Part shown: positions 1 to 64,000 of the stretch, in pieces
Position numbering within the stretch: position 1 is the stretch's first letter
How the letters are laid out: every line of letters starts with the position of its first letter
Origin: an uncultured virus (IMG/VR IMGVR_UViG_3300045995_000154)
Taxonomy: Duplodnaviria > Heunggongvirae > Uroviricota > Caudoviricetes
Strand: one strand, 5' to 3'
IMG/VR virus record: IMGVR_UViG_3300045995_000154
DNA: 64,000 nucleotides
Program-made: the position numbers and the translations under genes
The notes under the pieces: model-generated
The model's input: only the letters and a program-made list of their open reading frames with translations
What the model was told of the DNA's origin: nothing
Databases searched by the model: none

Positions 1-11
1 TTTAAATTAAT

Positions 12-87
12 TGGTGGAGGTGACAGGACTCGAACCCGCTACCTACTGGTTGCAAACCAGTCGCTCTCCCAGCTGAGCTACACCCCC
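12..87 (-). tRNA. tRNA-Ala(UGC)
   Basis: Cloverleaf, G3-U70, encoded CCA. Confidence 0.95.
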
Positions 88-141
88 ACAGGTGTAAGTT
101 ACATTTTATTTATGCATTTGCTCATGCATAAAATTTTTATT

Positions 142-225
142 TGGTGCCCCGGGGGAGACTCGAACTCCCACGCCTCTCGGCACTGGTTTCTAAGACCAGC
201 GTGTCTACCATTCCACCACCAGGGC
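142..225 (-). tRNA. tRNA-Leu(UAG)
   Basis: Cloverleaf with long variable arm, CCA. Confidence 0.95.
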
Positions 226-248
226 TAAATTTCTTGTTTTTGTTTTTG

Positions 249-473
249 TTACTTGTGTATCTGCTGCATGTCTGTCGCGCCCCAAAAATCATCATCGGCT
301 ATCAACGGTGAAGGCTCTGTGGCATCAAACCTGTCTTTAAATAACTCGTCTCCGAACGCTTCTAGCAACTCTGCAGGAACGGTCTCGAAGTCCATTTCCT
401 CCATAGAGACAGAGTCAGCAAAATCTTGCTGCATGTCGTCTAATAGTTTTTGCTGTTTTTCGTTGTTTCGCAT
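249..473 (-). CDS. Acidic hypothetical protein (74 aa)
   Basis: ATG at 473 just after TATAAATA (479-486); the longer ORF-track version runs through tRNA genes. Confidence 0.6.
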   Translation of the reverse strand: MRNNEKQQKLLDDMQQDFADSVSMEEMDFETVPAELLEAFGDELFKDRFDATEPSPLIADDDFWGATDMQQIHK

Positions 474-492
474 AAAAGTATTTATATGTTGT

Positions 493-571
493 TGGCGCAC
501 CGTAGGGGATTCGAACCCCTGATCTCTACCGTGACAGGGTAGCGCATTAAGCCGGACTATGCTAACGGTGC
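493..571 (-). tRNA. tRNA-Asp(GUC)
   Basis: Cloverleaf, G73, CCA. Confidence 0.92.
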
Positions 572-651
572 AAAATTGGTGTGTATGCTCCCCGTCGGTG
601 AATTTCTTCGCTGACCCGGTGCCCTCGCCGTTACATACTCTTAGGCAAATT

Positions 652-735
652 TGGTGGAGAAGGATGGATTCGAACCATCGCGCGGTTAAGAACGGATTTA
701 CAGTCCGTCGGTATCGGCCACTCACCCACTTCTCC
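652..735 (-). tRNA. tRNA-Tyr(GUA)
   Basis: Cloverleaf, CCA. Confidence 0.92.
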
Positions 736-876
736 ATAACTGAATTTGTTTATCGTTTATAGTATCCAAGCTGTAAACTGATGCATTACTGCACTGCCAC
801 ACGCAACGGTTCGAAGGACTGTGTCTTGGTCGACTAACCCTTCCGGCGGTATCCGTGTGCTCACATAAACAAAACT

Positions 877-1012
877 TGGTGTAGTAATTGGGATTCGAAC
901 CCAACTGGTTTGCCATTTTACGACATAGTAATTACTCCATATCGCTGTATGCCCCTTGGGTGATCAATTCCTACTCACACACAGGCACAAACTTGTCGAC
1001 CAAACTTACCAC
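877..1012 (-). ncRNA. tmRNA-like mini RNA (tRNA-like domain, G3-U70)
   Basis: GUGGUAA/UUACUAC-ACCA acceptor, T-arm UUGGG-UUCGAAU-CCCAA, UGGUCGAC in place of a D arm, no anticodon arm. Confidence 0.55.
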
Positions 1013-1018
1013 AAAAAC

Positions 1019-1092
1019 TGGAGGCCAGGGATGGAATTGAACCACCCTAAACGGACTTGCGATCCGCTACATAAACGATCTGACACCTGGCC
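1019..1092 (-). tRNA. tRNA-Cys(GCA), atypical loop UC-GCA-AG
   Basis: Cloverleaf, U73, CCA. Confidence 0.8.
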
Positions 1093-1158
1093 ATAAAACT
1101 AAGTAACTGGACGGTCGCTCTCTGACGGTTTCGCTCGTCGGATACAGTTACTAAAACT

Positions 1159-1234
1159 TGGAACGCTCATGGAGAATCGAACTCCATTTGACGCGGGTTT
1201 GCAATCCGCCGCCTATCCAACTGGCTCTGAGCGC
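1159..1234 (-). tRNA. tRNA-Cys(GCA)
   Basis: Cloverleaf, U73, CCA. Confidence 0.9.
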
Positions 1235-1244
1235 ATAAAAACTT

Positions 1245-1272
1245 TGGTCGGAGTACAAAGATTCGAACCTTA
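1245..1272 (-). pseudogene. 3' fragment of a tRNA (T-arm + acceptor strand + CCA, Pro-like G72-A73)
   Basis: AAGGTTCGAATCTTTGTACTCCGACCA with no 5' half. Confidence 0.6.
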
Positions 1273-1283
1273 TACACATAAAT

Positions 1284-1362
1284 TGGTCTCGGCGGCAGGA
1301 TTCGAACCTGCGACATCCTGCTCCCAAAGCAGGCGGAGTGAACCGGGCTATCCTACGCCGAG
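1284..1362 (-). tRNA. tRNA-Pro(UGG)
   Basis: Cloverleaf, C1-G72, CCA. Confidence 0.92.
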
Positions 1363-1956
1363 TATTTCTGCAATACGCTGTTCTATACGCTCTTTTGAGT
1401 CGATGCGGTAAACAGTGTACCCTAAACTATTTAGTGCTGCATCGCGTTCTCGATCTTTATCGGAATCTTTATGCCATTGCGCACCATCTATCTCAATAAT
1501 AACATTACCTATAACAAAATCTGGAAAATACTTTCCTATTCGTTTCTGGTGTTCAAATTCGATACCTAACTTAGTTAAGTACTCATACGCAACCTTTTCA
1601 GGGTACGTCATTTTATTTCTATTTCCCGCAAGTCGCCTATTAGGATGTGTCTCGGGATGATCTATGTGTAATTGCTTCCTCCATTCGGATTTAGCTTTAC
1701 GCATATCATCAGTCCATATTGTGTTGGACGGCTTGCCCATCTTCACTGCTGACAATGCGGCTGCGTTATTTGCCACTCTACTATCAGTAGCTTTATTCAA
1801 ACCTTTGTTCCACGATGGAACACCTTTTGTATGAGAGACATAGTTTCTATCTGGATTGCTTGGGCACAGCCTTTCGTGATTACGTAGTGAGTTCAAATTT
1901 TTGCACTCTTTTCCGCAATACTTGCAATTCAAATTTATTACTTCGGTTATTCTCAT
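1348..1956 (-). CDS. Free-standing endonuclease, Zn finger + NUMOD-like + DUF559/Vsr-like domain
   Basis: CKYCGKEC..HERLC, SWNKGL, YFPDF..IIEIDGAQWH..DRERD..LGYTVYRI. Confidence 0.8.
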   Translation of the reverse strand: MRITEVINLNCKYCGKECKNLNSLRNHERLCPSNPDRNYVSHTKGVPSWNKGLNKATDSRVANNAAALSAVKMGKPSNTIWTDDMRKAKSEWRKQLHIDHPETHPNRRLAGNRNKMTYPEKVAYEYLTKLGIEFEHQKRIGKYFPDFVIGNVIIEIDGAQWHKDSDKDRERDAALNSLGYTVYRIDSKERIEQRIAEILGVG

Positions 1957-1970
1957 ATATTAAAATACAA

Positions 1971-2023
1971 CAGGATTCGCTTTGTTTTACATATGAAAGT
2001 ATAAAATTGCTGAAAGAATCCTA
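1971..2023 (-). ncRNA. CAGCAA-motif RNA (Y RNA-like family)
   Basis: AGGAUUC/GAAUCCU terminal helix followed by UUUCAGCAA. Confidence 0.6.
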
Positions 2024-2027
2024 AAAC

Positions 2028-2101
2028 TGGCGGGCCGACAAGAACTCGAATCTTGACTGACGGTTTTGGAGACCGTAGTGCTGCCATTACACTATCAACC
2101 C
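2028..2101 (-). tRNA. tRNA-Trp(CCA)
   Basis: Cloverleaf, CCA end. Confidence 0.9.
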
Positions 2102-2114
2102 ATATTACTATTTA

Positions 2115-2189
2115 TGGTGCATCGACTTGGAATTGAACCAAGACTCAACCGATTATGAGTCGGACGCTTTACCATTAAGCTATCGACGC
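2115..2189 (-). tRNA. tRNA-Met/Ile2(CAU)
   Basis: Cloverleaf, CCA. Confidence 0.88.
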
Positions 2190-2315
2190 ATAAACCATAT
2201 AGAAGTGCATTAGTTTCCTAGCTTTCGGTAGACATGCCTGTCCTTTCGGGTAGCCCCTGCGTCCAGTTGCTAGGTACCCCAACCGTAAATACACTTCTAT
2301 ATGGCCACTGCAAAG

Positions 2316-2389
2316 TGGTAGGACTGGAGAGAATCGAACTCTCATAGACCGGTTAAAAGCCGGATATTCTGCCATTGAATTACAATCCC
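2316..2389 (-). tRNA. tRNA-Lys(UUU)
   Basis: Cloverleaf, CCA. Confidence 0.9.
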
Positions 2390-2393
2390 ATAT

Positions 2394-2469
2394 TGGTCCA
2401 TCGCCTCGGAATCGAACCGAGTATCCTCCGGGTAAGAGCCGGTTGCTTCGCCACTAAAGCTTGCAATGG
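2394..2469 (-). tRNA. tRNA-Lys(CUU)
   Basis: Cloverleaf, CCA. Confidence 0.88.
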
Positions 2470-2839
2470 ATAGTACGTATTAAAATTATCTTTTACGTGC
2501 TATCCAGGACCATACATGGGATCTAGGATAACACTATATTTTCGCGGAGTCCCGTTTCATATAGTACCTTCTTTCATTAAAATTTAAACTAACACAAAAT
2601 TGGGGGCGTCTGTTAGTGGCGTCTAACATCTCTCTGGTTACTGACCGAGCGTATTTCATTATACTAAGCTACCCATAACTGGTGCAGAACCATACGGTTT
2701 TTATTCGGCCCAAGGTACGACGCTTGAGGCAAACTGCAAATTGGCGTCGGCGTTTGTGAGTAGTGCGGAGTCATTTCGCACGATAGCTACAAGGCTTTAC
2801 CCGAAGGCAGTCGCCGTCTTTTACTCTACCGACATAACT

Positions 2840-2910
2840 TGGTGCACCTAAGGAGAATCAAACTCCTCTACGTTCGGCTTCAAATCCGACTCGCAATATC
2901 AATCTAGCGC
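2840..2910 (-). tRNA. Degenerate tRNA, 8-nt anticodon loop AUUUGAAG
   Basis: T-arm and CCA present, D arm collapsed. Confidence 0.45.
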
Positions 2911-2915
2911 ATAAC

Positions 2916-2989
2916 TGGAGCGGGGTAGGAGAATCGAACTCCTCGCTTTAGCTTGGAAGGCTAAGGTATTACCACTATACGAACCCCGC
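2916..2989 (-). tRNA. tRNA-Gly(UCC)
   Basis: Cloverleaf, U73, CCA. Confidence 0.93.
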
Positions 2990-2996
2990 ATTTAAA

Positions 2997-3174
2997 TTGT
3001 TTTAAGGCTGACGTTTGTGCTTGCGTACAGGATTCGAACCTGCCCATCCGGGTTTAAAGCCCAGTATGCTATCCACTACATCAACGTAATCTCCTTACCA
3101 ACCATACTGCAATACTTATGGACAGGAGTCAAACTTCAGACTGCTTCAAATTGCAGTTATCAGCCTTAAAACAA
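2997..3174 (-). ncRNA. CUGCAA-motif RNA enclosing a tRNA-like domain with UUA anticodon
   Basis: 15-bp terminal helix UUGUUUUAAGGCUGA/UCAGCCUUAAAACAA; internal D, anticodon and T arms; no CCA. Confidence 0.65.
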
Positions 3175-3182
3175 CTAACTAA

Positions 3183-3352
3183 AATCATTACCAATAGCAC
3201 ACGGAATCGAACCGTAAAGTCTGTATTACTGACTGCGACCACGCCAAGCTCATGCATAAACCTTTATGCTATCTTGCTGTTACTGCCTGGGATTCCGAGC
3301 CCCAATGCGCCGAAGCCAGTCCCGTGAATGACTCAGTAACAACGGATAATGA
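3183..3352 (-). ncRNA. Structured RNA with T-arm
   Basis: UCAUUAUC/GGUAAUGA closing helix, ACGG-UUCGAUU-CCGU T-arm, internal ACAGCAA. Confidence 0.45.
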
Positions 3353-3359
3353 AAACTAA

Positions 3360-3717
3360 CAAATATGACCTGCCGCTACGTTTGGACTCTTACCACAGTT
3401 TTTCTCGAGGGTACAAGCCCCGACGCTGTTTATGGCCTTTTCAGGAACATCACTGCAAAGAGCACCGCGGAAGGATGATGCCCTACTGTTTACTTTTCGG
3501 TTAATTACTCCGACTAATTAGATGGGAATACGCGGCGCCTACTAGGAACTCAATGTTCCGTTCGACTTCTGTCCCCGGCAGCATCACCGCCGACACAATT
3601 TTTCATACCCTACTGGACCGACTTTGCTCATCGTTTGTCAATCGCGTCTGCTTGAACTACCAATGCACATTTGATTGAAGACCGCGGCGAACCCACGGCT
3701 CGGCACCCATCTACTAT
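3360..3717 (-). ncRNA. Large structured RNA, GOLLD/ROOL-type candidate
   Basis: ORF-free GC-richer block in a tRNA array with long-range helix UAGAUGGG/CCCAUCUA. Confidence 0.4.
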
Positions 3718-3739
3718 TGAAAAATGGTATCTTAGTATA

Positions 3740-4270
3740 CTATTTCTTTGCCCATCGTCGTTTTGCTGACTCGGACATTCTTTTTATTGTTTCCTCTGAT
3801 CTGGGCTTGCATTTGCGGCCCTTCATCGCTTCGGAAACTTTCCTCTTTTGTTCTTCAGATTTTGGTTTCTTAGCACCTCGACGCACTGCTTCACGCAGGG
3901 CCTCGGGGTAATTCTCCAACATTCTTTTCGACTGTTTTGCTTTATGCTCTTCTGATCTTGGTTTTTTAGGAATACCTAAATCATTTACATATCGCCAACC
4001 ACAGCCGCCGCCTAAAACTATGTTATACACATCAGTTCTTTGCAAGAACTCTGCGTTAACATAATGCCTTTCAGCTTCACGCATTGAGGCTTCGTCTTCG
4101 AAGTATTCCAAAATCGTTTTCGAAAAATTCTCTTTACCAGATTTTGCTATTGCTTGTCTGATTATTTTTCCACTGCCCATATAACCATCATTTAAGTTCT
4201 TGGTTTTATGGACGCCGACATAAATCATTCCGTTAGTAGTGTTCTTGATCTCGTACAAATAAAAATGCAT
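3740..4270 (-). CDS. GIY-YIG (Seg-like) homing endonuclease with NUMOD3 repeats
   Basis: YLYEIKN..NGMIYVGVH..YMGSG..YNI; repeated SEExKxKxSE; own TATAAATA promoter and AGGAGG RBS. Confidence 0.9.
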   Translation of the reverse strand: MHFYLYEIKNTTNGMIYVGVHKTKNLNDGYMGSGKIIRQAIAKSGKENFSKTILEYFEDEASMREAERHYVNAEFLQRTDVYNIVLGGGCGWRYVNDLGIPKKPRSEEHKAKQSKRMLENYPEALREAVRRGAKKPKSEEQKRKVSEAMKGRKCKPRSEETIKRMSESAKRRWAKK

Positions 4271-4304
4271 ATAGCCTCCTACTTTATTTATACAAAATGT
4301 GTCG

Positions 4305-4990
4305 CCATCTACTATCTTACTAACCTGTGTCTTAGTATTAGTCCCAGAGTATATTCACATGCACAGAGGACTGGGCTCCATGTGCTGCTACATGATTTGC
4401 AGGCCTGTTACAAAAGGTTCTCTAATGTCAGGTTCCTTTATCCGCTTATCCTAGTCCCGCTGGTGTCCGAAGGCCGTGCGCTAACCAAGATAAGTTTCAG
4501 CTAATCATATATAAACTCACTCGCATCTGCCTTTTTGAGCCGCGTGTTCTATCCCTTAGCTTCGGCCTAGGACCAATCAGGATGTGCACATGTACACTAG
4601 AGCTTATATATGATCACAATCACTAAAACGCTTGCCGGCGTAAACGACCCCGGGGCGCTGATCGACTGTAAATCATATTCAAACACATTATTTCCCCCGG
4701 GGCGTACCCCAGAGTTAAATCATCCCTGATACAAACTAATGTACTTGAATATGACCCCTTATGCTTCGCAGCATCTTCACGATGTAGCGGACTGTTAAAG
4801 CGTATTGCCACAAACTTGGGCTCAGCACTGTCATCAGCAAAGGGATATCATAACCATTAAATTTTTAAAGAACAAGTATTGTCTGTTAGGTAAGTTAGAT
4901 GGGAGATTTCCCTTACCCTGTTACTCTGTATCAGTCTACCCTAAAGTAGCATCAACCTGCGGCTCCCCGTGCACGAACAGACAAAAACTT
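4305..4990 (-). ncRNA. Series of helix-closed structured RNA modules
   Basis: Closing stems at about 4503/4615, 4672/4752 and 4880/4985; no credible ORF. Confidence 0.4.
4859..4874 (-). promoter_or_regulatory. rrn-type boxA antitermination element (weaker copy 4987-5001)
   Basis: TGTTCTTTAAAAATTT versus boxA consensus TGCTCTTTAACA. Confidence 0.55.
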
Positions 4991-5039
4991 TTTAACGAAC
5001 ATCTAGCAGCTAACTCGATCATTTACTGCTTAAGTACCT

Positions 5040-5250
5040 ATTGTACATTAAAGTTAATTTAGTGTCAAACACTTTGTTTCTATCCCTTAGCAAGCTTAGG
5101 ATTTCTTCACTTAGTGCTTTATCTAACTTAAGTCTTATTGTACATTAAAACCTATTAAGCGTCAACTTAGTTTGGCAATCTTTTTACTTACCGCCAACCA
5201 CCTCATCAACTTAAGTACCTATTGTACATTAAAACGTTTATTACGTCAAA
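5040..5250 (-). promoter_or_regulatory. Three tandem sigma70 promoters
   Basis: TTGACA/TTGACG-N17-TACAAT three times, each with TTTAATG before the -10. Confidence 0.8.
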
Positions 5251-5566
5251 TCCTGAAGCTTTCGCCACATCCACAACGATCTCGCTCGTTTGGGTTGTTG
5301 AAGCGGAATCCCTCATTCAATCCTTCACGTACATAGTCCACTTCCATGCCTTGTAAATAGGCACAGCTCTTAGGGTCAACGAACAGTTTGCAGTCCTTGC
5401 ATTCAATGCAAAGGTCTTCTGCTTGCGCTTCGTCTACGTACTCTAGCACGTATGCTAGTCCACTGCAACCTGTTGTCTTAACGCCAAGACGGATACCGGC
5501 ACCTTTACCACGCTTTGCGATAACTTGCTGTATCTTTCTAGCTGCTTTATCAGTCAGTGACAACAT
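5246..5566 (-). CDS. iscA: Iron-sulfur cluster assembly protein IscA
   Basis: GCSGLAY and CGCGESF motifs. Confidence 0.95.
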   Translation of the reverse strand: MLSLTDKAARKIQQVIAKRGKGAGIRLGVKTTGCSGLAYVLEYVDEAQAEDLCIECKDCKLFVDPKSCAYLQGMEVDYVREGLNEGFRFNNPNERDRCGCGESFRI

Positions 5567-5943
5567 GCTTTGCCTTGTAATCTGCAACCGCTGCCTTGAT
5601 AGCATCTTCTGCAAGAATAGAGCAATGGATCTTTACTGGTGGCAGAGCGAGTTCTTCTGCGATTGTACTGTTTTTCAGGGACGCGGCTTCGTCCAGTGTT
5701 TTTCCTTTGACCCATTCTGTCACTAATGATGACGATGCAATGGCTGATCCGCAACCGTAAGTCTTAAATCGTGCATCAGTGATGATGCCGTCTACCACTT
5801 TGATTTGTAGCTTCATTACATCGTCAACAACCGCAAGCTGGGGCACCAACCATCCCGGTCCCAACTTGCGCATCTCCTTTACCGAACGACCCTACGTTCC
5901 TCGGGTTTTCATAATGGTCAATCACAGCATTTGAATAAGCCAT
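5550..5943 (-). pseudogene. iscU: Fe-S scaffold IscU, frameshifted by a 7-nt insertion
   Basis: MAYSNAVIDHYENPRNVG..GAPACG in one frame; DVMKLQI..GCGSAIASSS..LPPVKIHCS in another. Confidence 0.85.
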
Positions 5944-6526
5944 AATAACCTCCTTTTAAAAATCTTATTACGTGCATAGGTTGATAGCTATCCCACTTAG
6001 CACGATTGTCTGCACCCTTGAGGAACTGAATATTTTTCTTGCTCCCCAATACTTCAGCCGGTAGTCCTAATTCATATCCCTGTTTGTAGGGGACGACATG
6101 GTCTACTTGCCAATCTGTTTTTCTTTTACCGCAAGTGGGGACATATTCTCCTGCTTGCTTCATTGCCTTAATCGTTCTATAAGTTGCCTTGCGTACCATT
6201 CCCTTATACACTGCTAACTCACTGTTAGCTGGTTTTTTAGGACGTCGATTATTAACTGCTCCGTCTCTATTGGGGTTATTGGTGAGCCACTTTTGACTCT
6301 GCTTTTCGTTTGGCAAACCCTTGTTCCATCCGTGCCCTTTTTTAAGGCCGTCATGGTTTTGTTTCTCTTTTTGCTCTGCTGTTAGCTTAACCCCTTTGTT
6401 CCAAGCTTTATTACCTGGACGATTAATAGGGTTTTTGCATGGCGCAGAGCAATAAAGCACATACCTGGGTTTAGTTTCAAACAGGTTGCCGCAAAACTTA
6501 CAAACAGACGATATTCCGTATTTCAT
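5918..6526 (-). CDS. HNH homing endonuclease with NUMOD-like repeats
   Basis: WNKG twice, QVDHVVP..NIQFL..DNRAK; start after TAAATA. Confidence 0.75.
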   Translation of the reverse strand: MKYGISSVCKFCGNLFETKPRYVLYCSAPCKNPINRPGNKAWNKGVKLTAEQKEKQNHDGLKKGHGWNKGLPNEKQSQKWLTNNPNRDGAVNNRRPKKPANSELAVYKGMVRKATYRTIKAMKQAGEYVPTCGKRKTDWQVDHVVPYKQGYELGLPAEVLGSKKNIQFLKGADNRAKWDSYQPMHVIRFLKGGYYGLFKCCD

Positions 6527-6819
6527 ACAGTATTTATGTTGGTGCGCCCGTTTGCGAGTTTTTCCTGGCTCTTGTGCATCAAAGCACCGTACTTCAATGT
6601 GAACATGAATGTGTCGTCTGTTGCTACAGTGAACACAGCCCATGCTTTGTTAACTTTTCCCCAGCGGTAGTCTCGTTCACGTTCGTAATTGAACGTGTAA
6701 AAATCCGCATCTAATTCTGTCTCCATTGCCCACATCAAGATATCGTCTACGAATTCTTGGCGGGCATACTTGTGCTCATCCCTGTGAAGGTGGACGGGCA
6801 TTTCGATTCTAACTTTCAT
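6523..6819 (-). CDS. Hypothetical protein
   Basis: ORF with AGGAG RBS. Confidence 0.6.
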   Translation of the reverse strand: MKVRIEMPVHLHRDEHKYARQEFVDDILMWAMETELDADFYTFNYERERDYRWGKVNKAWAVFTVATDDTFMFTLKYGALMHKSQEKLANGRTNINTV

Positions 6820-6889
6820 TTTCGCTCCTTTGTTTTTCAACAATGGGAAGCGGTGAAGTGTGGTAAATAAAACATTTTTGTTTCCTTAT

Positions 6890-7022
6890 TGGTGGAGCAT
6901 TCGGGAGTTGAACCCGTCTCTTGGAACCTTTTGTCACCCTTGCGGGTCTAGCTTGATGATAAATCTCTGCTTGGCTTCTATCAACGTTCAGGATAGATTT
7001 GAGCCGACCTACACTATGCCCC
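6890..7022 (-). ncRNA. tmRNA-like mini RNA (133 nt)
   Basis: GGGGCAU/AUGCUCC-ACCA with G3-U70; GACGGGUUCAACUCCCG T-arm; no D or anticodon arm. Confidence 0.65.
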
Positions 7023-7026
7023 GTAT

Positions 7027-7080
7027 TGGTGGTCGGCCCACAGAGTCATGACCTCTGAATGCGCCCGGGCAATGCCGACC
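7027..7080 (-). ncRNA. 54-nt T-armless tRNA-like RNA with CAU loop
   Basis: Perfect 7-bp acceptor + ACCA; CAGAG-GUCAUGA-CUCUG hairpin. Confidence 0.55.
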
Positions 7081-7086
7081 GTAAAA

Positions 7087-7173
7087 TGGCGGAGAATAAT
7101 GGAATCGAACCATCACCGCTTTCGCAGTGGGGACGCTTTCCAAGCGCCGTAACCCCCAGGGTACCTACTCTCC
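7087..7173 (-). tRNA. tRNA-Ser(GGA)
   Basis: Long variable arm, G73, CCA. Confidence 0.85.
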
Positions 7174-7277
7174 TAAATTTAATAAGCAGACTGAAATAAT
7201 ATGCTGGGTTCTTGCAACCCTTCTTCTGGCTTAGTGTTCCTCATATCATGCCCGTTTCAGTCAGGCTCTGCTTAACT

Positions 7278-7367
7278 TGGCGGGGCGTAATAGAATCGAA
7301 CTATCACCGGGTACTAGCCAGTGGGCGAGTTTTCAAGGCTCGTTAACTTCCAAAGTTCCTACACCCC
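7278..7367 (-). tRNA. tRNA-Ser(UGA)
   Basis: Long variable arm, G73, CCA. Confidence 0.88.
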
Positions 7368-7381
7368 ATATTCATATTTAT

Positions 7382-7468
7382 TGGCGGATCATAATAGAAT
7401 CGAACTATCACCGCTTTCGCAGTGGGTCGGTATTCGAAGCCGATTAACGCCCAGCGTACCTATGATCC
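7382..7468 (-). tRNA. tRNA-Ser(CGA)
   Basis: Long variable arm, G73, CCA. Confidence 0.88.
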
Positions 7469-8664
7469 ATAATCTTTATCTTTTTAAATCCTGCATTAGT
7501 TGGATTCCCTGCTGGCTTTGCATTTTCTGGACATAAGCTGCAAGCAGGAATTTCATATAGCAAGTCATCAATAAACTTTTTAATTTTGGCAATCTCCCAA
7601 TTTGGATTGCCGGGCTCGTAGCTACTAGCTACCGCCATTTGTTCTTTTGTTGCATCAACTGCAAACTGTGCACTAAATTCGCCAAATACTGCAACTGGGC
7701 CGCATTTCCAAAGTCTACCTCTGGCAAATTGATATGCTTGCCACTCAACTGAAGTAAAGCAGCAATTTGAATGTGCTACTCTTCCGTTGCCAGTTTGGAA
7801 TTTAACAGTTTGCCCCACTTGCGTAAGCATAGTGTCATAAAACTTATATGAATCCATTACTAGCAATGATACGCCATTAGCATCAGTGATTTTATATCCA
7901 TCCGAAATTGGTTTTGGTGGTGCAAAATTAAACAATGTAATACATTCGTCTTGAATGTATTGCGGTAAATTTTTAAACTCATCAGGTCTGTTACATGCTG
8001 GCCAATCGTTGGCTTTGATGGAGTTGTATTTTTCAATCCATGCTGTGTTGCTAACTGCTCCCCAGTTTTCATCGAATGAGAATAACTCCTTGCATTCATC
8101 TTGAATGGCTGATGGCAAACTCTTAAAGTCAGACCTAAAATTACATGTTGGCCAATCTGCTAGTTTAATTTGTTTGTATTTTATGTCCCACCGACTACCT
8201 ATTACTTCTGGTGTCAGGGATGCATGTACATCAGCAGCAAAATTTGCGCTGCTCTTTACATACGGTGCAATTAAAAATTGATCTATTCCAGTCTGCGCAT
8301 TTTGCATTACTTCATTGCTGTGTGCAGACATCCTAACTGACAATCTTGGGTTTTTAAGTCGCTCGTACAATTCTGGCCAACGCGAGAACTGTGTACCATT
8401 TGTTAATATTTCTACCTTTGATGTGGGCCATAGACCCATAACGCCGTCTACCCACAACAAAAAATCTGGATTAAGCATAGGCTCACCACCCAAAATTACT
8501 ATGTGTTTAATGTCGACAATGGCCGCCCACTTGGTATACTCGGCTGAATAATCAGCCCAGCGTTCGTGGCCCTTAAACGTAAAATTGTTAAACCTATTAC
8601 AGTCAGTGCAATTCAAATTACATACGTTTGTGATGTAAAAATCTGCAAACTCGATTTCAATCAT
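7444..8664 (-). CDS. Radical SAM protein with internal tandem repeat
   Basis: CNLNCTDC, LGGEP, TNG, C-terminal CSLCP. Confidence 0.9.
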   Translation of the reverse strand: MIEIEFADFYITNVCNLNCTDCNRFNNFTFKGHERWADYSAEYTKWAAIVDIKHIVILGGEPMLNPDFLLWVDGVMGLWPTSKVEILTNGTQFSRWPELYERLKNPRLSVRMSAHSNEVMQNAQTGIDQFLIAPYVKSSANFAADVHASLTPEVIGSRWDIKYKQIKLADWPTCNFRSDFKSLPSAIQDECKELFSFDENWGAVSNTAWIEKYNSIKANDWPACNRPDEFKNLPQYIQDECITLFNFAPPKPISDGYKITDANGVSLLVMDSYKFYDTMLTQVGQTVKFQTGNGRVAHSNCCFTSVEWQAYQFARGRLWKCGPVAVFGEFSAQFAVDATKEQMAVASSYEPGNPNWEIAKIKKFIDDLLYEIPACSLCPENAKPAGNPTNAGFKKIKIMDHRYAGR

Positions 8665-9309
8665 TTATTGATGTTTATATGTTTCTATATATTTTACCAC
8701 ATTGGTATCAAACCATTGTGGGTTTGCATGTAAGTAATCAATTGTTTTACTTAATGTCCACGGTGTTCTATAAGGGCGATTCGACATTAGTGCTTCCGCA
8801 ACGTCACATGCCGCCAATATACGTATATTATGCGGAATTTGTTCCGCTGTCAATTTAAGTGGATAACCCGACCCATCTAATCGCTCATGATGCATATATG
8901 CAAAATCTACTAATGGCCACGGTGATACTAAATTAGATAAAATAATTTTACCAATCGGCACATGCGTTTCCGCAATCATCCGCTCACCAGGAGTAAGTGG
9001 TCCAGCCTTAGAAATAACACTGTGGTGGACACCTATTTTGCCTATATCATGTATCAACGATCCAATTGTGACACCAATCATGTCATGGTATGATAACCCC
9101 ATCTTGGATGCAACATGCGTTGCAATTTCTTCTGCAGAACACAAGTGATCACCTGTATGCGAGTCGTATGCTTGCATCATTGTGACTAGAGTTTCAAAGT
9201 GAGAACATATTGTTTTCACTGTCATCTCATCAGGAGAATTACCCATGCTAGCCATGTAGTGCTGCAAAAACTCTTTACTTGCAAACATGGCTTTAGTATT
9301 AGGGTGCAT
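8665..9309 (-). CDS. HD-GYP cyclic-dinucleotide phosphodiesterase
   Basis: HDIGK, HHERLDGSGYP, CDVAEAL..RPYR; start set at ATG 9309 because the longer version overlaps tRNA-Val. Confidence 0.9.
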   Translation of the reverse strand: MHPNTKAMFASKEFLQHYMASMGNSPDEMTVKTICSHFETLVTMMQAYDSHTGDHLCSAEEIATHVASKMGLSYHDMIGVTIGSLIHDIGKIGVHHSVISKAGPLTPGERMIAETHVPIGKIILSNLVSPWPLVDFAYMHHERLDGSGYPLKLTAEQIPHNIRILAACDVAEALMSNRPYRTPWTLSKTIDYLHANPQWFDTNVVKYIETYKHQ

Positions 9310-9319
9310 ACTATATTTA

Positions 9320-9393
9320 TGGTATCCCGTAGCAGAATTGAACTGCTGTTTTAACCATGTCAAAGTTACGCTCTACCATTGAGCTAACGGGAC
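9320..9393 (-). tRNA. tRNA-Val(GAC)
   Basis: Cloverleaf, CCA. Confidence 0.88.
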
Positions 9394-9399
9394 AAATTT

Positions 9400-9476
9400 T
9401 GGCATACCGGGAAGGATTCGAACCTTCATCACGCAATTTTGGAGACTGCTGTTCTGCCAATTGGAACTACCGATAT
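9400..9476 (-). tRNA. tRNA-Trp(CCA)
   Basis: Cloverleaf, CCA end. Confidence 0.82.
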
Positions 9477-9482
9477 ATAATT

Positions 9483-9570
9483 TGGCGGGTGAGAGAGGAC
9501 TTGAACCTCCACGCCTTTTTCAAAACGTCAGTTTAGCAAACTGATGCGGCTACCATTTCGCCACTCACCC
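9483..9570 (-). tRNA. tRNA-Ser(GCU)
   Basis: Long variable arm, G73. Confidence 0.9.
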
Positions 9571-9674
9571 ATTAATCTTACTGTGAGGGCTAACCTCTCT
9601 AGCGCAAGTAGCACGTTCCGGTTTACGCCGGTTCGGTTGAGCAGGGTCCAGGTTGCTTGGGACTACTTATACTC

Positions 9675-9749
9675 TGGAGCCTTCAGCTAGAATCAAACTA
9701 GCGATTACTGATTACGAAACAGTCGTGTTATCACTAACACTATAAAGGC
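9675..9749 (-). tRNA. tRNA-Thr(CGU)
   Basis: Cloverleaf, CCA. Confidence 0.82.
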
Positions 9750-9918
9750 ATATTAAATTAGAAGGTTGGATTTACGGTTTCGACACCGCTGCACCAACTT
9801 GTAAGACCGTAAGGGGGTCTTTCGGTAATATTCGGCCCACGTCGTCCGTCCGATATTTACCTATACACTGATATACGACCTGTCTACCAGTTGCTGTTCT
9901 ACCAGCTGCTTCTAAACT

Positions 9919-9995
9919 TGGTGCACCCTCTCGGATTCGAACCGAGAACATTTAGTTTCTAAGACTAACCTGACTACCAATTGCAGCAAGGGTGC
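9919..9995 (-). tRNA. tRNA-Leu(UAG), short variable loop
   Basis: Cloverleaf, A73, 5-nt variable loop. Confidence 0.85.
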
Positions 9996-10095
9996 ATATT
10001 CTGTGCTAGTTTACTCCTTACTAGCAAGTCCTATAAGTCGACTCTGCATTTAAGCCTGCAGAGCTTACTATGCCTATAGCGTAGGCTTAAAATAA

Positions 10096-10395
10096 TCAAC
10101 ACTCCGTAGCCGGGATTCTGTTCTATGCTAACATTAATCTTTGCCACAACCCGCACCTATAAGCAAAAGGTTCCCAAGTGCTGTTTGTGTTGCACACTAT
10201 ATCACGGTAGTGTTAACGATAGCATTTTGTGGTGGAGTTTGCCAGGGGCTTTCACCTGGTTGCGGCCTGGAGCGCGAAGGCCCAGTTTCGTCCTATATGT
10301 TACGTGTTCAAACCCCATTACAAAATACTATCTCCTACTCGCCCTTTGCGTGTGTCCCGAACTTCCTGACTTGCGCCCGTTAGCTCGAATGTTGA
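10096..10395 (-). ncRNA. rnpB: Ribonuclease P RNA
   Basis: P1 UCAACAUUC/GAGUGUUGA, P2 GCUAAC/GUUAGC, CR-I AGGAAGUUCGGGA, CR-V AACAGAAUCCCGGCUAC forming P4. Confidence 0.85.
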
Positions 10396-10399
10396 AATT

Positions 10400-10520
10400 T
10401 GGTGCAGCCCCGTGGATTCGAACCACGACCTCGTCCTTGTATAATGGAATGATTGTAGTGCTGTATTGTATCCTTGTCAGGATCGCTTTCTACGCGAGCT
10501 AACCATTACTCTAAGGCTGC
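10400..10520 (-). ncRNA. tRNA-shaped RNA with anticodon arm replaced by an AUCCU/AGGAU..ACAGCA module
   Basis: Canonical acceptor, D and T arms, CCA; ~60-nt central insert. Confidence 0.7.
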
Positions 10521-10527
10521 ATTAAAT

Positions 10528-10602
10528 TGGCCGGTCCTAGAGGAATCGAACCTCTACCCACTGTTTCGAAGACAATGATGATATCCATTTCACTAAGGAC
10601 CG
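10528..10602 (-). tRNA. tRNA-Arg(UCG)
   Basis: Cloverleaf, CCA. Confidence 0.88.
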
Positions 10603-10607
10603 ATATT

Positions 10608-10683
10608 TGGTGGGTCGCACGGGAGTCGAACCCGCCTGGTACTGATTAAGAGTCAGCTGCATCTGCCGCTTTGCTAACAACCC
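10608..10683 (-). tRNA. tRNA-Lys(CUU)
   Basis: Cloverleaf, CCA. Confidence 0.88.
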
Positions 10684-10691
10684 AAATTGTG

Positions 10692-10768
10692 TGGTGCCCC
10701 TGGTCAGATTCGAACTGACATCCAAAACCTTTTAAGGATTCCCGCACTACCAATTAGCGTACAGGGGC
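10692..10768 (-). tRNA. tRNA-Leu(UAA), short variable loop
   Basis: Cloverleaf, A73. Confidence 0.85.
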
Positions 10769-10877
10769 GAAAATAATTTAGCTAGAACAATCGCCAGGAT
10801 ATGTTGACACATACCCCAGCAGGGATTCGAACCCCATACACGCCTGATGTTCTATATTTTACGTGAGCCAAAAATAA

Positions 10878-10982
10878 CAGGATGTGGCGTCTATAGACCG
10901 GGACTCGAACCCTTGACGCACCCCCAGCGGGCCGGCCTCGCGAAGTATGGAGCGAGTTTTGAGTTTTGCTGCAATCATCCTA
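10878..10982 (-). ncRNA. CAGCAA-motif RNA with T-arm
   Basis: AGGAUG/CAUCCU helix, UUGCAGCAA, GGG-UUCGAGU-CCC. Confidence 0.6.
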
Positions 10983-10985
10983 AAC

Positions 10986-11061
10986 TGGTACATCGGACTG
11001 GCTTCGAACCAGTGACACCTAACTTTTCAGGCTAGTGCTCTACCAACTGAGCTACCGATGC
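10986..11061 (-). tRNA. tRNA-Phe(GAA)
   Basis: Cloverleaf, CCA. Confidence 0.88.
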
Positions 11062-11070
11062 ATAATATAA

Positions 11071-11133
11071 CAGGATCAACTTTTTAGTTTTCGAACAAAG
11101 AAAATTTTATTAAGTTTTGCTGAACTGATCCTA
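11071..11133 (-). ncRNA. CAGCAA-motif RNA
   Basis: AGGAUCA/UGAUCCU helix, GUUCAGCAA. Confidence 0.6.
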
Positions 11134-11137
11134 AAAC

Positions 11138-11215
11138 TGGTACCCTAGGTCGGATTCGAACCGACACGATTCTCCTTTTGAGAGAGACGCCTCATACCAA
11201 TTGGGCTACTAGGGC
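11138..11215 (-). tRNA. tRNA-Leu(CAA), short variable loop
   Basis: Cloverleaf, A73. Confidence 0.85.
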
Positions 11216-11224
11216 ATAATAACT

Positions 11225-11300
11225 TGGTGCAACCTACAGGGATCGAACCTGTTTCATCGGCTTTTCAGACCGCTGCAATGACCACATTTGCTAAAGTTGC
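11225..11300 (-). tRNA. tRNA-Phe(GAA)
   Basis: Cloverleaf, CCA. Confidence 0.82.
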
Positions 11301-11312
11301 ATAATAAACTTA

Positions 11313-11385
11313 GGGGTGACCGATGGGAGTTGAACCCATACTACCAGAGTCACAGTCTAGGTTGCTACCGCTACAACACGGCCAC
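11313..11385 (-). tRNA. tRNA-His(GUG)
   Basis: Cloverleaf, C73; G-1 and terminal A not encoded. Confidence 0.85.
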
Positions 11386-11404
11386 ACCTAAGTTCACTAA
11401 AATT

Positions 11405-11478
11405 TGGCAGCCCGTGTAGGAATCGAACCTACGCTTACTGAGTCAGAGTCAGTTATTCTTCCATTAAACTAACAGGCA
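11405..11478 (-). tRNA. tRNA-Gln(CUG)
   Basis: Cloverleaf, G73, CCA. Confidence 0.85.
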
Positions 11479-11484
11479 ACAAAT

Positions 11485-11571
11485 TGGCTGAGGAAGTACG
11501 ACTTGAACGTACACGCCCTTTACAGACACTGATTTCAAAGACCAGCGTGGCTACCATTTCACCATTCCCCA
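11485..11571 (-). tRNA. tRNA with Gln anticodon (UUG) and long variable arm
   Basis: 87 nt, CUGGU-CUUUGAA-AUCAG, variable arm GUCU-GUAA-AGGGC, G73. Confidence 0.8.
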
Positions 11572-11612
11572 ATAAACTATAAATAATATACATACATCAT
11601 TAAGGTACGTAT

Positions 11613-11912
11613 ATGAAAAACTTTCTAGCTGCACTTTTACTCGTTCCCACTTTATCATTCGCTACGCTTGAGCATTTCAAGAAGGACGTAATCTGCGAAG
11701 ACGAGGACAAATTAATGGCCGAATTAACTGGTCCTGAGTATCAGGAAGAAGTTGTCATTATCGGCAAAGGATCAGTAAACGTGTTAATCATTACGCTCAA
11801 CAAAGAAACAGGATCTTACTCTGTATTAGAAGTTAACGATGGTAAATTGTGCGGGCTAAACGTAGGCGATAATTTTACCATTAATTGGAAGAAAATGCCT
11901 ACACAAAAATAA
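11613..11912 (+). CDS. Small exported protein (signal peptide)
   Basis: MKNFLAALLLVPTLSFA; TATAAATA at 11578 and AAGG RBS. Confidence 0.75.
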   Translation: MKNFLAALLLVPTLSFATLEHFKKDVICEDEDKLMAELTGPEYQEEVVIIGKGSVNVLIITLNKETGSYSVLEVNDGKLCGLNVGDNFTINWKKMPTQK

Positions 11913-11977
11913 CAGGAAGAGGTTGTCGACTAAGACACCAAAAGTTTAAGTCTGTATTGTTTGCAGAACTCTTCCTA
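11913..11977 (-). ncRNA. CUGCAA-motif RNA
   Basis: AGGAAGAG/CUCUUCCU helix, UUCUGCAA. Confidence 0.55.
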
Positions 11978-11981
11978 AAAC

Positions 11982-12236
11982 TGGCTTCGTCAACAAGACT
12001 CGAACTTGTGATGCGGGGTTAAAATCGCGTATGCTGGGTCCCCGTGTGTTTCCCAAAGTTACCCTCGTATCCCCTCAATGCCTTATCTCACTCTTCATGC
12101 ATTTCAACCTGTTCCGCACTTCCCGGACTCACAGTGTTTGGTTTTAAAGCCTACGCGATTGTTATCTACTTTGCACTACTAGCTGCCTTATCTCACCTAC
12201 TCAATACTACTCTACCTTCCTCTACACTATAACGAA
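11982..12236 (-). ncRNA. 255-nt RNA with tRNA-like termini and purine-rich interior
   Basis: UUCGUUA/UGACGAA-GCCA, T-arm ACAAG-UUCGAGU-CUUGU, 13-nt internal repeat. Confidence 0.6.
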
Positions 12237-12244
12237 ATAAAACT

Positions 12245-12319
12245 TGGTGCTCTCTGGCAGATTTGAACTGCCTTCTGTGGACTACAAAACCACTATTCTC
12301 CCGAGTGAACTAAGAGAGC
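12245..12319 (-). tRNA. tRNA-Thr(UGU)
   Basis: Cloverleaf, CCA. Confidence 0.82.
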
Positions 12320-12328
12320 ATAATATAA

Positions 12329-12446
12329 CAGGATGCCTTAATAGACGGCGTGAAGCCGTTGCTCTGCCATTAGAGCGTACTACGCGATGTGCGTGGTGTT
12401 GGAATCGAACCAACTGATCTAAAAGATCGTTGCTGCAAGCATCCTA
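12329..12446 (-). ncRNA. YrlA-like RNA (circularly permuted tRNA domain)
   Basis: AGGAUGC/GCAUCCU helix + UUGCAGCAA; order T-arm, loop-closed acceptor-like stem, D-arm. Confidence 0.7.
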
Positions 12447-12450
12447 AAAC

Positions 12451-12525
12451 TGGTACCTCCTGAGAGAATCGAACTCCCATCCCAACGTTCGTAGCGTTGT
12501 ACATTATCCATTATACGAAGGAGGC
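12451..12525 (-). tRNA. tRNA-Arg(ACG)
   Basis: Cloverleaf, CCA. Confidence 0.88.
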
Positions 12526-12531
12526 AAAAAC

Positions 12532-12605
12532 TGGTGGAGCTCTGGGGAATCGAACCCCAATGACTAACTTGCAAGGCTAGTATAATCCCATTATATGAGA
12601 ACCCC
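12532..12605 (-). tRNA. tRNA-Ala(UGC)
   Basis: G3-U70, CCA. Confidence 0.88.
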
Positions 12606-12613
12606 GATAAATT

Positions 12614-12688
12614 TGGTGGAGGCCGGGGGTATCGAACCCCTCTAGACATGATCATTGCAAGTGAACACCGCAGCCCTCTGCTGCCCCC
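12614..12688 (-). tRNA. Atypical tRNA-Ala(UGC)
   Basis: G3-U70, CCA, non-standard D arm. Confidence 0.65.
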
Positions 12689-12696
12689 ATTATAGG

Positions 12697-12849
12697 TTTT
12701 GAGAGACCAACTATCTTTCTTAAGGACTCGCTGGCTTGTCTCGAATTAAGAGAGTTTATACAACCTTGTACAATTCTACTGGTGTGTCATGCTCAAGAAA
12801 TAGGGCACTAGAATACAAGGGACTCAATCTCAATCGTCTATCTCAAATC
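12697..12849 (-). ncRNA. Rod-like structured RNA, ~150 nt
   Basis: UUUGAGA/UCUCAAA closing helix, internal CCUUGUA/UACAAGG and UUCUA/UAGAA. Confidence 0.45.
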
Positions 12850-12923
12850 TGGTGCTGAATGCGGGAATCGAACCCACGTAAGCTACGTACCAAGCAGCTA
12901 GGTTACCACTACATCAATTCAGC
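12850..12923 (-). tRNA. tRNA-Thr(GGU)
   Basis: Cloverleaf, CCA. Confidence 0.85.
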
Positions 12924-12930
12924 TTGTCTC

Positions 12931-13005
12931 TGGTGGTACTGATGAGAATCGAACTCATTTCTTGCAGCGTATGAAGCTGGTGCATTACCTTAATGCTACA
13001 GGACC
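12931..13005 (-). tRNA. tRNA-Met/Ile2(CAU)
   Basis: Cloverleaf, CCA. Confidence 0.82.
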
Positions 13006-13014
13006 ATAATAACT

Positions 13015-13086
13015 TGGAGCGGGTGACAGGGTTCGAACCTGCATCTTTCGGCTTGGAAGGCCAAACGTATTCCACAAACCACACGC
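13015..13086 (-). tRNA. tRNA-Gly(UCC), weak D arm
   Basis: Anticodon and T arms, U73, CCA. Confidence 0.65.
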
Positions 13087-13139
13087 ATATAAGAGAATTT
13101 TTGACTCATTTCTGACCGCCCTCTTTACATGGCATAAAT

Positions 13140-13218
13140 TGGCTCCGCATCTGGGACTCGAACCCAGCTATACATTGATTAACAGTCAAGTCCGTGCACC
13201 TGGCTCGGATTCTGCGGA
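13140..13218 (-). tRNA. tRNA-Asn(GUU)
   Basis: U1-A72, G73, CCA. Confidence 0.85.
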
Positions 13219-13225
13219 ATAAAAT

Positions 13226-13304
13226 TGGCTCCGTGTGTGAGGATCGAACTCACCTAATCATTGATTAACAGTCAAGTCCTTGCACCATGCTTGGATTTCA
13301 CGGA
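13226..13304 (-). tRNA. tRNA-Asn(GUU)
   Basis: U1-A72, G73, CCA. Confidence 0.85.
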
Positions 13305-13371
13305 ATAAAAGATGCCAGCCACGAGGGGACTGCTGGCGTTAGTCACCGTCTTAATACTGGTGACCAAAATT

Positions 13372-13459
13372 TGGTGGAACGTGTAGGATTCGAACCTACT
13401 ACCCTTGGAAGGGCGCGATGTTACAGACCGCTCTAGCACTCCAACTCTAGCGACGAACC
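13372..13459 (-). tRNA. tRNA-Tyr(GUA)
   Basis: Long variable arm, CCA. Confidence 0.75.
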
Positions 13460-13464
13460 AAATT

Positions 13465-13548
13465 TGGTGGAGACGTGTGGTTTCGATCCACTCCCATAAT
13501 GGGCGAGTTTTACAGACTCGCTGCTGAAGCCATCAGCTTTCCATCTCC
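13465..13548 (-). tRNA. tRNA-Tyr(GUA)
   Basis: Long variable arm, CCA. Confidence 0.78.
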
Positions 13549-13556
13549 AAAAATAG

Positions 13557-13617
13557 CAGGATAGTTTTTACGGTTTTGATTAAAAGTCAAATGTAATTGT
13601 TTGCTGAACCTATCCTA
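13557..13617 (-). ncRNA. CAGCAA-motif RNA carrying a tRNA-Lys(UUU) anticodon stem-loop
   Basis: AGGAUAG/CUAUCCU helix, GUUCAGCAA, UUUGA-CUUUUAA-UCAAA. Confidence 0.65.
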
Positions 13618-13621
13618 TAAC

Positions 13622-13696
13622 TGGCGCCGTAGACGAGACTCGAACTCGCCTGACTCACATCGACAGTGTGGTGCCCTCCCCGAGAGCTACTACGGC
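13622..13696 (-). tRNA. tRNA-Asp(GUC)
   Basis: Cloverleaf, G73. Confidence 0.82.
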
Positions 13697-13786
13697 ATAT
13701 AACTTGGCGGCACGAAACCAGCTGTGCACTTACGCTTCTTAGCTTCTCGTTCCTAGGAAACTTACGCTTGGGTCATCGCCCTAACT

Positions 13787-13860
13787 TGGTGTGAGATAAG
13801 GGAATCGAACCCTTGACTAAAAGTTGGCAACCTTTAATTTTACCATTAAACTAATCCCAC
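13787..13860 (-). tRNA. tRNA-Gly(GCC)
   Basis: Cloverleaf, CCA, atypical A73. Confidence 0.8.
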
Positions 13861-13868
13861 ATAAAAAC

Positions 13869-13942
13869 TGGTCAGGGTACAAGGAATCGAACCTTGGCCA
13901 CGACGCCCCAAACGTCGCATGATACCATTTCACCACACCCTG
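13869..13942 (-). tRNA. tRNA-Pro(UGG)
   Basis: Cloverleaf, C1-G72. Confidence 0.88.
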
Positions 13943-13951
13943 AAAATACAT

Positions 13952-14028
13952 TGGTCTGCGCTGAAGGATTCGAACCTTCGACCCCTCGGTTCCAGGCCGA
14001 GAACTCTACCAGACTGAGCTAAACACAG
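13952..14028 (-). tRNA. tRNA-Pro(UGG), loop CC-UGG-AA
   Basis: Cloverleaf, C1-G72, C33 and A37. Confidence 0.82.
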
Positions 14029-14038
14029 ATTAAAAACT

Positions 14039-14112
14039 TGGTACATCGTTGGAGAATTGAACTCCCATCAACGGTATGTAACACCGCTATTCTACCATTA
14101 AACTACCGATGC
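14039..14112 (-). tRNA. tRNA-Val(UAC)
   Basis: Cloverleaf, CCA. Confidence 0.82.
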
Positions 14113-14120
14113 AAACTAAC

Positions 14121-14195
14121 TGGAGTCGCGTACGGGGATCGAACCCGCCTGAACAGGTTGAAAGCCTGTGGACCTCACCAAAAGTCAAACGCGAC
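14121..14195 (-). tRNA. tRNA-Glu(UUC)
   Basis: Cloverleaf, CCA. Confidence 0.85.
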
Positions 14196-14202
14196 ATAAA
14201 CT

Positions 14203-14276
14203 TGGTACCCTGTCCAGGTAACGATCCTGGGTCTATCGGTTATCAGCCGATTGCTCTACCTTTGAGCTAACTGGGC
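14203..14276 (-). tRNA. tRNA-Ile(GAU)
   Basis: Cloverleaf, CCA. Confidence 0.88.
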
Positions 14277-14284
14277 ACTAAACT

Positions 14285-14358
14285 TGGTACGGGATGTAGG
14301 GATCGAACCTACGCTCTCAGAGTCAAAGTCTGATATGCTACCATTACATAAATCCCGA
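14285..14358 (-). tRNA. tRNA-Gln(UUG)
   Basis: Cloverleaf, CCA. Confidence 0.82.
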
Positions 14359-14454
14359 TCAAAAAACTTACCTACTGTGGCTACTCCTTAGTAGCATATA
14401 GATTCAGAGTCTATAGGTCCTGCAAATTTACTGCTTGCCACCCATGTACGTCAG

Positions 14455-14531
14455 TAGGTATTCAAAATAGCAGTTAGTAACCTTTGCAATGCCATTGCTG
14501 ATTCAGGCACAACTGCTATTTTGAATACCTA
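14455..14531. repeat. Perfect 21-bp inverted repeat with 35-nt loop
   Basis: TAGGTATTCAAAATAGCAGTT / AACTGCTATTTTGAATACCTA. Confidence 0.9.
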
Positions 14532-14683
14532 GCATTGCTGCTAGATATGTTGGGGTCTCTGTGCCCCAACCAGGAGTCTTACTAATGTGTTCTCACCACA
14601 CGTTCATGTTTCCTGTCCGCCCTTTTTACAGCTTAATTTATAGTGTTCTGCTAGGTCTACGTTACCTATCCACACTGCACATA

Positions 14684-14842
14684 TTAGCAGGCAATTAAAC
14701 TGCCTTTATGCGACTTCTTTTTACATTGTAACTGCGCATTACGCATCAGCTTCTTCGCAATAAGCTCTTTGAACTTATCTTGTGTTAGCGTAAACGTTGC
14801 CAGCCACTCTGTTTGTTGTTTCAATTTTTTATCTGTTTCCAT
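14684..14842 (-). CDS. Small basic protein (52 aa)
   Basis: METDKKLKQQ..., AAGGA RBS; below ORF-track cutoff. Confidence 0.55.
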   Translation of the reverse strand: METDKKLKQQTEWLATFTLTQDKFKELIAKKLMRNAQLQCKKKSHKGSLIAC

Positions 14843-14855
14843 TATTCCTTTTCAC

Positions 14856-14895
14856 AAAACAAAAAACCCTGGGGTCTTTCGACTTCCAGGGTTCT
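14856..14895 (-). terminator. Intrinsic terminator in the leader of the RNA array
   Basis: AACCCUGG..CCAGGGUU hairpin followed by U-run. Confidence 0.7.
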
Positions 14896-14921
14896 TGAGT
14901 TTCTGTAGTTTACATGCTACT

Positions 14922-15104
14922 TTAGCATAAACCACTTCCCTCTCGAACCCTGCCCTTAATCTCCCCGCGTGTCACAATAGTTTCTGTACTCGCATTATAC
15001 GAGCCGCTTGTAAAGCTATTGGACAATGTCGCATCATGCCACATCGGTGCCACGGGCTGTATCGCCTGGACTGATTGTTGCAATGATAAGAGACTATGTT
15101 TCAT
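14922..15104 (-). CDS. Putative leader peptide (60 aa)
   Basis: ORF between triple promoters and the terminator. Confidence 0.45.
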   Translation of the reverse strand: MKHSLLSLQQSVQAIQPVAPMWHDATLSNSFTSGSYNASTETIVTRGEIKGRVREGSGLC

Positions 15105-15161
15105 TTTGTTTACCGTTTTAACTGTTTAAAGTTGCCTTGTTTAATTAACTTACTAAGCACA

Positions 15162-15405
15162 ATTGTACATTAAACTGATTAATGTGTCAACTGCTTCTGT
15201 TTATTTATCCTACCTCGTAACGCCGAATTATTTCTGCGTTACAAAGTCTTCTAACTTGTTACCAGTGTACATTAAATTAAATTTAACGTCAACTGCTTCT
15301 TCAATTTATTTATGCCATTTCAAAAAACACTGCTTTTATGCGGGCTTTTTGAGCTTTTTGCATTTCCAAGTACGTAGTGTACATTAAAACGTTTATTGCG
15401 TCAAC
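15162..15405 (-). promoter_or_regulatory. Three tandem sigma70 promoters
   Basis: TTGAC(A/G)-N17-TACA(A/C)T three times with TTTAATG before the -10. Confidence 0.8.
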
Positions 15406-16411
15406 CCACCAATGCAGCCGAAAATTCTTTTCTTGTCCTGGCCTCGTACCACTGTGCAAGCTTGCCAGAACTTATGAACTCCCAGTTCTTCTCAAAACGT
15501 CCCTGGCATTCCTGCCATTTCCGTTTCGCTAAGTCACCATTGTGCAATATCTCGTAATTAAAGTCAATAGCTGATACAACTCTAAGAGCCGAATCTTCAA
15601 TTTTATCGTAAGAATGGTCAATAATGTCATCAAACATGTCAAAACCTATGTCACGCAAGAACTGCACAGTGCTGCAGGATGATAGGATGATTGGGAAGTT
15701 GAATGCCACAAAGCAATGCATTGTCTTCTCTGTCAGGTTGAATGCAGGTTCTTCAAACGTCGTTTCACCAACAATCTCTATTAGGCTGTTCGTGTACATT
15801 GCCCGAAGCGTGTTTTCAAAATTTGCTACATTGTTAACCGTACCTATGCCTTTATAGATGTCCGAATCAGAGGGTGTTAAACTGCAATACCCCATTTCCA
15901 ATGCATCCCGGTGTTCGACTGTTATAGCAGACAAGTCCCAAGGTACCGCGTCAAGAAATGTTTGGTGTTCCTTAATCAATGTTGTTACCACCGCAGGGCA
16001 AAGAGTGCCAGCAAGGTAACTTGCCACTGTAGTACGATGGTGACGTGGATTGCGATTTAAGCTGATAACATGCTGTGGCGTAAAGTTCTTGTCACGAACT
16101 GGCTGCATCACTTGGTACTGTGCAATTTGATTTAACCAATCCCCACCCATTCTTACTATACGGGCGTTTGCTAACACTAAATTTTCAACGCTCACACACA
16201 CAATGAATTTATTTGGGTTTCTGGTTATCAGATGATCCAAAGAGTCATTGACTACGTCTTTCACACATAGTATGACCTGCCCTTCTGGCAAAATGCTAGG
16301 AATCAGATGCAAATGAGATGACCATACATAATACGCAGGCCGGTCGCCAACTAATTCCAACATTAAATGAAATGTAAATTTATCAGTGGGTGGTTTTAAT
16401 ATCACCTGCAT
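15401..16411 (-). CDS. Putative glycosyltransferase-like protein
   Basis: LNRNPRHHR, IVGET..LTEKT..FPII..GFDMFDDIIDHSYD. Confidence 0.55.
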   Translation of the reverse strand: MQVILKPPTDKFTFHLMLELVGDRPAYYVWSSHLHLIPSILPEGQVILCVKDVVNDSLDHLITRNPNKFIVCVSVENLVLANARIVRMGGDWLNQIAQYQVMQPVRDKNFTPQHVISLNRNPRHHRTTVASYLAGTLCPAVVTTLIKEHQTFLDAVPWDLSAITVEHRDALEMGYCSLTPSDSDIYKGIGTVNNVANFENTLRAMYTNSLIEIVGETTFEEPAFNLTEKTMHCFVAFNFPIILSSCSTVQFLRDIGFDMFDDIIDHSYDKIEDSALRVVSAIDFNYEILHNGDLAKRKWQECQGRFEKNWEFISSGKLAQWYEARTRKEFSAALVG

Positions 16412-16998
16412 AGTAATCTTTGCGCTTTCTCGCTCTGCAATGCAAACCAATGTTCTTTAAATTGTTGTTGGGCATTCGTGCCATGGTCATACAGAAAATC
16501 TCGTAATTTGATATACCTAGTCACTGTGAATTCCCTATCAATCAAAGGTAGCATAGGGTCGACGTATTCATTACGCCAGTTAATACCGCTCGCTATAATG
16601 TTTCGAGGGGTATTGGGCACTTTGCCATCATACTTACTCTGATTCGTAAACCAATATGCTTGTTTATCATATGCCATGCGCATCTGTGTGCGCAAATCAG
16701 TGTACAGTAGTATTTTATTAGTTCCTTGTGCTAGGTTTTTATGCCACTCCACATTAGAGTAAAGAGGATTACAAATTAAAAACAGTTTAGGTTTATTACT
16801 GAATGCACCCAAGTCATTGGCCGGCTTATGCTCTGTACTTTTCCACATCTTGCGATTCGTCGCCAACGAGGGGGGAAATTGTGTGTCTATTAGCTCATGC
16901 AAATTGGCAGGTGTTTCAAAGTACCCACTTAGTAAAAAGTAATAGTACAAAAAGAATCCCGCTGAGCCACCTTGATACAAAATAGTCGTGTTAACCAT
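16402..16998 (-). CDS. Hypothetical protein (N-terminal GGSAG loop)
   Basis: ORF overlapping neighbours in operon. Confidence 0.65.
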   Translation of the reverse strand: MVNTTILYQGGSAGFFLYYYFLLSGYFETPANLHELIDTQFPPSLATNRKMWKSTEHKPANDLGAFSNKPKLFLICNPLYSNVEWHKNLAQGTNKILLYTDLRTQMRMAYDKQAYWFTNQSKYDGKVPNTPRNIIASGINWRNEYVDPMLPLIDREFTVTRYIKLRDFLYDHGTNAQQQFKEHWFALQSEKAQRLLCR

Positions 16999-17641
16999 TG
17001 TTTACTCTGTGTTGCTTCCAATTTTCGTATAATGCAATTGCTTCTTGCGTCACTGGACGAATGCCTAACTTACCGCACAGCTTTAGGTACTCGCCAACGA
17101 AACTGTCCTTCGAATTTAGGATTGCTGTGAGGTCGATCGTATACATGTCGTATTTCTCTTTAAGCTGTATCCCTTGCGTGTACTCGTCACCCCTTGGTCT
17201 GCAACCTATGCGATCTGATTCACGCCGCAACCACTCTCCATATTTTTCTAAATCCAAATCAACATACAGCATAGTCTTTTGTGGTAATGCTGTGATTTCG
17301 TTTTCAAATTTCGCAAATTCAAATGGGTGTATTTGGTAAACGATTTTGTCATACTGCTCGCCCAAGTCTATTAGCGAAGCATACAGCGTGTGTTCGTATA
17401 TTCCCGCCCATGCGTCGTGGAATGCTAACCAATCTCCAGTGTGATCATCGCGTACAGTATTGAAATAATACTGTGATCGCAAATCAATAGTTGGTTTTAT
17501 TGTAGATTCACTCCAGGTCATCAATGTAGCTTTAGTCATAGTGGGCATTACATTTTCACTCAAAGTTATCAAGCGTAAAATGAAATTCCCGGCAAGCCCG
17601 GGAAAGTACAATATGAAAACGTTGTCTACATTAGGGTGCAT
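16991..17641 (-). CDS. Hypothetical protein (PGLAGNF loop, possibly sulfotransferase-like)
   Basis: ORF in operon. Confidence 0.65.
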   Translation of the reverse strand: MHPNVDNVFILYFPGLAGNFILRLITLSENVMPTMTKATLMTWSESTIKPTIDLRSQYYFNTVRDDHTGDWLAFHDAWAGIYEHTLYASLIDLGEQYDKIVYQIHPFEFAKFENEITALPQKTMLYVDLDLEKYGEWLRRESDRIGCRPRGDEYTQGIQLKEKYDMYTIDLTAILNSKDSFVGEYLKLCGKLGIRPVTQEAIALYENWKQHRVNNG

Positions 17642-17909
17642 CGTCGTTGAAAATGGTAGACCATTTCCTAAGTTTCCCTAGCTTGGCAACGCCAGCTTGC
17701 AGAAGTTCTTCTTTATCTAAAACACCGTGGGCGACTAAAAGTTCAATCATGCACATAACGTCACCAGCTTCCTGTGTTAGGTTTTGCAGGTTGGAGCGGT
17801 CTTGCCATGACGAGTCTAATCCCCAACGTGTGCACTTGCTTGCTGCCACTACCAACTCACCGCACTCTTCTTTGAGAATATCCAGAATTTCTTTGATCTT
17901 TGGTTCCAT
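17631..17909 (-). CDS. MazG-like nucleotide pyrophosphohydrolase
   Basis: EECGEL..QEAGDV. Confidence 0.8.
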   Translation of the reverse strand: MEPKIKEILDILKEECGELVVAASKCTRWGLDSSWQDRSNLQNLTQEAGDVMCMIELLVAHGVLDKEELLQAGVAKLGKLRKWSTIFNDDAP

Positions 17910-19486
17910 TATCGTGTTGCTCGTCCGATGTCTTTTGTTGATGCTGTGCCAGCTTTCTTAGCTGCCAGCTCTGCTCGTTTCGCTGCTTTACCGCCGTTGT
18001 CTGCACCAATGTCAGTGCCGCCACCAACGATAGCAGTTGTTTTAGCTACAGATGCCTTCTTAGAGATAGGCTTAGAGCCTTCGCCTTCTGCATCGTCCAT
18101 GTCAGATGCCTTAGCGCCGTTCTTCAAAATCTTGAATGTTAGGTTGCCCTTGCCTTGTGTACTCATGTACGCTTTGGAAGCATCAAGCAAAACACCAGTA
18201 ACAGTTGAGGATGGGTAGATAGCATTAAGCTGAATGTCAAAGAATTCTTTGTCTTGCGCAATGTTTGTGTACATTTGGACAAGAGCAGAGTTATTCAAAA
18301 TCTCAGAAGCGGCGCCACCAAATTTGGTATTCTCATTGACATAATCAGCAAGGCGGTAAGCCACTGTGCAAAGTGCATGTTCAATAGGAATGATCTTGGA
18401 CATGTCCTTGGCTTTGCGCTTTTGGTACCAGCCATAAAGTCTTGGGCTTAGTAATGACTCCACATCTTCTTCTGGACCATGGCCCTTCAGCATTTTGATC
18501 TGACCAGCTTCGTCTGAAGTGATGATACCAAACTTAACGCCTAACTGCAACGGTGCATCAGTATGGCCCAGCTTGTCAATGATCTTTAGGATCTCAACTG
18601 CGTCCTTGTGCTTGGCAAGTAACTTCTCACCAGCTGGCGCAACTTGCAATTCTTCGATACAGCGTAGCAAGTTAACCACGGACGCAGATGCGCCGTTCTT
18701 GCCCTTAGAGCTTAACTTAATCTGTTTGCCGTCACTGTTAACTAGCAAGCTGTCGTATAAACCACCGCTTACGCTTTCGTTAAACGAGATAACGCAATCA
18801 CTGTAATCTTTACCTGGGCCAAAGAAGATCTCAGATGCTTCTGCTGCATTGCCCTTAACTGGCAGGCCCATAACAAGAGACATTGGTTGAAGCATTTCAC
18901 AGAAGTAATCACGGAATGCTTCAAGGTTCATTCCGCCGCGTGGCACTTTAGTTTGCCCTTGCATAAATGCTTGGATAGCAATTGCTTCCGCGGAACCATC
19001 GCCAAAGTGGGCAACGATTTGGTCAGCGATAGATTGAGGCGTGTTACTCTTGAACTGAGTAAGGATGTCAGACGGCTTGTAGCCTGTTGCTTCCTTTTTA
19101 CCCAATCCCGATGCCATTTTGAAGCCGCCGGGAATGTCAGTAGTTGCAAATGTGTTGTCAGTGCGGTTAGCAGAGATTGTTTTGAAGTATCTACCAAGGT
19201 AGTAGTCTTGGCCGCCCTCTACACGGAAGGTAGCAATACCAAAGCCCAATGTAGATGCATTAGGCTTGTTAACCCAATGGATGTTTAACCCAGTATCTTG
19301 AATAGCTTGCTGCATTTCCATGCCTGTTGGAAACTGCCCTTTCTCAGGGTAGAAATCCAACGTTTGGAACGTGATTACATCGCCATTGGCATTAGCAAAC
19401 TTCTCCCCTTGTTGTCTAGCTGCTAGTCCACGACCTTCAATGATGAAAGCCATAGGGTCGTCCAATAAATTTAGTAAATCGCGCAT
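17909..19486 (-). CDS. Hypothetical protein (525 aa)
   Basis: Long ORF, AAGGA RBS, TAAATA upstream. Confidence 0.8.
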   Translation of the reverse strand: MRDLLNLLDDPMAFIIEGRGLAARQQGEKFANANGDVITFQTLDFYPEKGQFPTGMEMQQAIQDTGLNIHWVNKPNASTLGFGIATFRVEGGQDYYLGRYFKTISANRTDNTFATTDIPGGFKMASGLGKKEATGYKPSDILTQFKSNTPQSIADQIVAHFGDGSAEAIAIQAFMQGQTKVPRGGMNLEAFRDYFCEMLQPMSLVMGLPVKGNAAEASEIFFGPGKDYSDCVISFNESVSGGLYDSLLVNSDGKQIKLSSKGKNGASASVVNLLRCIEELQVAPAGEKLLAKHKDAVEILKIIDKLGHTDAPLQLGVKFGIITSDEAGQIKMLKGHGPEEDVESLLSPRLYGWYQKRKAKDMSKIIPIEHALCTVAYRLADYVNENTKFGGAASEILNNSALVQMYTNIAQDKEFFDIQLNAIYPSSTVTGVLLDASKAYMSTQGKGNLTFKILKNGAKASDMDDAEGEGSKPISKKASVAKTTAIVGGGTDIGADNGGKAAKRAELAAKKAGTASTKDIGRATR

Positions 19487-19507
19487 GTTGTTATCCTTAT
19501 AAGCTAT

Positions 19508-20266
19508 TTATTCGCGAATACGGTAGAAGCCTTTGTCCAACCATGTTGTAAGAATGTCTTCTTGGCGCACGTAGTTGTTCTTGTTCAAGCTTTGCTTAAT
19601 GGAGTCATTGACGAGCTCCATGTCAACTAGGTCGTGCCAGCTTGTTTTGTGTGGGTCCATAGGTGCATGTCCACTCTTGTATACTGCTGCATATAGCCAC
19701 GGATCGTTCATATTCTTGTAGAAATATGCGTCTTTACAGTCGAAACCGTTAACTGCGAGCATGTAAATCAATGATGTGATGTTGTGGTTGTAGTATACCC
19801 CGCTTGGCGAGTTATTGTGCATACGATTGTAGAGATAGTGAATGTTCTGTGGCATTGCCATTACTAGCATACCATTCTCAGACATCGCATTGCTCCAACG
19901 CTGCAAAGTTTGCATAGGGTTAACTGCATACTGGAAGCTATCGTGACACCACATCAAATCCACTAAGCGAGGGAACAGGTTGTCTTCTTCAAAGTTACGT
20001 TGGATAGGTTTAAAGTTTGGTAGCTTCAAAATATCTTTGTTGATCTTAGACAAGTCCTCGTCCACTGCATACACAATGTAGTTATGTGGCTCTGGTGGTT
20101 CGTCACGTGTTTCTAGCGTAGCCCACCATTCTGCGTCTAGGCCTGCGCCACAACCCATGTCAGCGACTACAGTCAAACTGTCTAAGAAGCTGTCATATGC
20201 ATAAAGCAGTTCCAAAATTTGCATACTGTGATCATGCGAGTCATATGCGTTTCTAAATTTTTCCAT
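19508..20266 (-). CDS. Class I SAM-dependent methyltransferase
   Basis: VADMGCGAG motif I. Confidence 0.85.
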   Translation of the reverse strand: MEKFRNAYDSHDHSMQILELLYAYDSFLDSLTVVADMGCGAGLDAEWWATLETRDEPPEPHNYIVYAVDEDLSKINKDILKLPNFKPIQRNFEEDNLFPRLVDLMWCHDSFQYAVNPMQTLQRWSNAMSENGMLVMAMPQNIHYLYNRMHNNSPSGVYYNHNITSLIYMLAVNGFDCKDAYFYKNMNDPWLYAAVYKSGHAPMDPHKTSWHDLVDMELVNDSIKQSLNKNNYVRQEDILTTWLDKGFYRIRE

Positions 20267-20507
20267 CTTTTAATACCTCAAAAACAATTTTTTCTTTTAG
20301 TCGAGTAAGCATAGGTGCTAAAGCTTCGCAAGCTTTCTTCAGCTCTTCGTCTGAAGTGCCCCATGCATATTCTTGATCTACTATATGTGCCAATGCGGAA
20401 CATTTATCTTTAACAAGTTGGAGGCTCACAACGTCTTTTGGAACCCGTGCACGTTCGCAGAGGTTCCAATCGTCTAGTAATTCTCTAGCAAGTTCTTTAT
20501 AGTCCAT
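20253..20507 (-). CDS. Hypothetical protein
   Basis: Coupled ORF. Confidence 0.7.
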   Translation of the reverse strand: MDYKELARELLDDWNLCERARVPKDVVSLQLVKDKCSALAHIVDQEYAWGTSDEELKKACEALAPMLTRLKEKIVFEVLKDGKI

Positions 20508-20959
20508 TAAACGGTTACGTCTTCCATACCAGCAGTGCGTAAACGGACTACGTGCCCAGCCATATAAGACTTTGCCTCTAATCCTTTCATCACTCCTAAA
20601 TACTTATTCCGCAGGAGAGCCACTTCATTTATTAATGTTTCATAATCAATGACTTCGTCTTCGCCGTCAACATACTTCTCTGCGTCCCTACTGGTAAGTG
20701 CACGAGCGTAACCTTCCAAATACTTCTGGAAAAACTTACGACGTATTTTACGAAGCTGAATGTTCATGTGTCCTAGCACAGCTTCAATTTCTTGTAGCTG
20801 GTAGAACCTATGCTCAGTTTGTCCTGGTAGCGCAGCAACGTTCTTCTCGACGTTTCCTTTTAAAGCTATCTCTCCTCGAGCACTGATTATCTCATCTTCG
20901 TAATACGCAATGAAGGCTGGTAGCTGCGAAAGATCCGCGACTACTTTGTTGTACCACAT
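20507..20959 (-). CDS. uvsY: UvsY-like recombination mediator
   Basis: Helical 150 aa, AEKYVDGEDE, near uvsX/gp32. Confidence 0.65.
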   Translation of the reverse strand: MWYNKVVADLSQLPAFIAYYEDEIISARGEIALKGNVEKNVAALPGQTEHRFYQLQEIEAVLGHMNIQLRKIRRKFFQKYLEGYARALTSRDAEKYVDGEDEVIDYETLINEVALLRNKYLGVMKGLEAKSYMAGHVVRLRTAGMEDVTV

Positions 20960-22153
20960 TTACGCCACCCATTCTAAAAATGTTGACGGAAAAATATCTA
21001 AGCTCAAATCAGGTCTGCGATTAACAAACTCAGTTAGGAACTCTTTTAAATTTTGTCGCTGTAGCTGCGATGGTTCTGCTTTAATGGATTCCATAATTGG
21101 CCCTTTGATGCTATCAGGAAATAGCTGTATGTCTTCCATTATACGCTGTTTACTGGTATTGTCCAAGACATATGGCGCCATCATTGTTGGTTGATATGCA
21201 AAGGTAACTTCTATTTTCTTATGCCCAAACATCCTATAAAAGTCAGCAAATCCAAAAATTGTTAGGTTCGAGATGACTGCGTGAAACATGTAATCGACAC
21301 CATGCTGATCAAGTATTTCCAACTTAGCCACAAAATCTGTCCACTCATTCCCATAACGATTGAACTCAAAAAATTTACCAGTTGCTTCTGCACTTACATT
21401 GATGTACAATTGGTTGACTGACTGTAACTTTTCAGCTATCTTTTTAAATCGTGACATACTTACCCCAAACCCAGAGTACAGTTCAATCACCGCGTCATCA
21501 GCCAATACTAAATTTGCAAGCGTGTCAATTAACGCATTGTCAAGAAACGGCTCACCACCAGTGATGACAATTTTCTTAGCAGTGGGTGCTACTAGGGCGA
21601 CTTCAGCTAGTAACTTCTGGTACTGTGCTTGTTCCTTGCGGTTGGGCTGGCTAGTTTTTATCAATATTTTATCTTTGGCCGTAGCGACAAACCTATCGTC
21701 GCTTGTACCAGTAATACTATAATTACCATTATTGACTATATCTCGGCGCCAAGCTGAACTAAATTCTTTACAGCAATAAGTACATGTTAGATTACAATCG
21801 CTGCCAATAGTGATATCTATTATTTCCGGCAGTAAAGTCAATTCCTCATGAGTACGTTTTTGTCCACCTTGGTATTGCCTGGGGCTTTGTGCGCCAACAT
21901 CTTCAGCAGCCCAACAATTTTGCTCACAGCTCGCATTGCGAACATTTTGTAGCATCATTGCACGTTCCGCGACATTGAGTGCGGTATTGTGCAACTCACC
22001 AGGATTTTCTTCTAGCCATGAAAAATCCACCTTATGTGGCACTGCTGCGTGGCACGTATAGGTGGTTTTAGACTCCAGATCTATCTTCTGAAATCTAAAT
22101 TTCATCGAGCAATAATAATCCCGACCGTCTAAGATCGGGATTATTTCACTCAT
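20960..22153 (-). CDS. Radical SAM protein with N-terminal SPASM/twitch-like domain
   Basis: CNLTCTYC, TGGEP, extra Cys cluster. Confidence 0.88.
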   Translation of the reverse strand: MSEIIPILDGRDYYCSMKFRFQKIDLESKTTYTCHAAVPHKVDFSWLEENPGELHNTALNVAERAMMLQNVRNASCEQNCWAAEDVGAQSPRQYQGGQKRTHEELTLLPEIIDITIGSDCNLTCTYCCKEFSSAWRRDIVNNGNYSITGTSDDRFVATAKDKILIKTSQPNRKEQAQYQKLLAEVALVAPTAKKIVITGGEPFLDNALIDTLANLVLADDAVIELYSGFGVSMSRFKKIAEKLQSVNQLYINVSAEATGKFFEFNRYGNEWTDFVAKLEILDQHGVDYMFHAVISNLTIFGFADFYRMFGHKKIEVTFAYQPTMMAPYVLDNTSKQRIMEDIQLFPDSIKGPIMESIKAEPSQLQRQNLKEFLTEFVNRRPDLSLDIFPSTFLEWVA

Positions 22154-22370
22154 CTTCGTTGTAATAGTCATCTTCGTCTTCGGCTGCATACTCGCGCATC
22201 GCCTTAGACAAGGTGGTGTCGCTACCGCCGAAGTCTTGCAACTCCTCATCAGACAACATATCAACCATTACGCTCATTACATTGTCTGCTGCCTCTTGGC
22301 GGTCCTTAGCAGGGATGTACTGCTTAAGGATGGAGTATACTTCGTTCAATACTTCTACTTCGATGCTCAT
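22146..22370 (-). CDS. Acidic hypothetical protein
   Basis: Coupled ORF after uvsX. Confidence 0.7.
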   Translation of the reverse strand: MSIEVEVLNEVYSILKQYIPAKDRQEAADNVMSVMVDMLSDEELQDFGGSDTTLSKAMREYAAEDEDDYYNEDE

Positions 22371-22396
22371 TGATTTCTTTCAGTTTGGTTGAATAT

Positions 22397-23473
22397 TTAG
22401 TCCGCGACCAATTCAGCTGGCGCTTCTTCAAGTTGGGACTTGCCCATCAGGTGTGGGTGTGCTGTGATCTCAGCCATGATACGATCCAAGCAACCGTCGT
22501 CATTGCGTTCCCAGCCCTTGCGGAATTTCTTGATTGCAGTTCCATCTTGGCAAGTGTACACCAAGCTGTTGCCATCTTTCTTCAGCAAGTCCTTAGACTC
22601 AAACATGTCTGTCAGACCGCTGTATGGGTTCATACCTGTTTCGTAAGGGATCTTAACTTGGACTGATTCGAAAGGCTTTGCATAACGAGTCTTCATGATC
22701 TTGCAAGCTGCGCGAATACCGCTCACTTCAGTAGTCTTGTTGCCATCTTCATCTTCCTTCAGCTTGAGCTTGCGCATAGCGACAACGATAGACGATGCGT
22801 AGATGAAACCTTGTCCACCAGAGATTTTGTCATCTGGATCAAACATGTCTTGCGATGCGTATGTGTGGTTGGTTGCAACCAGACCCAAGTTCAAGTTACC
22901 GAACATATTGACGCAGTTACGCACCAATGCGGTCAGCGCCTTAGGCTTACGTCCCATGTCACCCTTCATATCACCAGCATTGAACTGGTTAACGTCAGTT
23001 GGTGTCAGCAACATACCCAGAGAGTCGAGAATGAACAAAACCTTAGGACGGTCAAGTTCTGGCATCAACTTGTACTGTGCAACGAACTCGGAGATCATCT
23101 TTGCGACGTCGTCGATCATTGCCATGTTGAGCTTCAACAGTTTGTCTTCTGATGTGTCAACGTTGAGAGCATGTAACCACTTTTCATCCAGTGCGTTTTC
23201 CGTATCAATAAGAATAGGAAATATGCCGGCCTTTTGTGCGTTGGCAACAAGGTTGCCAGAACAGATAAAGGACTTACCCGCACCGGATTCTCCAGCAAAC
23301 ACAGTTACCTTGCCCAGCGGAATACCGCGGTCGAAGGCGCCAGAGATTAGATAGTTGAGAGCGTAGTTATTAGTGCTTACCCAGTCAGTTGGGTCATTGA
23401 ATCCTGTGCTAAGTCCTTCAATAGACTTAGTGATAGATTTACGAAATTTCGAGACGTCAAAAGGCTTTGCCAT
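22397..23473 (-). CDS. uvsX: RecA-like recombinase UvsX
   Basis: GESGAGKS Walker A, ILDSLG, ISGGQG. Confidence 0.95.
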   Translation of the reverse strand: MAKPFDVSKFRKSITKSIEGLSTGFNDPTDWVSTNNYALNYLISGAFDRGIPLGKVTVFAGESGAGKSFICSGNLVANAQKAGIFPILIDTENALDEKWLHALNVDTSEDKLLKLNMAMIDDVAKMISEFVAQYKLMPELDRPKVLFILDSLGMLLTPTDVNQFNAGDMKGDMGRKPKALTALVRNCVNMFGNLNLGLVATNHTYASQDMFDPDDKISGGQGFIYASSIVVAMRKLKLKEDEDGNKTTEVSGIRAACKIMKTRYAKPFESVQVKIPYETGMNPYSGLTDMFESKDLLKKDGNSLVYTCQDGTAIKKFRKGWERNDDGCLDRIMAEITAHPHLMGKSQLEEAPAELVAD

Positions 23474-23505
23474 GATTGTTCCTTTGTTTTAGATATTATA
23501 GACAG

Positions 23506-23540
23506 AATAAGGGTAGGCCGTCAAGCACTACCCTTATTAT
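23506..23540. terminator. Terminator-like hairpin after gp32
   Basis: AATAAGGGTAG..CTACCCTTATT. Confidence 0.65.
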
Positions 23541-23544
23541 TTGA

Positions 23545-24585
23545 TTAAGCTGATTGCTTACGGTTACGGATCATTGCAAGAATGTCGTCTGCAGACTTGG
23601 TAGTCTTAGCAGGAGCAGTTACCACTGGTGCGGTAGCTTCTGGTGCAGCATCATCTTCCCAAGGTTGGGATGGAGCAGCTTCTGCAACTGGTGCAGCCTT
23701 TGGTGCTGGACGAGCGATAGGAGCAGCTGGCTTAACGCTTGTGCCTGCACCTTCAGTCGTATCTTCAGCGCCAGCAGCGGCCTTGAAGTTGCTTGGCTTG
23801 AAGTATTTGGACCAGCGTTCTGCGTCGTACGGTTGACCGTCAACGGATGCTTCGAACATTTCCTTCATAACTTGCAACTCAACTTCGCCTGGCTTCTTAG
23901 GCAAGAATGTTGCCAAGTCGAAAAGACCGTGGGTTTCAATTGCTTCAGCTTCTTCCGAAGTCAAAGCAGTTTCCTTACGGGACCAGCTGGATGTGCTGTA
24001 GTCAGCGTAACCACCTTTAGAGGTCTTCTTAACTGTGAAGTCAAGACCTGCAACGTAGTCAGTTGGCAAGTTTTCCAATTCTGGGTCCATCAACGCGGTC
24101 TTAACCAAGTTGAAGATTTGTGGGCTGATCATGAAACGACGGATTGGGTTGCCGTCTGGACCCTTGTCGTCAGCGATTGGGTTTTCGTGCACGAAGCCTT
24201 GGAAGATGTAAGACTTCTTCTTCCAGTATTTGCGGCCCAATTCTTCCAAGTTAGGGTCCTTGAACCATGGGCGAACTTCTGCCAGGATAGGGCAAACGCT
24301 GCCGTCGTTATACATTTCGACGCAAGGGACTTGTACGCGAACAGGCTTGGAGTCTGCTTCGCCTTTGATACCAGCGAATGTCAAATTGATCATCGCCTTC
24401 TCTACCCAGAAGTAGGAGTTCTTCGAATTGCCGTCCGGCAAGAAACGAAGTCTGGCTTGTGTGCCTTCAGCGATATTCCAGTGGGGGTAAATTACGTTGT
24501 CACCAGCAAATTTGCCTTTGCCGCCTTGACCGTTTTGGGATTGCGCTTGTAGTTTAGCGCGGATTTCTGCGAGAGTAAGTGCCAT
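23545..24585 (-). CDS. gp32: Single-stranded DNA-binding protein (T4 gp32-like)
   Basis: RLRFLP, YWKKKSY, GYADYSTS, acidic tail. Confidence 0.88.
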   Translation of the reverse strand: MALTLAEIRAKLQAQSQNGQGGKGKFAGDNVIYPHWNIAEGTQARLRFLPDGNSKNSYFWVEKAMINLTFAGIKGEADSKPVRVQVPCVEMYNDGSVCPILAEVRPWFKDPNLEELGRKYWKKKSYIFQGFVHENPIADDKGPDGNPIRRFMISPQIFNLVKTALMDPELENLPTDYVAGLDFTVKKTSKGGYADYSTSSWSRKETALTSEEAEAIETHGLFDLATFLPKKPGEVELQVMKEMFEASVDGQPYDAERWSKYFKPSNFKAAAGAEDTTEGAGTSVKPAAPIARPAPKAAPVAEAAPSQPWEDDAAPEATAPVVTAPAKTTKSADDILAMIRNRKQSA

Positions 24586-24726
24586 GATAAATGATTCCTT
24601 ATATGTTAAATTTAAGTTGGTCTTAGTGTTTGCTTTGATACAAAGCACCACGCTATTTGCATAACGTAGTTCAGTGTAACATAATTATTTATCCTTCTGC
24701 GACAGATACGGCGATTTTTTACTCAA

Positions 24727-24753
24727 AATAAAAGGGCAGTTAGCCCTTTTATT
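24727..24753. terminator. Terminator-like hairpin
   Basis: AATAAAAGGGC..GCCCTTTTATT. Confidence 0.7.
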
Positions 24754-26266
24754 ATCGCTTGGTCATTCCTGCCAGATATCGAATCAGCGCCAGTGCGTCT
24801 GTACTTTCTGTGGGTATTGCCATTCCATTTGGGTCAGCAACTGGTGCTTGTCCGCCAGGTTGTGGCTGGCCTTGTTGTGGTTGCGGTGGCTGTTCTGGTT
24901 GTGGTGCAGGATCAGATTCTAGCTCTTCGTCTGGCATGTCTTGTTTTGGCTCGACTGGCTGTTGAGACAATTCTTCTTCAATGTTGTCAGCAATGTAGCT
25001 CATACCATTTTGGCGCATCCAATCCAAAACTGTTTGGCGTGCATCAGTTTCGGCACCCTCAGTGTTAGCTAAATCCGCCATGTGCTCACCTAGACTTTCG
25101 TCATCAAAGATTTGCTGTAGCGCCATTGTGGCATCCATACCATCCATACCAACCATTAATGGCTTTTCCATTATTTCCTTCAATGCATCCATTCTTTCGT
25201 CGTCGCCTTCGAAAGCGTCTTCAGTCACATTGTGTGCCCAGCTTTCAAACTGGTCGCCCATTGGTGTAGCGACGGACTCTTGTTGCTTCTTGTATGCACG
25301 GTACACATACGGTAACGCATCAGTAAACTTTTCGTTATACACTTTCTTTACAAAGCGTTCACGCAATTCATCAACATCGAACTCGTCTTCGATGTCTGAC
25401 TCAGGTTGATAGCTATCCCTAAACTCAGTATAACCGCGATGACCAGCTAAGTGGTGCAGCTTGTTTTTCAACTCGCTAAAATGTGACACCGCTGCGTCTG
25501 CCATTTGTGCTGTCTCAGCGTCCTCGAACTGACGACGTTTTGCTTCTCGAACAAAGTGGCGCATTGCACCCATCTCTGTTACCATTCCTTCAATGCTACG
25601 ACCAATGTCGTCAGCAATATCCCCGCCTTGGCTACAGTGCATCGCCATTGCTCTTGCGCCGTGTAAGTTTTTAAACGGTAGGAGGCGACGTTCACCTAAG
25701 TGATTGTCGAGATAAATTGCTTCAATGTTACGTGAACGAGCACCATGACGCTCTTCATCTACCGCTGTACTGTGCTTAACACGAATCTTAACAGGACCGC
25801 ATTCCTGGAAAGACATGGTTCGAGTACCATACATCTTGCTTTCCGAAACTGTACCTGTGTCGGAAACGTCTTGACCTGTAAACTTTGCATCTGCTTTAGA
25901 CTGTTGCTGTATGTCGCGCAAGTCCAATCCGCTCTTGTTAATGTCACGAGCGTCAAAGCTTAGGAAGTTTTGTTTTGCAAACTGGCGAATAATGCGCAAG
26001 AAGTTAAACCATTCATCTTGCTGTACATCGTCTAAGTTGTCTGTAATGTTCTTAGAAAAGTAAACTTTCAAGCTGTCACCGTCAACGATACTCATTGTTA
26101 CATTGCCGAAGTTTTCGCCGTCTTTAGCCACGTAGTCGAAGTTAAAGAAACGAGCCTTCTCTGGGTCGCTTGTACGTTTGGACTTTTCGTCGCCCAGATT
26201 CACGTTCTCAAATCGAGTACGGATCTTGTCAAATAAATTCTCTGCTACTTTGTCTAATTCGCGCAT
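24752..26266 (-). CDS. Hypothetical, probably head-associated protein
   Basis: 504 aa acidic, TAAATA upstream, next to terminase. Confidence 0.7.
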   Translation of the reverse strand: MRELDKVAENLFDKIRTRFENVNLGDEKSKRTSDPEKARFFNFDYVAKDGENFGNVTMSIVDGDSLKVYFSKNITDNLDDVQQDEWFNFLRIIRQFAKQNFLSFDARDINKSGLDLRDIQQQSKADAKFTGQDVSDTGTVSESKMYGTRTMSFQECGPVKIRVKHSTAVDEERHGARSRNIEAIYLDNHLGERRLLPFKNLHGARAMAMHCSQGGDIADDIGRSIEGMVTEMGAMRHFVREAKRRQFEDAETAQMADAAVSHFSELKNKLHHLAGHRGYTEFRDSYQPESDIEDEFDVDELRERFVKKVYNEKFTDALPYVYRAYKKQQESVATPMGDQFESWAHNVTEDAFEGDDERMDALKEIMEKPLMVGMDGMDATMALQQIFDDESLGEHMADLANTEGAETDARQTVLDWMRQNGMSYIADNIEEELSQQPVEPKQDMPDEELESDPAPQPEQPPQPQQGQPQPGGQAPVADPNGMAIPTESTDALALIRYLAGMTKR

Positions 26267-26295
26267 AGGTTAACCTGTGTAATAGTGTATTTAGC

Positions 26296-27879
26296 TTAGA
26301 AACCCGTTACCATAATGAAGGGCATTGGGTCAATGTAATCAGATGCATCGTTCATTCTATCGTCTAAGTCAGCATCAAAGCTTTGTAGTGCCTGTGTCAT
26401 GCGTATAGCTAAGAGCATCGACATAACCAAATCGTCCGTTTCACCCTCTTTAGCCTCGTATGAATTGCCCAATGCCACGAAGGTCTTAAGTTCTGAGATC
26501 AGTAACTTAGAGGCAACGTGAAGCTTCTTCTGTTCAATCAAGCTCTTCATCTTAGCACAACCAGCCAATTTAGACTTGTGTGTAGTGTTGAAGCCCTTGC
26601 GAGCACGTTTCTGTCCGGGCTTGCTTGGTTCAGTTAGGAAAATACCACGAATGTTCTCTTCCCCAACTTGAGCAATAGCCATTAGCGCAGCTTCACCAAG
26701 CGTATTGTTTTCCACGCTGTAGTAAATTTGATTCTCTGTTCCTGTGCACTCGTATAAATGTTGCACGATGTCTACCATAATTTGTGCCTGGCGTTGAATA
26801 GGAGTCTTGTTATGATTCCATTCGCCTATCTGCTTTAAGCTTGGTAACTCAAGAACTTGAATACCTGCAGGGTCACCACCAGTTCCAAGAGAAGGGTCCC
26901 AAGCTACTGCATACGTAGCATGTGGATCAGGTTTGCCATACCAACGCACTGTGCCTTGCCTTGACGTAGGTTCTATGCCTGCCATCTCAATCAATGTCAT
27001 TGAATTGATAAGCGTTTCATCATAGATCAAGAACTCGCAACCGTGTTCACGACGGAAACGTTCTTCTCCAATTCGTCCTATTTCATCAGCTTTCCACACT
27101 TCGTCACGGTCAGGATGTTCGTCCCAACGAGACTGGTATGCGCGGAATCCGTTCTTGCCAAGAGGTGTTTGAACTCCAAATTCATCAAACGTCTTGTTAG
27201 CTTGTTTCCAAATGGTCGCAAACTGGTCTTCGTCTGAGTTAGGTGTAGAAGTGATAATAGCTTTACCACCGGTTGACAGTGTAGGCGAAATGGACGTCCA
27301 GAATTCCTTCGCAATGCTTGGTCTAACGAACGCAAACTCGTCACAGTATAGGAGCGAGATAGACATACCCCGTCCTGTTGTTTCTGTCGTTGTTTGCGAT
27401 ACAATACGGGAGCCGTTTTCAAAGTCTATCGAGCCCTTGTTGTACGATGTAGCACCAGCGCGAATATGGTCTGGGCATAGCTCGTAAGCGTATCGAACAC
27501 GCTGCATAATTTCCTGTGCGCCTGTATATTTGTGTGCGGCTATCAAAATCGTACTATCTGGCACAAACATTGCGTACCATAATAAATACCCGGCAGCACT
27601 GGTGGATTTGCCAGTCTGACGTGGCATTAAACTGATAGAGAATCGATAACTGTTATACGTGTCGATTAACTTCTTTTGATACTCATAAGGATGGTACAGC
27701 ATCTTACCCTTTGTTGGGTGTTGGATATAAAAGAAATTATCCATGAAATACGCAGGCCCTGTAATCGGATCTGAACATAACGCAAATTCTTGAATTTGCT
27801 GCTCAGTCCACAACACCGACTTATACGGTGTCTTTACAATCGCTTGTGGATCTAATGGTTTTTTAGGTATTTGGCTCAT
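26296..27879 (-). CDS. gp17: Terminase large subunit (T4 gp17-like)
   Basis: YEYQ, PRQTGKS, YCDEFAF, STPNS, TDDLVMS. Confidence 0.96.
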   Translation of the reverse strand: MSQIPKKPLDPQAIVKTPYKSVLWTEQQIQEFALCSDPITGPAYFMDNFFYIQHPTKGKMLYHPYEYQKKLIDTYNSYRFSISLMPRQTGKSTSAAGYLLWYAMFVPDSTILIAAHKYTGAQEIMQRVRYAYELCPDHIRAGATSYNKGSIDFENGSRIVSQTTTETTGRGMSISLLYCDEFAFVRPSIAKEFWTSISPTLSTGGKAIITSTPNSDEDQFATIWKQANKTFDEFGVQTPLGKNGFRAYQSRWDEHPDRDEVWKADEIGRIGEERFRREHGCEFLIYDETLINSMTLIEMAGIEPTSRQGTVRWYGKPDPHATYAVAWDPSLGTGGDPAGIQVLELPSLKQIGEWNHNKTPIQRQAQIMVDIVQHLYECTGTENQIYYSVENNTLGEAALMAIAQVGEENIRGIFLTEPSKPGQKRARKGFNTTHKSKLAGCAKMKSLIEQKKLHVASKLLISELKTFVALGNSYEAKEGETDDLVMSMLLAIRMTQALQSFDADLDDRMNDASDYIDPMPFIMVTGF

Positions 27880-27965
27880 AACTGTATTTAACAGTTTTCA
27901 GCCATTTGACTTGATAATCTTTTTAATGTACACTGATACCATGTAAACCTTAGAGTACATCGAAA

Positions 27966-28505
27966 ATGGAACAAACTTTAATCTTAAACCGGGACTTTAA
28001 CCCAATCTCAATCTTACCTTTGAGCGTAATTGACTGGCAGCACGCCATCAAGTTATTCTTCTTGGATCGTGTTGAAATTTTGGAAACATATCCAGGGCGA
28101 GTCATTCGCAGTGAAAAACTTGAGATCGAAATTCCGGCGGTTGTAATGACTAAGGAATACTTCAACTTCAAGAAGAGTGTAAAGTTCTCCAAGCACAACC
28201 TGTTCTTGCGTGACCTGTACACTTGCCAATACTGCGGTGAAATGTTCCGCGAAGCTGACTTGACTAACGACCACGTGATTCCTCGTGTGGCTGGTGGTAA
28301 GACTACTTGGGAAAACTGCGTTGCAGCTTGCAAGGTTTGTAACTCTAAAAAGGGTCACAAGCTTATGAAGCCTATCCGTATGCCTTTCAAGCCAGACTAC
28401 TACAGCTTGGTCAAGCAATGGAAGCAACGTGCACAACCATTCCACATTTCACACGAATCGTGGAACCGCTACTTGGGCTTAACTGCTAAGGTAGCGAACG
28501 GTTAG
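27966..28505 (+). CDS. HNH endonuclease
   Basis: RDLYTCQYCG..DHVIP..GG.TTWENCVAACKVCN; sigma70 promoter at 27907-27935. Confidence 0.92.
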   Translation: MEQTLILNRDFNPISILPLSVIDWQHAIKLFFLDRVEILETYPGRVIRSEKLEIEIPAVVMTKEYFNFKKSVKFSKHNLFLRDLYTCQYCGEMFREADLTNDHVIPRVAGGKTTWENCVAACKVCNSKKGHKLMKPIRMPFKPDYYSLVKQWKQRAQPFHISHESWNRYLGLTAKVANG

Positions 28506-29266
28506 CGGAATGTATTGAGGGACGGGTTATACTGTTTAATCAGTTCCGTCTCTCTTGCGTGAGCAGGCTTCTTGCCCCGTACGACTTCGAGTAGCCCGTA
28601 AGTGAAAGCTTCCGGGCCGTACTCACGAATGGACTTGCATAGTCCCCAATCTTTTTCCTCTACTCGTGCTCGCTGCGCATGTTTTTGCATACGCACCCAC
28701 AGAGCTTTTTTCAAGTTTGGGCGACCTGCGGTGATGCCTATGTATTGCTCACCTGTGATAATGTTTGTTATAACGTAAATGCCATGATTTACGTCTTGGC
28801 GCTTCTTGCGCTTTTTAATGATCTCTGGGTCAACTGCTTCATTTGTTGAGCCACCTGCATCTGTAGGGTCAGTTGGTTTGGACATTAGTGTATTGTGAAT
28901 CTCGTCCATCCCTAGCTTTTCATTCTTCTCAAAATCGTCTGCTGTTAGGTTGTCCTTCTGCGAGAACCATAAACGGAACCATTCATCAGTTCCGGGGACT
29001 AAGTTCTTTTCTCTTTCAATTTTGCGCTTGTCAAGATTGCCACCTGTAGTGCCAACTGGTGACTTGATGCCCCACGGATTGTCTCCCGCGGGTGCCATTG
29101 GGTTTTGCTGATTGGTGTCTTGTAACCCCATTTGCGAGTTGACATTCTCACCCAATGCAGGCAAGCCCGCTAAACGACGAAGGTCAGCCATATCACGTGC
29201 ATCCATAAACGCATCTGGATCTAACGTTTCGCCTGGCGATACAAAATCAGCAGAACGTAAACGCAT
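28502..29266 (-). CDS. Hypothetical N-terminus fused to a GIY-YIG domain
   Basis: GIYVITN..GEQYIG..R..H..E..YNPSLN. Confidence 0.8.
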   Translation of the reverse strand: MRLRSADFVSPGETLDPDAFMDARDMADLRRLAGLPALGENVNSQMGLQDTNQQNPMAPAGDNPWGIKSPVGTTGGNLDKRKIEREKNLVPGTDEWFRLWFSQKDNLTADDFEKNEKLGMDEIHNTLMSKPTDPTDAGGSTNEAVDPEIIKKRKKRQDVNHGIYVITNIITGEQYIGITAGRPNLKKALWVRMQKHAQRARVEEKDWGLCKSIREYGPEAFTYGLLEVVRGKKPAHARETELIKQYNPSLNTFR

Positions 29267-29649
29267 TAGACACCGTACTTGTTTTTCTTGCGTGGAGCGA
29301 CGATACTTTGTTTGTTAGTATCTTCCATCTCCCTGGACTTGCGGTCAGACGCAGTAGTTTGATACTCTGAGTCAATTGTCGCAAATGCTGCATCCATCAT
29401 GTTGTGTTCTTCATCTGTGTAAGGGCGAGCAACGTTGTACTTCTCTACCCAAGATGCTTGATCCATGTCTACTGCTTTTTTAGACTTACCGTCTGCCATT
29501 GCAGTAGCCATCATAATGCGGTGCAAGTGATATGTACGATCATATCCACCTACGTCACGGAAGCGCACCTCCCCTTTACCCGCTGTTGCTGGTACAAGAG
29601 GTTGAGTGCCTTCTTTGCCTTCAGTAACGATAATCTCGTTAATTTTCAT
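29266..29649 (-). CDS. Hypothetical protein
   Basis: MKINEII start, coupled ORF. Confidence 0.75.
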   Translation of the reverse strand: MKINEIIVTEGKEGTQPLVPATAGKGEVRFRDVGGYDRTYHLHRIMMATAMADGKSKKAVDMDQASWVEKYNVARPYTDEEHNMMDAAFATIDSEYQTTASDRKSREMEDTNKQSIVAPRKKNKYGV

Positions 29650-29650
29650 A

Positions 29651-32233
29651 TTACTTCTTGATCTTCATTGCTTGGTATTCAGCCATCAAATCACGACCCA
29701 TGGACTGCACTGGGTCCGTGGATTCTTTGGCTACATTACGGTCCACTGAACGGTTAAATGTCTCAGCATCCTTTGCAGCATTAGGCAAGTTGTTTGCGTT
29801 AGTAAAACGTGCTTGCGCAGCATGACCACGCATTATACCGCCTTTGTTTGGGCCCCCAGCAATCTTACCAATTGCTTTCATAACACCTGTACCGCGGCGA
29901 TCAGCTTTCATATCGTCTGGTTCATGTGCACGTTGGTCATTTGCCTTCTTAGCATACGATCCCAATGTGTTCTTGCTCAACTCGTCAACTTGCTCTTCGT
30001 TTGTTTGCTCGCCATTAGCTCGCTTTAGGCCTTGCTTACGCTTGTGCATATGCGCCCAGGCGTCGTGTTCGTCTTGTGAGTCCTGATAGTTCCAGCCATC
30101 TTCTTTGTTGTTTTTGTCGTGGCGTGCTTGTACATTATTTAAGTCAGCGGTTGCTGCTTTTCTATATGCACCAACTGTCTTGCGGGAGATCTCGTCAACT
30201 TGCTCTGCTTCGGACATTGGGTTGTTACCTGGTGCACGTAATGGGAAGTTTTGTCTCTTCTGGCGATTCATATCGTCACCAGCGGAAGTGATCTTCTCTA
30301 CGCTTTGGTACTGTGGTGCTGGTTCGTTAGCATACTCTTCTTCCATTTCCATTTCGCCAGAGCCGTCATCCATAGACATTTCATCGCCCATGTGCTCGTC
30401 ACCTTGTGCTGCAATGATAACTTCTTGCTCTGCCGCAGCATCGCTACCACCCATACCAGCGTTCTTCAACATGTCAAGTAATGCTACGGCTGCTTCGCCG
30501 TCTGCTGTTACTGTGATGCTCTTTGTGCCATCGCTGCTTTGGTTAGTGGAGATGTTCATCTTATCTTCTTGGCTTTCGTCGCCCATCATCTCACTGCTTC
30601 CCATTACAGAAACAGATTCAGTAGTGATACCAGCTAAACGTGCTAAGTCGTCTAAGTCTTTAGTGCCGTTGTTTTTAGCTAGGTTGCGTGGGTCAGAGAT
30701 GCTGTCTGGGCGTGGGCCCAACACTTGGTCCAACTTTAATGGGAAGCGGCTCTCACCGTTCTTACCTTGCATCTGGCGCTGGTATGCAGGTACATCAACA
30801 GGATTAACTGGATCAATTGCTTCGTCCATTGCAGGATTGTCTTGATCAAAACGTTCTGCTACCCATTCAAACGGGTCACCAGTACGTGCTTTAGCTACGC
30901 CGTAAGGCATTTCGCCTGCGTTCAAATAGTAATCAAACAATGCCTCATATAAATCATCGTCCATGTCGCCGCCAGCTTGGAAGTTCTTTACTTCGTGTTT
31001 GAAGCGATTCAAGATATGTTCAAACGCATCTTGGCCACCAGCAGATTCTGCTAAGTAAGCTTTAAAATTAGATTTAGGTTGTACACTTTCAGTAACCGCT
31101 GCCTTACGGTTGATCTTGCTGTCACCCATGTTGCGCTTGCCGCCTGTGCTTTGGTCGTACCAATCAGCTGGACTGCTTGCTGCTGGGCCAGATGGGCGCA
31201 CTGCGCCTGGTGGCTTAGAGGATGGTGGCTTGATAGGTGCGGGACCTTGGCGCACTGTTGTGAAACGTGGTGTACCGTCTTTGTTCTTCATACCGCGAGC
31301 CATGTTAGCGAAATCATCGCCTAAGCCTTCGTCAAATTCACCAGTGTCTACTGCGTTAGGGTTCTTTACTGTGCCAGTGTCTTTAATCTTGTGTACGGAA
31401 CCTTTTTTGCCTGGCAAGCTATCACCTGTTGGCTGTGGGCCAAACAAGAAGCGGTGTAAGCCTAGTGTGCCTTGTGGTGCACTGTTATCTGCGCCTGGTG
31501 CTGCAACTGGAGTCTTGCGTGGGCGGCCGCGACCTTGTGGTACCCCACCGTTCTTCTCTGCACGGGCTGCGGCTGCTTGGCGCTTTAACTCACCAGCTAA
31601 ATTCTTTGGACGACCACGGCCACGAGCAACTTGGCCTGCTGGCAATGCCATTGGCGCTTCGTCGTCTACCTTGTTACCATAGCCACCACGGCCAGCACGG
31701 TGAATGCGACCAGTGTCTGTGTCTTGTGTGGAATCGCCATCATCTGGGCGGTCGTACCATTGGATATCGTCGCCAGCTGCTTCGTTAGTTTTCTTATCGT
31801 CTTTCTTATCGGACATGCTCTTACGCATTTCAGCTTTGCCCTTGCCGTACTTCTTCTTGAAGTCTGCGTCAGAGAAACTACTGTCTTTTAAATCAGCATC
31901 CATCTCAGACATCTTGCCTTCGTCAACTTTATCCTTCTTAGCCTTAGCTTCTTGCTTTTTCTTCTTATCTGCTGCAAGTTTCTTAGTTGCTTCTGCTGCT
32001 TCGCGTTTTGCACGAGCACGAGCTACGTCTTGCGCAGGAGACGATTCTGCAACTTTGTGTGCAGCAAATGCTTCGCTTAGTTTCTTCTCAACGCCCTTGA
32101 CGCCGCCCATAATGCTACCCTTAGCTTCAACGCTTTCGTAGATCTTCTGTGCTTGCTGCTTAGGTGTAGCTACTTCTGCTGGCTTAGTAGCGTTGTTGAA
32201 TGCTGCTAAAATGTTGTATATATTGTTAGACAT
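29651..32233 (-). CDS. Large prohead-core/internal-protein-like protein with AT-hook motifs
   Basis: GRGRPK, GRGRPRK; EQVDE(I/L)S repeats. Confidence 0.65.
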   Translation of the reverse strand: MSNNIYNILAAFNNATKPAEVATPKQQAQKIYESVEAKGSIMGGVKGVEKKLSEAFAAHKVAESSPAQDVARARAKREAAEATKKLAADKKKKQEAKAKKDKVDEGKMSEMDADLKDSSFSDADFKKKYGKGKAEMRKSMSDKKDDKKTNEAAGDDIQWYDRPDDGDSTQDTDTGRIHRAGRGGYGNKVDDEAPMALPAGQVARGRGRPKNLAGELKRQAAAARAEKNGGVPQGRGRPRKTPVAAPGADNSAPQGTLGLHRFLFGPQPTGDSLPGKKGSVHKIKDTGTVKNPNAVDTGEFDEGLGDDFANMARGMKNKDGTPRFTTVRQGPAPIKPPSSKPPGAVRPSGPAASSPADWYDQSTGGKRNMGDSKINRKAAVTESVQPKSNFKAYLAESAGGQDAFEHILNRFKHEVKNFQAGGDMDDDLYEALFDYYLNAGEMPYGVAKARTGDPFEWVAERFDQDNPAMDEAIDPVNPVDVPAYQRQMQGKNGESRFPLKLDQVLGPRPDSISDPRNLAKNNGTKDLDDLARLAGITTESVSVMGSSEMMGDESQEDKMNISTNQSSDGTKSITVTADGEAAVALLDMLKNAGMGGSDAAAEQEVIIAAQGDEHMGDEMSMDDGSGEMEMEEEYANEPAPQYQSVEKITSAGDDMNRQKRQNFPLRAPGNNPMSEAEQVDEISRKTVGAYRKAATADLNNVQARHDKNNKEDGWNYQDSQDEHDAWAHMHKRKQGLKRANGEQTNEEQVDELSKNTLGSYAKKANDQRAHEPDDMKADRRGTGVMKAIGKIAGGPNKGGIMRGHAAQARFTNANNLPNAAKDAETFNRSVDRNVAKESTDPVQSMGRDLMAEYQAMKIKK

Positions 32234-32817
32234 TATTTCTTACCTTTAAATGGGCTAGGGAGTTTGTTTTGTGTAGACCCAAGTGGGCTCTTTGTGTCTG
32301 CTGGTGCTGCGGCTTTTTGTGCGGCAGGACGAGTTTCAATACCAGGGGCTTTGCCCTTAGTCAATTCTTTTAACATGCTGTCAGTACGGGCTTGCCCAAC
32401 ACGTTCTTGTCCGCCTTCATCAGCAGCCAAGTTAGGGTCAAGTAAACGGGAACCCTTAACGTCTTTACCACGGGCTTCGTCCATCTCGTTGCGGTCGTCT
32501 TCCGCCTTAGTGTATACGCATACGCACTCAGGGTTAACGCCGGCACGTTCACGGATCATTTGGCGAAGCAATGCTGTTGTCGTTGGATACTTAACTGTTA
32601 CCTCAAACACCCAAGCTTCGCATGGGCCCATCTTAGGGAAGTCACGGTGTTCTTGGATTGGGATGGAACGAGCGGTAGAGATAGTGTCTACTTCGTATAC
32701 ATCAAGAGCATTCTTGATACGCTCCATTACTGCGCCTTTTGGGTTTACACCCGCAATCTTAACACGGTACTCGTAAGTCGTGTTAAGCTGAAATATATAT
32801 TCTTGGAGATTTTGCAT
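32233..32817 (-). CDS. Hypothetical late protein
   Basis: TAAATA upstream. Confidence 0.75.
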   Translation of the reverse strand: MQNLQEYIFQLNTTYEYRVKIAGVNPKGAVMERIKNALDVYEVDTISTARSIPIQEHRDFPKMGPCEAWVFEVTVKYPTTTALLRQMIRERAGVNPECVCVYTKAEDDRNEMDEARGKDVKGSRLLDPNLAADEGGQERVGQARTDSMLKELTKGKAPGIETRPAAQKAAAPADTKSPLGSTQNKLPSPFKGKK

Positions 32818-32853
32818 GTTGGGTTCCTATTACATATTTAGTAATAAATGACT

Positions 32854-33393
32854 TTATTCCGCCTTGGGCTTGTTACGCTTGAGAATTTCTGCAAGTAATG
32901 CATTACGATCAAGCACCATGCCCTTGCCATCAATAGGATCTTCAACTTCTGCACCCTCTTTAACTGCTTTAGCGTCTTTAAGGATTTGGTGATCTAATCT
33001 AGCTTTTTGCAACTGCAAACTAATCATTCGCAATTTCTTGTCCATTTTGGCTGTTTTAGCTGTAACTGCGTGTCCTAATAGTACGGATGCTGTTTGGAAG
33101 ATGGGCCCAGCAAAGCGTGGATCAATGTTCATACCTAAGTCTAGTAAGTCTGTTGCCTTGTCCTTAGCCAAGGTAGACAGCTCGTCTAAGTCAACGTCTG
33201 ATTGATCTAAGTCTGATACAAATGGTAACGCCAAATCAATTTTATCAATAGCCTCGTTTACATTGGCAATCATGTCTTGATTAGCTTCTATTGTATCCAT
33301 CGTGTCTTGGGACACTGGTTGTTCGTCTGGATCTTTGAAATGGCCGCCTGGAAGGTCTGGCAGGTTGAGTAATTCACCGAGTTTTTTAGTCAT
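32854..33393 (-). CDS. Putative terminase small subunit
   Basis: Helical 179 aa in the head-gene cluster; C-terminal DRNALLAEI. Confidence 0.45.
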   Translation of the reverse strand: MTKKLGELLNLPDLPGGHFKDPDEQPVSQDTMDTIEANQDMIANVNEAIDKIDLALPFVSDLDQSDVDLDELSTLAKDKATDLLDLGMNIDPRFAGPIFQTASVLLGHAVTAKTAKMDKKLRMISLQLQKARLDHQILKDAKAVKEGAEVEDPIDGKGMVLDRNALLAEILKRNKPKAE

Positions 33394-33698
33394 AATGTTT
33401 CGAGGTAGTCTTCAATTTCGTTATTTAACAATACAAAATCATCAAATGTCTCTTCAACGTCTCGATCGTCGATATTATCCTGCCACATAGAGTCACTGAC
33501 AATAATCGTAATTTCTCGTTGAATCTTACGGAGTAAGTATATTAGTCTTGCTTTAACTTGATCGTTATTGTTGGCAATATAGTATGTAACACTATCGCGA
33601 AAGTAATCAGTCAAGCTCTGCAATGACGTTCCGAATTTTGCATTTATCAATTGGGTCAAATCTATTTTAGCTTCGAATATTATTTCATTTATTCGCAT
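33390..33698 (-). CDS. Hypothetical protein
   Basis: AT-rich ORF, MRINEII start. Confidence 0.65.
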   Translation of the reverse strand: MRINEIIFEAKIDLTQLINAKFGTSLQSLTDYFRDSVTYYIANNNDQVKARLIYLLRKIQREITIIVSDSMWQDNIDDRDVEETFDDFVLLNNEIEDYLETL

Positions 33699-33852
33699 TC
33701 TTTAACCATTCTAGCAATTTTTCTAACGTCTGTGGTGCGTCAGGAAATTTTTGAGCTATACTATCTTCTTTCAACAGTTGATCAGGAATTTCTGGCTTTG
33801 GCTGCCCGATTACCCATAATGGAAGTCTTCTAGATTCGAGTTTTTTAGTCAT
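33685..33852 (-). CDS. Small protein (55 aa) starting MTKKL
   Basis: Read by eye; follows TAAATA and AAGG. Confidence 0.5.
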   Translation of the reverse strand: MTKKLESRRLPLWVIGQPKPEIPDQLLKEDSIAQKFPDAPQTLEKLLEWLKNANK

Positions 33853-33862
33853 ACCTTATTTA

Positions 33863-34297
33863 TTAGGCGCGACCTTGGTGAAATAAGTCCTGCTCTGTTA
33901 CTACTCTAAACTTTAAACCGTGTGCTTGGCAATACGCTGTTGCTGCTTGCCACTTAGCCATATTCAATATAGCTGCTGCTTTGTCGCGTGTGCTCTTAGC
34001 TTCTGCTAGTGATGTCTCTTTGAGTGGCTTGACTTCAATAATTTCTGCATGTTGCTTGCCCGCTTTATCCATATACAAGATAAAGAAGTCTGGAACATAG
34101 ATAGTATTTTTCCCGGTAAACGGATTACGGTAGTTAACGTGAATTGCTTCGCTTGCCCACTGTAAGATAGCAGGGTTGTTGTCAAAGAATGTCATCACAG
34201 TGTGTTCCCACGATGAACGATATGTTGGCGTTCCTTTACCTATATACTTGGTTGCGTTCCTGGGTTGGAACTGACCATTTGCATATTTGCCAGCCAT
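33863..34297 (-). CDS. gp4: Head completion nuclease (T4 gp4-like)
   Basis: YRSSWE, WASE, YVPDF, IEVKP, N.AKW.AA. Confidence 0.92.
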   Translation of the reverse strand: MAGKYANGQFQPRNATKYIGKGTPTYRSSWEHTVMTFFDNNPAILQWASEAIHVNYRNPFTGKNTIYVPDFFILYMDKAGKQHAEIIEVKPLKETSLAEAKSTRDKAAAILNMAKWQAATAYCQAHGLKFRVVTEQDLFHQGRA

Positions 34298-34677
34298 TAC
34301 GGTAAAATACTCCGTGCAACATACTTGTTAGTCATTGGTTGTGTAGTTATACCAAGTAAACTTGTGCCCTTGCGCTGCAAGTTTAAAAACATAGTTAAGT
34401 AAGAGTTTACTTCACCCTTAGGCAACTTCATAAACTCTTGGAGCACTGCCATTGGATCTGCGCCGCGAGTACGGGCAGTATACATAACTGCACTGGCAAG
34501 TATCTTAGCTGCACCTTTGTTGTCTGCCACAGTTTCAAAGTAGCTAATCACTGCGGCATCTACATCAGGATTTACTGTAAAAGTAGGACTAAAGAAGTTG
34601 TTAAAATATTTGTTCGCATCTGTGTTAGCATTGGACGTCATATCCACTGGTGCTAGGTTGTAACTATTTTGACTCAT
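34297..34677 (-). CDS. Hypothetical structural protein
   Basis: Coupled ORF in tail cluster. Confidence 0.7.
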   Translation of the reverse strand: MSQNSYNLAPVDMTSNANTDANKYFNNFFSPTFTVNPDVDAAVISYFETVADNKGAAKILASAVMYTARTRGADPMAVLQEFMKLPKGEVNSYLTMFLNLQRKGTSLLGITTQPMTNKYVARSILP

Positions 34678-34678
34678 A

Positions 34679-35959
34679 TTATCCTTGATTGCTTGATACA
34701 TCTACAGGCGCTGGTGCAGTAGATGTTTGCGCTGCTGTTGGTGCTTTGTTGAATAATGCCTTGCCAGCTGCATACGCAATCCCAATGCCTGCTACCGTCT
34801 TAGGCGATCCTGACGCCAGAAGGGCAACGCCCGCAGACAATGCAACTGCACCTATATTACTACTTGCGCCATTACTAGATACTGCACCTCTGAGTGTAGC
34901 TGCTGATTGGTTATCAATATCAGTGAGATTCCCTTGTATTTTGTTTGCTAGGTCACCAAACGAAGGCACAGCTATTCTGTTTAGTGGGTTATTGCCACTA
35001 AGAACATCCATACCAAATTGTGATAGCTCCCCCAATGCTGCTTCTTTAAGATTCATTTTACCAGCATTGCTGATACCGCGGAATGCTTTGAATGCAGCAC
35101 CAAGTGGATCATTGGGGATAGAGTTGATAACATCATCTGCAGTGTCCATCAAACCACCTGGTCCCATGATGCTCTGTGTCCCGTTAGCAGGGGTAAGTGG
35201 CGATGGTTTCTTATCGTAGTGCAATTTTGCAAACGACGGCATAGTTGACGGTTTAACGTAGCCTTCAGCATACAACACAAACTCATATGAGACTGTCATT
35301 TCGTGTTGCATAGGTTCAGTAGAGCTTGACGAGTGTTGCCCGTGTTTAAACGACGTAATGATAGGATTTACTAAAATATATTCTGAGAATCGTTTCTGAT
35401 GCAAGCTATAAATTTTAATGGATCTAATGAAGTTTTTAGGTTTTGTGACTTGCGTTAGTGGAGTGAAGCCGTACACATTTTTGCGGTCATTGTCATAGCG
35501 GCCATTAGCGCCAAGATACGATGCATCTATTTCTCCACCCCTACCAACACCACCATCCATGTCTCTATAATAGTATGCATAATAGTCTGCCCACAATGTA
35601 CGGACGCGGTCGGCACTGTCATCATGGAACTGAAAGGTCACTGGATCGTAATGAATTTTGTTCTGTACGATAGATGGCCTACCGTAGCTGTTCAATGTCT
35701 TATTGTCAATAGTGAACTTAGGTAAGTCTATGCTCTTAACAAGCATACCTACTTCTGTCGCGGCATCAGGTACTGAGCCACTTTGTTTTAAATCTGTATC
35801 AATGTCAAAGTACACATGGTACATGTATCCCATTTTAGGGTACAGCGCATTACCTGTGGTCTTCTGATCACCGTCGTGGAATAATTTAGAGGCGTGAGAA
35901 AAGTCTTTGACCTGATCGCCAGTGCTTAACTGTGTTAAAAACCCGTCTAGTAAACCCAA
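34679..35959 (-). CDS. Tube-fold baseplate/tail initiator protein (gp19/gp54-like)
   Basis: VKSIDLPKF..YDPVTFQFHDD; TTG start with AGGAG. Confidence 0.7.
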   Translation of the reverse strand: MGLLDGFLTQLSTGDQVKDFSHASKLFHDGDQKTTGNALYPKMGYMYHVYFDIDTDLKQSGSVPDAATEVGMLVKSIDLPKFTIDNKTLNSYGRPSIVQNKIHYDPVTFQFHDDSADRVRTLWADYYAYYYRDMDGGVGRGGEIDASYLGANGRYDNDRKNVYGFTPLTQVTKPKNFIRSIKIYSLHQKRFSEYILVNPIITSFKHGQHSSSSTEPMQHEMTVSYEFVLYAEGYVKPSTMPSFAKLHYDKKPSPLTPANGTQSIMGPGGLMDTADDVINSIPNDPLGAAFKAFRGISNAGKMNLKEAALGELSQFGMDVLSGNNPLNRIAVPSFGDLANKIQGNLTDIDNQSAATLRGAVSSNGASSNIGAVALSAGVALLASGSPKTVAGIGIAYAAGKALFNKAPTAAQTSTAPAPVDVSSNQG

Positions 35960-36048
35960 AATATTCTCCTGCTCTATTATTTATGGCTCGTAAAAAAGCC
36001 CGGAATGTACCCGGGCTTATGAGTGTTTCGTCTGGGGTTAGCCAGTAA

Positions 36049-36666
36049 TTAACCTGTTGTTAACGAACCTAATGTACGACCAACTGCTGTACCAACACCA
36101 GTACCTGTAGGTGTTTGCACTGCATTGTCAAAGCGCACAGTTAACGCAATCATCGCTGCTTCTGCGGTAGCATAGTTCATGTCACCGTAGTCAACGCTAG
36201 ATAATTGGCAACCGTATAGTTCCCATGTTTCTAATACCGTAGGAGTGTTAGCGCCGTTACCGCCGTCTAATACTTCGTAACGTAATACAAACTTGTAGTC
36301 AATACCAGACGCTGCACTGCTTTGTTCTGCAAAGTCAAATTGCTTCTGGATCTGCTCGCCTACTAGACGAGAAATATTACCACCTGCGTCGTCGCGTAGG
36401 TTGATAGTTGTTTCTTGCCATTCTGGCTTGCCTTGTAACCATACTTTGCTGTTGTAAACATCAATAGCAAATGGTGTAAAAGTAACGTTGGGACGTTTAA
36501 TATCCGCAACTTGCTTTGTTAATTCTGCCTTGTCTGAACTGACACCAAAGTTTTCAAAAGTAGCACGGAAGCGATACTTTAACTTTGGCATTAACAAGCC
36601 TTGGGTAGATGCACTTTGGCTAGTAGCCAATGGTACTGTAATCTTTGTTAGTGACGAAACTGCCAT
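36049..36666 (-). CDS. gp19: Tail tube protein (gp19-like)
   Basis: Follows sheath; GKPEW..LRDD, WELYGC, LTVRFD. Confidence 0.85.
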   Translation of the reverse strand: MAVSSLTKITVPLATSQSASTQGLLMPKLKYRFRATFENFGVSSDKAELTKQVADIKRPNVTFTPFAIDVYNSKVWLQGKPEWQETTINLRDDAGGNISRLVGEQIQKQFDFAEQSSAASGIDYKFVLRYEVLDGGNGANTPTVLETWELYGCQLSSVDYGDMNYATAEAAMIALTVRFDNAVQTPTGTGVGTAVGRTLGSLTTG

Positions 36667-36739
36667 CTTTATCTCCTATATATGTATTTACTTAAATTAT
36701 GCTGCTAAATGGGACCCGCTAAGGTCCCATTATATGCTA

Positions 36740-39700
36740 TTATAACTTAGCAATGTCTCCTGGATTGTACAAGCGAATTGGGATGTAGATAAACTCTACG
36801 TCCTTCATTGGCTCAATAGCAACGTCAACATACAACTCATTACGAGCAATACGTGTAGGTGTGTTATTGAACTCGTCGCAAACAACTAGGTAGTCGTATA
36901 CGCCGCGTTTTGCAACTAAATCGTTAACTGCACCAGAGATGATAGTCTTGATTTGATCGCGTGTAATTTTGTCGTTTGGTTCAAACAAGAAGCCGTTACC
37001 AACGTGCGCAAGGATAGTACGGATGTAGTTAACCAAACGTGCAACGTTAACACGGTCCATGCTGCTTGCAACTGGGTTACGTGTCTTCTGACCCCATACA
37101 ACTAAACCAAGACCTGGCAAGTTAGTGATTGGGTTGATACGTGTTTCATACAATGTATCACGCAAGCCTTGGGAAACACCAATTGGGTTGTACTCACCAG
37201 TAGCAGAGTCAATGTAACCAACGCTTGTAGCATTGTCAACCATACCACGACGTGTACCAGCTGGAGCAAACCACATGTAGCTCATGTTATCGCTGTGGAT
37301 AAATGTGCGTAGGATGATGTGCGATGCTGGCTGAATGATTGTATTACCTTGAACGTCATTTGTCTCAGCGCAACCTGGGTAGTAAACACCTAGGTATGGG
37401 TCGTTAGTGCTTAAGCCAGTTGCATTGTCTGCATTGTTGGACCAGTTAACCAAATCAACACCATTAGGAGCAAGACGCATTGGTGTATCACCAATGATGA
37501 ACGCTGTATTAACGCGGTCATTGTTCAATGCAACCATGTTAGCAATAACTTCAGGGTAGCCAGGGCAAACGATTAAGTTGAACTGGAATTGTTCTTCACG
37601 GATCTCAGTAGAACCATCAACTGCACCACGCATAGCGGCAACAATCATATGACGTTGTGCTTGGTGACCAGCGTACATAGAACCATTGTTCTTTAATCCG
37701 CTTGCAGAAACCCAAGCATCTTTAACTGCTGGAATAACTGAGTTAGGGAAGCTCGTGTCATTGAAGTAGTTGCTTACGAAACGTTTGACATTGTAACCAG
37801 AACGGCGAGTGTTAACCATAATCATACCACGTGGGTACAGGCGTGCGTCAGGAGCATCAGCATCCAAGTATGCACTGTTAGCCAAAGCAGTAATAGCTGG
37901 CATTTCACCGTTAATGATATTTGTTGCGCCATCAATTCCCCAACGTGCATCAGCGAAGATGACACCGTTTTGCGATACTTGGTCAGTGTTGTCAATCTTT
38001 GTCCAGATGCTACCAGTGTAACGGGAAAGTGCTGGCCAGTTTTCAAGATCACTTGTATCTAACCATAAGTCCCCAGCTACCAAAGCCGTGCTGTCTGTTT
38101 GGGAAGTAGGCTTGCTTGCAGAAACAATAACGCCTGTTGGGTCTGTATCAGTTAACACAAAGCCACGAGCATCAGACGCTTCTTGATGATAACCCTTCCA
38201 ACCAGTCAATGTATTAATCATCACATCGATTTCAGTCGCCGATCCGTAGTACCATAATGTACCGTCTACAGGATTTTGTGTTGGTTCTGTCGTGCTGTAT
38301 GTGTACTGCAATGGAGTCCAAGACGACAAGCTTAAACCAGTAGCAGTAGGTGAGACACCTTGGATACTAGTAGTAAATCCAGCTTGACCAGCCACGGCAC
38401 CTTGCAATACAATCACACCACCATATTTGTGTGTGATGCTGATAGCACCAGTAGATTCTACCGCAGATGTAATTTCTGGGATATTAGCTGCTGAAATAGC
38501 AGATGCGAATGCTGCACGGTTTGTACCATTCAAAGTAATCGTGTAAGTTGTTAATGCATTGGTACCAATTGATGTAGTGCGCAATGTAAACGTGTCACCT
38601 GATGTAAACGGAGTATTTCCCACTACGTTTGCAACTATCTTTGTTGCACCAGTAGAGTACTTAACGAACGGTTTGTAATTAGCGATACCATTGGAGTCCA
38701 CATCGTAACGGACAAACACTGTACCAGCTGCGATACCATAGCCACCACCCGCTGGGTCTAAGCCATAAGTTGCTGTTGGGATAGTAGCATACAACGGTGT
38801 TGATACTGCTATCCAACTTGAAGATGCGGTACTATATTTACTAATGCTAATATTTGCACCAGAACCAGTTGTCGTAGTTTTAATATAAACGCTACCACTT
38901 GGGTGTGGCTGTGTATCTGTACTTCTCCAATTTGGAATCTGCACGTAAGAACCAAAGCTGGTAATTGGACTATAATATTGTCCGTCAGCGATACCAAGAA
39001 TAGATGCAGCACCAGAAACAACTATAGTACCAGTAGCCGAAGTATATAACTCAATGTGACCAGACACTAATGCTGCGGTGACATTAGCAATGCCAGCATT
39101 ATTGATATCAGTAACTGCGCCAGCCAATGTTGCACTAGTCATCGTTACTAAAGTTGCATTTACAGTAACTACATCACCGATTGCAACGGCAACGGATGGA
39201 GTTGTTCCTTTAATGGTAGGGTGCGATGCAGTCCATGCAGAGCTTCCAACTACAACCCATGCATTTGCAGAATTTTTGTAAAGCACTGTCCAAGCAGTAC
39301 CGCTGACTGATGCCAATGATACACCGTAACTACCAATGGAACCAACGCTCTCTAGTGGGTAGCCAGTACCAGCATCTATATCAGCAGCCGAAGTATACAC
39401 TGTTGGTTTAACCTTGGTGTAAACCGCAGTAGTTGCGTTCCACTCATAAACACCAAAATCTGTTGTAGATAAATCAAACCAGTTAGTGCCATTTGCAACT
39501 GTGCCGGTTGGGCGAACTGCTGTTGCATCTAATTGTGCAATATCAACATCAGCACGTAAAACATATGCCTTGTTAGCTAGACCTAATGTGCTATAAGCAG
39601 CCATTAAGCCGTATTCGTTGCGCTCGTCACCGTGCAGCGGTGTGCCTGACGAGCTTTGCTTGAAGATTGGGTAACCTAAGTTGCTTACTAAGTCACGTTG

Positions 39701-39883
39701 ACCAGTAAACATTTGAAGCTTGCCAGCGTTGGCTTTAATAGTGCCACTTGCCGTTGTGCCGGATGGGTTTGTTTTGTCTTGTGCAGTAGCAAGAATGATA
39801 AGTGGGACTGATCCAACTGCGCCTGGTACGTATTGACTTTCGTCAGATACAGTAATTTGTTGACCTGGGGAAACTAATGCCAT
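36740..39883 (-). CDS. gp18: Contractile tail sheath protein (gp18-like) with large insertion domains
   Basis: LVSPG start, WFAPAG.RRG, INPI, WGQKT, DRVNVARL, VCDEFNNT. Confidence 0.95.
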   Translation of the reverse strand: MALVSPGQQITVSDESQYVPGAVGSVPLIILATAQDKTNPSGTTASGTIKANAGKLQMFTGQRDLVSNLGYPIFKQSSSGTPLHGDERNEYGLMAAYSTLGLANKAYVLRADVDIAQLDATAVRPTGTVANGTNWFDLSTTDFGVYEWNATTAVYTKVKPTVYTSAADIDAGTGYPLESVGSIGSYGVSLASVSGTAWTVLYKNSANAWVVVGSSAWTASHPTIKGTTPSVAVAIGDVVTVNATLVTMTSATLAGAVTDINNAGIANVTAALVSGHIELYTSATGTIVVSGAASILGIADGQYYSPITSFGSYVQIPNWRSTDTQPHPSGSVYIKTTTTGSGANISISKYSTASSSWIAVSTPLYATIPTATYGLDPAGGGYGIAAGTVFVRYDVDSNGIANYKPFVKYSTGATKIVANVVGNTPFTSGDTFTLRTTSIGTNALTTYTITLNGTNRAAFASAISAANIPEITSAVESTGAISITHKYGGVIVLQGAVAGQAGFTTSIQGVSPTATGLSLSSWTPLQYTYSTTEPTQNPVDGTLWYYGSATEIDVMINTLTGWKGYHQEASDARGFVLTDTDPTGVIVSASKPTSQTDSTALVAGDLWLDTSDLENWPALSRYTGSIWTKIDNTDQVSQNGVIFADARWGIDGATNIINGEMPAITALANSAYLDADAPDARLYPRGMIMVNTRRSGYNVKRFVSNYFNDTSFPNSVIPAVKDAWVSASGLKNNGSMYAGHQAQRHMIVAAMRGAVDGSTEIREEQFQFNLIVCPGYPEVIANMVALNNDRVNTAFIIGDTPMRLAPNGVDLVNWSNNADNATGLSTNDPYLGVYYPGCAETNDVQGNTIIQPASHIILRTFIHSDNMSYMWFAPAGTRRGMVDNATSVGYIDSATGEYNPIGVSQGLRDTLYETRINPITNLPGLGLVVWGQKTRNPVASSMDRVNVARLVNYIRTILAHVGNGFLFEPNDKITRDQIKTIISGAVNDLVAKRGVYDYLVVCDEFNNTPTRIARNELYVDVAIEPMKDVEFIYIPIRLYNPGDIAKL

Positions 39884-39992
39884 GGTGTTTATCCTTTAAA
39901 GTACATTATCAATATTTAGTGAAAACTGGTTAAAAGTATGCTGTTACGAGCACCTTTAAAGGTTTGCAGAATTAAATTTCAGTAAATACGAT

Positions 39993-40337
39993 ATGAAACT
40001 CCGTCCTTTATGCTCAGATTGCAAGCAAAGACCAGTCGCAATCAACTATGTTAAACAAGACATTACATATTACCGTAAAAAATGTGATCCGTGCGGGCGT
40101 AAGGAGGTAAAGTTAAAGCCTAAGCCAGCGGCGTGGGTTAAAGCGGGCTACAAAAAGAAACCGCACTGTGAAAAGTGCGGCTTTGTAGCGAAGTTGCTGG
40201 ATCAACTTCAGGTGTTCCATTTAGATGGAAACTTAAAAAATACTGATTGGTCCAATCTGAAGACCATTTGCGCTAACTGCGCAATAGAGGTTTACAAAAG
40301 TAAGCTACCCTGGAAGCCTAGTACACCAGAAGCTTAG
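39993..40337 (+). CDS. Zn-finger/HNH-like protein
   Basis: CxxC repeated, HLDGN..N..NLKTICANC. Confidence 0.75.
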   Translation: MKLRPLCSDCKQRPVAINYVKQDITYYRKKCDPCGRKEVKLKPKPAAWVKAGYKKKPHCEKCGFVAKLLDQLQVFHLDGNLKNTDWSNLKTICANCAIEVYKSKLPWKPSTPEA

Positions 40338-40935
40338 TCTTAGCTTTCAAATCGTCTAGTGTCCCGTTGTTTTCGACCTCAAAATCAAACTCAGTGCCAA
40401 TCCAGCTTGTCTCGGATGCGTGAATGCCTAACATAGTTAACACATTTTTAGACTCGTCATCGCCTCTGTTTGCTGCAATGGCGTTAGGGTACCAATCTGG
40501 CAACTCCCCGCGTTTAACCCAACCAATTCTCGCACCTGCATTGCGCATAGCAGAAACTTCGTTAGGGAAGCGGCAGTCAGAAATTACAATGTTGTCTTTC
40601 GTATTGCGCAGTTGATTCTCTACGCTTGCTACCCAGATGTCAGTATGAAAGCCTCGTCTGCACACTTCAGTTCCCCATAGCTGCAACATAAGGCGCGGGG
40701 TCAGGTTGGGAATGTCCAATCGTTTAGCCCACCACGGGTCAATAGCTTCACGCCATTCCCTGCCCTCTTTAGTTTTGCCCTCGAGCAACTCACGATCCCA
40801 ACTAAAGACTGCTGCCACTGCATCCTTCAGCGTGCCAGCAAAGCTCATGCGCTTATATCCGAAATCGTTAACCAAAAAATCCGCCACTGTATCTTTACCT
40901 GAACCAATCAGGCCACAAATTGCTATTACGCTCAT
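40318..40935 (-). CDS. gp1: Deoxynucleoside monophosphate kinase (T4 gp1-like)
   Basis: GLIGSGKD, FAGTLKD, LQLWGTE, SDCRFPNE, HASE. Confidence 0.93.
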   Translation of the reverse strand: MSVIAICGLIGSGKDTVADFLVNDFGYKRMSFAGTLKDAVAAVFSWDRELLEGKTKEGREWREAIDPWWAKRLDIPNLTPRLMLQLWGTEVCRRGFHTDIWVASVENQLRNTKDNIVISDCRFPNEVSAMRNAGARIGWVKRGELPDWYPNAIAANRGDDESKNVLTMLGIHASETSWIGTEFDFEVENNGTLDDLKAKTKLLVY

Positions 40936-40970
40936 ATATTCTCCTTGTCTTGTGCAAGTATAGCAAGAAG

Positions 40971-41180
40971 TTACATAAAATTCAAGTAATTAGAATAATC
41001 TGCATCTTCCCATTGACCAATTGATAACACAATTATACAAAGAATGACAAGGCCTACTAATTTTTCCCACCATTTAGTGGGTTTTACAATCGCTATCATT
41101 AGGCAGTACGTTAAAGCCAGCACAAAATAACCGTAACCTATAAACATGGATAACCCAAACCAAAAGGTTCGTTGGCGCAT
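40971..41180 (-). CDS. Small membrane protein
   Basis: Two hydrophobic segments. Confidence 0.55.
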   Translation of the reverse strand: MRQRTFWFGLSMFIGYGYFVLALTYCLMIAIVKPTKWWEKLVGLVILCIIVLSIGQWEDADYSNYLNFM

Positions 41181-42079
41181 TAGCCTGTGATCCAAGTCAT
41201 TGGCGTACCGCCATCCATAAAGCGTTTGATTTCTTCTTCCAAGGTTTCGATTTCTTCTTTGGCTTCTGCAATCAATGCCACACCATTAAGTTGAACACCG
41301 CCATTTGGTCCTGCAATAGTGGAATATTTAGATCTTGCTTCACCTAGCAATCGTTTAGCAAACGCATAAGCATACTCTTGCAGCCACGGATAAACTTGGT
41401 AGTCATTTAGTAGCATCCAATCTGGTTTGTAATTGTAGCACCATAACAGAACGGTCTCTGCGTGATCCACTGTGCTCTGTCCTGTGCCTTGGAATGGCAT
41501 CTTTCGTTCAATGATAAGCTTCTTGGAGCTCTTGTTCCATGAGAAGTTCATAAAGCCACCAAACATTTTCATCGCAAGCTTCTGATACTGTGCAAATAAC
41601 TCGTAATTTACAAGACCACCAACACGACCGGCAACTAGCATGTATGTATTCAAGTAACCCGATGCAAACGGTTCAAACTGTGACGATGTTGTACCTGTCA
41701 CACTTCCAATACCGCGGCGGTAAATGGTGCGCACTTCCATAATCTCTTTAGGCAGGATGTATTCTTGTGTTTCAGGGAGAAGCTTCATGGACACATAGCT
41801 TTCCTCTACAGCATTGCTTGAACGCTGGCGGTACTTCATGAGTGCCTGCTTAATAGCCAGCTCGTAGTGCTCGTTCTCAAGTTCAACGTCAACAATGCCG
41901 TCTGCTAAACGCATACGGATGTAATCTGCTATCTCAGCACGTTTAGCATCGTGCGATTCGTATTTTGGATCAAACTCATCGTTAGCAATATGTCCCGCAC
42001 CCGTGCCTGTATTCATGTCATACAGACTGTCTGTGGTTATGTTGTTATTTGAGTCAAATAAGGGGTCTTTGGTAGCCAT
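41180..42079 (-). CDS. gp13: Neck protein (gp13-like)
   Basis: RL...IVDVEL, WLQEYA.A..K..LGE..SKY..IAGP.GG..LNG. Confidence 0.88.
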   Translation of the reverse strand: MATKDPLFDSNNNITTDSLYDMNTGTGAGHIANDEFDPKYESHDAKRAEIADYIRMRLADGIVDVELENEHYELAIKQALMKYRQRSSNAVEESYVSMKLLPETQEYILPKEIMEVRTIYRRGIGSVTGTTSSQFEPFASGYLNTYMLVAGRVGGLVNYELFAQYQKLAMKMFGGFMNFSWNKSSKKLIIERKMPFQGTGQSTVDHAETVLLWCYNYKPDWMLLNDYQVYPWLQEYAYAFAKRLLGEARSKYSTIAGPNGGVQLNGVALIAEAKEEIETLEEEIKRFMDGGTPMTWITG

Positions 42080-42136
42080 GAAAAAGTCCTAGTTAGTGTA
42101 TTTAGCACTTTCTAGGACTGTTTGCGTTATACTGAG

Positions 42137-42812
42137 TTAGTCGTTTTTCAGTACAACCATCTGCTTTGTTTCGGTATCGTATTCTACACCGAGGTACTCA
42201 CCATAGCGTATCCACTCAGCCAGTTCCCCGTACAATGCATCGTACTCGTCTGGATTCTCACGCCGACTAATGCCTGCATCAGTCATTGCATCGTCGACGG
42301 CATCAGGGCTTTTGAAGGTGAGTTTGATTTTCATTCGTGTCCGTCCAAAATCATTTGATCCACAATTGCAAGTTCCATTGTCATGTCAGTTAGCTTGAGC
42401 TTCATGCTGTCATACATCTTAGTTTCAATCATGTCAGCAGTGCCAAACACAATCTTTTTGTAGAGCTCACCGCAAGCTCGCTTCTGCTCTTGCATCTCTT
42501 TTTCCATCAACACTCGTCGATCTCGTAACATTATTTCTTCGCTTTCAGTAAAAGTTTAAACACCATATCTGCATCAATCCATTCGTTAATTGGTTTTGCA
42601 GTTTCCACCACCTCAAGGACTTCCCAAGTATCAGGGCATTGCCCATCAACGGATTTTTGGGCGTATTTCAAAATGTGATCTTTAAGTAATTGCTCAACAG
42701 TCCACACTTTCCCCCGCCTATGCCATCCTACGTAGCATCCACCTTGATAACTTGTCTGGATGATCCCGTTACTAAACAAATTAGTACGAGAATCCCGTAT
42801 CATCCAACTCAT
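42137..42812 (-). CDS. Three small hypothetical ORFs (42137-42334, 42331-42531, 42531-42812)
   Basis: Stop/start-coupled ORFs. Confidence 0.7.
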
Positions 42813-43984
42813 TACTGCACCTTAAGCAGCAAAATGTCTGCGCTTAACCGTCCGTTAAGCAGGATCTCCGTTGCTCGGATGTCTTTCAGGAACGTGCGCA
42901 ACGCAACCTTACCCGCTTTACCAAACTCCTTGAGTTGATCAGCTGGCTTGCGCAGTGTCTTTGCCACGCTCTTTGCTTCGTCGTAGCCTGTAATGCTTGT
43001 ACCTTTGATACCAAGCGGCCCTTGTAGGCTGTCTGCAAGGTAGCATCCCAACTTGCGGGTTTTCGTGTTGAACACCCACAGTTCCTTTGCACCCACAACC
43101 AGCGAAGGAGGAATACTGACAAGCTTCAATGCTTTATCTTCCTTCATGTACTTCACTTTAGCCACTTGCTTCTCTTTGGAAACAACCTTGGGCTTACGTG
43201 CTGCCTTAGTGGCCTTCTTCACACCACGGTATTGCTCAACCGCTTCCAGGATTTCTTCAATGAAGCCTAAAATGCGCTTAAAGTCTGCTGGCTTCAAATG
43301 CGAATAGCCTTCAGTCAATTGCTTGTCCGTTTTAGCTTGCGCTTCCACCAGTTCTGCCTTGCGAGCAGTGTACAGAGCCTCGTACTTGCCAAGTTGGGAC
43401 TGTGGCACATTGTTCTTTGTCAGGAATTCGTAGATTTTGGTGCTCACTTTGTTTTTCAAGCACACTTCGTCAAACAAACCTTCCAGCTCACCAATCACCT
43501 CTGCTGTTTTTTCGTTGAGACGGTCTTGGATAGTGGGTTTTGCTGCTTCTACCTTACCAGTAACAACTGCAACGACTTCTGGTTCCAGCTCATCAATAGC
43601 TTTCTGGATGCAGTCAGTCATAAACTCAACGTGGCGGCCACGGAATGGCATACCCGCTTTGTGAGCCATTACCAATCCGCACACTGTCATGGGAATGGAA
43701 CGGTCAGGGGTGCGCAAAAATGCTTTGAGGTCAACTTTGGTAAAGTTGCCAGATGCTACCATCCACTCACCAACGAACTTTTTGCAGTCCTTTTGGTTGT
43801 AGTAGTAATTGTAGTAGTAAAAACTTTGACGCAACTGGTGATCAAAAACATCGTCGTCCCAGGTTGCTGCGTCCGCAGACCAGTCTGGCTCGCCGCCAGT
43901 ATACTTTTCATCCGCGAAGATGGGATTGCGTACTTTAAACGCTTTGACTTTGATTTTGATACCAGCTGATGTACGGGTTGCCAT
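42812..43984 (-). CDS. Hypothetical basic protein (390 aa)
   Basis: Long ORF, C-terminal KTLRKP..NGR. Confidence 0.8.
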   Translation of the reverse strand: MATRTSAGIKIKVKAFKVRNPIFADEKYTGGEPDWSADAATWDDDVFDHQLRQSFYYYNYYYNQKDCKKFVGEWMVASGNFTKVDLKAFLRTPDRSIPMTVCGLVMAHKAGMPFRGRHVEFMTDCIQKAIDELEPEVVAVVTGKVEAAKPTIQDRLNEKTAEVIGELEGLFDEVCLKNKVSTKIYEFLTKNNVPQSQLGKYEALYTARKAELVEAQAKTDKQLTEGYSHLKPADFKRILGFIEEILEAVEQYRGVKKATKAARKPKVVSKEKQVAKVKYMKEDKALKLVSIPPSLVVGAKELWVFNTKTRKLGCYLADSLQGPLGIKGTSITGYDEAKSVAKTLRKPADQLKEFGKAGKVALRTFLKDIRATEILLNGRLSADILLLKVQ

Positions 43985-43985
43985 A

Positions 43986-45842
43986 TTATTCCTTGAGTTT
44001 AGTGGTCTCTACCACAATGCGTTGAGCGCAACGGCCCAAGCCTACGACAGTCTTACTGCCCCAAGACGTATTATAACGCCCATCTTTGTTCTTTGTCAAG
44101 CACAGCATTTCGATAATCTGTTCGCCCACTTTGCGGGCTTGCTGTTCAGACAGCATTTCATAAACTTGCATTATTTGGTCACTCCCATCAAACGGCTTTG
44201 CAGCCCTTTAGCTGCCTGCTTTGCGTTAGTGTAAGCATAGTCGTCAGACATGCTGTTATAACGGAGCACTGCAAAAACCCACACACCGTCGTCGCCAAGT
44301 TGGTCAACAAAGACGTCGTAAGCATTGTCCATAGGATTGCCTTCATAGCGCACACGGACATTGGAGCCGTAATTTTCAATTCGTGCCATGTTAGCCTTCC
44401 ACTTTCAGCCACTTACCGTTTTCTTGCTTGACGTACTTCTGTCCGAAGCCAAGGCCCAGCTTGCCGGTGCCGTACACCTTAAAGGATTCTTCCGTCATGT
44501 TAGCCCACGGGCCCATGCGGGTTGCGCCGTCGATCATCACATCCTTGTAAGGCATGTCAAAATCGTCTTTCTCACCAAGCGAGCCCAACCAATACTTTGC
44601 CATTACACTGCTCCAAAAAAGCCGCCTTCATAAAGCAGCCAAAAATCTAATACGGCTGCACTAAGCTGCCATCCGAAACTGTAACTCTCATCGCGCGATT
44701 GTCCGTTACGTGCCAAGTGAATGCCGAGCCCAATGGCGTTGATGACGATCAGTGTAATTTGAGGCCAATGTAAAATCATTTTTAGTCCATGTTAACCGGG
44801 CTGCGATCGCCGCGGTTCTTTTTGCTGTTCATCACTTCTGCGTACCACTTGATGTGGTTCAGCTCGTCCCGGGTCAGCCAGGACTTGCCATGTTTGGAAA
44901 CGCCAGAGCCACCGTTTTGTTTGTGGCCGCTATATTTTGGGGATCGCATTACATGCTCCAGTAAGTTTCAGAGGACACATCGCAGCACAGCGGAGTGTTC
45001 ACGCTTTGCACTACAGGCTTGCCGCTCATCAAGTTGATAACAGTTTCTTTCTTTTCAATGCGAGCAAATTCGCATTCTTCCATAACTGCGTGGTTGTTCA
45101 GTTCCAGCTTGCCAGCTTTGGAGAGGCGAGTAGCACAAGCCTTAGCAGCGCCTTCAGTTGCAAACTTGGCATCTTGCCAGTAACCGCTGCGCAGGATACG
45201 GACAATCTTGGTGGACTCTACATGGAACAGTACAAACATTTTCAACTCCGTTAACTACTTACTAAGCCACTATTGTACAATAAAACCATTTAATGGTCAA
45301 ATCAATTTGCTTCGTTGCCAATTGCTGCAAAGTGTTCCCAAGCAACAAAGTAGCCGTCGTACACCACGTCGTACTCGTTATTGTCGCCACCGTTGCCAGT
45401 GCCAGGCTTTACTGGGGTAACTTTCTTAATGTGGGGCTTAACTTGATCCCGCATAGTGAGGATATGGACCCAACTGTCGCTGAGTTTAGCTGTGAACATT
45501 ACACGAGTGTATTGATCCAAAACTTTAACTTCTATGTCCATAACCGCTCCTAATTGCTAAGTCATAATTCTACATTAAACCGAATATTCAGTCAAATCAA
45601 AGTAGCAAGGCAAACGTTAACCACTGCTCCAACTCACTATATTGCTCATTGAACCGTGTATCTAATGCTACAAAAGCAGCGGTTGGCCTGTGAATTCTGC
45701 GGCATTCTACTGCTGCCACGCTTAGATTAGCGGCCAAAGCCCGCATGTTCCTATGCAGTTTCAGCATATCGTTGCGTGTGGACCAATTTTTTACGTTGAG
45801 AATTAGCGGGGCTATTGAGTCTAGGCGAGCAGTGTAATCCAT
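43986..45842 (-). CDS. Cluster of small early ORFs (43986-44171, 44171-44389, 44391-44603, 44603-44779, 44782-44949, 44949-45245, 45302-45541, 45597-45842)
   Basis: Coupled ORFs with GGAG RBS and sigma70 promoters near 45272-45300, 45567-45595 and 45850-45877. Confidence 0.7.
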
Positions 45843-45909
45843 TTAGCCAGTCTACATTAAGGTGATTTACTCGTCAATATTTACGCTAAATACACAAACG
45901 GAGACTCTG

Positions 45910-47022
45910 ATGGCGAAATTGTCAATGTGGCGTGAAGGCACCCACAGTAAAGATTACAAATTTTTGGATCGTATTGTAAGCGAGCAATACACAGTTGGTG
46001 GCACGGGCGTCTTACTCCACAAGTACCTTGGACCAGTGCAGCAAACAGGCTCCACCAACGCAACAATTCCTGACTACATTAACCAATCAGAGAAAAACAT
46101 CCAGGACATTTTGTTCCTGGAAAATCGTGACCGCAAGTACGATACATCCGTGTATGTGATGCGTGGGCATTACACGGTGGCTGACACAAGCTTTGACCTT
46201 TCGCAGTTTGGATTGTTCCTGCAGACTGGTACACTGTTTATGACATTCCACATTAACGACATGGTTGCACTGCTTGGTCGTAAGATCATGAACGGCGACG
46301 TAATGGAATTGCCCCACTTAAAAGACTTTAATAGCTTAGATACGAATACACCTGTTGCGATAAAGCGTTTCTTTGTTTGCTCTGACGCACAGTTTGCGAG
46401 CGAGGGCTTTAGCCCAACTTGGTTCCCGCATAGCTGGCGTGTGAAGATCAACCCAATGACTGACTCGCAAGAGTTCAAGGATATTTTGCAAAACACAATG
46501 GCAGGCGATCCAGGAGATCCTGGCGATACTACACCTATAGGGCAGATTTTGTCTACATTAGACTTGTACCAAGGCATCAACGAAGCTATCATTACCCAAG
46601 CAGAACACGATGTTGGTCGCTCTGGATACGATACGTCTGGCTTGTATATCAAGACGCACTCTAAGCCAAACGAAGTACAAGAGACTCCTGCAGACAAAGT
46701 GCACGGTTACTTGACAGGTGATGCACTTCCGCCAAATGCTACTACAGTTGACGCTGGCATTACATTCCCTGGCGCACCAGTTACTGGTGCGTACTACTTG
46801 CGTTTAGACTACGTTCCTAATCGTTTATTCCGATATGACGGCAAGCGTTGGGTTAAGATTGAGGATGCCGTACGTACTAACTTGAACAATGGTGCAACTG
46901 ATAACTTGACGTTGCGCAACAGTTTCGTCAAGGACACAAGCACTGTTCCAACGTCGCAAGGCCCTAAACCTACACTACAAAGTCTCAACTCTATCTTACG
47001 ACCAAAAGCGGATAATCAATAA
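45910..47022 (+). CDS. Neck/head-closure protein (gp14-like)
   Basis: LSQFGLF..GDVMELPH; precedes gp15-like gene; TAAATA upstream. Confidence 0.65.
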   Translation: MAKLSMWREGTHSKDYKFLDRIVSEQYTVGGTGVLLHKYLGPVQQTGSTNATIPDYINQSEKNIQDILFLENRDRKYDTSVYVMRGHYTVADTSFDLSQFGLFLQTGTLFMTFHINDMVALLGRKIMNGDVMELPHLKDFNSLDTNTPVAIKRFFVCSDAQFASEGFSPTWFPHSWRVKINPMTDSQEFKDILQNTMAGDPGDPGDTTPIGQILSTLDLYQGINEAIITQAEHDVGRSGYDTSGLYIKTHSKPNEVQETPADKVHGYLTGDALPPNATTVDAGITFPGAPVTGAYYLRLDYVPNRLFRYDGKRWVKIEDAVRTNLNNGATDNLTLRNSFVKDTSTVPTSQGPKPTLQSLNSILRPKADNQ

Positions 47023-48413
47023 TGGCAATTCAAACACAAGCATTTTTTTACAGCGGGCAGATTCGCCGCTTCTTGGGCCAACTTATCCGTATGATGTCTG
47101 GGTTCCAGGTAGAGTTTGGCAAGGACCGCAACGGTGTGATTGGTTACCAAACTGTGCCTGTATTTTACGGTGACCCAAGCAGACAAGCTGCAACTATTTT
47201 GAAGAACAATTCAGAAAGCATGTTAAGCACCGTGCCTGCAATGGCAATCTACATTACAGGTATGCGGTACGATCAAAATCGTATGCAAGAGCCGTACCAT
47301 GTATCTAAGATGAACATTCGCCAAAAGAGCTATGATCCTGTGACTGGTGAATATGGCTCAACGCAAGACGCTGCTTACACGGTAGAGCGTTTGATGCCTG
47401 TTCCATATACTGTTACGTTTAAGCTTGACATGTGGACGTCTAACATGGAACAGAAGCTACAGCTATTTGAGCAGTTGGGCGTATTGTTTAACCCAAGTAT
47501 GGAAATTCAAAACACAGACAACTACATTGACTGGACTTCCCTTACTGTTGTTAATCGTACTGACATTCAGTGGACTGGACGAAGTGTGCCGGCAGGGAAT
47601 GATGACTCGCAAATTGACATTATGACATGGACTTTTGAAATCCCTATATGGATAACAGGCCCTGCTAAGGTTAAACAGTTGGGCGTGGTACAAAAGATTA
47701 TCACATCTGTGTTTGACGAGACTGGTGCATTGTCGCAAGATGCGATGATGGAAGGTAACTTAATGATGCGCCGTATGCTTACTCCGTTAGGCTATGGTGT
47801 CGTGTACTCTGGTAATACCCTTACCTTGTACAAGCAAGGCGACATTGTTACTGCTGATGGCAATAAGATAGGCTCCCCTGATCATTGGCAACCGTTAATT
47901 GATGTATACGGTAAAATGGTTGACGGCGTATCACAAGCAAGAATGCAACTGTATGCTGGCTTTGACGAGGTTAGCGCAGAGACGACTTACGTTGAAGTTA
48001 TTGGTACAATAGCATTGAATCCAGCTGATAGTACACAACTTATTTTTAATCCTGATATTGATACTTTACCAGCTAATACGTTAGGCCCCATAGCTGCTAT
48101 CATTGACCCAACCAAAGTGGCTGTTGATGCAGCAATGCTGAGCCCTACTGTAGGTACCCGCTACCTTATTCTTGGGGACATAGGTGCAGAAGGAAGCAGC
48201 TCACAAATTTGGGGACCGTTGGTTGCCAAAGCAAATGACATTATTCAATATTCTATGACGGGGTGGACGATTGCGTTAAATAGTAGTACACACAATACTG
48301 TAGAGTACGTAACTAACCTTAAGACTTCCGTGCAGTATAAGTGGCTCAATGGGCAGTGGTCCAAGGCCGTAGAAGGCTTGTACCGCGAAGGTGAATGGTC
48401 AATAATACTGTAA
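47022..48413 (+). CDS. gp15: Tail sheath stabiliser/terminator (gp15-like)
   Basis: FFY..QIRRF, VPVFYG, YD..R, PVPY..QLFEQL..LFNP. Confidence 0.85.
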   Translation: MAIQTQAFFYSGQIRRFLGQLIRMMSGFQVEFGKDRNGVIGYQTVPVFYGDPSRQAATILKNNSESMLSTVPAMAIYITGMRYDQNRMQEPYHVSKMNIRQKSYDPVTGEYGSTQDAAYTVERLMPVPYTVTFKLDMWTSNMEQKLQLFEQLGVLFNPSMEIQNTDNYIDWTSLTVVNRTDIQWTGRSVPAGNDDSQIDIMTWTFEIPIWITGPAKVKQLGVVQKIITSVFDETGALSQDAMMEGNLMMRRMLTPLGYGVVYSGNTLTLYKQGDIVTADGNKIGSPDHWQPLIDVYGKMVDGVSQARMQLYAGFDEVSAETTYVEVIGTIALNPADSTQLIFNPDIDTLPANTLGPIAAIIDPTKVAVDAAMLSPTVGTRYLILGDIGAEGSSSQIWGPLVAKANDIIQYSMTGWTIALNSSTHNTVEYVTNLKTSVQYKWLNGQWSKAVEGLYREGEWSIIL

Positions 48414-48829
48414 AAATTACTGTCGGAGTAGGTGCACTAATCTACTCGCAATCAACTAAGCGTTATCTATTTTTGCTCCGCAATGGGGCAAAGCATGGTG
48501 GTGAGTGGGGACTTGTGGGCGGTAAGATTGACGCTGGTGAAATTCCTATACAAGCCCTTAAGCGTGAGATCAGTGAGGAGATTGGTACTGTTACTTACGA
48601 GAAAATTATCCCGCTAGAGCTGTTCACTTCCGACAATGCACGGTTTGAGTATCACACATATATCATACCAGTTGATGAAGAATTCATCCCTACACTTAAC
48701 CATGAACACAGAGGATATGCCTGGACGCACATAGAAGATCACCCCAGGCCGTTACATCCTGGGGTGTGGAGAAGTTTCAATTTTGATAGCGTATTAAAGA
48801 AAATACGCACTGTAGAGCATATTTTATAG
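48395..48829 (+). CDS. NUDIX hydrolase
   Basis: GGKIDAGE....ALKREISEEIG. Confidence 0.92.
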   Translation: MVNNTVKITVGVGALIYSQSTKRYLFLLRNGAKHGGEWGLVGGKIDAGEIPIQALKREISEEIGTVTYEKIIPLELFTSDNARFEYHTYIIPVDEEFIPTLNHEHRGYAWTHIEDHPRPLHPGVWRSFNFDSVLKKIRTVEHIL

Positions 48830-49561
48830 GTCTACTTCTAACGACATTTCGTGGAATGTGATCTGACGAACGTTAGGCATGTACTTCCAAGCTTCAGGCA
48901 TACGGAATGTATCAGTAGGCATAACGCGGATAAATTCCACATCATCATATGTCTGAAATACTTTGACCATGGCCTTAGTCATAAACTCTTCGTTATATCC
49001 GTGTGTTGGGTCAATATAGCCATGTGTGCCTTGATACAAGCAATATCCAGAATTTGCAGAGTCAACTCCGTCAAAACCTAGCATGTAAACTTGTTTGTGT
49101 CCGTCAAAGCAAGCCAAGTACGTCGCAGTAGTACCTGCATTCCATGATGGGTCTTGTGGGATCAAGTAGAACTTACCTGGATGGTCCTGCAACTCGCTTG
49201 CGCTTGCGTAAGTAATGTGCTGACTTGGATAATGAGTAGCTGCGATTTCCTTAACAAACTCAGGGCCATTGGCCACTAAGAAGTGGGGAGCAAAATCGCG
49301 ATACAATGCGTTGCAACCGTAGGATTGTAAAGCACCAGCAGCTAATAGGCCACCCTTGTGATTTTTAATCAAGCTAAGATCGAAACCTTTGCGAGACCAA
49401 CCGTTACCGATTACGATAGCCTTATCACTGATGTGATTATTTGTAATAACATTGGGGATATTTTCTCTAATAGCTTGCCATCTGCCATCTAAGTACGTTA
49501 ACTCGGAAGTAACATCTTCACCAGTGTAAGTAGAACGATACAGTTTTTTAATTTCGCGCAT
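48824..49561 (-). CDS. Hypothetical protein (GNG.SR, GCNA.YRDF, MLGFD; MAF/glycosyltransferase-like fold possible)
   Basis: Motifs read in translation. Confidence 0.7.
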   Translation of the reverse strand: MREIKKLYRSTYTGEDVTSELTYLDGRWQAIRENIPNVITNNHISDKAIVIGNGWSRKGFDLSLIKNHKGGLLAAGALQSYGCNALYRDFAPHFLVANGPEFVKEIAATHYPSQHITYASASELQDHPGKFYLIPQDPSWNAGTTATYLACFDGHKQVYMLGFDGVDSANSGYCLYQGTHGYIDPTHGYNEEFMTKAMVKVFQTYDDVEFIRVMPTDTFRMPEAWKYMPNVRQITFHEMSLEVDL

Positions 49562-49692
49562 AAGTTTTCAACCTTTATATTAGTTATTTATAGGATTCTC
49601 GTGGGCCCAAACACTGGCACTTTATTCAAAGTTTGCTTGCCCTATCTGTATTTAACGAAAATAGCTAAATATTGCAATACAGTAGGTAAAAT

Positions 49693-50379
49693 ATGGCATT
49701 AACACGAGTCAGAGAGAATCAGATCAACACTGTCAAGTTTGGATTCGCTGATCCATTGATTCCTATGAATGACGTACAGACTGGTACGAATACCTCTGAC
49801 ATTGGTCTTATCTTAAACCGTGGCGATGCCGCTAACATAGGTATTTACTGGGACGAGACCAACAAAGTATTTAGGGTTGCGTTTACTAACACTAACGCAG
49901 ATTCCGCCAACACAGTAAACGTGCTCGGTAATGCTCCGGTTCTTACTGGTAATCAAACTATTAGCACTGGTAACTTCCAAGTACACAATGACGCTAAGGC
50001 GGGTGTCTATATAATGCGCAATACTACCACTGGTATAGCAAGTACGCAGCTATATATGGATGGCGCAATGACGCAACTAGTTGTAGGCAACAACTCAGTC
50101 TGGTCTTATGAGGTACTGGTAACTGCTAAACGCACCGACGAAGGTGGTCATGGTGCTGCGTTTAAAATCGTTGGTGCAGTAGGAAAAGATGCTACATCAG
50201 CCAGTATTTTTATGATAGGAACTCCGTCAATCACTACGATTGGTAGGACAAATGAAATTTGGACCGCGTCGACAGGGGTAGATGCCTCGACTGGTGCGCT
50301 AACCGTAAATGTATCTGGGTCGTTGGGTAATACCGTCGCTTGGGTCGCAAAAATAGTAACTACAGAAGTAGTTTATTAA
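49693..50379 (+). CDS. Fibre-associated structural protein
   Basis: Late promoter; C-terminal domain paralogous to next ORF. Confidence 0.7.
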   Translation: MALTRVRENQINTVKFGFADPLIPMNDVQTGTNTSDIGLILNRGDAANIGIYWDETNKVFRVAFTNTNADSANTVNVLGNAPVLTGNQTISTGNFQVHNDAKAGVYIMRNTTTGIASTQLYMDGAMTQLVVGNNSVWSYEVLVTAKRTDEGGHGAAFKIVGAVGKDATSASIFMIGTPSITTIGRTNEIWTASTGVDASTGALTVNVSGSLGNTVAWVAKIVTTEVVY

Positions 50380-50402
50380 CCCCACAAAAGGAAAAAAATA
50401 AA

Positions 50403-53400
50403 ATGGATTTCAATTTTGATGCAAACAGTATTAGCTCGGTCTCTACCATTGACCCAGCTGGTTCGACAGTAACAATCTCTGGTACAGGTGCGTTAATCGT
50501 TCCCGTTGGTACGACAGCGCAAGCGCCAACAGTTACGGCTGGTGCATTACGTTTTAACACTGACACATCGTTCGTTGATTTCTACAACGGCGCAAGCTGG
50601 AAAGCTGTTCAGATCCAGTCTACGCCGTTAACTAACATCTCTTCCTTAACTGGCGCGGGAATGATCTCGCAGACTTCTACTGGTAACTATGCTGTACGTA
50701 CTATTGCTGGTGTAGCAGGTCAAGTTGTCGTCGTAAACGGTGACGGTGTTGCAGGTTCTCCTATTGTTGGTTTAGCGACTGCTGGCACTGCTGGTACATA
50801 CGTTTCCGTTACTACTGATGCTTACGGTCGTATTACTTCTGGGTTGACTACGCAAGCTTGGTCCTCTATCACTAGCACACCAACTACAGTTGCTGGCTAC
50901 GGTATTACTAATGCTGTTACCAATGCGGGTTCTGCTGTGTCTATTGCTGCTGGTACATTTGCTACACGCCCTGTTGCTGGTACTGCTGGTCGTTTCTATT
51001 ACTCTACAGACACAAATGCAATGTACTATGACAATGGTGCATCTTGGTTATTGGAATCCCCTGCGTTAACTGGCGACGTTACGACTACTGCCGGTAGCAG
51101 TGCAACTACATTAGCATCAAGCGGTGTTACTGCTGGTGTTTATGGTTCTGCTTCCCAATATGCTACATTCACCGTAGACGCTAAAGGCCGTATTACTACT
51201 GCCGCTAACGTTGCTGTTCCTTCCGCTTCTATCAGCGTAACAGGCGGTGATTTAACTATGTCTGGTTCCACAGGCACAGCAATTACTAATGCTACATTGG
51301 CAACGACTGCTGTTACAGCTGGCGTTTACGGTGATACTTTAAGTGTACCACAATTTACAGTTGACACTAAAGGCCGTATTACTACTGCCGCTAACGTAAC
51401 AATCGCTAATAGTTTAACATACACTGGTGACGTAACTGGTTCTGGTATTGTTGGTGGTTCCGTAGCGTTAACCTTGGCTAACACTGCTGTTTCAGCTGGT
51501 GTTTACGGTTCTGCTGGTTCTGTTGCGCAAGTAACATTTGACTCCAAAGGTCGTGCTACATCTGCTGCTAACGTAGCTATTACTCCTGCTGCAATTGGCG
51601 CGGTTGCTACATCCGCACTAGGCGCAAACAACGGTGTTGCTACATTGGACGGTACTGGTAAGTTAACAACCACACAAATTCCTACAGCATTGGTTGGCGC
51701 TTTAGTTTACCAAGGTACATGGAATGCTACTACAAATACTCCTACTCTAGTTTCCGGTACAGGCACAAAGGGCCAATACTACAAAGTAAGCGTAGCTGGT
51801 ACAACGACAATCGACGGCTACAATAAGTGGACTGTTGGTGACTTGATCATTTACAATGGCACAACCTGGGACGCCATTGACGGCTTAACTACTGAAGTTA
51901 ACTCCGTATTCGGGCGTGTTGGTGCTGTTACGGCTACATTAGCTTCTGCAGACTTTGCTAACCAAGGTACTACAGTTACAGTATTACACGGTAATGCTGC
52001 TGGCAACCCATCGTGGGGCGCTATCAACTTAGCAACTGATGTTTCTGGCGTATTGCCTTTGACTGCAACCGGTGCAATGACTGGCGACGTCACTAAACCA
52101 TCCGCTTCCGCTGCGGCTACATTGGCTGCATCTGGTGTTACTGCTGGCATATATGGTTCCGCTACGCAAGTTGCGCAAGTAACTTTTGATGCTAAAGGTC
52201 GTGCTACATTAGCTGCTAACGTAGCTATCCCTAACACTGTTGCATTGACAGGTGATGTCACTGCCACTGGCACAACTGCTGGTTCAGTTGCTGCTACTTT
52301 ATCCAACACCGCGGTTACAGCTGGTGTTTACGGTTCTGCTACGAGCGTTCCAACTTTCACAGTTGATTCCAAAGGCCGCTTAACTGCCGCAGCTAACGTT
52401 GCTATCGCTTCGTCTATCTCTGTAACTGGCGGTGACTTAACATTGTCTGGTACAGTTGGTACAGCTATCACTAACGCTACATTGGCGGCTACTGCGGTAA
52501 CTGCTGGTTCTTACGGTGCTGCTGGTTCTGTAGCTACATTTACTGTTGATGGCAAAGGTCGTTTAACTGCTGCCGCTAACGTAGCTATCCCTAACACTGT
52601 TGCATTGACTGGCGACATTACTGCTACTGGTACTACATCGGGCTCCGTTGCTGCTACATTGGCAGCAAGCGGCGTTACTGCTGGTGTTTATGGTGACGCA
52701 ACTCACGTTGCCCAAGTAACTGTAGACAGTAAAGGTCGTGTTACTTTAGGTGCCAACGTTGCTATTACTGCTTCTGGTACAGGCGCTGTTGCTAATGCTG
52801 GCGGTGCACCAAGCTTGGCTGTTGGTACATTTGCTGCTTTACCGGCTGCTGGTACTGCTGGTCGCTTATACGTTACAAACGACACAAACGTTGTTTATCG
52901 TGATTCCGGCGCTGCTTGGGTTGCTGTTGGCAAGGCACCGATTCTATACACAGAAAACGTTAGTGCTCCTGCTGCTAACACTGTAACTGGTGTCAACGCT
53001 GTTGCAATCGGATCTGGCAATACTGCTGGCGGTGCGCAATCTTTGGCAACTGGTTTGGAAGCTTCTACTCCAAATTCCGGCGGTGAAGTTAGAGCGAATG
53101 GTAGCTTTTCTGCTGCGGGTGATGCACAGACAGGTAAATATGTATTACGTGCAATCACAACAAACGCTACAGTGACAGAAGTATTTACAGACGGTACAAG
53201 CGGAAGACTTGTCATGCCAAATAACAGTGCATGGGCTTACACCGCTCAAATCGTTGGCCGTAGAACTGACACAACTGGCAGCATCGCTGGATTTGAAATA
53301 CGTGGTGTTATTAAGCGTGATGCAAACGCGGCTGCTACCTCTCAAGTTGGTACACGTTCTAAGACAACGTTGACTAAGCCAGGTGGTTGGGATGCTGAAG

Positions 53401-53507
53401 TTTTTGCTGATGCTACCAATGGTGCTTTAACATTTAAGGTTACTGGTGCTGCTGGTGCTACAGTTCGTTGGGTGTGCACAGTGACAACTTCGGAAGTTAC
53501 TAACTAA
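50403..53507 (+). CDS. Tail/head fibre protein with VTAGxYG..TVDxKGRxTxA repeats
   Basis: Seven clear repeat units (plus one degenerate), Gly/Thr/Ala-rich. Confidence 0.85.
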   Translation: MDFNFDANSISSVSTIDPAGSTVTISGTGALIVPVGTTAQAPTVTAGALRFNTDTSFVDFYNGASWKAVQIQSTPLTNISSLTGAGMISQTSTGNYAVRTIAGVAGQVVVVNGDGVAGSPIVGLATAGTAGTYVSVTTDAYGRITSGLTTQAWSSITSTPTTVAGYGITNAVTNAGSAVSIAAGTFATRPVAGTAGRFYYSTDTNAMYYDNGASWLLESPALTGDVTTTAGSSATTLASSGVTAGVYGSASQYATFTVDAKGRITTAANVAVPSASISVTGGDLTMSGSTGTAITNATLATTAVTAGVYGDTLSVPQFTVDTKGRITTAANVTIANSLTYTGDVTGSGIVGGSVALTLANTAVSAGVYGSAGSVAQVTFDSKGRATSAANVAITPAAIGAVATSALGANNGVATLDGTGKLTTTQIPTALVGALVYQGTWNATTNTPTLVSGTGTKGQYYKVSVAGTTTIDGYNKWTVGDLIIYNGTTWDAIDGLTTEVNSVFGRVGAVTATLASADFANQGTTVTVLHGNAAGNPSWGAINLATDVSGVLPLTATGAMTGDVTKPSASAAATLAASGVTAGIYGSATQVAQVTFDAKGRATLAANVAIPNTVALTGDVTATGTTAGSVAATLSNTAVTAGVYGSATSVPTFTVDSKGRLTAAANVAIASSISVTGGDLTLSGTVGTAITNATLAATAVTAGSYGAAGSVATFTVDGKGRLTAAANVAIPNTVALTGDITATGTTSGSVAATLAASGVTAGVYGDATHVAQVTVDSKGRVTLGANVAITASGTGAVANAGGAPSLAVGTFAALPAAGTAGRLYVTNDTNVVYRDSGAAWVAVGKAPILYTENVSAPAANTVTGVNAVAIGSGNTAGGAQSLATGLEASTPNSGGEVRANGSFSAAGDAQTGKYVLRAITTNATVTEVFTDGTSGRLVMPNNSAWAYTAQIVGRRTDTTGSIAGFEIRGVIKRDANAAATSQVGTRSKTTLTKPGGWDAEVFADATNGALTFKVTGAAGATVRWVCTVTTSEVTN

Positions 53508-53522
53508 TAATGTAGGTTATAC

Positions 53523-54221
53523 ATGGAATTCAATTTCGATACAGGTACTATATCAGGACTAGCAGAAGTTATCACACCCGCAAATGCGTTTACGATAACT
53601 ACTAGCGGAGCGACCGGTGACGGCGCGATGGTCCTGCCTTCTGGTACCACTGCTCAAAGGCCAACTACTCCAGCTATTGGATCAATGCGGCTTAACACAG
53701 ATACTAACGATACTGAGTTCTGGGATGGCACTGTGTGGACTGCTAGTGGTGCTACCGGAAGTGGAAGTACCACTGGCAGCGTAATTGCATTTTATACTGG
53801 GGAAACAAGTGGAATGTCTGGTACAGGAACTATTCCGTATGACAATACTACACCGCAGTCAACCGAAGGTACTCAAATTTGGACTAAAACTGTGACTCCT
53901 GCTTCCGCTAATTCAAAATTTGTGATAACTCAATCATTCATGGTCGATTCTGCAACGAGTAGCAAAAATATAACTTTTGCATTATTTAGAGGTACTACTT
54001 GTATCTATGCAACAAGTACATATATTGCAACTTCTGGAAAATTACTGAATGCTGCTATTCATTGTGTCGACAAACCTAACACTACCGCAAATACAACTTA
54101 CTCATTACGAGTAGGGATAAATTCTTCTACAACGTGGTACATAAATCAAAGTGTATCAGTTCCAGTCACATACGGTGGCACAGTCAACAAGTCCGATTGG
54201 ACTATAACGGAAATCAATTAA
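53523..54221 (+). CDS. Short fibre/tip protein
   Basis: LPSGTTAQRP..RLNTD..EFWDG..W motif shared with other fibres. Confidence 0.75.
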   Translation: MEFNFDTGTISGLAEVITPANAFTITTSGATGDGAMVLPSGTTAQRPTTPAIGSMRLNTDTNDTEFWDGTVWTASGATGSGSTTGSVIAFYTGETSGMSGTGTIPYDNTTPQSTEGTQIWTKTVTPASANSKFVITQSFMVDSATSSKNITFALFRGTTCIYATSTYIATSGKLLNAAIHCVDKPNTTANTTYSLRVGINSSTTWYINQSVSVPVTYGGTVNKSDWTITEIN

Positions 54222-54222
54222 C

Positions 54223-54648
54223 ATGGCATATACATATATACAAGCAATAGGCATAGGATTCCCAGGCGTACATTGTCACGCACACGGAGACGGATCAATA
54301 TACTCTGATATCATTTGGGACTCAGGCGCAGCGTTACCTAGTCAAACTACGTTAGAGCAATGGATTGCTGCTAACCCTGTGGCAACGGTCGTGTCTGTTA
54401 CTAAGTACGAATTTAGAAAGTTATTCACGTTGCCAGAGCGTATGGCAGTCGACTCTGCTCCCACTAACACTGCTATACCAGCAAACTATAGAGCTATGCT
54501 TTATACGTTCATGAAAGATTTAGAGCTAAGTCAAGAAGTACAATTAACTAACACAGACGTGATTCAAGGTGTTGGATTTTTGGAACAACTAGGATTACTT
54601 GCTCCAGGACGAGCCGCGACGATACTGTCCAATACACCACATGCTTAA
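54223..54648 (+). CDS. Fibre assembly-type protein (paralogue 1)
   Basis: Near-identical layout to 54877-55302. Confidence 0.7.
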   Translation: MAYTYIQAIGIGFPGVHCHAHGDGSIYSDIIWDSGAALPSQTTLEQWIAANPVATVVSVTKYEFRKLFTLPERMAVDSAPTNTAIPANYRAMLYTFMKDLELSQEVQLTNTDVIQGVGFLEQLGLLAPGRAATILSNTPHA

Positions 54649-54657
54649 GGATTTGAC

Positions 54658-54867
54658 ATGGTAAAAACAATGCATTTAATATATGAGACTACGAAGGCAG
54701 CCGTTAAACTAAACGACGTAGTCCAATCAGAAACACTAGGGCAAGTCACAGTTACCAACGTACATGCACCACGCAAAAAACACGGACATGGTCGCGTTAC
54801 ATTAACCCTAGCAGACGGAACACACGGAGATTACTCCCCTTCCGCTATACACGCAATTTGGATTTAA
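54658..54867 (+). CDS. Hypothetical protein
   Basis: AAGGA RBS. Confidence 0.6.
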   Translation: MVKTMHLIYETTKAAVKLNDVVQSETLGQVTVTNVHAPRKKHGHGRVTLTLADGTHGDYSPSAIHAIWI

Positions 54868-54876
54868 GGATTTATC

Positions 54877-55302
54877 ATGGCACTATCTTATTTAGATGCA
54901 GTTACACAAGGTTTCCCAGCGGTACAAGCGCATTGTGAAAGTAGTCCGTTCGTATACGACAATATCATTTGGTCGGGCGGCGACGCTCTTCCATCACAAG
55001 ACGATTTGGATGCATGGATTGCTGCTGAAAACATTGTTTTGTCTAACTCTGTTACCAAGTATCAGTTTAGACAACTATTCACTGTCAATGAGCGTATAGC
55101 AATTGACAATGCAGGAGCAAACACTGCTATCCCCGCAAACTATCGCGCCATGTTAGTAACTATCATGAAGGACTTAGAGTTGTCCCAAACTGTAATACTG
55201 AACAACCCTGCGGTATCGCAAGGTGTTCACTTCTTAGAAACGTTAGGATTAATAGGCGCTGGTAGGGCCGCAAGAATCCTATCAAATCAACCACCACTAT
55301 AA
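54877..55302 (+). CDS. Fibre assembly-type protein (paralogue 2)
   Basis: Shares NTAIPANYRAML..MKDLELSQ with paralogue 1. Confidence 0.7.
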   Translation: MALSYLDAVTQGFPAVQAHCESSPFVYDNIIWSGGDALPSQDDLDAWIAAENIVLSNSVTKYQFRQLFTVNERIAIDNAGANTAIPANYRAMLVTIMKDLELSQTVILNNPAVSQGVHFLETLGLIGAGRAARILSNQPPL

Positions 55303-55320
55303 CTTTAAAAGGAGACTAAA

Positions 55321-55959
55321 ATGTCTTTTGCTACCATCTTCAACAAAATAAAATCTACAGTAAGCATAGCAGTAGGCAAAGTAAACTGGACCGTTCCGCC
55401 CAGTAGAACTATTTCCCCAGCTGAATTAGACATAATTCGCGGTCTCCTGAGGGACAATTACTTAATTATCTTGACCCGCCACCCGGGGCATTTGTCTACA
55501 TTTGCTATCCAATTGGCTCACTTTTGTTTAACTGGCAAATGGGGTCATTACGGACATGCCCTACTTAACGTAGAAAATGATGTCAACGTAGATGACGACT
55601 TCCACTTTATGGAAGCGACGACCGCGGGCGTACATTACTCTAAGTTCACTGACATATTTGACAACCAATGCGGCTCCATTTGCTTGCTTAAACCTAGGGC
55701 AGTATCATTGGACGAATGGTTAAAAATCGTAGAGAAGTCTAAGTCTAATTTAGGCAAACCGTACGACATGGAACTAGATGTACACCAAGAGGCTAAATTA
55801 AACTGTATCGAGTTAGTTCGCAATGCATTGCAGGGTGAGCCTAATTATGCCACAGATTTTGCAGATTTAGAGCGAATGGTACAAAAATATGAGAATTTAG
55901 ACCCACAAATGGCGTATGAATGCGTTGATTTCGAGGTCGTTTACGAAGTACGTCACTAA
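55321..55959 (+). CDS. Permuted papain-like amidase (YaeF/YiiX-like)
   Basis: HA..MEA..GV, GKPYD..LNCIELV with His before Cys. Confidence 0.75.
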   Translation: MSFATIFNKIKSTVSIAVGKVNWTVPPSRTISPAELDIIRGLLRDNYLIILTRHPGHLSTFAIQLAHFCLTGKWGHYGHALLNVENDVNVDDDFHFMEATTAGVHYSKFTDIFDNQCGSICLLKPRAVSLDEWLKIVEKSKSNLGKPYDMELDVHQEAKLNCIELVRNALQGEPNYATDFADLERMVQKYENLDPQMAYECVDFEVVYEVRH

Positions 55960-55982
55960 GTAGCTAAGTAACAAATAGAAGG

Positions 55983-56014
55983 CAAAGAAGAAGGGCATTT
56001 AGCCCTTCTTCTTT
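55983..56014. terminator. Bidirectional terminator hairpin
   Basis: CAAAGAAGAAGGGC..GCCCTTCTTCTTTG between convergent genes. Confidence 0.8.
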
Positions 56015-56048
56015 GATTGCTATAGTAGGGGCATTTAGCCCCTAACTA

Positions 56049-59000
56049 TTATACGCGACCTACTACAACTTCGATAACGCCTTCACCAGCACCCATGCTG
56101 TTTAATGCTTTACCAATGATTGTACCAGCAGCCGCATTGTTGTCAGCCTTAGCGTAACCATTGCCTGCGGATACCATCAAGTCACCCTTGGCAACTGGGC
56201 CAACAACCATACATGGCACACGACCTTGTAATGCTACTGCCGCAACGTTAGCACCTGTTAAGCCACCGTTCATCAAGTGAGCTGGGTTAGTAGAAACAAC
56301 ACCTGCAACTGCCTTTGTATCAGCAATAGCCAATGTAACTTCGTCTGTACCACCAAACATAACTACTGTACCAGGACCGTATGTAGCATCACCTTGGTAG
56401 TTTTCTGCCAAGTCAGCGTATACTGCTGAACTAGCAACTGCCCATACTGTACCAAAACGTGCACCAGTAGCACCGATATCACCTGTACCGCTTGTACCGC
56501 TGTGTGTAATGCTTGGTGTTGTTAAGCCAGCAACTGTGTAGCTATTGCCAGTGTTCAACGCATTAGCTGTTGTAGCTGTCGTAGCCAATGTTGCTGTTGC
56601 AGCATTGCCGGAGCAGCTTGTAGCCGAACCGTTAATGTTCATTGTCTGACCAGATAACAATGTTGCTGCACCAGCTGCTGTATAACCACGTGCAAAGTTA
56701 TCAGTACCGTTAGTACCAGTAAATGTTGCCATACCAGAAGCAGCCGCTCCGGCTGTTAATGGGAACGAACCAGTCGCATTGTAGTAAACTGCATAAGCAT
56801 AACCAGTTGCATCACGAGCCATTACTGTCGAAGCAGTTGCTGCAGACGTTACCGCCAAGCCGCCAGCTGTTGTTGCGTTTGTTGCAGAAGCAACAGTACC
56901 AGTAACGTTAGCACCAGTAATGCTTGTCAAGTTAGCACCGCTTACTGCACCGAACGAACCAGACCATGTACCAGCTGTAATTGTACCAACGGATGTTAAG
57001 CTAGAAGCTGTTACACCTGCTGCCAATGTTGTACCAGTTAATGTACCAGCTGGTGCAGAACCTGCAGAGCCTGTAGTATTTTGGTTCAATGTTGGGAAGC
57101 CAGTTACAGTACCAATAACTGCGGATACGTTGGCTGCTGTTAAGCCAGTTACAAAAGTCGCTGTTGTTGCAGTAGTTGCAGAACCTGCTGTTGTTGCAGA
57201 ACCAGCAGTAGTAGCAGAAGCTACTGTACCAGTAACGTTAGCACCAGGAATGCTTGTTAAGCCTGCGCCAGAACCAGTGAACTGAGTAGCACTTAGCACA
57301 CCAGTGGATGGAACGAATGTTAACTTAGTAGAAGTTGTCTTCTGTGGTAAGTTACCAGTGTTAGATGTAACCCATGTCAAGTTAACTGCTGTTGCTGTTG
57401 CTGCATCATCAGTGATACCAGTGTTGGTTGCATTTGTTGCCGATGTTGCGGAAGCTACTGTACCAGTAACGTTAGCACCTGTTAAGGATGTTAAGTTAGC
57501 ACCGCTTACTGCACCAAAAGCACCAGACCAAGTACCGGAAGTAATTGTACCAACCGATGTTAAGCTAGAAGCCGTAACGCCTGCTGCTAAAGTAGCACCA
57601 GATAATGTTCCTGCTGCCGCTGTTACAGTGATAGCCGCAGAGCCGTCAAAGTTTACGCCGTTAATAGCACGTGGTGTTTGCAATGCTGTAGCTGTAGAAG
57701 CATTACCAACTACCGCACCTGTATGTGTACCACTTGTCGCACCAGTAAACGAAGCACCAGTAATAGCACCTGTTACCGCTAGAGATGTTAATGTACCAAC
57801 GCTTGTGATGTTTGGCTGAGCCGCTGTACGCAATGTCGCTGTAACGTTCTTGTTGAAGTCCCAAGAATCTGTGGCGTTTGCATAAAGCATTGTTGCATTA
57901 GCAAAAGCTGCATTAACAATTAAACCACCACCGTTTGCTGCTGCCGCATTAACTGCGTTAGTCGCTACTTCAATCGCCAAGTCAGCTGTTGTAACTGCTG
58001 TTGAATTGATCGTAGTAGTTGTACCGTTAACTTGCAAGTTACCAGCAATAACAACTAAACCACCTGCACCAGCAGTAGCTGGGTCAATAGTAATTGTTGA
58101 GTTAGTGCTAGTAATGCTGTCACCAGACATTGTTAAATTACCAGATACATGACTACCTGCTGTAGCTGCACCAGTTACTGCTAACGAGCCCAATGTACCA
58201 ACGGAAGTTAAGCTAGAAGCTGTTACACCTGCTGCTAAAGTAGCACCAGATAATGTTCCTGCTGCCGCTGTTACTGTTACATCTGCGGAACCGTTAAACG
58301 AAACGCCATTGATGTTACGTGCTGTTTGCAATGTAGTTGCTGTACTTGCGTTACCAGTTACTGCACCAGTTAATGGTCCAGAGAACGCACCAGCAGTTAC
58401 AGTACCTGTAACACCTAACGAACCCAAAGTACCAACAGTTGTCAAGCTGGATGTTACTACAGTTGGATTTAATATTGTGCTAGACAATGTCTGTGCATTA
58501 GCAGTCACAGTAATATCTGCAGAGCCATTGAACGAAACACCATTGATGTTACGTGCGGTAGCTAATGTAGTTGCTGTAGAAGCATTGCCAGTTAATGGGC
58601 CAGAGAACGCACCAGCGGTTACAGTACCAGTTACGCCTAAACTACCCAAAGTACCAACGGATGTTAAGCTAGATGATGTAACACCTGCTGCAAGAGTTGC
58701 ACCAGTTAATGTACCTGCTGCCGCTGTTACTGTGATAGGAGCAGTGCCGTCAAAGTTTATGCCATTAATTGCACGTGGTGTTGCCAAGGCTGTTGCAGTA
58801 GAAGCATTTCCTGTTACTGCGCCAGTTAAAGGACCAGCAAAGCTACCAGCAGTAACCGTACCAGTAACACCAAGAGAACCTAGTGTACCAACGGATGTCA
58901 AACTAGAAGCTGTAACTGTACTGTTTAATGAAGTACCAGATAAGGTTGCTGCATTAGCTGTTACTGTTACATCTGCAGAACCGTTAAAGCTTACGCCATT

Positions 59001-59687
59001 GATGTTACGTGCTGTTTGTAGCGTTGTCGCTGTGCTTGCGTTACCAGTTACCGGACCAGCAAAACCGCCAGCGGTAACAGTACCAGTTACTCCTAAGCTA
59101 CCTAATGTACCAACAGATGTTAAGCTAGAAGCTGTAACGCCAGCAGCCAATGTTGCACCAGTTAATGTGCCAGCGGCTGCTGTTACTGTGATAGGTGCTG
59201 TACCGTCGAAATTTACACCGTTAATTGCACGTGGTGTTGCCAAAGCTGTTGCTGTGCTTGCGTTACCAGTTACTGGACCAGCAAAACCGCCAGCAGTAAC
59301 AGTACCGGTTACGCCTAAGCTACCTAATGTACCAACAGATGTTAAGCTAGAATCTGTAACTGATGTACCCAATGCTGTTGCGCTTAGTACGCTTGCGCCA
59401 TTGATTGCGTAACGTTCGCCGGATGGTAAATTAATACCTGCCGCATCTGTTGTTGAGCGTGTAACACCGTCAAGTGCTACGACGATTGTCGAGCCAGTGC
59501 CCGTATCGTTAATTGTTAAACTTGAATCGTTTTTAGCAATGCTGCTGACGCCGATCGCGTCTACGTTAATTGATCCACCGCCAGTAACTGTAACGTTACC
59601 TGTTGTGGTGATATCGCCAGTGGATGCGCTGATAACTAAGTTACCAACTTGCAAGCCATTTTGTACTATAAAATTACCATTTGCCAT
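56049..59687 (-). CDS. Long fibre protein with repeats and C-terminal autocleaved chaperone-like domain
   Basis: GNASTAT.L.T.R.INGV.F.G repeats; YADLAENY..GVVSTNPA..ALQGRVP. Confidence 0.85.
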   Translation of the reverse strand: MANGNFIVQNGLQVGNLVISASTGDITTTGNVTVTGGGSINVDAIGVSSIAKNDSSLTINDTGTGSTIVVALDGVTRSTTDAAGINLPSGERYAINGASVLSATALGTSVTDSSLTSVGTLGSLGVTGTVTAGGFAGPVTGNASTATALATPRAINGVNFDGTAPITVTAAAGTLTGATLAAGVTASSLTSVGTLGSLGVTGTVTAGGFAGPVTGNASTATTLQTARNINGVSFNGSADVTVTANAATLSGTSLNSTVTASSLTSVGTLGSLGVTGTVTAGSFAGPLTGAVTGNASTATALATPRAINGINFDGTAPITVTAAAGTLTGATLAAGVTSSSLTSVGTLGSLGVTGTVTAGAFSGPLTGNASTATTLATARNINGVSFNGSADITVTANAQTLSSTILNPTVVTSSLTTVGTLGSLGVTGTVTAGAFSGPLTGAVTGNASTATTLQTARNINGVSFNGSADVTVTAAAGTLSGATLAAGVTASSLTSVGTLGSLAVTGAATAGSHVSGNLTMSGDSITSTNSTITIDPATAGAGGLVVIAGNLQVNGTTTTINSTAVTTADLAIEVATNAVNAAAANGGGLIVNAAFANATMLYANATDSWDFNKNVTATLRTAAQPNITSVGTLTSLAVTGAITGASFTGATSGTHTGAVVGNASTATALQTPRAINGVNFDGSAAITVTAAAGTLSGATLAAGVTASSLTSVGTITSGTWSGAFGAVSGANLTSLTGANVTGTVASATSATNATNTGITDDAATATAVNLTWVTSNTGNLPQKTTSTKLTFVPSTGVLSATQFTGSGAGLTSIPGANVTGTVASATTAGSATTAGSATTATTATFVTGLTAANVSAVIGTVTGFPTLNQNTTGSAGSAPAGTLTGTTLAAGVTASSLTSVGTITAGTWSGSFGAVSGANLTSITGANVTGTVASATNATTAGGLAVTSAATASTVMARDATGYAYAVYYNATGSFPLTAGAAASGMATFTGTNGTDNFARGYTAAGAATLLSGQTMNINGSATSCSGNAATATLATTATTANALNTGNSYTVAGLTTPSITHSGTSGTGDIGATGARFGTVWAVASSAVYADLAENYQGDATYGPGTVVMFGGTDEVTLAIADTKAVAGVVSTNPAHLMNGGLTGANVAAVALQGRVPCMVVGPVAKGDLMVSAGNGYAKADNNAAAGTIIGKALNSMGAGEGVIEVVVGRV

Positions 59688-59802
59688 TTTTATTCCTTCG
59701 GTTCCATATTCCCCGTAGTAAGAAATAGTAATCTGGAGAGTGCAGATTACCGCTTACTACATATTTAGTACAGTTTGAGTTTTCCCCATTCGTACTACTA
59801 AA

Positions 59803-59830
59803 AGATAAGGGGCAAATTGCCCCTTATCTT
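59803..59830 (-). terminator. Terminator-like hairpin
   Basis: AAGATAAGGGGC..GCCCCTTATCTT. Confidence 0.7.
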
Positions 59831-59853
59831 ATTCAACTTAGCTTTCTAATTTC

Positions 59854-62800
59854 TTAGATTGCCATACCTGTTTTGTTAACACGTACTGTTGTCGAAGCTT
59901 GCGCTGCGGTGTACTCTACTGTCAACACACTACCAGTCAATGTAGCAGATAGCACACCAGCATTGCCTGCGGTGTTGATAACACCGTATTCAATGATAGT
60001 TGCTGTAGTACCATCATGGATTACAAGTGCTTCTTGTACCTGGAACTTACCAGTTGCAGAAGCTTGTGCCATAATATGTGCGCTACGGATTGCTGTTGCG
60101 TCGAATGTTGCAACCACTGTTGCCACATTTGCTGCTGCAATTGCTGTTGTAGGACCAACATTAACCATTGTACCAGTTGTGTCAAAGCGTAACTGTAATG
60201 TTTCGCCCACTGTACCAGCAACTAACTCAATACCTGCATTTGTTGCACGGATGATGTTATGACCATTATCGCTAGATAACAACTCAACTGTTTGTGTTGT
60301 TGTTAACTTACGAACGTCAATAATATCGCCGCTTAACGGTGCTTCAGTAAATGTCAATGTTGTACCAGACACTGCGTATGCCAATGTTGGGATCTGGATA
60401 ACACCGTTGATACTTACGATACAGCTACTTGTAGTCTGTGGTGTAGCAATTGTGTAAACCGTTGTTACACCGTCACCGCTGAACTGTTCGTCAGCAATAA
60501 CTGTGAACTCGGAAATCAACTGTCTCCAACCCACTGTAGTTGTGTAGTACTCTAGAGCACCTAGTGTGGTATTGAAACGAATCATACCGTCTACGTCTGT
60601 GTAGCCTACGCTGCTTGGACGTTGTGCGCTAGTACCAACTGGAACTAACATGGAGTCTGTGGAGTTAACTTGTAACTTAGCACCTTGTACTAAATTACCA
60701 GCAGTTGCAGTGCCACCAACCAATACTTGGTCGTATACTGCATCAGCTACGGACCAGATCAATGTGCCATCTGTTACACCCTTGAAGTACGAATCACCAC
60801 CAGTAGCCTGTGCGTTGTTTACAGTGATACCGCTTTGCGCTGTTGCATAACCAACTAAGTTAGTTGTGCCAGACAATGTAGTAGCTGCTGCAACTGTTAC
60901 GTTACCACCAACGTTCAAGTTCTTAGCAACGCTTGTACCACCAGCAATCACTACAGCGCCGTTACCAACTGCTGTGGATTCTGTTGTATCAGTGAAGCTT
61001 ACTGCACCACTTGCTGCCAATGTTGTAAAGCTACCGGAAGAACCAGTAATGCTTGTACCAGAGATTGAACCGCTTGTAGCTTGCAAGTTACCAACAACTG
61101 CTGTCGAGAACGAACCAGTGCTGCCAGAGATTGGTGTGTTAGTAATTGCACCACCGCTAATCTGTGCATTAGCTGTTGTCAACACAGTAGCACTTACAGT
61201 AGAACCACTTACTGGAGTACCAGTAATTGCACCACCGCTAATTTGTGCGTTAGCTGTTGTAAACAATGTTGCATCAGCAGTAGTGAACGAACCAGTGCTG
61301 CCAGAGATTGGTGTGCTTGTAATAGCGCCGCCAGTTACTTGTGCATTGCTTGTTGTCATTACTGTGAACGAACCAGTGCTGCCAGTGATCGGTGTACTAG
61401 AGATAGCACCGCCAGTTACTTGCGCATTACTTGTTGTCAACACAGTAGCACTCACAGTAGAACCACTTACTGGAGTACCAGTAATCGAACCACCAGTAAT
61501 AACTGCGTTAGCTGTCGAGATCGATGTGATCGCTACGTTAGCCAAGTTAGCATTAGCTGCTGTCAATGTTGTAAACACACCAGTGGATGGTGTAACTGCA
61601 CCAATTGGGCTGCTATCAATTGCAGTACCAGTCAATGTAGTTGCGTTCAACGCTGTAAAGCTACCTGCTGCCGCTGTTGTTGCACCAATTGTTGTACCGT
61701 TAATTGTACCACCAGTTACCGTAGCTGCACTTGTTGTCAAGCTTACTGCATTAACTGTCATGTTAGCAATCGAACCAGTTACTACTGGGCTGATTGTTAC
61801 CGCAGCGTTAGGGCTGATTGTAACTGCACCGTTAGCTGTTAAGCTGCCGTTTGTTACTGTAGCACCGCTCACTGTTGCGCTGTTAGCTGTCAATGCACCT
61901 GTTGCAACTGCACCGCTGATTGTAGCACTGTTAGCTGTAACTGTGTTCAATGTAGCTGCACCAGTGGATGTTACACCAACTGTTGTCACTGTCGAAGCAA
62001 CTACGTCTGTAGCTGTGGCTGTTGTGAATGTAGCTGTACTTGGAGTTACGTTACCAATTACTGTACCGTTAATGCTTGCTGCTGTGAAGCTGTCTGCTGT
62101 TACGCTTGTGAACGAACCAGCTGCCCTAGTTGTACCACCAATTACTGTACCGTCAATTGTACCACCAGTAACTGTTACGTTGCTGCTGGACAAGTTAGTA
62201 ATAGTACCTGTTGTAGCGCCTAATGTTGTTAAGCCTGTTACAGAACCGCTTGTAGCTTGTAAGTTAGCTGCTGTAGCTGTTGTGAAGCTACCTGTGCTGC
62301 CGCTTACTGGAGTACCAGTAATTGCGCCGCCAGTTACTTGTGCATTAGCTGTTGTTACGGAACCAGCACTTGCTGCACCGCTTACTGCCAACGATGTCAA
62401 TGTACCAACGGATGTTACATTTGGCTGTGCTGCTGTAGTCAATGTACCACCAACTGTCGTAGCTACTACGTTACCAGTGAATGCGCTAGCTACTAGGTCC
62501 TTATTAAAGTTCCATGTGTCTGTTGCAAATGTGTACAAGATTGTCGCTGCTGCTGGGCCGTCAACTGTAATACCAGCGCCGTCTGCTGCCGCACCAGTCA
62601 ATGCACCTTGTGCAATTGTGATGTTCTTATCAGCTACGGAAACTGTTGTGCTGTTAACTGTTGTAACGCTACCACCAACTGTCAAGTTACCTTCAACAAT
62701 TGCGTCACCGCCAACGTTCAAGTTCTTAACAATACCAACACCGCCAGCAACCTTCAATGCGCCTGTTACAGTGCTTGTAGATTGTGTTGTGTCTGTGATT

Positions 62801-64000
62801 GTTACTACATTGCTTGCGCTTAATGTTGTGAAAGCACCTGTGCTTGCAACGTTTGCGCCGATTGGTGTGTTATCAATACCACCAGTAGCACTGAAGCTTG
62901 CTGCTGTTACTGTTGTGAACGTACCAGCTGCTGGAGTTACACCACCGATAACTGTACCGTTTACAGTACCGCCAGTGATTGTAGCTGCGCTTGTGCTTAA
63001 GCTGTTAGCTGTAGTTGCACCTAATGTAGCTGCACCAGAAACTGCAACGCTTGTCAATGTACCAACGGATGTTACATTTGGCTGTGCTGCTGTAGTTAAT
63101 GTACCACCAACGTTAGTTGCATTCATTGTTGTGAATGTACCTGCTGCCGCTGTTGTGCCACCAATAACTGTACCGTCAATTGCGCCACCGCTAATTTGTG
63201 CATTAGCTGTTGTCAATACTGTTGCACCAACTGTGCTGCCGCTTACTGTTGTACCAGTAATCGAACCGCCTGTCAATGTAACTGCGCCAGATGTCAATGT
63301 CGAGAACGAACCAGTGCTACCAGAGATTGGTGTGCTTGTAATAGCACCGCCAGTTACTTGTGCATTGCTTGTTGTCAAGCTAGTTGCAGAAACTGTAACA
63401 CCGCTTAGTGCGCCGCCAGTTGCTTGTACGTTAGCTGTCACTAAGCTGTTTACAGAAGCTGCACCAGTTGTACTCAATGTTGTAAACGCACCAGTGCTTG
63501 GTGTTGTTGCACCAATTGTAGTAGCATCAATTGTACCGCCAGTAATAACTGCACCACCTGTTGTTACAGAAGTTGCTGTTACGTTACCGCCAGTAATTTG
63601 TGCATTACCAGAAGCAAAGTTAGTTACTGTACCGTTTGTAGCAGTCAATGTTGTCAAGCCAATTACAGAACCACCAGTTACTTGTGCATTGCTTGTTGTC
63701 AATACTGTTGCACCAACTGTTGCACCAGAGATTGGTGTACCAGTGATTGTGCCGCCAGTAATTGTAACGTTGCCGGATGCAAAGTTTGTAGAAGTTAAAT
63801 CTGTTAAACCAGTTACGGAACCGCTTGTAGCTGTAATTGGACCAGTTGTTACGCTTGTGAACGCACCAGTAGAACCGCTAATTGGCGTATTGCTGATGTT
63901 ACCACCAGTGATAATTGCGTTAGCTGTGGACAACGATGTAACTGCAACGGTAACACCACTTAACGAACCGCCAGTGATTTGTGCGTTGCCTGTAGTCATT
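59854..64000 (-). CDS. Giant Gly/Thr-rich fibre protein (5' end outside window)
   Basis: NAQ(I/V)TGG.I..TP(I/V)SGSTGSF repeats. Confidence 0.85.
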   Translation of the reverse strand, partial: MTTGNAQITGGSLSGVTVAVTSLSTANAIITGGNISNTPISGSTGAFTSVTTGPITATSGSVTGLTDLTSTNFASGNVTITGGTITGTPISGATVGATVLTTSNAQVTGGSVIGLTTLTATNGTVTNFASGNAQITGGNVTATSVTTGGAVITGGTIDATTIGATTPSTGAFTTLSTTGAASVNSLVTANVQATGGALSGVTVSATSLTTSNAQVTGGAITSTPISGSTGSFSTLTSGAVTLTGGSITGTTVSGSTVGATVLTTANAQISGGAIDGTVIGGTTAAAGTFTTMNATNVGGTLTTAAQPNVTSVGTLTSVAVSGAATLGATTANSLSTSAATITGGTVNGTVIGGVTPAAGTFTTVTAASFSATGGIDNTPIGANVASTGAFTTLSASNVVTITDTTQSTSTVTGALKVAGGVGIVKNLNVGGDAIVEGNLTVGGSVTTVNSTTVSVADKNITIAQGALTGAAADGAGITVDGPAAATILYTFATDTWNFNKDLVASAFTGNVVATTVGGTLTTAAQPNVTSVGTLTSLAVSGAASAGSVTTANAQVTGGAITGTPVSGSTGSFTTATAANLQATSGSVTGLTTLGATTGTITNLSSSNVTVTGGTIDGTVIGGTTRAAGSFTSVTADSFTAASINGTVIGNVTPSTATFTTATATDVVASTVTTVGVTSTGAATLNTVTANSATISGAVATGALTANSATVSGATVTNGSLTANGAVTISPNAAVTISPVVTGSIANMTVNAVSLTTSAATVTGGTINGTTIGATTAAAGSFTALNATTLTGTAIDSSPIGAVTPSTGVFTTLTAANANLANVAITSISTANAVITGGSITGTPVSGSTVSATVLTTSNAQVTGGAISSTPITGSTGSFTVMTTSNAQVTGGAITSTPISGSTGSFTTADATLFTTANAQISGGAITGTPVSGSTVSATVLTTANAQISGGAITNTPISGSTGSFSTAVVGNLQATSGSISGTSITGSSGSFTTLAASGAVSFTDTTESTAVGNGAVVIAGGTSVAKNLNVGGNVTVAAATTLSGTTNLVGYATAQSGITVNNAQATGGDSYFKGVTDGTLIWSVADAVYDQVLVGGTATAGNLVQGAKLQVNSTDSMLVPVGTSAQRPSSVGYTDVDGMIRFNTTLGALEYYTTTVGWRQLISEFTVIADEQFSGDGVTTVYTIATPQTTSSCIVSINGVIQIPTLAYAVSGTTLTFTEAPLSGDIIDVRKLTTTQTVELLSSDNGHNIIRATNAGIELVAGTVGETLQLRFDTTGTMVNVGPTTAIAAANVATVVATFDATAIRSAHIMAQASATGKFQVQEALVIHDGTTATIIEYGVINTAGNAGVLSATLTGSVLTVEYTAAQASTTVRVNKTGMAI

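Follow-up and report, generated by a model that had tools for sequence, protein, structure and literature searches.

A common handle, differing tRNA-mimic inserts and a co-travelling gene for a Ro60-fold protein make seven small units in this phage DNA, together with the DUF2828 protein of the same phage, look like a widespread and undescribed viral version of the Ro60/Y-RNA particle. The units lie in the window, by which we mean the whole 64-kb stretch that was analysed, and from their sequences they look like small structured RNA genes scattered through the tRNA cluster of a giant phage. In each, an end-to-end helix (P1) of 6 to 8 bp is followed after about 3 nt by C(A/U)GCAA, then by an insert that varies and a linker rich in A.

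Handle and cargo of the seven units

The units and the tRNA array are as follows, with scores from a covariance model (CM R1) built from short units.

12..14358, minus strand: host tRNA array with 44 ARAGORN tRNA genes; all seven units lie within it.
13558..13616, minus strand: unit of 59 nt; P1 AGGAUAG/CUAUCCU; spacer GUU; CAGCAA at 13601-13606; cargo a hairpin, UUUGA-CUUUUAA-UCAAA, resembling the tRNA-Lys(UUU) anticodon stem-loop; CM R1 62.1 bits (training-set member).
12330..12445, minus strand: unit of 116 nt; P1 AGGAUGC/GCAUCCU; CAGCAA at 12430-12435; cargo a small hairpin, T arm, loop-closed acceptor stem, D arm and second hairpin, giving a permuted tRNA-like domain (layout by eye); CM R1 32.3 bits, E 2.4e-5 (outside the training set).
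11914..11976, minus strand: unit of 63 nt; P1 AGGAAGAG/CUCUUCCU, 8 bp; CUGCAA at 11961-11966; the same type of cargo hairpin is kept in other phage contigs; CM R1 48.7 bits (training-set member).
11072..11132, minus strand: unit of 61 nt; P1 AGGAUCA/UGAUCCU; CAGCAA at 11117-11122; an extra helix AACUU/AAGUU adjoins P1; cargo a small hairpin; CM R1 55.4 bits (training-set member).
10879..10981, minus strand: unit of 103 nt; P1 AGGAUG/CAUCCU, 6 bp; CAGCAA at 10966-10971; cargo a hairpin and a T-arm-like GGGUUCGAGUCCC element; CM R1 27.5 bits, E 3.6e-4 (outside the training set).
3005..3166, minus strand: variant unit of 162 nt; P1 (A)AGGCUGA/UCAGCCU(U); CUGCAA at 3151-3156; AAAAC in place of GUU in the 3' flank; encloses a tRNA-like gene (3017-3091, anticodon UUA) with poor acceptor pairing by eye; no CM R1 match at E<=1.
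1972..2022, minus strand: unit of 51 nt between tRNA-Trp and a DUF559/Vsr-like endonuclease ORF (1348-1956); P1 AGGAUUC/GAAUCCU; CAGCAA at 2007-2012; hairpin cargo; CM R1 56.7 bits (training-set member).

The tRNA array runs on past the left edge of the window, and homing-endonuclease-type ORFs are present in it alongside the units. The register of the handle is fixed as AGG-N7-C(A/T)GCAA, which occurs eight times in the 64-kb window against 1.29 expected, a number reached in none of 100 shuffles. Seven of the eight matches are the units, each with a perfect closing helix of 6 to 8 bp lying 51 to 162 nt downstream; the eighth (+3443) is without one. P1 sequences vary among the window units with complementarity kept, and among 53 short units from many phages there are compensatory changes at seven pairs, to be read with the proviso that the detector demands a perfect 7-bp complement, so that the percentage paired is true by construction. 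In predicted folds the ends pair, and the conserved CAGCAA of the 5' strand is left unpaired 3 nt above P1. Further conservation was imposed by no search pattern, namely a tRNA 3' CCA-N-UUUU upstream, G-U-U downstream and an A-run before the 3' strand. From actinobacterial to proteobacterial phages there is no change in CAGCAA, the 3-nt spacing or the G after P1, and each unit type has an insert and a P1 sequence of its own that recur from phage to phage.

CM R1 recovers six of the seven window units, two of them outside its training set (E 2.4e-5 and 3.6e-4), and has no further match in the rest of the window. Among Rfam families at gathering scores, tRNA alone was matched in the window and in 10 loci holding a DUF2828 or TROVE gene; across 20 loci, tRNA was likewise the only family among the best 150 of 219 matches.

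The inserts appear to imitate either anticodon stem-loops or a YrlA-type tRNA-like domain. A 7-nt loop closes the best cargo hairpin in 74 of 173 distinct short units, compared with 12 when the cargo is shuffled, and the loop consensus is CU-NNN-AA, with the triplets mostly UGU, UUU, CAU and GUU. Most units hold a hairpin only, and many inserts are not anticodon-like. Several inserts contain every tRNA arm, but permuted in order, and P1 brings the ends together; their acceptor stems are loop-closed and have no 3' CCA end, the exception being the tRNA-like gene in unit 3005..3166. The cargo at one locus (L021) aligns to positions 24-84 of the YrlA model with 34 bits (E 1.8e-5; gathering score 69), and the by-eye domain order of unit 12330..12445 is the layout scored there.

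A preliminary description had reported seven units with a constant handle, covarying helices and variable cargo, and these observations hold up well. All seven exist on the minus strand, at low ends within 1 to 8 nt of the positions first given; all have a P1 of 6 to 8 bp, C(A/U)GCAA and differing inserts; the helices do covary, within the window and at the seven pairs among short units; and the cargoes are as portrayed, including the hairpin (13558-13616), the T arm/acceptor/D arm (12330-12445) and the enclosed tRNA-like gene (3005-3166). The covariance model that it suggested building finds six of the seven and nothing elsewhere in the window.

The Ro60-like protein and its linkage to the units

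A contig (L236) that is 100% identical to window positions 1-10320 extends the array leftward, towards a gene coding for a DUF2828+DUF7788 protein. The gene starts about 9.77 kb left of window base 1 on the same (minus) strand as the units and is directly preceded by three more of them, with 14 nt between the end of the last one and the ATG. The seven in-window units are 9.8 to 23.4 kb from this gene, and their apparent tie to it is only the handle that they have in common with the gene-proximal units.

The protein is predicted to have a full-length Ro60 fold, in which a HEAT-repeat ring precedes a vWA domain that carries a MIDAS motif. An AlphaFold2 model (pLDDT 92.1, pTM 0.91) matches Ro60/Rsr/TROVE chains in all 12 Foldseek rows down to rank 13 (E 1.5e-8 to 5.7e-6, ∼500 to 540 alignment columns). 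VIA-align superposes it on 1yvp_A with Z 21.5 and rmsd 4.0 Å over 411 residues; its top 10 entries are all Ro60/Rsr, and vWA-only matches have Z<=10.2. Sequence-level support for kinship with Ro60 is modest. An hhalign comparison with a TROVE alignment gives E 7.1e-6 and a probability of 84%, covering only the end of the TROVE region and the vWA domain; a profile search of the PDB gives E>=0.14; and Pfam matches are to DUF7788 and DUF2828, with none to TROVE (PF05731) at E<=10. The MIDAS motif DxSxS (D275, S277, and S279) is invariant in 78 sequences, and the VDVSGSM of this protein aligns to VDVSGSMD of TROVE proteins.

The Ro60-fold gene is tightly linked to the units across hundreds of loci. 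Starting from the protein, same-strand units were found at 77 of 80 loci on viral contigs, many of which are close relatives (66 to 100% identity) and not independent; the gene strand has 215 units, the other strand 16 and the reversed-sequence control 10, and a unit ends within 300 nt upstream of the gene at 37 of 41 loci with full flanks. Divergent homologues (33 to 68% identity) on bacterial or MAG contigs have same-strand units at 61 of 80 loci (137 on the gene strand, 17 on the other and 17 in the reversed-sequence control), with a unit within 300 nt upstream in 30 of the 46 with full flanks. Starting from the RNA, a DUF2828 gene is present in four of five unit-bearing records, both complete genomes included, and in 0 of 14 control genomes. 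Homologues occur in 705 cultured-phage records, and the same arrangement is seen in cultured phages of unrelated families (Aeromonas 4_4572, Vibrio PhiImVa-1, Listeria LP-039, Mycobacterium Gardann, and Escherichia LinBro). In LP-039, the homologous DUF2828 gene is immediately preceded by three units, which in turn follow a promoter-like site, TTGACA/TATCAT.

The partner anticipated in the preliminary description is matched by a Ro60-fold protein gene that the window's own phage carries 9.8 kb to the left of window base 1, and the proposed Y RNA/Ro60 design is supported. The linkage to TROVE/Ro60 that it suggested looking for stands as regards the fold and fails as regards the family, with canonical TROVE genes in 0 of 5 and 0 of 3 records searched. 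Linkage to rtcB was not borne out (0 of 5 unit-bearing records, two of them complete genomes), and we note an RtcB-type ligase 1.3 kb from the DUF2828 gene in LP-039. The caution that CAGCAA is not the canonical Ro site was well placed: the published Ro/Rsr motif, in the available part of its source, is GNCGAAN0-1G, or GGUCCGA in animals (PMC4201824), and is not the C(A/U)GCAA conserved in the units.

Proposed function and competing explanations

We consider it likely that the units are Y RNA-like small RNAs partnered with the phage Ro60-like protein, with docking and effector roles that we infer. They would be co-transcribed with the tRNAs and then released at A/U-rich spacers. Ro60/Rsr reads conserved 5'-strand bases of the bulged stem in Y RNAs and, because of this analogy, P1 and the CAGCAA bulge are proposed as a docking site for the Ro60-like protein. 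The variable insert would be an effector module, either an anticodon-stem-loop mimic with a C32-U33-NNN-A37-A38 loop, mostly of ANN-decoding tRNAs, or a YrlA-type T-arm/closed-acceptor/D-arm domain or larger fold. It could bring tRNA-binding factors (candidates are nucleases, repair enzymes and modification enzymes) to the ring or divert them from real tRNAs, probably for protecting or policing the tRNA pool during infection. With at least ten such RNAs in this phage, one protein would be programmed by an adaptor library. A bolder version, which we put forward tentatively and regard as possible rather than probable, is a programmable Ro60-like particle in phages of many families, comprising a ring protein (found in purified virions of Listeria phage CKA15) and ten or more adaptor RNAs whose mimic modules capture host tRNA-cleaving defence nucleases or steer repair or quality control of particular tRNAs. 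Its interchangeable modules would include Lys, Thr, Asn, and Met type anticodon loops, tRNA elbows and larger folds. If true, the particle would serve the translation apparatus as an RNA-guided counter-defence, and a job would for the first time be assigned to the tRNA-like end of bacterial-type Y RNAs.

The units could instead be cis-acting elements of a tRNA/Ro-like operon, serving as processing or stability cassettes and as operators for translational self-repression with no trans adaptor role. The nearest unit ends 11 to 25 nt before the ATG, with a Shine-Dalgarno sequence in between, in 22 of the 53 loci where the start-finder succeeded, and the unit flanks resemble ordinary inter-tRNA spacers, the CCA-N-UUUU and GUU presumably fitting RNase E-type sites. 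We nonetheless think this unlikely as the whole account, as there are many units per genome at up to 23 kb from the gene, unit types are kept across phages each with its own insert and P1, and an operator has no need to imitate tRNA parts; autoregulation and a trans role can in any case be compatible. Some defence nucleases target tRNAs with anticodons such as those in the CU-NNN-AA loops (mostly UGU, UUU, CAU, and GUU). On another reading the units are free-standing RNAs that act as decoys or sponges for anticodon nucleases, modification enzymes or other host enzymes that target tRNAs; the handle would then only stabilize the RNA, and the Ro60-like gene would be a mere neighbour. This is improbable in our judgement, for it leaves unexplained why phages ranging from actinobacterial to proteobacterial all keep CAGCAA, its fixed 3-nt spacing and the G next to P1, as well as a protein linkage that persists at 33% protein identity, and many inserts are not anticodon-like at all.

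The permuted inserts, with all tRNA arms present and ends joined by P1, also recall tRNA genes that are split or circularly permuted, or self-cleaving ribozymes, maturing into working tRNAs or circular RNAs. There is very little chance of this, given the loop-closed acceptor stems without CCA ends, the hairpin-only content of most units, the lack of a match, at E<=1, to known ribozyme families in a four-unit stretch, and the complete unit-bearing genomes without RtcB. Least credible of all are elements acting at the DNA level, for example recombination or homing sites that form hairpins, or miniature mobile elements in tRNA spacers. Inverted-repeat ends, conserved flanks and the homing-endonuclease-type ORFs of the array would suit them, but the units are strongly biased to the tRNA/gene strand (215 versus 16 and 137 versus 17), compensatory changes keep helix pairing rather than sequence, the inserts are RNA-like tRNA mimics, and the homologous region is reported, in the available account, to be highly transcribed in Listeria phage CKA15.

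Relation to known Ro60 and Y RNA systems

Phage T4 codes for rnaC and rnaD, small stable RNAs of unknown function within its tRNA cluster, and the Y RNA-like units would similarly be small RNAs inside such a cluster; the rnaC/rnaD sequence has, by eye, no P1/CAGCAA handle. The closest bacterial counterpart is YrlA (Rfam RF02553), which the portions of the literature available to us place with Rsr/Ro60 in bacteria and mycobacteriophages (PMC4201824; bioRxiv 10.1101/312249). As in YrlA, the ends of the units pair into a stem whose 5' strand carries a conserved motif, a T-arm/closed-acceptor/D-arm tRNA mimic can in a subset form the modular effector end, and gene-proximal units adjoin a Ro60-fold protein gene on the same strand. 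YrlA is expected within about 4 kb of a Ro60 orthologue on the same strand; gene-proximal units are so placed relative to the Ro60-fold DUF2828 gene, and in-window units are 9.8 to 23.4 kb away. The units differ from YrlA in their motif, which is CAGCAA instead of GNCGAAN0-1G and sits in a bulge that is 3 nt above a helix of 7 bp, in scoring below the gathering threshold (34 versus 69 bits, cargo only), in a partner clade that is DUF2828+DUF7788 and not Pfam TROVE, and in being many per genome and embedded in tRNA arrays, with most inserts forming hairpins that resemble an anticodon stem-loop, or other folds, and not the YrlA domain.

Two phage systems are also close. The Ro60 of Thermus phage phiLo (phiRo60) is described, in the part of the report available, as binding two Y-like RNAs, Yrl1 and Yrl2, encoded upstream of its own gene (PMC12135203), and shares with our system a phage-encoded Ro60-fold protein, Y-like RNAs upstream and a 5'-3' stem flanking a motif-bearing bulge; the best structural matches of our model include its structures 9kop and 9l5y (VIA-align Z 17.2 and 16.1). 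On the same partial account, phiRo60 is a TROVE-family protein whose RNAs carry CGAA and number two, as against ten or more units here, and that portion of the text mentions neither a tRNA-array context nor anticodon-loop mimics (PMC12135203). For CKA15, the available text reports that the three most-transcribed regions are unannotated and lie near tRNA genes, at most 2 kb upstream of a same-strand gene for an Rsr-like protein, and that the product CKA15_055 is Rsr-like by HHpred and encoded downstream of tRNA genes; in that text, its authors raise Y RNAs among several possibilities and define no motif, structure or family (PMC12282133). If the coordinates of both genomes correspond, the range quoted there, 26,236-26,727, would lie upstream of the three LP-039 units by ∼1.5 kb. 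The abundant CKA15 RNAs and CKA15_055 are probably the same system as the units described here, the connection running through the related phage LP-039, which has units, rather than through CKA15 regions mapped onto units.

Handle-bearing units in the tRNA array

The window derives from a large T4-related myovirus of freshwater metagenomes whose terminase is closest to those of PA5oct-type jumbo phages (51% identity), and the DNA runs containing its sequence are labeled riverine, wetland, and pond. It codes for 44 minus-strand tRNAs at 12-14358, interspersed with ORFs for DUF559/Vsr-like and GIY-YIG endonucleases and for IscA/IscU-like, radical-SAM, and HD-domain proteins, and tRNA is the only Rfam family matched in it at gathering scores. 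Seven putative small RNA genes (units) lie in this array, each with a handle composed of an end-to-end helix (P1), about 3 nt, and the motif C(A/U)GCAA, followed by a variable insert and an A-rich linker. These and other features of the array are as follows.

1348-1956, minus strand: homing-endonuclease-type ORF, DUF559/Vsr-like with an N-terminal zinc finger, starting ~15 nt past the unit at 1972-2022
1972-2022, minus strand: unit
3005-3166, minus strand: unit
3017-3091, minus strand: tRNA-like gene inside unit 3005-3166, found by ARAGORN and by Rfam (tRNA, 45.7 bits), with a UUA anticodon that would make it an ochre suppressor and with poor acceptor pairing by eye; a similar 115-nt "tRNA-Sup-TTA" is annotated among the units of Vibrio phage PhiImVa-1
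3740-4270, minus strand: GIY-YIG homing-endonuclease-type ORF
5246-9363, minus strand: Fe-S assembly-type block between tRNA genes (Fe-S_biosyn/IscA-like, NifU_N/IscU-like, a 406-aa radical-SAM protein, and HD_5), which could be a tRNA-modification module
10879-10981, minus strand: unit
11072-11132, minus strand: unit
11613-11912, plus strand: 99-aa ORF with no family match, opposite the tRNA array strand and convergent with unit 11914-11976
11914-11976, minus strand: unit
12330-12445, minus strand: unit
13150-13320, minus strand: a tandem pair of tRNA-like genes, by eye with CCA ends and the anticodon loop CUGUUAA (Asn, GUU), absent from ARAGORN output and from Rfam at gathering scores
13226-13308: high-depth RNA-library contigs, within the tandem tRNA-like pair
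13558-13616, minus strand: unit

The seven units with a common handle reported in the preliminary description are real, and all are on the minus strand in one fixed register, AGG-N7-C(A/U)GCAA. This pattern has eight matches in the 64 kb against 1.29 expected, and none of 100 shuffles reaches eight. Seven of the matches are the units, each with a perfect 6- to 8-bp closing helix 51 to 162 nt downstream; the eighth, on the plus strand at 3443, has no closing helix. The helices vary in sequence between units with complementarity kept, as had been described, and several positions that the search does not impose are also conserved: a tRNA 3' CCA plus one base and UUUU on the 5' side, a run of A before the 3' helix strand, and G-U-U directly after the helix. 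Because our unit detector demands perfect complementarity, the reality of the units rests on the strand asymmetry, the controls, these unimposed positions, and matches to a covariance model. This model, proposed earlier as a check and built from 53 short units, recovers six of the seven window units, including two outside its training set, with no further matches in the rest of the window. Three metatranscriptome runs contain 5 to 6% of the sampled words of the window, and single RNA-library contigs span 10874-11085 and 13549-13658, although such contigs cannot show transcription, ends, or strand.

The family is widespread among viruses, with at least 137 stretches found in an exact-pattern scan of viral contigs. 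Among the matches listed, a closing helix is present in 138 of 196 distinct motif hits, and many contigs have two to four copies adjoining tRNA 3' ends. In two complete phage genomes the copies (six and five, respectively) are grouped on a single strand within the tRNA region. In the terminase-related phages PA5oct, Phosso, Vibrio 2.275.O, and Atu_ph07, motif matches are dispersed at the control level without clusters, and the rnaC and rnaD RNAs of phage T4 lack the handle. No Rfam 15 family or model, known self-cleaving ribozymes included, describes the units in the window and the tested loci, and in a scan of 20 loci the best 150 of 219 matches are all tRNA. Readings of the handle as a k-turn, a T-loop, or an RNase III site were dropped by eye, the sequences being unlike these motifs.

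A probable partner protein with a predicted Ro60 fold

A Ro-type partner had been inferred for these RNAs, with linkage to TROVE/Ro60 or RtcB as the expected sign. Canonical TROVE and RtcB proteins are absent from all five unit-bearing records searched, two of them complete genomes, which seemed to refute the Ro idea until discovery of a DUF2828 protein reversed this. With one window unit as the query, BLAST searches of cultured phages give matches in unannotated DNA of Vibrio and Aeromonas phages, and in Aeromonas phage 4_4572 and Vibrio phage PhiImVa-1, which belong to different families, tandem units are directly upstream of a 463- to 479-aa gene with Pfam domains DUF2828 and DUF7788 (45% identity between the two, with the 4_4572 copy annotated "RNA-binding protein"). 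Their units do not have an AGGAU helix and show the general form of the family: A-G-helix, 3 nt, CAGCAA, and at the other end helix-C-U, then G. DUF2828 is found in four of the five unit-bearing records, including both complete genomes, versus none of 14 control genomes; the nearest record is 38% complete and lacks the tRNA region, so the absence of a DUF2828 match there is uninformative.

The phage represented by the window has this gene too. There is no DUF2828 copy inside the window (best tblastn E value of 0.045), and a 31-mer from its left end leads to an IMG/VR contig, of which 9712-20031 is 100% identical to window positions 1-10320. The DUF2828+DUF7788 gene of this contig lies on the same strand as the tRNAs, starting ~9.77 kb to the left of base 1 of the window, and matches PHROG 850, "RNA-binding protein" (E value of 2e-140). 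Three further units (129, 249, and 37 nt) precede it, the last ending 14 nt before the ATG; the seven window units are themselves tied to the protein through the shared handle only.

Structure prediction places this protein with Ro60. AlphaFold2 with a 78-sequence alignment gives a model with a pLDDT of 92.1 and a pTM of 0.91 (prediction from the single sequence is unusable, with a pLDDT of 44). In Foldseek, the 12 rows up to rank 13 all belong to structures of Ro60, Rsr, or TROVE proteins, including Xenopus and human Ro60, Deinococcus radiodurans Rsr, and Thermus phage phiRo60 (E values of 1.5e-8 to 5.7e-6 over ~500 to 540 alignment columns), and the rows that follow are vWA only, at E values of 9e-4 or above. 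The ten best VIA-align entries are likewise all Ro60 or Rsr (Z 21.5, rmsd 4.0 Å over 411 residues), followed by vWA domains at Z of 10.2 or below. A profile-profile comparison with the TROVE alignment (E value of 7.1e-6, probability 84%) covers the vWA domain and the last part of the TROVE region, with the MIDAS motifs of the two groups aligned, and language-model features point, as a lead only, to TROVE+vWA_Ro60 clusters. Pfam TROVE does not match the protein, and sequence searches of the PDB (phmmer and profile) yield nothing significant, with four of the seven weak hits being Ro60 at the MIDAS region. The modeled DUF2828+DUF7788 protein has the Ro60 fold, and the gene for this candidate Ro-type partner is in the phage itself.

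Linkage of the gene and the units

The linkage of gene and units is strong and old, extending across deep divergence. Starting from the protein, 80 viral loci contain 215 units on the same strand as the gene and 16 on the opposite strand, compared with 10 in controls of reversed sequence. Units occur in 77 of these loci, and of the 41 that are fully flanked, 37 have a unit whose end is at most 300 nt upstream of the gene. As these loci are fairly close relatives (66 to 100% identity), we repeated the test on 80 divergent loci from prokaryote genome bins of many phyla (33 to 68% identity). Here the counts are 137, 17, and 17, respectively, with 61 of 80 loci positive; among the 46 that are fully flanked, 30 have a unit at most 300 nt upstream of the gene. 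Of the 137 units, 123 have G directly after the helix, and the motif is CAGCAA in 127 and CUGCAA in 10, neither feature being imposed by the detector. A less likely but live alternative is that the gene-proximal unit acts in cis, autoregulating the partner gene; this is compatible with the units being Y RNA-like partners of the protein.

Protein homologues are present in 705 cultured-phage records and form 6,153 clusters at 50% identity. Listeria phage LP-039 carries the partner gene and three units that follow a promoter-like site (TTGACA/TATCAT). We note that an annotated RNA-2',3'-PO4:RNA-5'-OH ligase (RtcB type; 8852-10063 of its locus) is found 1.3 kb beyond the Ro60-like gene on its downstream side, recalling the bacterial rsr-yrlA-rtcB order, whereas the freshwater phages are without RtcB. 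In Mycobacterium phage Gardann, a gene annotated "Ro-like RNA binding protein" is DUF2828+DUF7788 and is immediately followed by a unit, and in Escherichia phage LinBro units are in the tRNA array after the partner gene. Tiny opposite-strand "hypothetical protein" CDSs overlie LinBro units recognized by covariance model and sequence, at 5370-5471 of its locus and in other tRNA-array gaps, and are likely mis-annotations. No unit of this type is present at the canonical-TROVE locus of phage CcrColossus.

Inserts and relation to Ro60/Y-RNA systems

The inserts fall into three classes: single hairpins (units of ~50 to 65 nt), tRNA arms in permuted order (~100 to 130 nt), and larger folds recurring across contigs (150 to 260 nt). 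Two larger unit types (~160 nt and ~210 to 260 nt) with the same handle recur in tandem in many contigs (L011, L056, L067, and L218, among others), and in the stretch tested no Rfam family corresponds to their folds. Of 173 distinct short units, 74 have a 7-nt loop in their best insert hairpin, versus 12 after shuffling, with C32 in 56 of the 74 loops, U33 in 61, A37 in 62, and A38 in 63, and middle triplets that are mostly UGU, UUU, CAU, and GUU. This is the anticodon-loop pattern of tRNAs reading ANN codons, a pattern linked to t6A37. One permuted insert, in viral locus L021, matches the tRNA-like core of the YrlA model in Rfam over positions 24-84 (34 bits, E value of 1.8e-5), below the gathering score of 69 and with the Rsr-binding ends of the model unaligned.

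The handle, strand, insert types, neighboring protein of predicted Ro60 fold, and deep genomic linkage support the earlier reading of these RNAs as a Y RNA/Ro60 design. The unit RNAs would be excised from the tRNA transcript, and the protein may dock on P1 and the CAGCAA bulge, by analogy with Ro60 on the 5' strand of the bulged Y-RNA stem. A single protein is likely to serve an entire library of RNAs with inserts mimicking specific tRNA parts, and such a library points to tRNA-directed partners; the inserts could recruit or divert tRNA-binding factors, with candidate purposes including a decoy for defense nucleases, tethering of nucleases or repair enzymes, and quality control. The family bears on the role of Ro60/Y-RNA particles in bacteria and phages and on the binding target of the YrlA tRNA-like end. 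The system occurs in phages of Escherichia (Felixounavirus), Mycobacterium smegmatis, Vibrio, and Aeromonas, tractable phage-host pairs in which binding and phenotype are directly testable; among Felixounavirus, there is a homologue in phage bumzen (listed host K-12 MG1655), and units are verified in LinBro. The family also accounts for unannotated gaps in phage tRNA arrays, some now mis-annotated as odd tRNAs or tiny ORFs.

The nearest precedent comes from multi-omics work on Listeria phage CKA15, in which the three most-transcribed regions are unannotated and near tRNA genes, within 2 kb upstream of CKA15_055 and on the same strand; the best HHpred match of CKA15_055 is Rsr, its protein was detected in virions, and the authors list Y RNAs among the possibilities (PMC12282133). 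The defining features of YrlA RNAs are the motif GNCGAAN0-1G, a tRNA-like module (T/closed-acceptor/D), and a location near Ro60 (PMC4201824; bioRxiv 10.1101/312249). In Thermus phage phiLo, Ro60 binds a pair of Y-like RNAs that are encoded upstream of the Ro60 gene and carry CGAA in a bulge (PMC12135203), and a jumbo-phage survey describes some phages as having ROT/TROVE proteins together with a tRNA-like partner (PMC7824862). In these five sources we found no definition of the CAGCAA handle, of the family, or of the inserts. Literature searches on TROVE, phages, and tRNA-like RNAs gave no description of the CAGCAA motif among the papers found, those on CAGCAA in phage tRNA or noncoding RNA contexts gave nothing relevant, and those on DUF2828 gave no work on function; the supplement of PMC4201824 may list phage YrlA loci relevant to a possible overlap with this family. 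The family adds a second handle (P1-N3-CAGCAA) as well as a second clade of Ro60-fold proteins, itself very large. The system is of the Ro60/Y-RNA kind and differs within it, its handle, protein clade, multi-copy arrays, and insert types being new.

What the first reader, a model, noticed from the sequence alone, without database searches (positions are those of the whole stretch)
6890..7022. 133-nt tmRNA-like RNA lacking an mRNA-like domain
The ends match the tmRNA tRNA-like domain: GGGGC start, G3-U70, A73-CCA, GAC before the T-arm, no D stem. It is about a third of normal tmRNA length and I find no tag frame ending in Ala residues. It could sequester SmpB or rescue ribosomes without proteolytic tagging.
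Basis: partly seen in the sequence, partly recalled or inferred. Interest (0 to 1): 0.72.

Follow-up and report, generated by a model that had tools for sequence, protein, structure and literature searches.

The report
Miniature tmRNA-like RNA in jumbo phages
A giant freshwater phage carries a conserved 133-base RNA gene shaped like a shrunken copy of the bacterial ribosome-rescue RNA (tmRNA), with the alanine-accepting end intact but no dependable tag message, and related phages carry the same RNA built into their own RNase P ribozyme gene.

Summary
Window 6890-7022 (minus strand) is a real RNA gene inside a 45-tRNA array of an uncultured jumbo myovirus. I found 11 sequence variants in viral and metagenome contigs. 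Covariation supports a 7-bp acceptor stem (G3.U70 in 11 of 11, A73, encoded CCA), a T arm, a stemless 12-nt D loop, a helix leaving from the position of tmRNA helix H2a, two hairpins and an inner 3-bp helix. A 23-nt single strand is identical in all 11 copies and lies where tmRNA has its message. No reading frame through it ends in a stop in all members, and none ends in Ala-Ala.

The tmRNA reading is only partly supported. The topology is tmRNA-like, but the Rfam tmRNA score (15.9 bits) is lower than that of the phage's own tRNA-Ala genes, and the known TLD-only RNA of phage DS6A scores 43.2. New context: in 6 of 11 variants the RNA is nested in a phage RNase P-like RNA, in two different slots (an earlier scan note led me to test this). 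Close relatives lack the gene exactly.

Best guess (0.4): an alanine-charged tmRNA mimic that engages SmpB and stalled ribosomes without proteolytic tagging. Charging, SmpB binding and expression are untested. It is a new variant of a known kind.

The parts
6890..7022 (-). Whole 133-nt tmRNA-like RNA gene (RNA position n = window 7023 - n)
   Evidence: Models R1 and R2 score it 158.5 and 155.9 bits. The Rfam tmRNA model places its ends here. 11 variants exist.
7016..7022 (-). Acceptor stem, 5' strand GGGGCAU (RNA 1-7)
   Evidence: 7 of 7 pairs form in all 11 variants. 3 pairs change on both sides. G3.U70 is present in 11 of 11.
7004..7015 (-). Stemless D-loop-like strand AGUGUAGGUCGG (RNA 8-19)
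   Evidence: No partner strand is present. UGU.GG.CG is nearly invariant. It resembles DS6A's GGUGGUCGAC and the Rfam tmRNA consensus GGaUU.CGAC.
7000..7003 (-). Helix P2 (H2a-like), 5' strand CUCA (RNA 20-23)
   Evidence: CUCA/UGAG in most copies, CACA/UGUG in L007 and L042, and CUUCA/UGAAG (one extra pair) in the L001 clade. In the window copy A23 faces A102, a mismatch.
6977..6997 (-). Hairpin 1 (RNA 26-46), 6-bp stem with a variable 8-13-nt loop
   Evidence: 6 of 6 pairs change on both sides.
6973..6975 (-). Helix P4, 5' strand GCC (RNA 48-50)
   Evidence: Pairs with GGU at RNA 95-97. GCU/AGU in L042 and L044. 1 of 3 pairs changes on both sides. Support is weak.
6948..6970 (-). Invariant single strand GCAGAGAUUUAUCAUCAAGCUAG (RNA 53-75), at the position of the tmRNA message
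   Evidence: The first 18 nt are identical in 11 of 11 and the whole 23 nt in 9 of 11. The 5 copies found by scans that did not require it all carry it.
6936..6947 (-). Hairpin 2 ACCC-GCAA-GGGU (RNA 76-87)
   Evidence: 4 of 4 pairs change on both sides.
6926..6928 (-). Helix P4, 3' strand GGU (RNA 95-97)
   Evidence: See P4 5' strand.
6918..6921 (-). Helix P2, 3' strand AGAG (RNA 102-105), abutting the T arm
   Evidence: See P2 5' strand.
6901..6917 (-). T arm A-CGGG UUCAACU CCCG-A (RNA 106-122)
   Evidence: 4 Watson-Crick pairs in 11 of 11. One pair changes on both sides (C-G, G-C, U-A). The first pair is A.A, A.G or A-U.
6890..6900 (-). Acceptor 3' strand AUGCUCC, then A73 and the encoded CCA (RNA 123-133)
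   Evidence: UCCACCA is invariant in 11 of 11.

Best explanation
This is a working small-RNA gene of a family confined, as far as found, to uncultured freshwater jumbo phages. It is a miniature tmRNA mimic.

Shown here:
- It lies in the phage's co-oriented tRNA array, 4 nt after a 54-nt tRNA-like minihelix.
- It folds into a 7-bp acceptor stem with the alanine identity set (G3.U70, A73) and an encoded CCA, a T arm and a stemless D loop.
- One helix (P2) leaves from the spot where tmRNA helix H2a leaves.
- P2 carries a hairpin, an invariant 23-nt single strand and a second hairpin, in the order in which tmRNA has PK1, message and H5.

Inferred:
- It is cut out of the array transcript by RNase P (5' end) and by 3' trimming.
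- Host AlaRS charges it with alanine.
- Because it has no anticodon arm, host SmpB binds it as it binds the tmRNA tRNA-like domain.
- In infected cells it would then compete with host tmRNA for SmpB, EF-Tu and stalled ribosomes. It would either block tagging or free ribosomes without adding a proteolysis tag, so that phage proteins from broken messages are not destroyed.
- The invariant strand is the business end of the interior. It is most likely a contact site for SmpB or the ribosome's mRNA channel, and not a reliably terminated template.
For: 1. Family and structure. There are 11 variants. On alignment A6, 95.6% of cells are paired and 16 of 29 pairs change on both sides, against 8.3 +/- 1.7 in shuffles (0 of 500).
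2. The revised model R2 scores the three out-of-training divergent members higher than R1 does: 96.5 v 89.9, 79.7 v 67.1 and 94.6 v 93.7 bits.
3. Alanine identity: G3.U70 and UCCACCA are present in 11 of 11, even where pairs 4-7 of the acceptor stem are replaced.
4. tmRNA topology. The D-loop-like strand is followed at once by P2, and P2's 3' strand abuts the T arm. This is the layout the Rfam tmRNA model draws for DS6A's TLD-only RNA (GGUGGUCGAC-CGCCG...CGGCG-GCAC-T arm).
5. The review PMC3968760 defines the TLD as acceptor plus CCA, alanine only, a T arm, and a reduced D loop with no stem, with H2 in the place of a long variable arm (passages read).
6. The Rfam tmRNA model is the only clan member reported on the element.
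7. Context. Co-oriented tRNAs flank it in 9 of 10 related loci.
8. Precedent. The DS6A TLD-only tmRNA is published, and a similar molecule is reported to inhibit tmRNA, perhaps by titrating SmpB (PMC4131195, PMC11915505; passages read).
9. A second SmpB contact near the tmRNA message is reported in work cited in PMC4174442 (passages read).
10. No frame through the invariant strand is closed in all members. This argues against an obligatory template.
Against: 1. Nothing shows charging, SmpB binding or expression. Four metatranscriptome runs gave no contig over 6890-7022.
2. The Rfam tmRNA score is low (15.9 bits) and not specific. The phage's tRNA-Ala genes score 28.2 and 23.7 on the same model, and DS6A scores 43.2.
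3. The 4-nt GGAC/GCAC linker between H2a and the T arm of tmRNA is missing here (0-1 nt).
4. A pure SmpB decoy needs only the TLD (83 nt in DS6A). It does not explain an 82-nt interior with an invariant strand.
5. In 6 of 11 variants the RNA is embedded in an RNase P-like RNA. The trans-translation reading does not predict this.
6. Close relatives do without the gene at this locus.
7. No phage SmpB was found (0 of 5 records), and there is no consistent AlaRS (1 of 5) or RF-1/ArfB-type gene (2 of 5).
8. The covariation-supported fold (-24.9 kcal/mol) is not the minimum-energy fold (-34.4).
Confidence: 0.4

Rival explanations
1. It is a working one-piece mini-tmRNA. After alanine transfer the ribosome resumes on the invariant strand (GCA as resume codon, or a neighbouring frame) and adds a short tag that does not signal proteolysis before terminating.
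For: The invariant strand starts with GCA. It is single-stranded, lies after a hairpin in the PK1 position, and is followed by a hairpin in the H5 position. The GCA frame ends in a stop in 8 of 11 variants: AEIYHQAWS*, AEIYHQSYDLS*, AEIYHQARLARVTNGA* and others. In L044 the stop lies in the loop of hairpin 2. The other two frames close in 10 of 11 each.
Against: No frame closes in all 11. The window copy, L006 and L007 have no stop in the GCA frame, L007 has none in the CAG frame and L044 none in the AGA frame. Most GCA-frame stops are the UGA of helix P2's 3' strand, a structural element. A 1-nt deletion (L006) and compensatory hairpin changes that alter the peptide (P to L or S, V to M) show no coding constraint after residue 7. 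No tag ends in Ala-Ala. No pseudoknot was found. ARAGORN finds no tmRNA here.
Confidence: 0.15
2. Its function is tied to the phage's own miniature RNase P and not to trans-translation. It could be a built-in or free-standing tRNA-like module of that ribozyme, standing in for the lost specificity domain or regulating it. It could also be a favoured nested substrate whose excision splits or matures the ribozyme.
For: In L006, L009 and L011 the element caps a helix of an RNase P-like RNA. An RF00373 match (27.8 bits, E 5e-5) spans L011 266-608 around the element at 345-475. CR-I-like and CR-IV-like motifs lie in the flanks. In L001, L002 and L047 it caps a different helix of the homologous RNA. 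The window's own RNase P-like RNA (10091-10396, RF00010 28.2 bits, E 4e-7, full model length) holds another alanine-type insert (G3.U70, ACCA) and not an ordinary tRNA in slot A. In the Rfam alignment, slot A falls where the model's specificity-domain helices are skipped. An earlier scan note (e1-5819219) reported the same nesting on other DNA.
Against: In the window and in L007 the RNA is a separate gene among tRNAs. Close relatives lack it at this locus. No complementarity between the invariant strand and the window's RNase P-like RNA, or anything else in the window, exceeds chance. Nesting may only reflect that hairpin tips tolerate insertions and that tRNA-like genes are shuffled by recombination at their CCACCA ends. 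The RNase P matches are far below the gathering scores.
Confidence: 0.2
3. It is a tRNA mimic with some other job. Examples are a decoy for a host defence enzyme that attacks acceptor ends or aminoacyl-tRNA, a donor of activated alanine outside the ribosome, or a platform whose invariant strand binds a phage or host protein.
For: Large phage tRNA arrays are often read as counter-measures to tRNA-targeting defences (general knowledge, not tested here). The strand's invariance at the nucleotide level, with no consistent frame, fits a protein- or RNA-binding site. The same phages carry several other short acceptor/T-arm RNAs of 51-68 nt, a 54-nt minihelix and a 136-nt alanine-type RNA. This suggests a wider repertoire of tRNA look-alikes.
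Against: There is no anticodon loop, so it cannot decoy anticodon nucleases. No conserved neighbouring protein gene was found; the flanks differ between phages. No Ro60/TROVE partner (0 of 5) and no YrlA match, so it is not a Y RNA.
Confidence: 0.15
4. It is a decaying tRNA-Ala or tmRNA remnant, or a selfish cassette with no function for the phage.
For: The gene is present or absent between close relatives. The indel is bounded by CCACCAAT repeats. The gene occupies several unrelated insertion sites.
Against: Compensatory changes occur in five helices, and a 23-nt block stays invariant across phages whose flanks no longer align. Both show purifying selection on the RNA.
Confidence: 0.07

Closest known systems
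tmRNA (ssrA; Rfam RF00023)
   Same: Alanine-type acceptor stem with G3.U70, A73 and CCA. T arm. Reduced D loop with no stem and a GG..CG(A/G)C motif. One helix emerges next to the T arm. A single-stranded stretch starting with GCA lies between two structured elements.
   Different: 133 nt against about 363. No pseudoknots were found. No stop-terminated frame is conserved, and no tag ends in Ala-Ala. No GGAC linker precedes the T arm. 15.9 bits against a gathering score of 47. ARAGORN does not call it.
TLD-only (CDS-less) tmRNA of Mycobacterium phage DS6A (JN698994.1 28478-28560; PMC4131195, PMC11915505)
   Same: Phage-borne, alanine-type and without an anticodon. The D loop GGUGGUCGAC is followed at once by H2a. 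It has no conventional tag.
   Different: DS6A is 83 nt, with only a 20-nt cap on H2a. It scores 43.2 bits on RF00023 and ends CUCCACUA in the DNA. The window RNA has an 82-nt structured interior with an invariant strand and an encoded CCA, lies in a tRNA array, and has relatives nested in an RNase P-like RNA.
CDS-less organellar tmRNAs (jakobid mitochondria; ~65-bp forms of Mallomonadaceae plastids; PMC11915505, passage read)
   Same: tmRNA derivatives that keep the tRNA-like domain and lack a tag frame.
   Different: They are organellar, are paired with a dedicated SmpB, and have little or no interior domain. I made no sequence comparison here.
tRNA-Ala
   Same: Acceptor stem identity elements, T arm, encoded CCA, and a place in a tRNA array.
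   Different: No D stem and no anticodon arm. Neither ARAGORN nor the Rfam tRNA model reports it.
Stable RNAs 'species 1 and 2' (rnaC, rnaD) of the phage T4 tRNA cluster (recalled, not checked in any call)
   Same: Small stable RNAs of unknown function encoded among phage tRNA genes.
   Different: I made no sequence or structure comparison. This is a lead only.

Membership tests
tmRNA (RF00023) | Acceptor stem with G3.U70, discriminator A73 and 3' CCA (alanine identity) | tested here: met
   G3.U70 and UCCACCA are present in 11 of 11 variants.
tmRNA (RF00023) | tRNA-like T arm with a 7-nt UUCRANU loop abutting the acceptor 3' strand | tested here: met
   GGGUUC.A.UCCC is invariant. One T-stem pair covaries.
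tmRNA (RF00023) | Reduced D loop without a stem, no anticodon arm | tested here: met
   A 12-nt unpaired strand lies between the acceptor stem and P2. There is no 7-nt anticodon-type loop; the loop of hairpin 1 is 8-13 nt and variable.
tmRNA (RF00023) | Helix H2a formed by the sequence right after the D loop and the sequence right before the T arm | tested here: met
   P2 has 4-5 bp. One pair changes U-A to A-U in 2 variants, and a whole pair is inserted in 3 variants. Support rests on few events. The alignment was fitted to the structure.
tmRNA (RF00023) | Conserved GGAC-type linker between H2a and the T arm | tested here: not met
   Only 0-1 nt (an invariant A) separates P2 from the T stem. 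DS6A has GCAC there.
tmRNA (RF00023) | mRNA-like domain: a resume codon and an in-frame stop, conserved across the family, with a hydrophobic or Ala-rich tag end | tested here: not met
   Stops are present in 8, 10 and 10 of 11 variants for the three frames. No frame closes in all members. The window copy has none in the GCA frame. No tag ends in Ala-Ala.
tmRNA (RF00023) | Pseudoknot PK1 upstream of the resume codon | tested here: inconclusive
   A simple hairpin is in that position. My pair scan of 11 sequences found no supported loop pairing, but the sample is too small to exclude one.
tmRNA (RF00023) | Score at or above the curated Rfam gathering score; detection by ARAGORN | tested here: not met
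   15.9 bits against 47. Ordinary tRNA-Ala genes score higher on the same model. ARAGORN makes no call in the window, and its 'tmRNA' in L045 is a chimera with a tRNA-Tyr 5' end.
tmRNA (RF00023) | Alanylation by AlaRS, binding by SmpB, entry into stalled ribosomes | not testable with these tools
   These need biochemical assays.
Phage TLD-only tmRNA (DS6A type) | Little more than the TLD: acceptor stem, D loop, short capped H2a, T arm | tested here: not met
   DS6A is 83 nt with a 20-nt cap. Here H2a carries 78 nt, with three further helices and an invariant strand.
Canonical tRNA (RF00005) | Cloverleaf with D arm and anticodon arm | tested here: not met
   No ARAGORN or Rfam tRNA call at any threshold used. 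The covariation-supported fold has neither arm.
Bacterial Y RNA (YrlA, RF02553) | tRNA-like module inside an RNA whose ends form a Ro60-binding stem; a Ro60 (TROVE) gene nearby | tested here: not met
   No YrlA match on the element at E up to 10. TROVE was found in 0 of 5 related virus records. Here the RNA ends form the acceptor stem itself.

The most novel reading that the evidence does not exclude
The alanine-type, anticodon-less RNA is an exchangeable module of a phage-encoded miniature RNase P. In some phages it is physically built into the ribozyme where the specificity domain used to be. In others, including this window, it is a free RNA, while the ribozyme carries a different alanine-type insert. 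The tRNA look-alike would then act as a subunit or regulator of the tRNA-maturing enzyme, or as a self-excised piece that turns it into a two-piece ribozyme. The invariant 23-nt strand would be its functional contact.
Probability: 0.15. Interest if true: 0.85.

Novelty: new variant of a known kind. Interest (0 to 1): 0.62.

Why it matters
Phage tmRNA look-alikes without a tag are known from one studied case (DS6A), which is little more than the tRNA-like domain. This family is different. It keeps a structured interior and a 23-nt strand that has not changed in any copy found, so something reads that strand.

If it engages SmpB and stalled ribosomes, it would be the smallest tmRNA-type RNA with a message-like element. 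It would also be a handle on how giant phages take over host translation quality control.

Its repeated nesting in a phage RNase P-like RNA, at two different sites, is unexplained. It links two tRNA-related RNAs in a way I did not find described in the papers searched.

The family is missed by ARAGORN and by Rfam at curated thresholds, so similar genes go unannotated in phage genomes.

Tried and rejected
1. Expression. Four metatranscriptome runs (X11, X15, X23, X24) were laid on 6500-7500. Contigs cover the 54-nt minihelix and tRNA-Ser, but none covers 6890-7022. These are contigs, so this says nothing either way about expression.
2. My first structure (R1). Its helices GUC/GAC (15-17/88-90) and GGCU/AGCC (18-21/47-50) showed no covariation. 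I replaced them with P2 and P4.
3. RNAalifold on the MAFFT alignment proposed a long-range helix 10-21/72-84. It competes with hairpin 2, which covaries at 4 of 4 pairs, and it has no double-sided change of its own. Rejected.
4. Antisense target. The longest complement of the invariant strand elsewhere in the window is 11 nt, at chance level.
5. Bacterial origin. The core-plus-T-loop pattern gave 10 loci in 185,579 species genomes and none is the element. The pattern would not match a normal tmRNA, where the message lies far from the T arm, so ancestry stays open.
6. More members. A 17-nt core scan gave 25 viral loci. The 18 that came from new contigs had 0 matches to R2.
7. Isolated phages. 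blastn against 50,697 phage records matched only the neighbouring tRNA-Ser.
8. Co-occurring proteins in 5 related virus records: SmpB 0 of 5, RF-1 domain 2 of 5, AlaRS 1 of 5, a 300-aa fragment, TROVE 0 of 5. Four of the five records are fragments.
9. RF00010 over the same five records returned nothing. That includes G005, which contains the window's weak RNase P-like match, so that search is uninformative.
10. My pattern for the 136-nt second RNA was one base off and found nothing, not even the twin contig. Nothing was learned from it.
11. The papers PMC11662646 and PMC10865867 (passages read) turned out not to bear on this RNA.

Full report
WHAT IS THERE

The window is part of an uncultured jumbo myovirus. 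Its tail sheath protein is about 40% identical to those of Pseudomonas phage PA5oct, Agrobacterium phage Atu_ph07 and Pectobacterium phage CBB. The first 14.4 kb hold 45 ARAGORN tRNA calls, all but one in a minus-strand array.

The finding lies in that array. On the minus strand the order is:
- tRNA-Ser(GGA), 7173-7087
- a 6-nt spacer
- a 54-nt minihelix, 7080-7027
- a 4-nt spacer
- the 133-nt element, 7022-6890
- 70 nt further on, an ORF with a good ribosome-binding site.

ARAGORN and Rfam at curated thresholds call nothing at 6890-7022. With permissive thresholds the Rfam tmRNA model aligns its two ends to exactly these coordinates. The score is 15.9 bits against a gathering score of 47, with 94 nt where the model has 326.

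The listed 'GAC before the T arm' is present, but it is made of the last base of one helix, an invariant A and the first Watson-Crick base of the T stem. It reads GAC in only 7 of 11 family members.

The window copy has no frame ending in alanines.

IT IS A CONSERVED GENE FAMILY

Pattern scans gave the following:
- viral contigs:
- metagenome contigs: where 10 of 23 loci are real
- one genome for each of 185,579 prokaryote species: where 0 of 10 loci are real.

Together they gave 11 distinct sequence variants of 128-135 nt. These come from 7 viral contigs and 5 further metagenome contigs. One viral contig is identical to the window.

Two scans did not require the central motif. They recovered only copies that have it: 5 real loci each. 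The other hits were adjacent tRNA pairs.

Flanks are not alignable between clades, while the element is. In 9 of 10 related loci it lies among co-oriented tRNA genes. There is one copy per record in the four related virus records that hold it, one of them 100% complete.

STRUCTURE

MAFFT plus RNAalifold found only the acceptor stem, the T arm and a dubious long-range helix. I therefore built covariance models from five well-aligned copies with hand-derived structures and used them to realign all 11.

My first model (R1) had two helices with no covariation. A scan of column pairs pointed to a different pairing, and the revised model R2 is better in two ways:
- 95.6% of cells are paired and 16 of 29 pairs change on both sides. 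Shuffles give 8.3 +/- 1.7 (0 of 500 as high), and slid registers give 2-7.
- The three divergent members not used for training score higher than under R1: L007 96.5 v 89.9, L042 79.7 v 67.1, L044 94.6 v 93.7 bits.

The alignment is fitted to the model, which favours the structure. The numbers should be read with that in mind.

The supported parts are, in RNA positions:
- Acceptor stem 1-7/123-129. Three pairs are replaced, and G3.U70 is kept in 11 of 11.
- A stemless strand, 8-19.
- Helix P2, 20-23/102-105. It reads CUCA/UGAG in most copies, CACA/UGUG in two variants, and CUUCA/UGAAG, with a whole extra pair, in three.
- Hairpin 1, 26-46. All 6 pairs covary.
- A 3-bp helix P4, 48-50/95-97. Support is weak, with one covarying pair.
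- A single strand, 53-75.
- Hairpin 2, 76-87. All 4 pairs covary.
- T arm, 106-122.

This fold (-24.9 kcal/mol) is not the thermodynamic optimum (-34.4). The single-sequence fold is also not unusually stable (z -0.77). The case therefore rests on comparative evidence.

HOW tmRNA-LIKE IS IT?

The topology is that of tmRNA. There is an alanine acceptor stem, a T arm and a reduced D loop. One helix leaves between the D loop and the T arm, where tmRNA has H2, which mimics a long variable arm (definition from PMC3968760, passages read).

I fetched the published phage 'TLD-only' tmRNA of mycobacteriophage DS6A. The accession was recalled and the coordinates came from an earlier scan note; Rfam confirmed the locus. 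Its D loop GGUGGUCGAC runs straight into H2a. The family's GUAGGUCG(G/A)C runs straight into P2 in the same way.

The interior also follows the tmRNA order: a hairpin where PK1 is, a single strand starting with GCA where the message is, then a hairpin where H5 is.

Three results weaken family membership:
- The Rfam hit is weak and not specific. In related virus records the same model scores ordinary tRNAs, and this phage's two tRNA-Ala genes get 28.2 and 23.7 bits. DS6A gets 43.2.
- The GGAC-type linker before the T arm is absent.
- There is no conserved tag frame. The GCA frame closes in 8 of 11 variants, and not in the window copy. The other two frames close in 10 of 11 each, failing in different members.

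Most GCA-frame stops are the UGA of P2's 3' strand. A 1-nt deletion in L006 and peptide-changing compensatory substitutions in hairpin 2 show that nothing after the seventh codon is constrained as coding.

So 'works like a tmRNA tRNA-like domain' is plausible. 'Is a tmRNA' fails defining tests.

THE INVARIANT STRAND

GCAGAGAUUUAUCAUCAA is identical in 11 of 11 variants. The full 23 nt is identical in 9 of 11, although every surrounding helix has changed.

It has no complement in the window beyond chance. No Rfam ribozyme or other family matches it.

Work cited in PMC4174442 (passages read) reports a second SmpB contact near the tmRNA message. This suggests, by inference only, that the strand could strengthen SmpB or ribosome binding.

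A LINK WITH RNase P

I tested this on my own loci.
- In L011, from the complete 364-kb phage, an RNase P match (RF00373, 27.8 bits, E 5e-5, full model) spans 266-608 around the element at 345-475.
- In L006, L009 and L011 the flanks carry CR-I-like (AGAGGAAGUUCGGGAC) and CR-IV-like (ACAGAAUCCCGGCU) motifs. The element caps a perfect 8-bp host helix.
- In L001, L002 and L047 it caps a different helix of the homologous RNA. The host block that lies 3' of the element in L011 lies 5' of it in L002.

The window has its own RNase P-like RNA at 10091-10396 on the minus strand (RF00010, 28.2 bits, E 4e-7, full model length). The flanks are nearly identical to those of L011, L009 and L006. In the same slot it holds a different 87-nt insert (10316-10230), again with G3.U70 and ACCA.

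In summary, 6 of 11 variants are nested, 2 are free-standing (the window and L007) and 3 are unresolved. All the RNase P matches are far below gathering scores. Whether these RNAs are active ribozymes is not shown.

PRESENCE AND ABSENCE

A DNA viral contig (L090) is syntenic with the window from tRNA-Ser through the minihelix to the downstream gene, but it lacks the 133-nt gene. The indel is bounded by the CCACCAAT ends of the two neighbouring genes. A contig from an RNA library (run X11, 90-95% identical) shows the same empty junction.

The gene therefore behaves as a cassette whose borders coincide with the predicted RNA ends. It is not essential at this locus.

WHAT IT MOST LIKELY DOES

I put 0.4 on a tmRNA mimic that is matured like a tRNA, charged by AlaRS and bound by SmpB. 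It would then compete with host tmRNA or rescue ribosomes without a degradation tag.

The other readings:
- 0.15 on a templating mini-tmRNA
- 0.2 on a function tied to the phage RNase P-like RNA
- 0.15 on another tRNA-mimic role
- 0.07 on no function.

The gene family, the fold and the identity elements are shown. Processing, charging, SmpB binding and the effect on the host are inferred. Co-occurrence searches give no help: SmpB 0 of 5, AlaRS 1 of 5, RF-1 domain 2 of 5, TROVE 0 of 5.

NOVELTY

Tag-less tmRNA derivatives are known from DS6A, jakobid mitochondria and ~65-bp plastid forms (PMC4131195, PMC11915505; passages read). Earlier notes of this scan describe several short phage examples and one 119-nt one on other DNA (not checked by me).

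This family differs by its structured interior, its invariant strand and its nesting in RNase P-like RNAs. Five literature searches listed no paper describing it. The library lacks most subscription journals, and I saw no supplements.

I rate it a new variant of a known kind, with interest 0.62.

Noticed in passing
window 10091-10396 (-): A phage-encoded miniature RNase P-like RNA sits inside the tRNA array. It matches RF00010 at 28.2 bits (gathering score 100), E 4e-7, over the full model length. It has an exact CR-IV motif, a CR-I motif with one mismatch and an AGAUUAAUG CR-V-like stretch. The specificity-domain helices are skipped in the Rfam alignment.
   Followed up: partly
window 10230-10316 (-): An 87-nt insert, GGGGUUUG...CAAACUCC-ACCA, with G3.U70. 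It caps a 12-bp helix of the RNase P-like RNA, in the same slot where L006, L009 and L011 hold the 131-133-nt family. It has a 5-bp stem next to the acceptor stem, but not a canonical T loop.
   Followed up: partly
window 877-1012 (-): A second long tRNA-like RNA (136 nt) lies between tRNA-Tyr and tRNA-Cys. It has a 7-bp acceptor stem with G3.U70, A73-CCA, a canonical T arm, a UUGGUCGAC D-loop-like motif and a GUUUG/CAAAC helix near the T arm. Its interior is unrelated and lacks the invariant strand. Neither ARAGORN nor Rfam calls it. My scan for relatives was mis-specified.
   Followed up: partly
window 7027-7080 (-): A 54-nt minihelix, GGUCGGC...GCCGACC-ACCA, with an anticodon-like stem-loop (loop GUCAUGA, CAU in the middle) and no T arm. 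It is conserved in a second viral contig (L090) and is present, with 0-1 differences, in contigs of three metatranscriptome libraries. It looks like a T-armless tRNA.
   Followed up: partly
G005:30417-30467, G003:169830-169883, G002:30558-30625, G004:99058-99254: Related jumbo-phage records hold further short acceptor/T-arm RNAs of 51-68 nt ending in UCCACCA. G004 has a strongly tmRNA-like 3' half (GGAC-GCGGGUUCGACUCCCGC-CAGGUCC-ACCA) directly after a 186-aa RF-1-domain (GGQ release-factor or ArfB-type) ORF.
   Followed up: partly
window 3017-3091 (-): ARAGORN calls a tRNA with anticodon UUA, an ochre (UAA) suppressor type. The Rfam tRNA model scores it 45.7 bits. Long ORFs are open under table 11, so a recoded genome is not indicated.
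   Followed up: no
window 3740-4270 (-), 5550-5873 (-), 7444-8664 (-), 8665-9363 (-): Protein genes lie interspersed in the tRNA array: a GIY-YIG (SegE-like) endonuclease, a NifU-like protein, a radical SAM protein and an HD-domain protein.
   Followed up: no
L045 39-475: ARAGORN reports a 437-nt 'tmRNA' with a 24-residue tag. It is a chimera of the 5' end of a tRNA-Tyr and the 3' half of the 131-nt element. This is an annotation trap for this family.
   Followed up: yes
G004:111823-112437 (-): A 300-aa ORF matches the N-terminal catalytic part of alanyl-tRNA synthetase (PF01411, 43 bits). It lies in the phage that holds variant L007. None of the other four records has one.
   Followed up: no

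Follow-up and report, generated by a model that had tools for sequence, protein, structure and literature searches.

An RNase P RNA homologue without an S-domain is predicted in the tRNA gene array of an uncultured phage

Introduction

To our knowledge, genes for RNase P RNA have been regarded as belonging strictly to cells and organelles. In the type A form of the ribozyme, the CCA of the tRNA pairs with G292/G293, residue -1 contacts A248, and metal ions bind around the bulge in P4. The bacterial S-domain, in turn, contributes strongly to pre-tRNA binding. Passages of PMC10465520 and PMC12710915 touch on the roles of these type A residues.

RNase P RNAs that do with little or no S-domain have been described both in nature and in the laboratory. 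The archaeal type T RNA of Thermoproteaceae is a natural, S-domain-poor example, as set out in parts of PMC3579882 and PMC13462272. Type T RNA (Pyrobaculum) is about 200 nt long with nearly all of the S-domain gone, which makes it similar, by description, to the short phage RNAs of 195-235 nt considered below. Type T belongs to an archaeal lineage and has archaeal proteins, whereas the phage RNAs carry bacterial type A hallmarks (the P6 pseudoknot and the GGU of L15). The E. coli C-domain without its S-domain retains cleavage at reduced efficiency, according to a portion of PMC5839562. This engineered C-domain has the architecture of the phage short forms; it is a construct made in the laboratory, whereas the phage RNAs are natural, diverged and apparently selected. 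A link between phages and tRNA maturation has also been drawn for theta (HDV-like) ribozymes, which sections of PMC10879173 describe as phage-encoded beside tRNA genes and tied to tRNA maturation. Theta ribozymes are small and self-cleaving and have an unrelated fold, whereas RNase P acts in trans.

Our search of the literature, with most subscription journals outside its reach, found no description of a virus- or phage-encoded RNase P RNA. PMC6582537, considered as a possible prior description, deals solely with mycobacterial rnpB in the passages that bear on the subject. Here we describe a candidate gene of this kind in an uncultured phage, compare it with E. coli M1 RNA and its Rfam family, and weigh what it may do.

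Results

Genomic context

The window, by which we mean the whole 64,000-nt stretch analysed, is phage DNA as judged by its predicted genes. Pfam finds among its 49 ORFs a T4-type large terminase, a tail sheath protein, a gp15-like sheath stabiliser and a UvsX-like RecA, along with homing-type endonucleases (two GIY-YIG, HNH, DUF559 and TnsA-like), IscA/IscU-like proteins, radical SAM enzymes and an HD protein. The large terminase (TerL) shares 51.5% identity with its counterpart in the Pseudomonas jumbo phage PA5oct group. Metagenome runs from rivers, ponds, wetlands and lakes contain DNA with this stretch.

The 64 kb hold 38 tRNA genes by Rfam and 45 by ARAGORN. CCA is encoded by 36 of the 38 Rfam tRNA genes, U stands at position -1 in 31 of them and G at +1 in most, and the spacing of many phage tRNA genes is only 8-14 nt. 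The RNA gene, read on the minus strand, lies between a tRNA-Gly(tcc)-like gene and tRNA-Leu(tag) (Table 1); the former is called by the intron option of ARAGORN at its default threshold and is missed by standard ARAGORN and by Rfam. No terminator-like site was found between the RNA gene and these neighbours, and a promoter and terminator scan of 9300-11700 gave counts not above those of shuffles.

Identification of the RNA

At gathering thresholds, Rfam reports 38 tRNAs in the 64-kb window and no RNase P match. A permissive Rfam scan of 9990-10530 returns RF00010 (RNaseP_bact_a) at 10091-10396 on the minus strand, over all model positions 1-367, with 28.2 bits and an E-value of 4.1e-7 that applies to that 541-base search. 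The Rfam covariance-model check suggested by an earlier sequence-only reading of this DNA was thus borne out as to a full-length RNaseP_bact_a match and not as to score, which does not reach the RF00010 gathering cut-off of 100 bits. The aligned parts are P1, P2, P3, CR-I, J5/15, P15/16, CR-IV and CR-V; the S-domain and P18 are left unaligned. The absence of the S-domain and a score so far below the Rfam cut-off were both counted against the full functional reading of the RNA.

A covariance model built from 20 relatives with the window sequence excluded (R1) matches 10095-10397 at 170.1 bits (E 1.8e-44, 64-kb window searched), and its second and last match within the 64 kb scores 7.8 bits. The predicted fold of the window RNA also beats 100 of 100 shuffles (z -2.96). 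Taken with the phage context and the covariation described below, the Rfam and R1 matches support the claim, first made from the letters of the DNA, that this gene encodes a putative phage RNase P RNA homologue among tRNA genes.

Table 1. Features of the putative RNase P RNA gene, its variable module and its neighbours, in window coordinates. Counts of pairs refer to changes on both sides, and "cells" to paired cells, in the alignments of relatives.
Feature	Position	Strand	Remarks	Relatives
RNase P RNA-like gene	10096..10395	minus	300 nt, P1 5' strand to P1 3' strand
Upstream neighbour, tRNA-Gly(tcc)-like	10400..10520	minus	38-nt insert in anticodon loop; CCA ends 4 nt before P1
Downstream neighbour, tRNA-Leu(tag)	9919..9995	minus	100 nt past the RNA gene
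P1, 5' strand	10387..10395	minus	UCAACAUUC; pairs with 10096-10104	10/10 pairs; 90.1% of cells (CM-guided alignment)
P1, 3' strand	10096..10104	minus	GAGUGUUGA; pairs with 10387-10395
P2	10379..10384 with 10127-10132	minus	GCUAAC with GUUAGC	6/6 pairs; 97-100% of cells (CM-guided alignment)
P3, minimal hairpin	10368..10377	minus	3 bp, GGC/GUC; GCAA loop	3-6 bp stems, GNRA or UNCG loops; covariation at 3/3 pairs
CR-I	10355..10367	minus	AGGAAGUUCGGGA; holds P4 5' strand and bulged U10361; Rfam-aligned to consensus GAGGAAAGUCCGGg	almost invariant (both family alignments)
CR-V	10106..10122	minus	AACAGAAUCCCGGCUAC; P4 3' strand is 10108-10115
P4	CR-I with CR-V	minus	8 pairs	99-100% of cells; no variation in MAFFT alignment
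P5	10350..10354 with 10193-10197	minus	CACAC with GUGUG	3/4 modelled pairs; 96.6% of cells
P6 pseudoknot	10342..10349 with 10163-10170	minus	GCAAAGGG with CCUUUUGC; J5/7 with the loop beyond P16, inside the P16-closed loop	8/8 pairs; 74.8% (MAFFT) and 80.2% (CM) of cells; R1 is without P6
P7-like helix	10335..10338 with 10207-10210	minus	GUAG with CUAC	3/4 pairs; 98.1% of cells
P15	10186-10189 with 10145-10148	minus		3/4 pairs
P16	10176-10181 with 10153-10158	minus		6/6 pairs
Internal-loop GGGU	10149-10152	minus	counterpart of CCA-binding GGU in type A L15	invariant in family alignments
CR-IV-like stretch, J15/2	10132..10140	minus	AGAUUAAUG; aligned to consensus AGAugAAUG
Variable module	10218..10332	minus	115 nt; replaces the S-domain; an insertion according to Rfam and R1
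Module closing stem	10321-10332 with 10218-10229	minus	12 bp
Four-helix junction in module	10230-10320	minus	starts GGGGUUUG, ends CAAACUCC-ACCA

Predicted structure of the catalytic domain

The sequence-only reading had named P1, P2, P3 with its GCAA loop, CR-I, CR-V and P4; all of these are found where it had placed them and in RNase P order. The order of the CR-I, CR-IV and CR-V blocks likewise agrees with the RF00010 consensus and with E. coli. In common with E. coli M1 and RF00010, the window RNA has the P1-P2-P3 stack, P4 with a bulged U, P5, the P6 pseudoknot, P15/P16 with the GGU loop, GCAA in J5/15 at A248/A249, CR-IV AGAU.AAUG and CR-V ACAGAA..CCCGGCU. The E. coli counterparts of the phage CR-V and of the CR-IV-like stretch are ACAGAACCCGGCUUA and AGAUGAAUG, respectively. 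Rfam aligns CGGGU of the window RNA to CGGGU of the consensus, and in E. coli G292, G293 and U294 sit within CGGGUA. As predicted from these pairings, the catalytic domain is complete and has type A architecture, including the P4 and P6 pseudoknots.

P4 runs in the order A-U, G-C, bulged U10361, U-G, C-G, three G-C and A-U, with an additional A-U pair at its inner end compared with E. coli M1. CR-I had been described as atypical, and it is: it reads GGAAGUUC where E. coli has GGAAAGUCC, with two adenosines against A65-A67 and with U at C70, so that a U-G pair forms. The lack of one of A65-A67 and the U for C70 were counted against the full functional reading, by way of metal binding.

The window RNA is also without the S-domain (P8-P14, CR-II/III) and without P18, its P3 has just 3 bp, and it is virus-encoded, with 300 nt and 28.2 bits against 377 nt and 318.6 bits for E. 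coli M1 under RF00010. It is therefore shorter than typical type A RNAs, as had been claimed, without being uniformly compact: the S-domain and P18 are gone, and a variable module occupies the S-domain attachment site. The 24 model positions of P18 are deleted between P15 and the CR-IV-like stretch; hairpins at the place of P18 occur in a few relatives (L149, L214, L001 and L006).

Relatives and covariation

Searching IMG/VR for exact copies of the CR-V 17-mer gives 33 loci, 19 of which have CR-I 136-377 nt upstream; the remaining 14 are coding-DNA matches or 3' remnants. A CR-I-pattern scan of IMG/VR gives 105 loci, and the two scans pooled give 33 unique RNAs by motif. By model, we count 42 distinct relatives, measuring 195-438 nt from P1 to P1 and spread over at least 40 named contigs of IMG/VR, of which some exceed 350 kb. 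One member (L007) is identical to the window RNA. Members are flanked by tRNA genes at the loci scanned with Rfam, and R1 scores for the family range from 52 to 208 bits. R1 finds one RNA copy in a complete genome of 364.6 kb (G002) and one in a 93%-complete genome of 375.9 kb (G003).

Full-length matches to RNaseP_arch or RNaseP_bact_a are present at eight of 19 member loci, with 26.2-51.8 bits and E-values from 3e-4 to 4.5e-12 (L002 51.8; L023 46.9; L001 37.2; L025 35.4; L030 35.4; L016 31.7; L031 27.8; L028 26.2 bits). The other eleven, L007 included, give no Rfam RNase P match at E 0.01. The archaeal Rfam model scores highest for several short relatives, and the best-scoring relative reaches 51.8 bits against an archaeal cut-off of 84.

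We drew a structure comprising P1, P2, P3, P4, P5, P6, P7, P15 and P16 on a MAFFT alignment of 20 short forms (window excluded) and assessed it there and on a CM-guided alignment of 43 matches, 42 of them distinct. In the MAFFT alignment, 88.8% of cells are paired against 72.2% after shuffling (none of 500 shuffles reaches 88.8%), and in the CM-guided alignment 92.8% against 72.4%; both values lean towards the structure, which was taken from one aligned sequence in the first case, while the second alignment was fitted to the model. Slid controls pair 31.8-40.5% and 30.7-39.9% of cells, respectively. Both sides of a pair change at 42 of 57 pairs in the MAFFT alignment and at 42 of 53 in the CM-guided one. 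Compensatory changes thus support the predicted helices P1, P2, P3, P5, P6, P7, P15 and P16, with P4 excepted. The invariance of CR-I and P4 is partly by construction, because the relatives were gathered with exact CR-I or CR-V patterns.

The CR-V 17-mer is also found at 102 loci, many of them in coding DNA, in the genomes of 185,579 species. None of these cellular loci shows an RNase P context or an upstream CR-I, and the 100 that were run through R1 score 7.7-28.8 bits over 34-144 nt. The lack of RNase P context and the low R1 scores at these loci argue that the phage RNA is not a recent capture. Among 50,697 deposited phage records, blastn ('distant') searches with the window RNA, L187 (a short form of 196 nt) and L191 gave no match, and R1 had no match in PA5oct or Sinorhizobium phage Phosso; this subfamily was therefore not found in any cultured phage. 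The nearest virus record (G001; 134 kb, 38% complete) likewise has no match by DNA or by R1.

The claim of the sequence-only reading that a viral copy implies autonomous tRNA maturation goes further than the results. The gene for RnpA (PF00825) is absent from the 49 window ORFs, from G001 and from the (near-)complete relatives G002 and G003, and 10 control genomes were positive in the same search. Since no RnpA gene was found, the phage RNA would need the host protein, or act alone. The SmpB gene is also absent from the relatives.

A variable module at the S-domain site

No part of the S-domain (CR-II/CR-III, which reads the tRNA elbow) is aligned by Rfam in the window RNA. Every member of the family has just one hairpin between its P7 strands. 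In the short forms it is a hairpin of 15-30 nt at the place of the S-domain, often with a tetraloop; other members have mutually unrelated modules of 45-166 nt, each with a long perfect closing stem. In three flanking core stretches (68, 78 and 54 nt), L006 and L008 match the window at 94-100% identity, but they carry another module and a second insert after P15. We further note a GIY-YIG-like ORF inside or against the RNA gene in L009/L162 and in L021. The unrelated modules, the swap in L006/L008 and the GIY-YIG-like ORFs together suggest that the P7 hairpin is an exchange site.

Two readings of the window module were considered, and neither is established. The first is that it is shaped like a tRNA or tmRNA. 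In its outer helix (GGGGUUUG/CAAACUCC) the third pair is G.U; U precedes this helix and ACCA follows it. The closing stem, the GGGG start and the UCCACCA end are shared by the modules of L004, L013 and L031, which also contain a canonical T arm. At 90% thresholds, ARAGORN calls the modules of L004, L013, L031 and L171 tRNA- or tmRNA-like and none of four other modules; the window module is called only at 80% thresholds, and at default thresholds none of the modules is called. Rfam gives weak tmRNA matches on L013 and L031, a 15-nt T-arm match only on L004 (8.5 bits, E 0.09), and no family at E up to 10 for window 10215-10335 searched alone. Identification of the module as a tRNA or tmRNA is hence unsupported by Rfam at E up to 10 and by ARAGORN at default thresholds.

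The second reading takes the module for a remnant of the S-domain. The motifs GGUGAAAG and GGCAAACUCCACC resemble the E. coli J12/13 and P11/P10/P7 3' strands, GGCAAACUCCACC being identical at 12 of 13 positions. Shuffled sequences reach this resemblance in 27 of 1000 cases for a single block and in 11 of 1000 for chained blocks, and the two motifs are absent from the other members. We set this identification aside, as the likeness to E. coli is marginal and may just reflect the CUCCACC ending. The motifs GGUGAAAG and AAACUCCACC are confined to the IMG/VR contig of the window itself, and a metagenome scan with the module 3' end and P7 returned 30 loci, all of them chance matches in coding DNA and none matched by R1.

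Relatives in RNA libraries

All four metatranscriptome runs, for which contigs were searched, contain 3' halves of relatives (corresponding to 10096-10222), mostly 95-99% alike. These contigs establish the presence of relatives in the RNA libraries of four studies, not transcription. A 271-nt contig from run X21 (depth 36.7) represents a short-form relative with 43 other bases in place of 10222-10328. The 27 bases at the start of this contig repeat its end, joining the P1 3' end to a point 5 nt upstream of the 5' strand of P1, and the repeat hints at a circular or tandem template.

Discussion

The homology to RNase P RNA, the conserved fold, the phage context and the fitting substrate features are the observations from which we start, and we consider it very probable that the window RNA is truly homologous to RNase P RNA and under selection. 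Judged by its predicted structure, it is a viral, S-domain-less variant of a known ribozyme and is new as such.

Catalysis, a protein partner and a benefit to the phage are what we infer from these observations. Taken as a whole, predicted catalysis included, the explanation that we favour and hold to be probable is that of a reduced, type A-derived RNase P RNA that would be catalytic for phage pre-tRNAs. It would derive from the bacterial type A lineage, with the catalytic domain kept whole and the S-domain and P18 lost. The RNA is most likely co-transcribed with the tRNA array, and would serve as the putative catalytic subunit for trimming 5' leaders from the pre-tRNAs of the phage itself, with the host RnpA protein as its probable partner. 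Since CCA, U at -1 and G at +1 are read directly by the type A catalytic domain, they are what an enzyme without an S-domain would depend on. Substrates would then be bound through catalytic-domain contacts (CCA with GGU, U-1 with the J5/15 adenosines, and G+1), and the tRNA elbow would not be read. For the phage, the benefit may be extra processing capacity, or independence from the host RNase P RNA during infection.

The strongest competitor, which we nevertheless regard as clearly unlikely, is a decoy or modulator whose core captures host RnpA and cleaves poorly, so that host tRNA maturation is lowered or shifted to phage substrates. The lost S-domain and the altered CR-I would suit such a role, and, as no phage RnpA was found, the RNA would have to compete for that of the host. 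Against a decoy, residues that serve only catalysis or substrate docking (the bulged U, ACAGAA, the GGU of L15 and GCAA in J5/15) are kept in 42 variants. RNase P is also required by the 38 tRNA genes of the phage itself, which carry the CCA and U-1 that it prefers.

Quite improbable, in our estimate, is that the core is a carrier and the tRNA-shaped element its product, either freed by RNase P, which would leave a two-piece ribozyme, or acting in cis as a substrate mimic or regulator. The idea draws on the way in which the element opens with an acceptor-type G-G-G.U-G helix with U at -1 and ends in ACCA, which is alanine-identity-like, and on the traits shared by the L004, L013 and L031 modules (closing stem, GGGG start, UCCACCA end and T arm), the ARAGORN calls at 90% thresholds on these three and L171, and the weak Rfam tmRNA matches on L013 and L031. 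Against it stand the absence of default ARAGORN calls, the call on the window module at 80% only, the blank Rfam result at E up to 10 and the isolated T-arm match on L004. The absence of the SmpB gene from the relatives also argues against it, as does the fact that the window's type of module is known from one sequence only. Many relatives, moreover, have no module and just a 15-30 nt hairpin, which indicates that the module is dispensable.

A decaying, functionless copy of a host rnpB would account for the score below the Rfam cut-off, the loss of the S-domain and P18, and the inserts in relatives, homing-endonuclease ORFs among them; we consider it very improbable, as compensatory changes maintain the helices in 42 diverged variants and each (near-)complete genome has a single copy. 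Chance likeness of an unrelated structured RNA or of a tRNA-array spacer is scarcely credible: the score is under the curated threshold and the motifs were initially chosen by eye, but the Rfam match spans the full length in colinear order (E 4e-7, and down to 4.5e-12 in relatives), and the P4 and P6 pseudoknots and CR-I, CR-IV and CR-V are correctly ordered.

Returning to the favoured reading, a reduced and catalytic RNase P RNA, we add a speculative extension to which we give a small chance. Jumbo phages would keep an S-domain-less RNase P tuned to CCA-encoding, U(-1) pre-tRNAs, with the hairpin as a swap-in platform. Here and in a few relatives, this platform would bear an RNase P substrate shaped like tRNA(Ala) or tmRNA, which might lead to self-processing into a two-piece enzyme and a small tRNA-like RNA, or to self-regulation; the RNA may also be circular, as the X21 contig hints.

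Standard annotation misses these phage genes because the Rfam gathering cut-off excludes them. If the favoured reading is true, phages encode the ribozyme that matures tRNAs along with the tRNAs themselves, in a copy selected in dozens of large phages. What sets the present member apart is its unusual 115-nt module. The phage RNAs of 195-235 nt would give a natural set of minimal type A ribozymes free of the S-domain, which may serve to find the least RNA needed for RNase P catalysis and to learn how substrate recognition can be rebuilt from catalytic-domain contacts.

An interrupted tRNA-Gly-like gene and other genes in and around the array

The neighbour on the 5' side of the RNase P RNA is a tRNA-Gly(tcc)-like gene that ARAGORN recognizes only when run with its intron option; neither Rfam nor standard ARAGORN calls it. 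The insert that interrupts this gene holds a promoter-like sequence, CTGACA-17-TACAAT (10480-10452), and a transcript initiated there would start some 50 nt ahead of the RNase P RNA. Within the scanned region around the RNA gene (9300-11700), promoter-like sites are no more numerous than in shuffled sequence.

Elsewhere in the window, the tRNA with anticodon UUA would act as a suppressor reading UAA. It has no encoded CCA, which is the case for only two of the 38 Rfam tRNA genes in the window. Genes for IscA-like and IscU/NifU-like Fe-S assembly proteins are interspersed between the blocks of the array, and of two radical SAM proteins, one is encoded between these blocks and the other outside the array.

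Features in and around the tRNA array
Feature	Position	Strand	Basis
tRNA-Gly(tcc)-like gene, 38-nt insert in anticodon loop	10400-10520	-	ARAGORN with intron option only
Suppressor tRNA, anticodon UUA	3017-3091	-	ARAGORN; Rfam 45.7 bits
IscA-like and IscU/NifU-like Fe-S assembly genes, and radical SAM	5246-5873, 7444-8664, 20960-22264	- (all)	Pfam on window ORFs

Variation among relatives of the RNase P RNA

The metatranscriptome run X21 contains a 271-nt contig (depth 36.7) that corresponds to a short-form relative and that aligns to window 10096-10400. The final bases of this contig are repeated by its first 27, and through this terminal repeat the 3' end of P1 is joined to a site that precedes the P1 5' strand by 5 nt. 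Such a joint could mean that the RNA is circular or present as a tandem copy, or it could be an artefact of the library.

Other loci also differ from the window's gene. At L032, a remnant of about 80 nt lies with tRNA genes on both sides. Its 5' strand resembles that of P1; a stretch similar to GGAAAUUCG comes next, followed directly by CR-V and then by the P1 3' strand. This locus may have arisen from the RNase P RNA gene by deletion. GIY-YIG-like homing-endonuclease ORFs, named by eye from their motifs, lie within or abut the RNA gene at L009/L162 (the same IMG/VR contig) and at L021. In the former, some 800 nt separate CR-I from CR-V. In L021, a 185-aa ORF is followed by the 3' end of the RNA only.

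The hairpin that replaces the S-domain also varies. Seven loci (L003, L010, L014, L020, L025, L178 and L189) carry there a 51-nt AU-rich module, built from two direct copies of a unit of about 17 nt (AAAUUUACUUUGGUAUU-like). The relatives L006/L008 match window 10096-10395 at 94-100% identity over three stretches of core sequence, of 68, 78 and 54 nt, that flank the module, but their middle module is unrelated to the window's and an additional insert of about 160 nt follows P15. The pattern looks like cassette exchange among close relatives.
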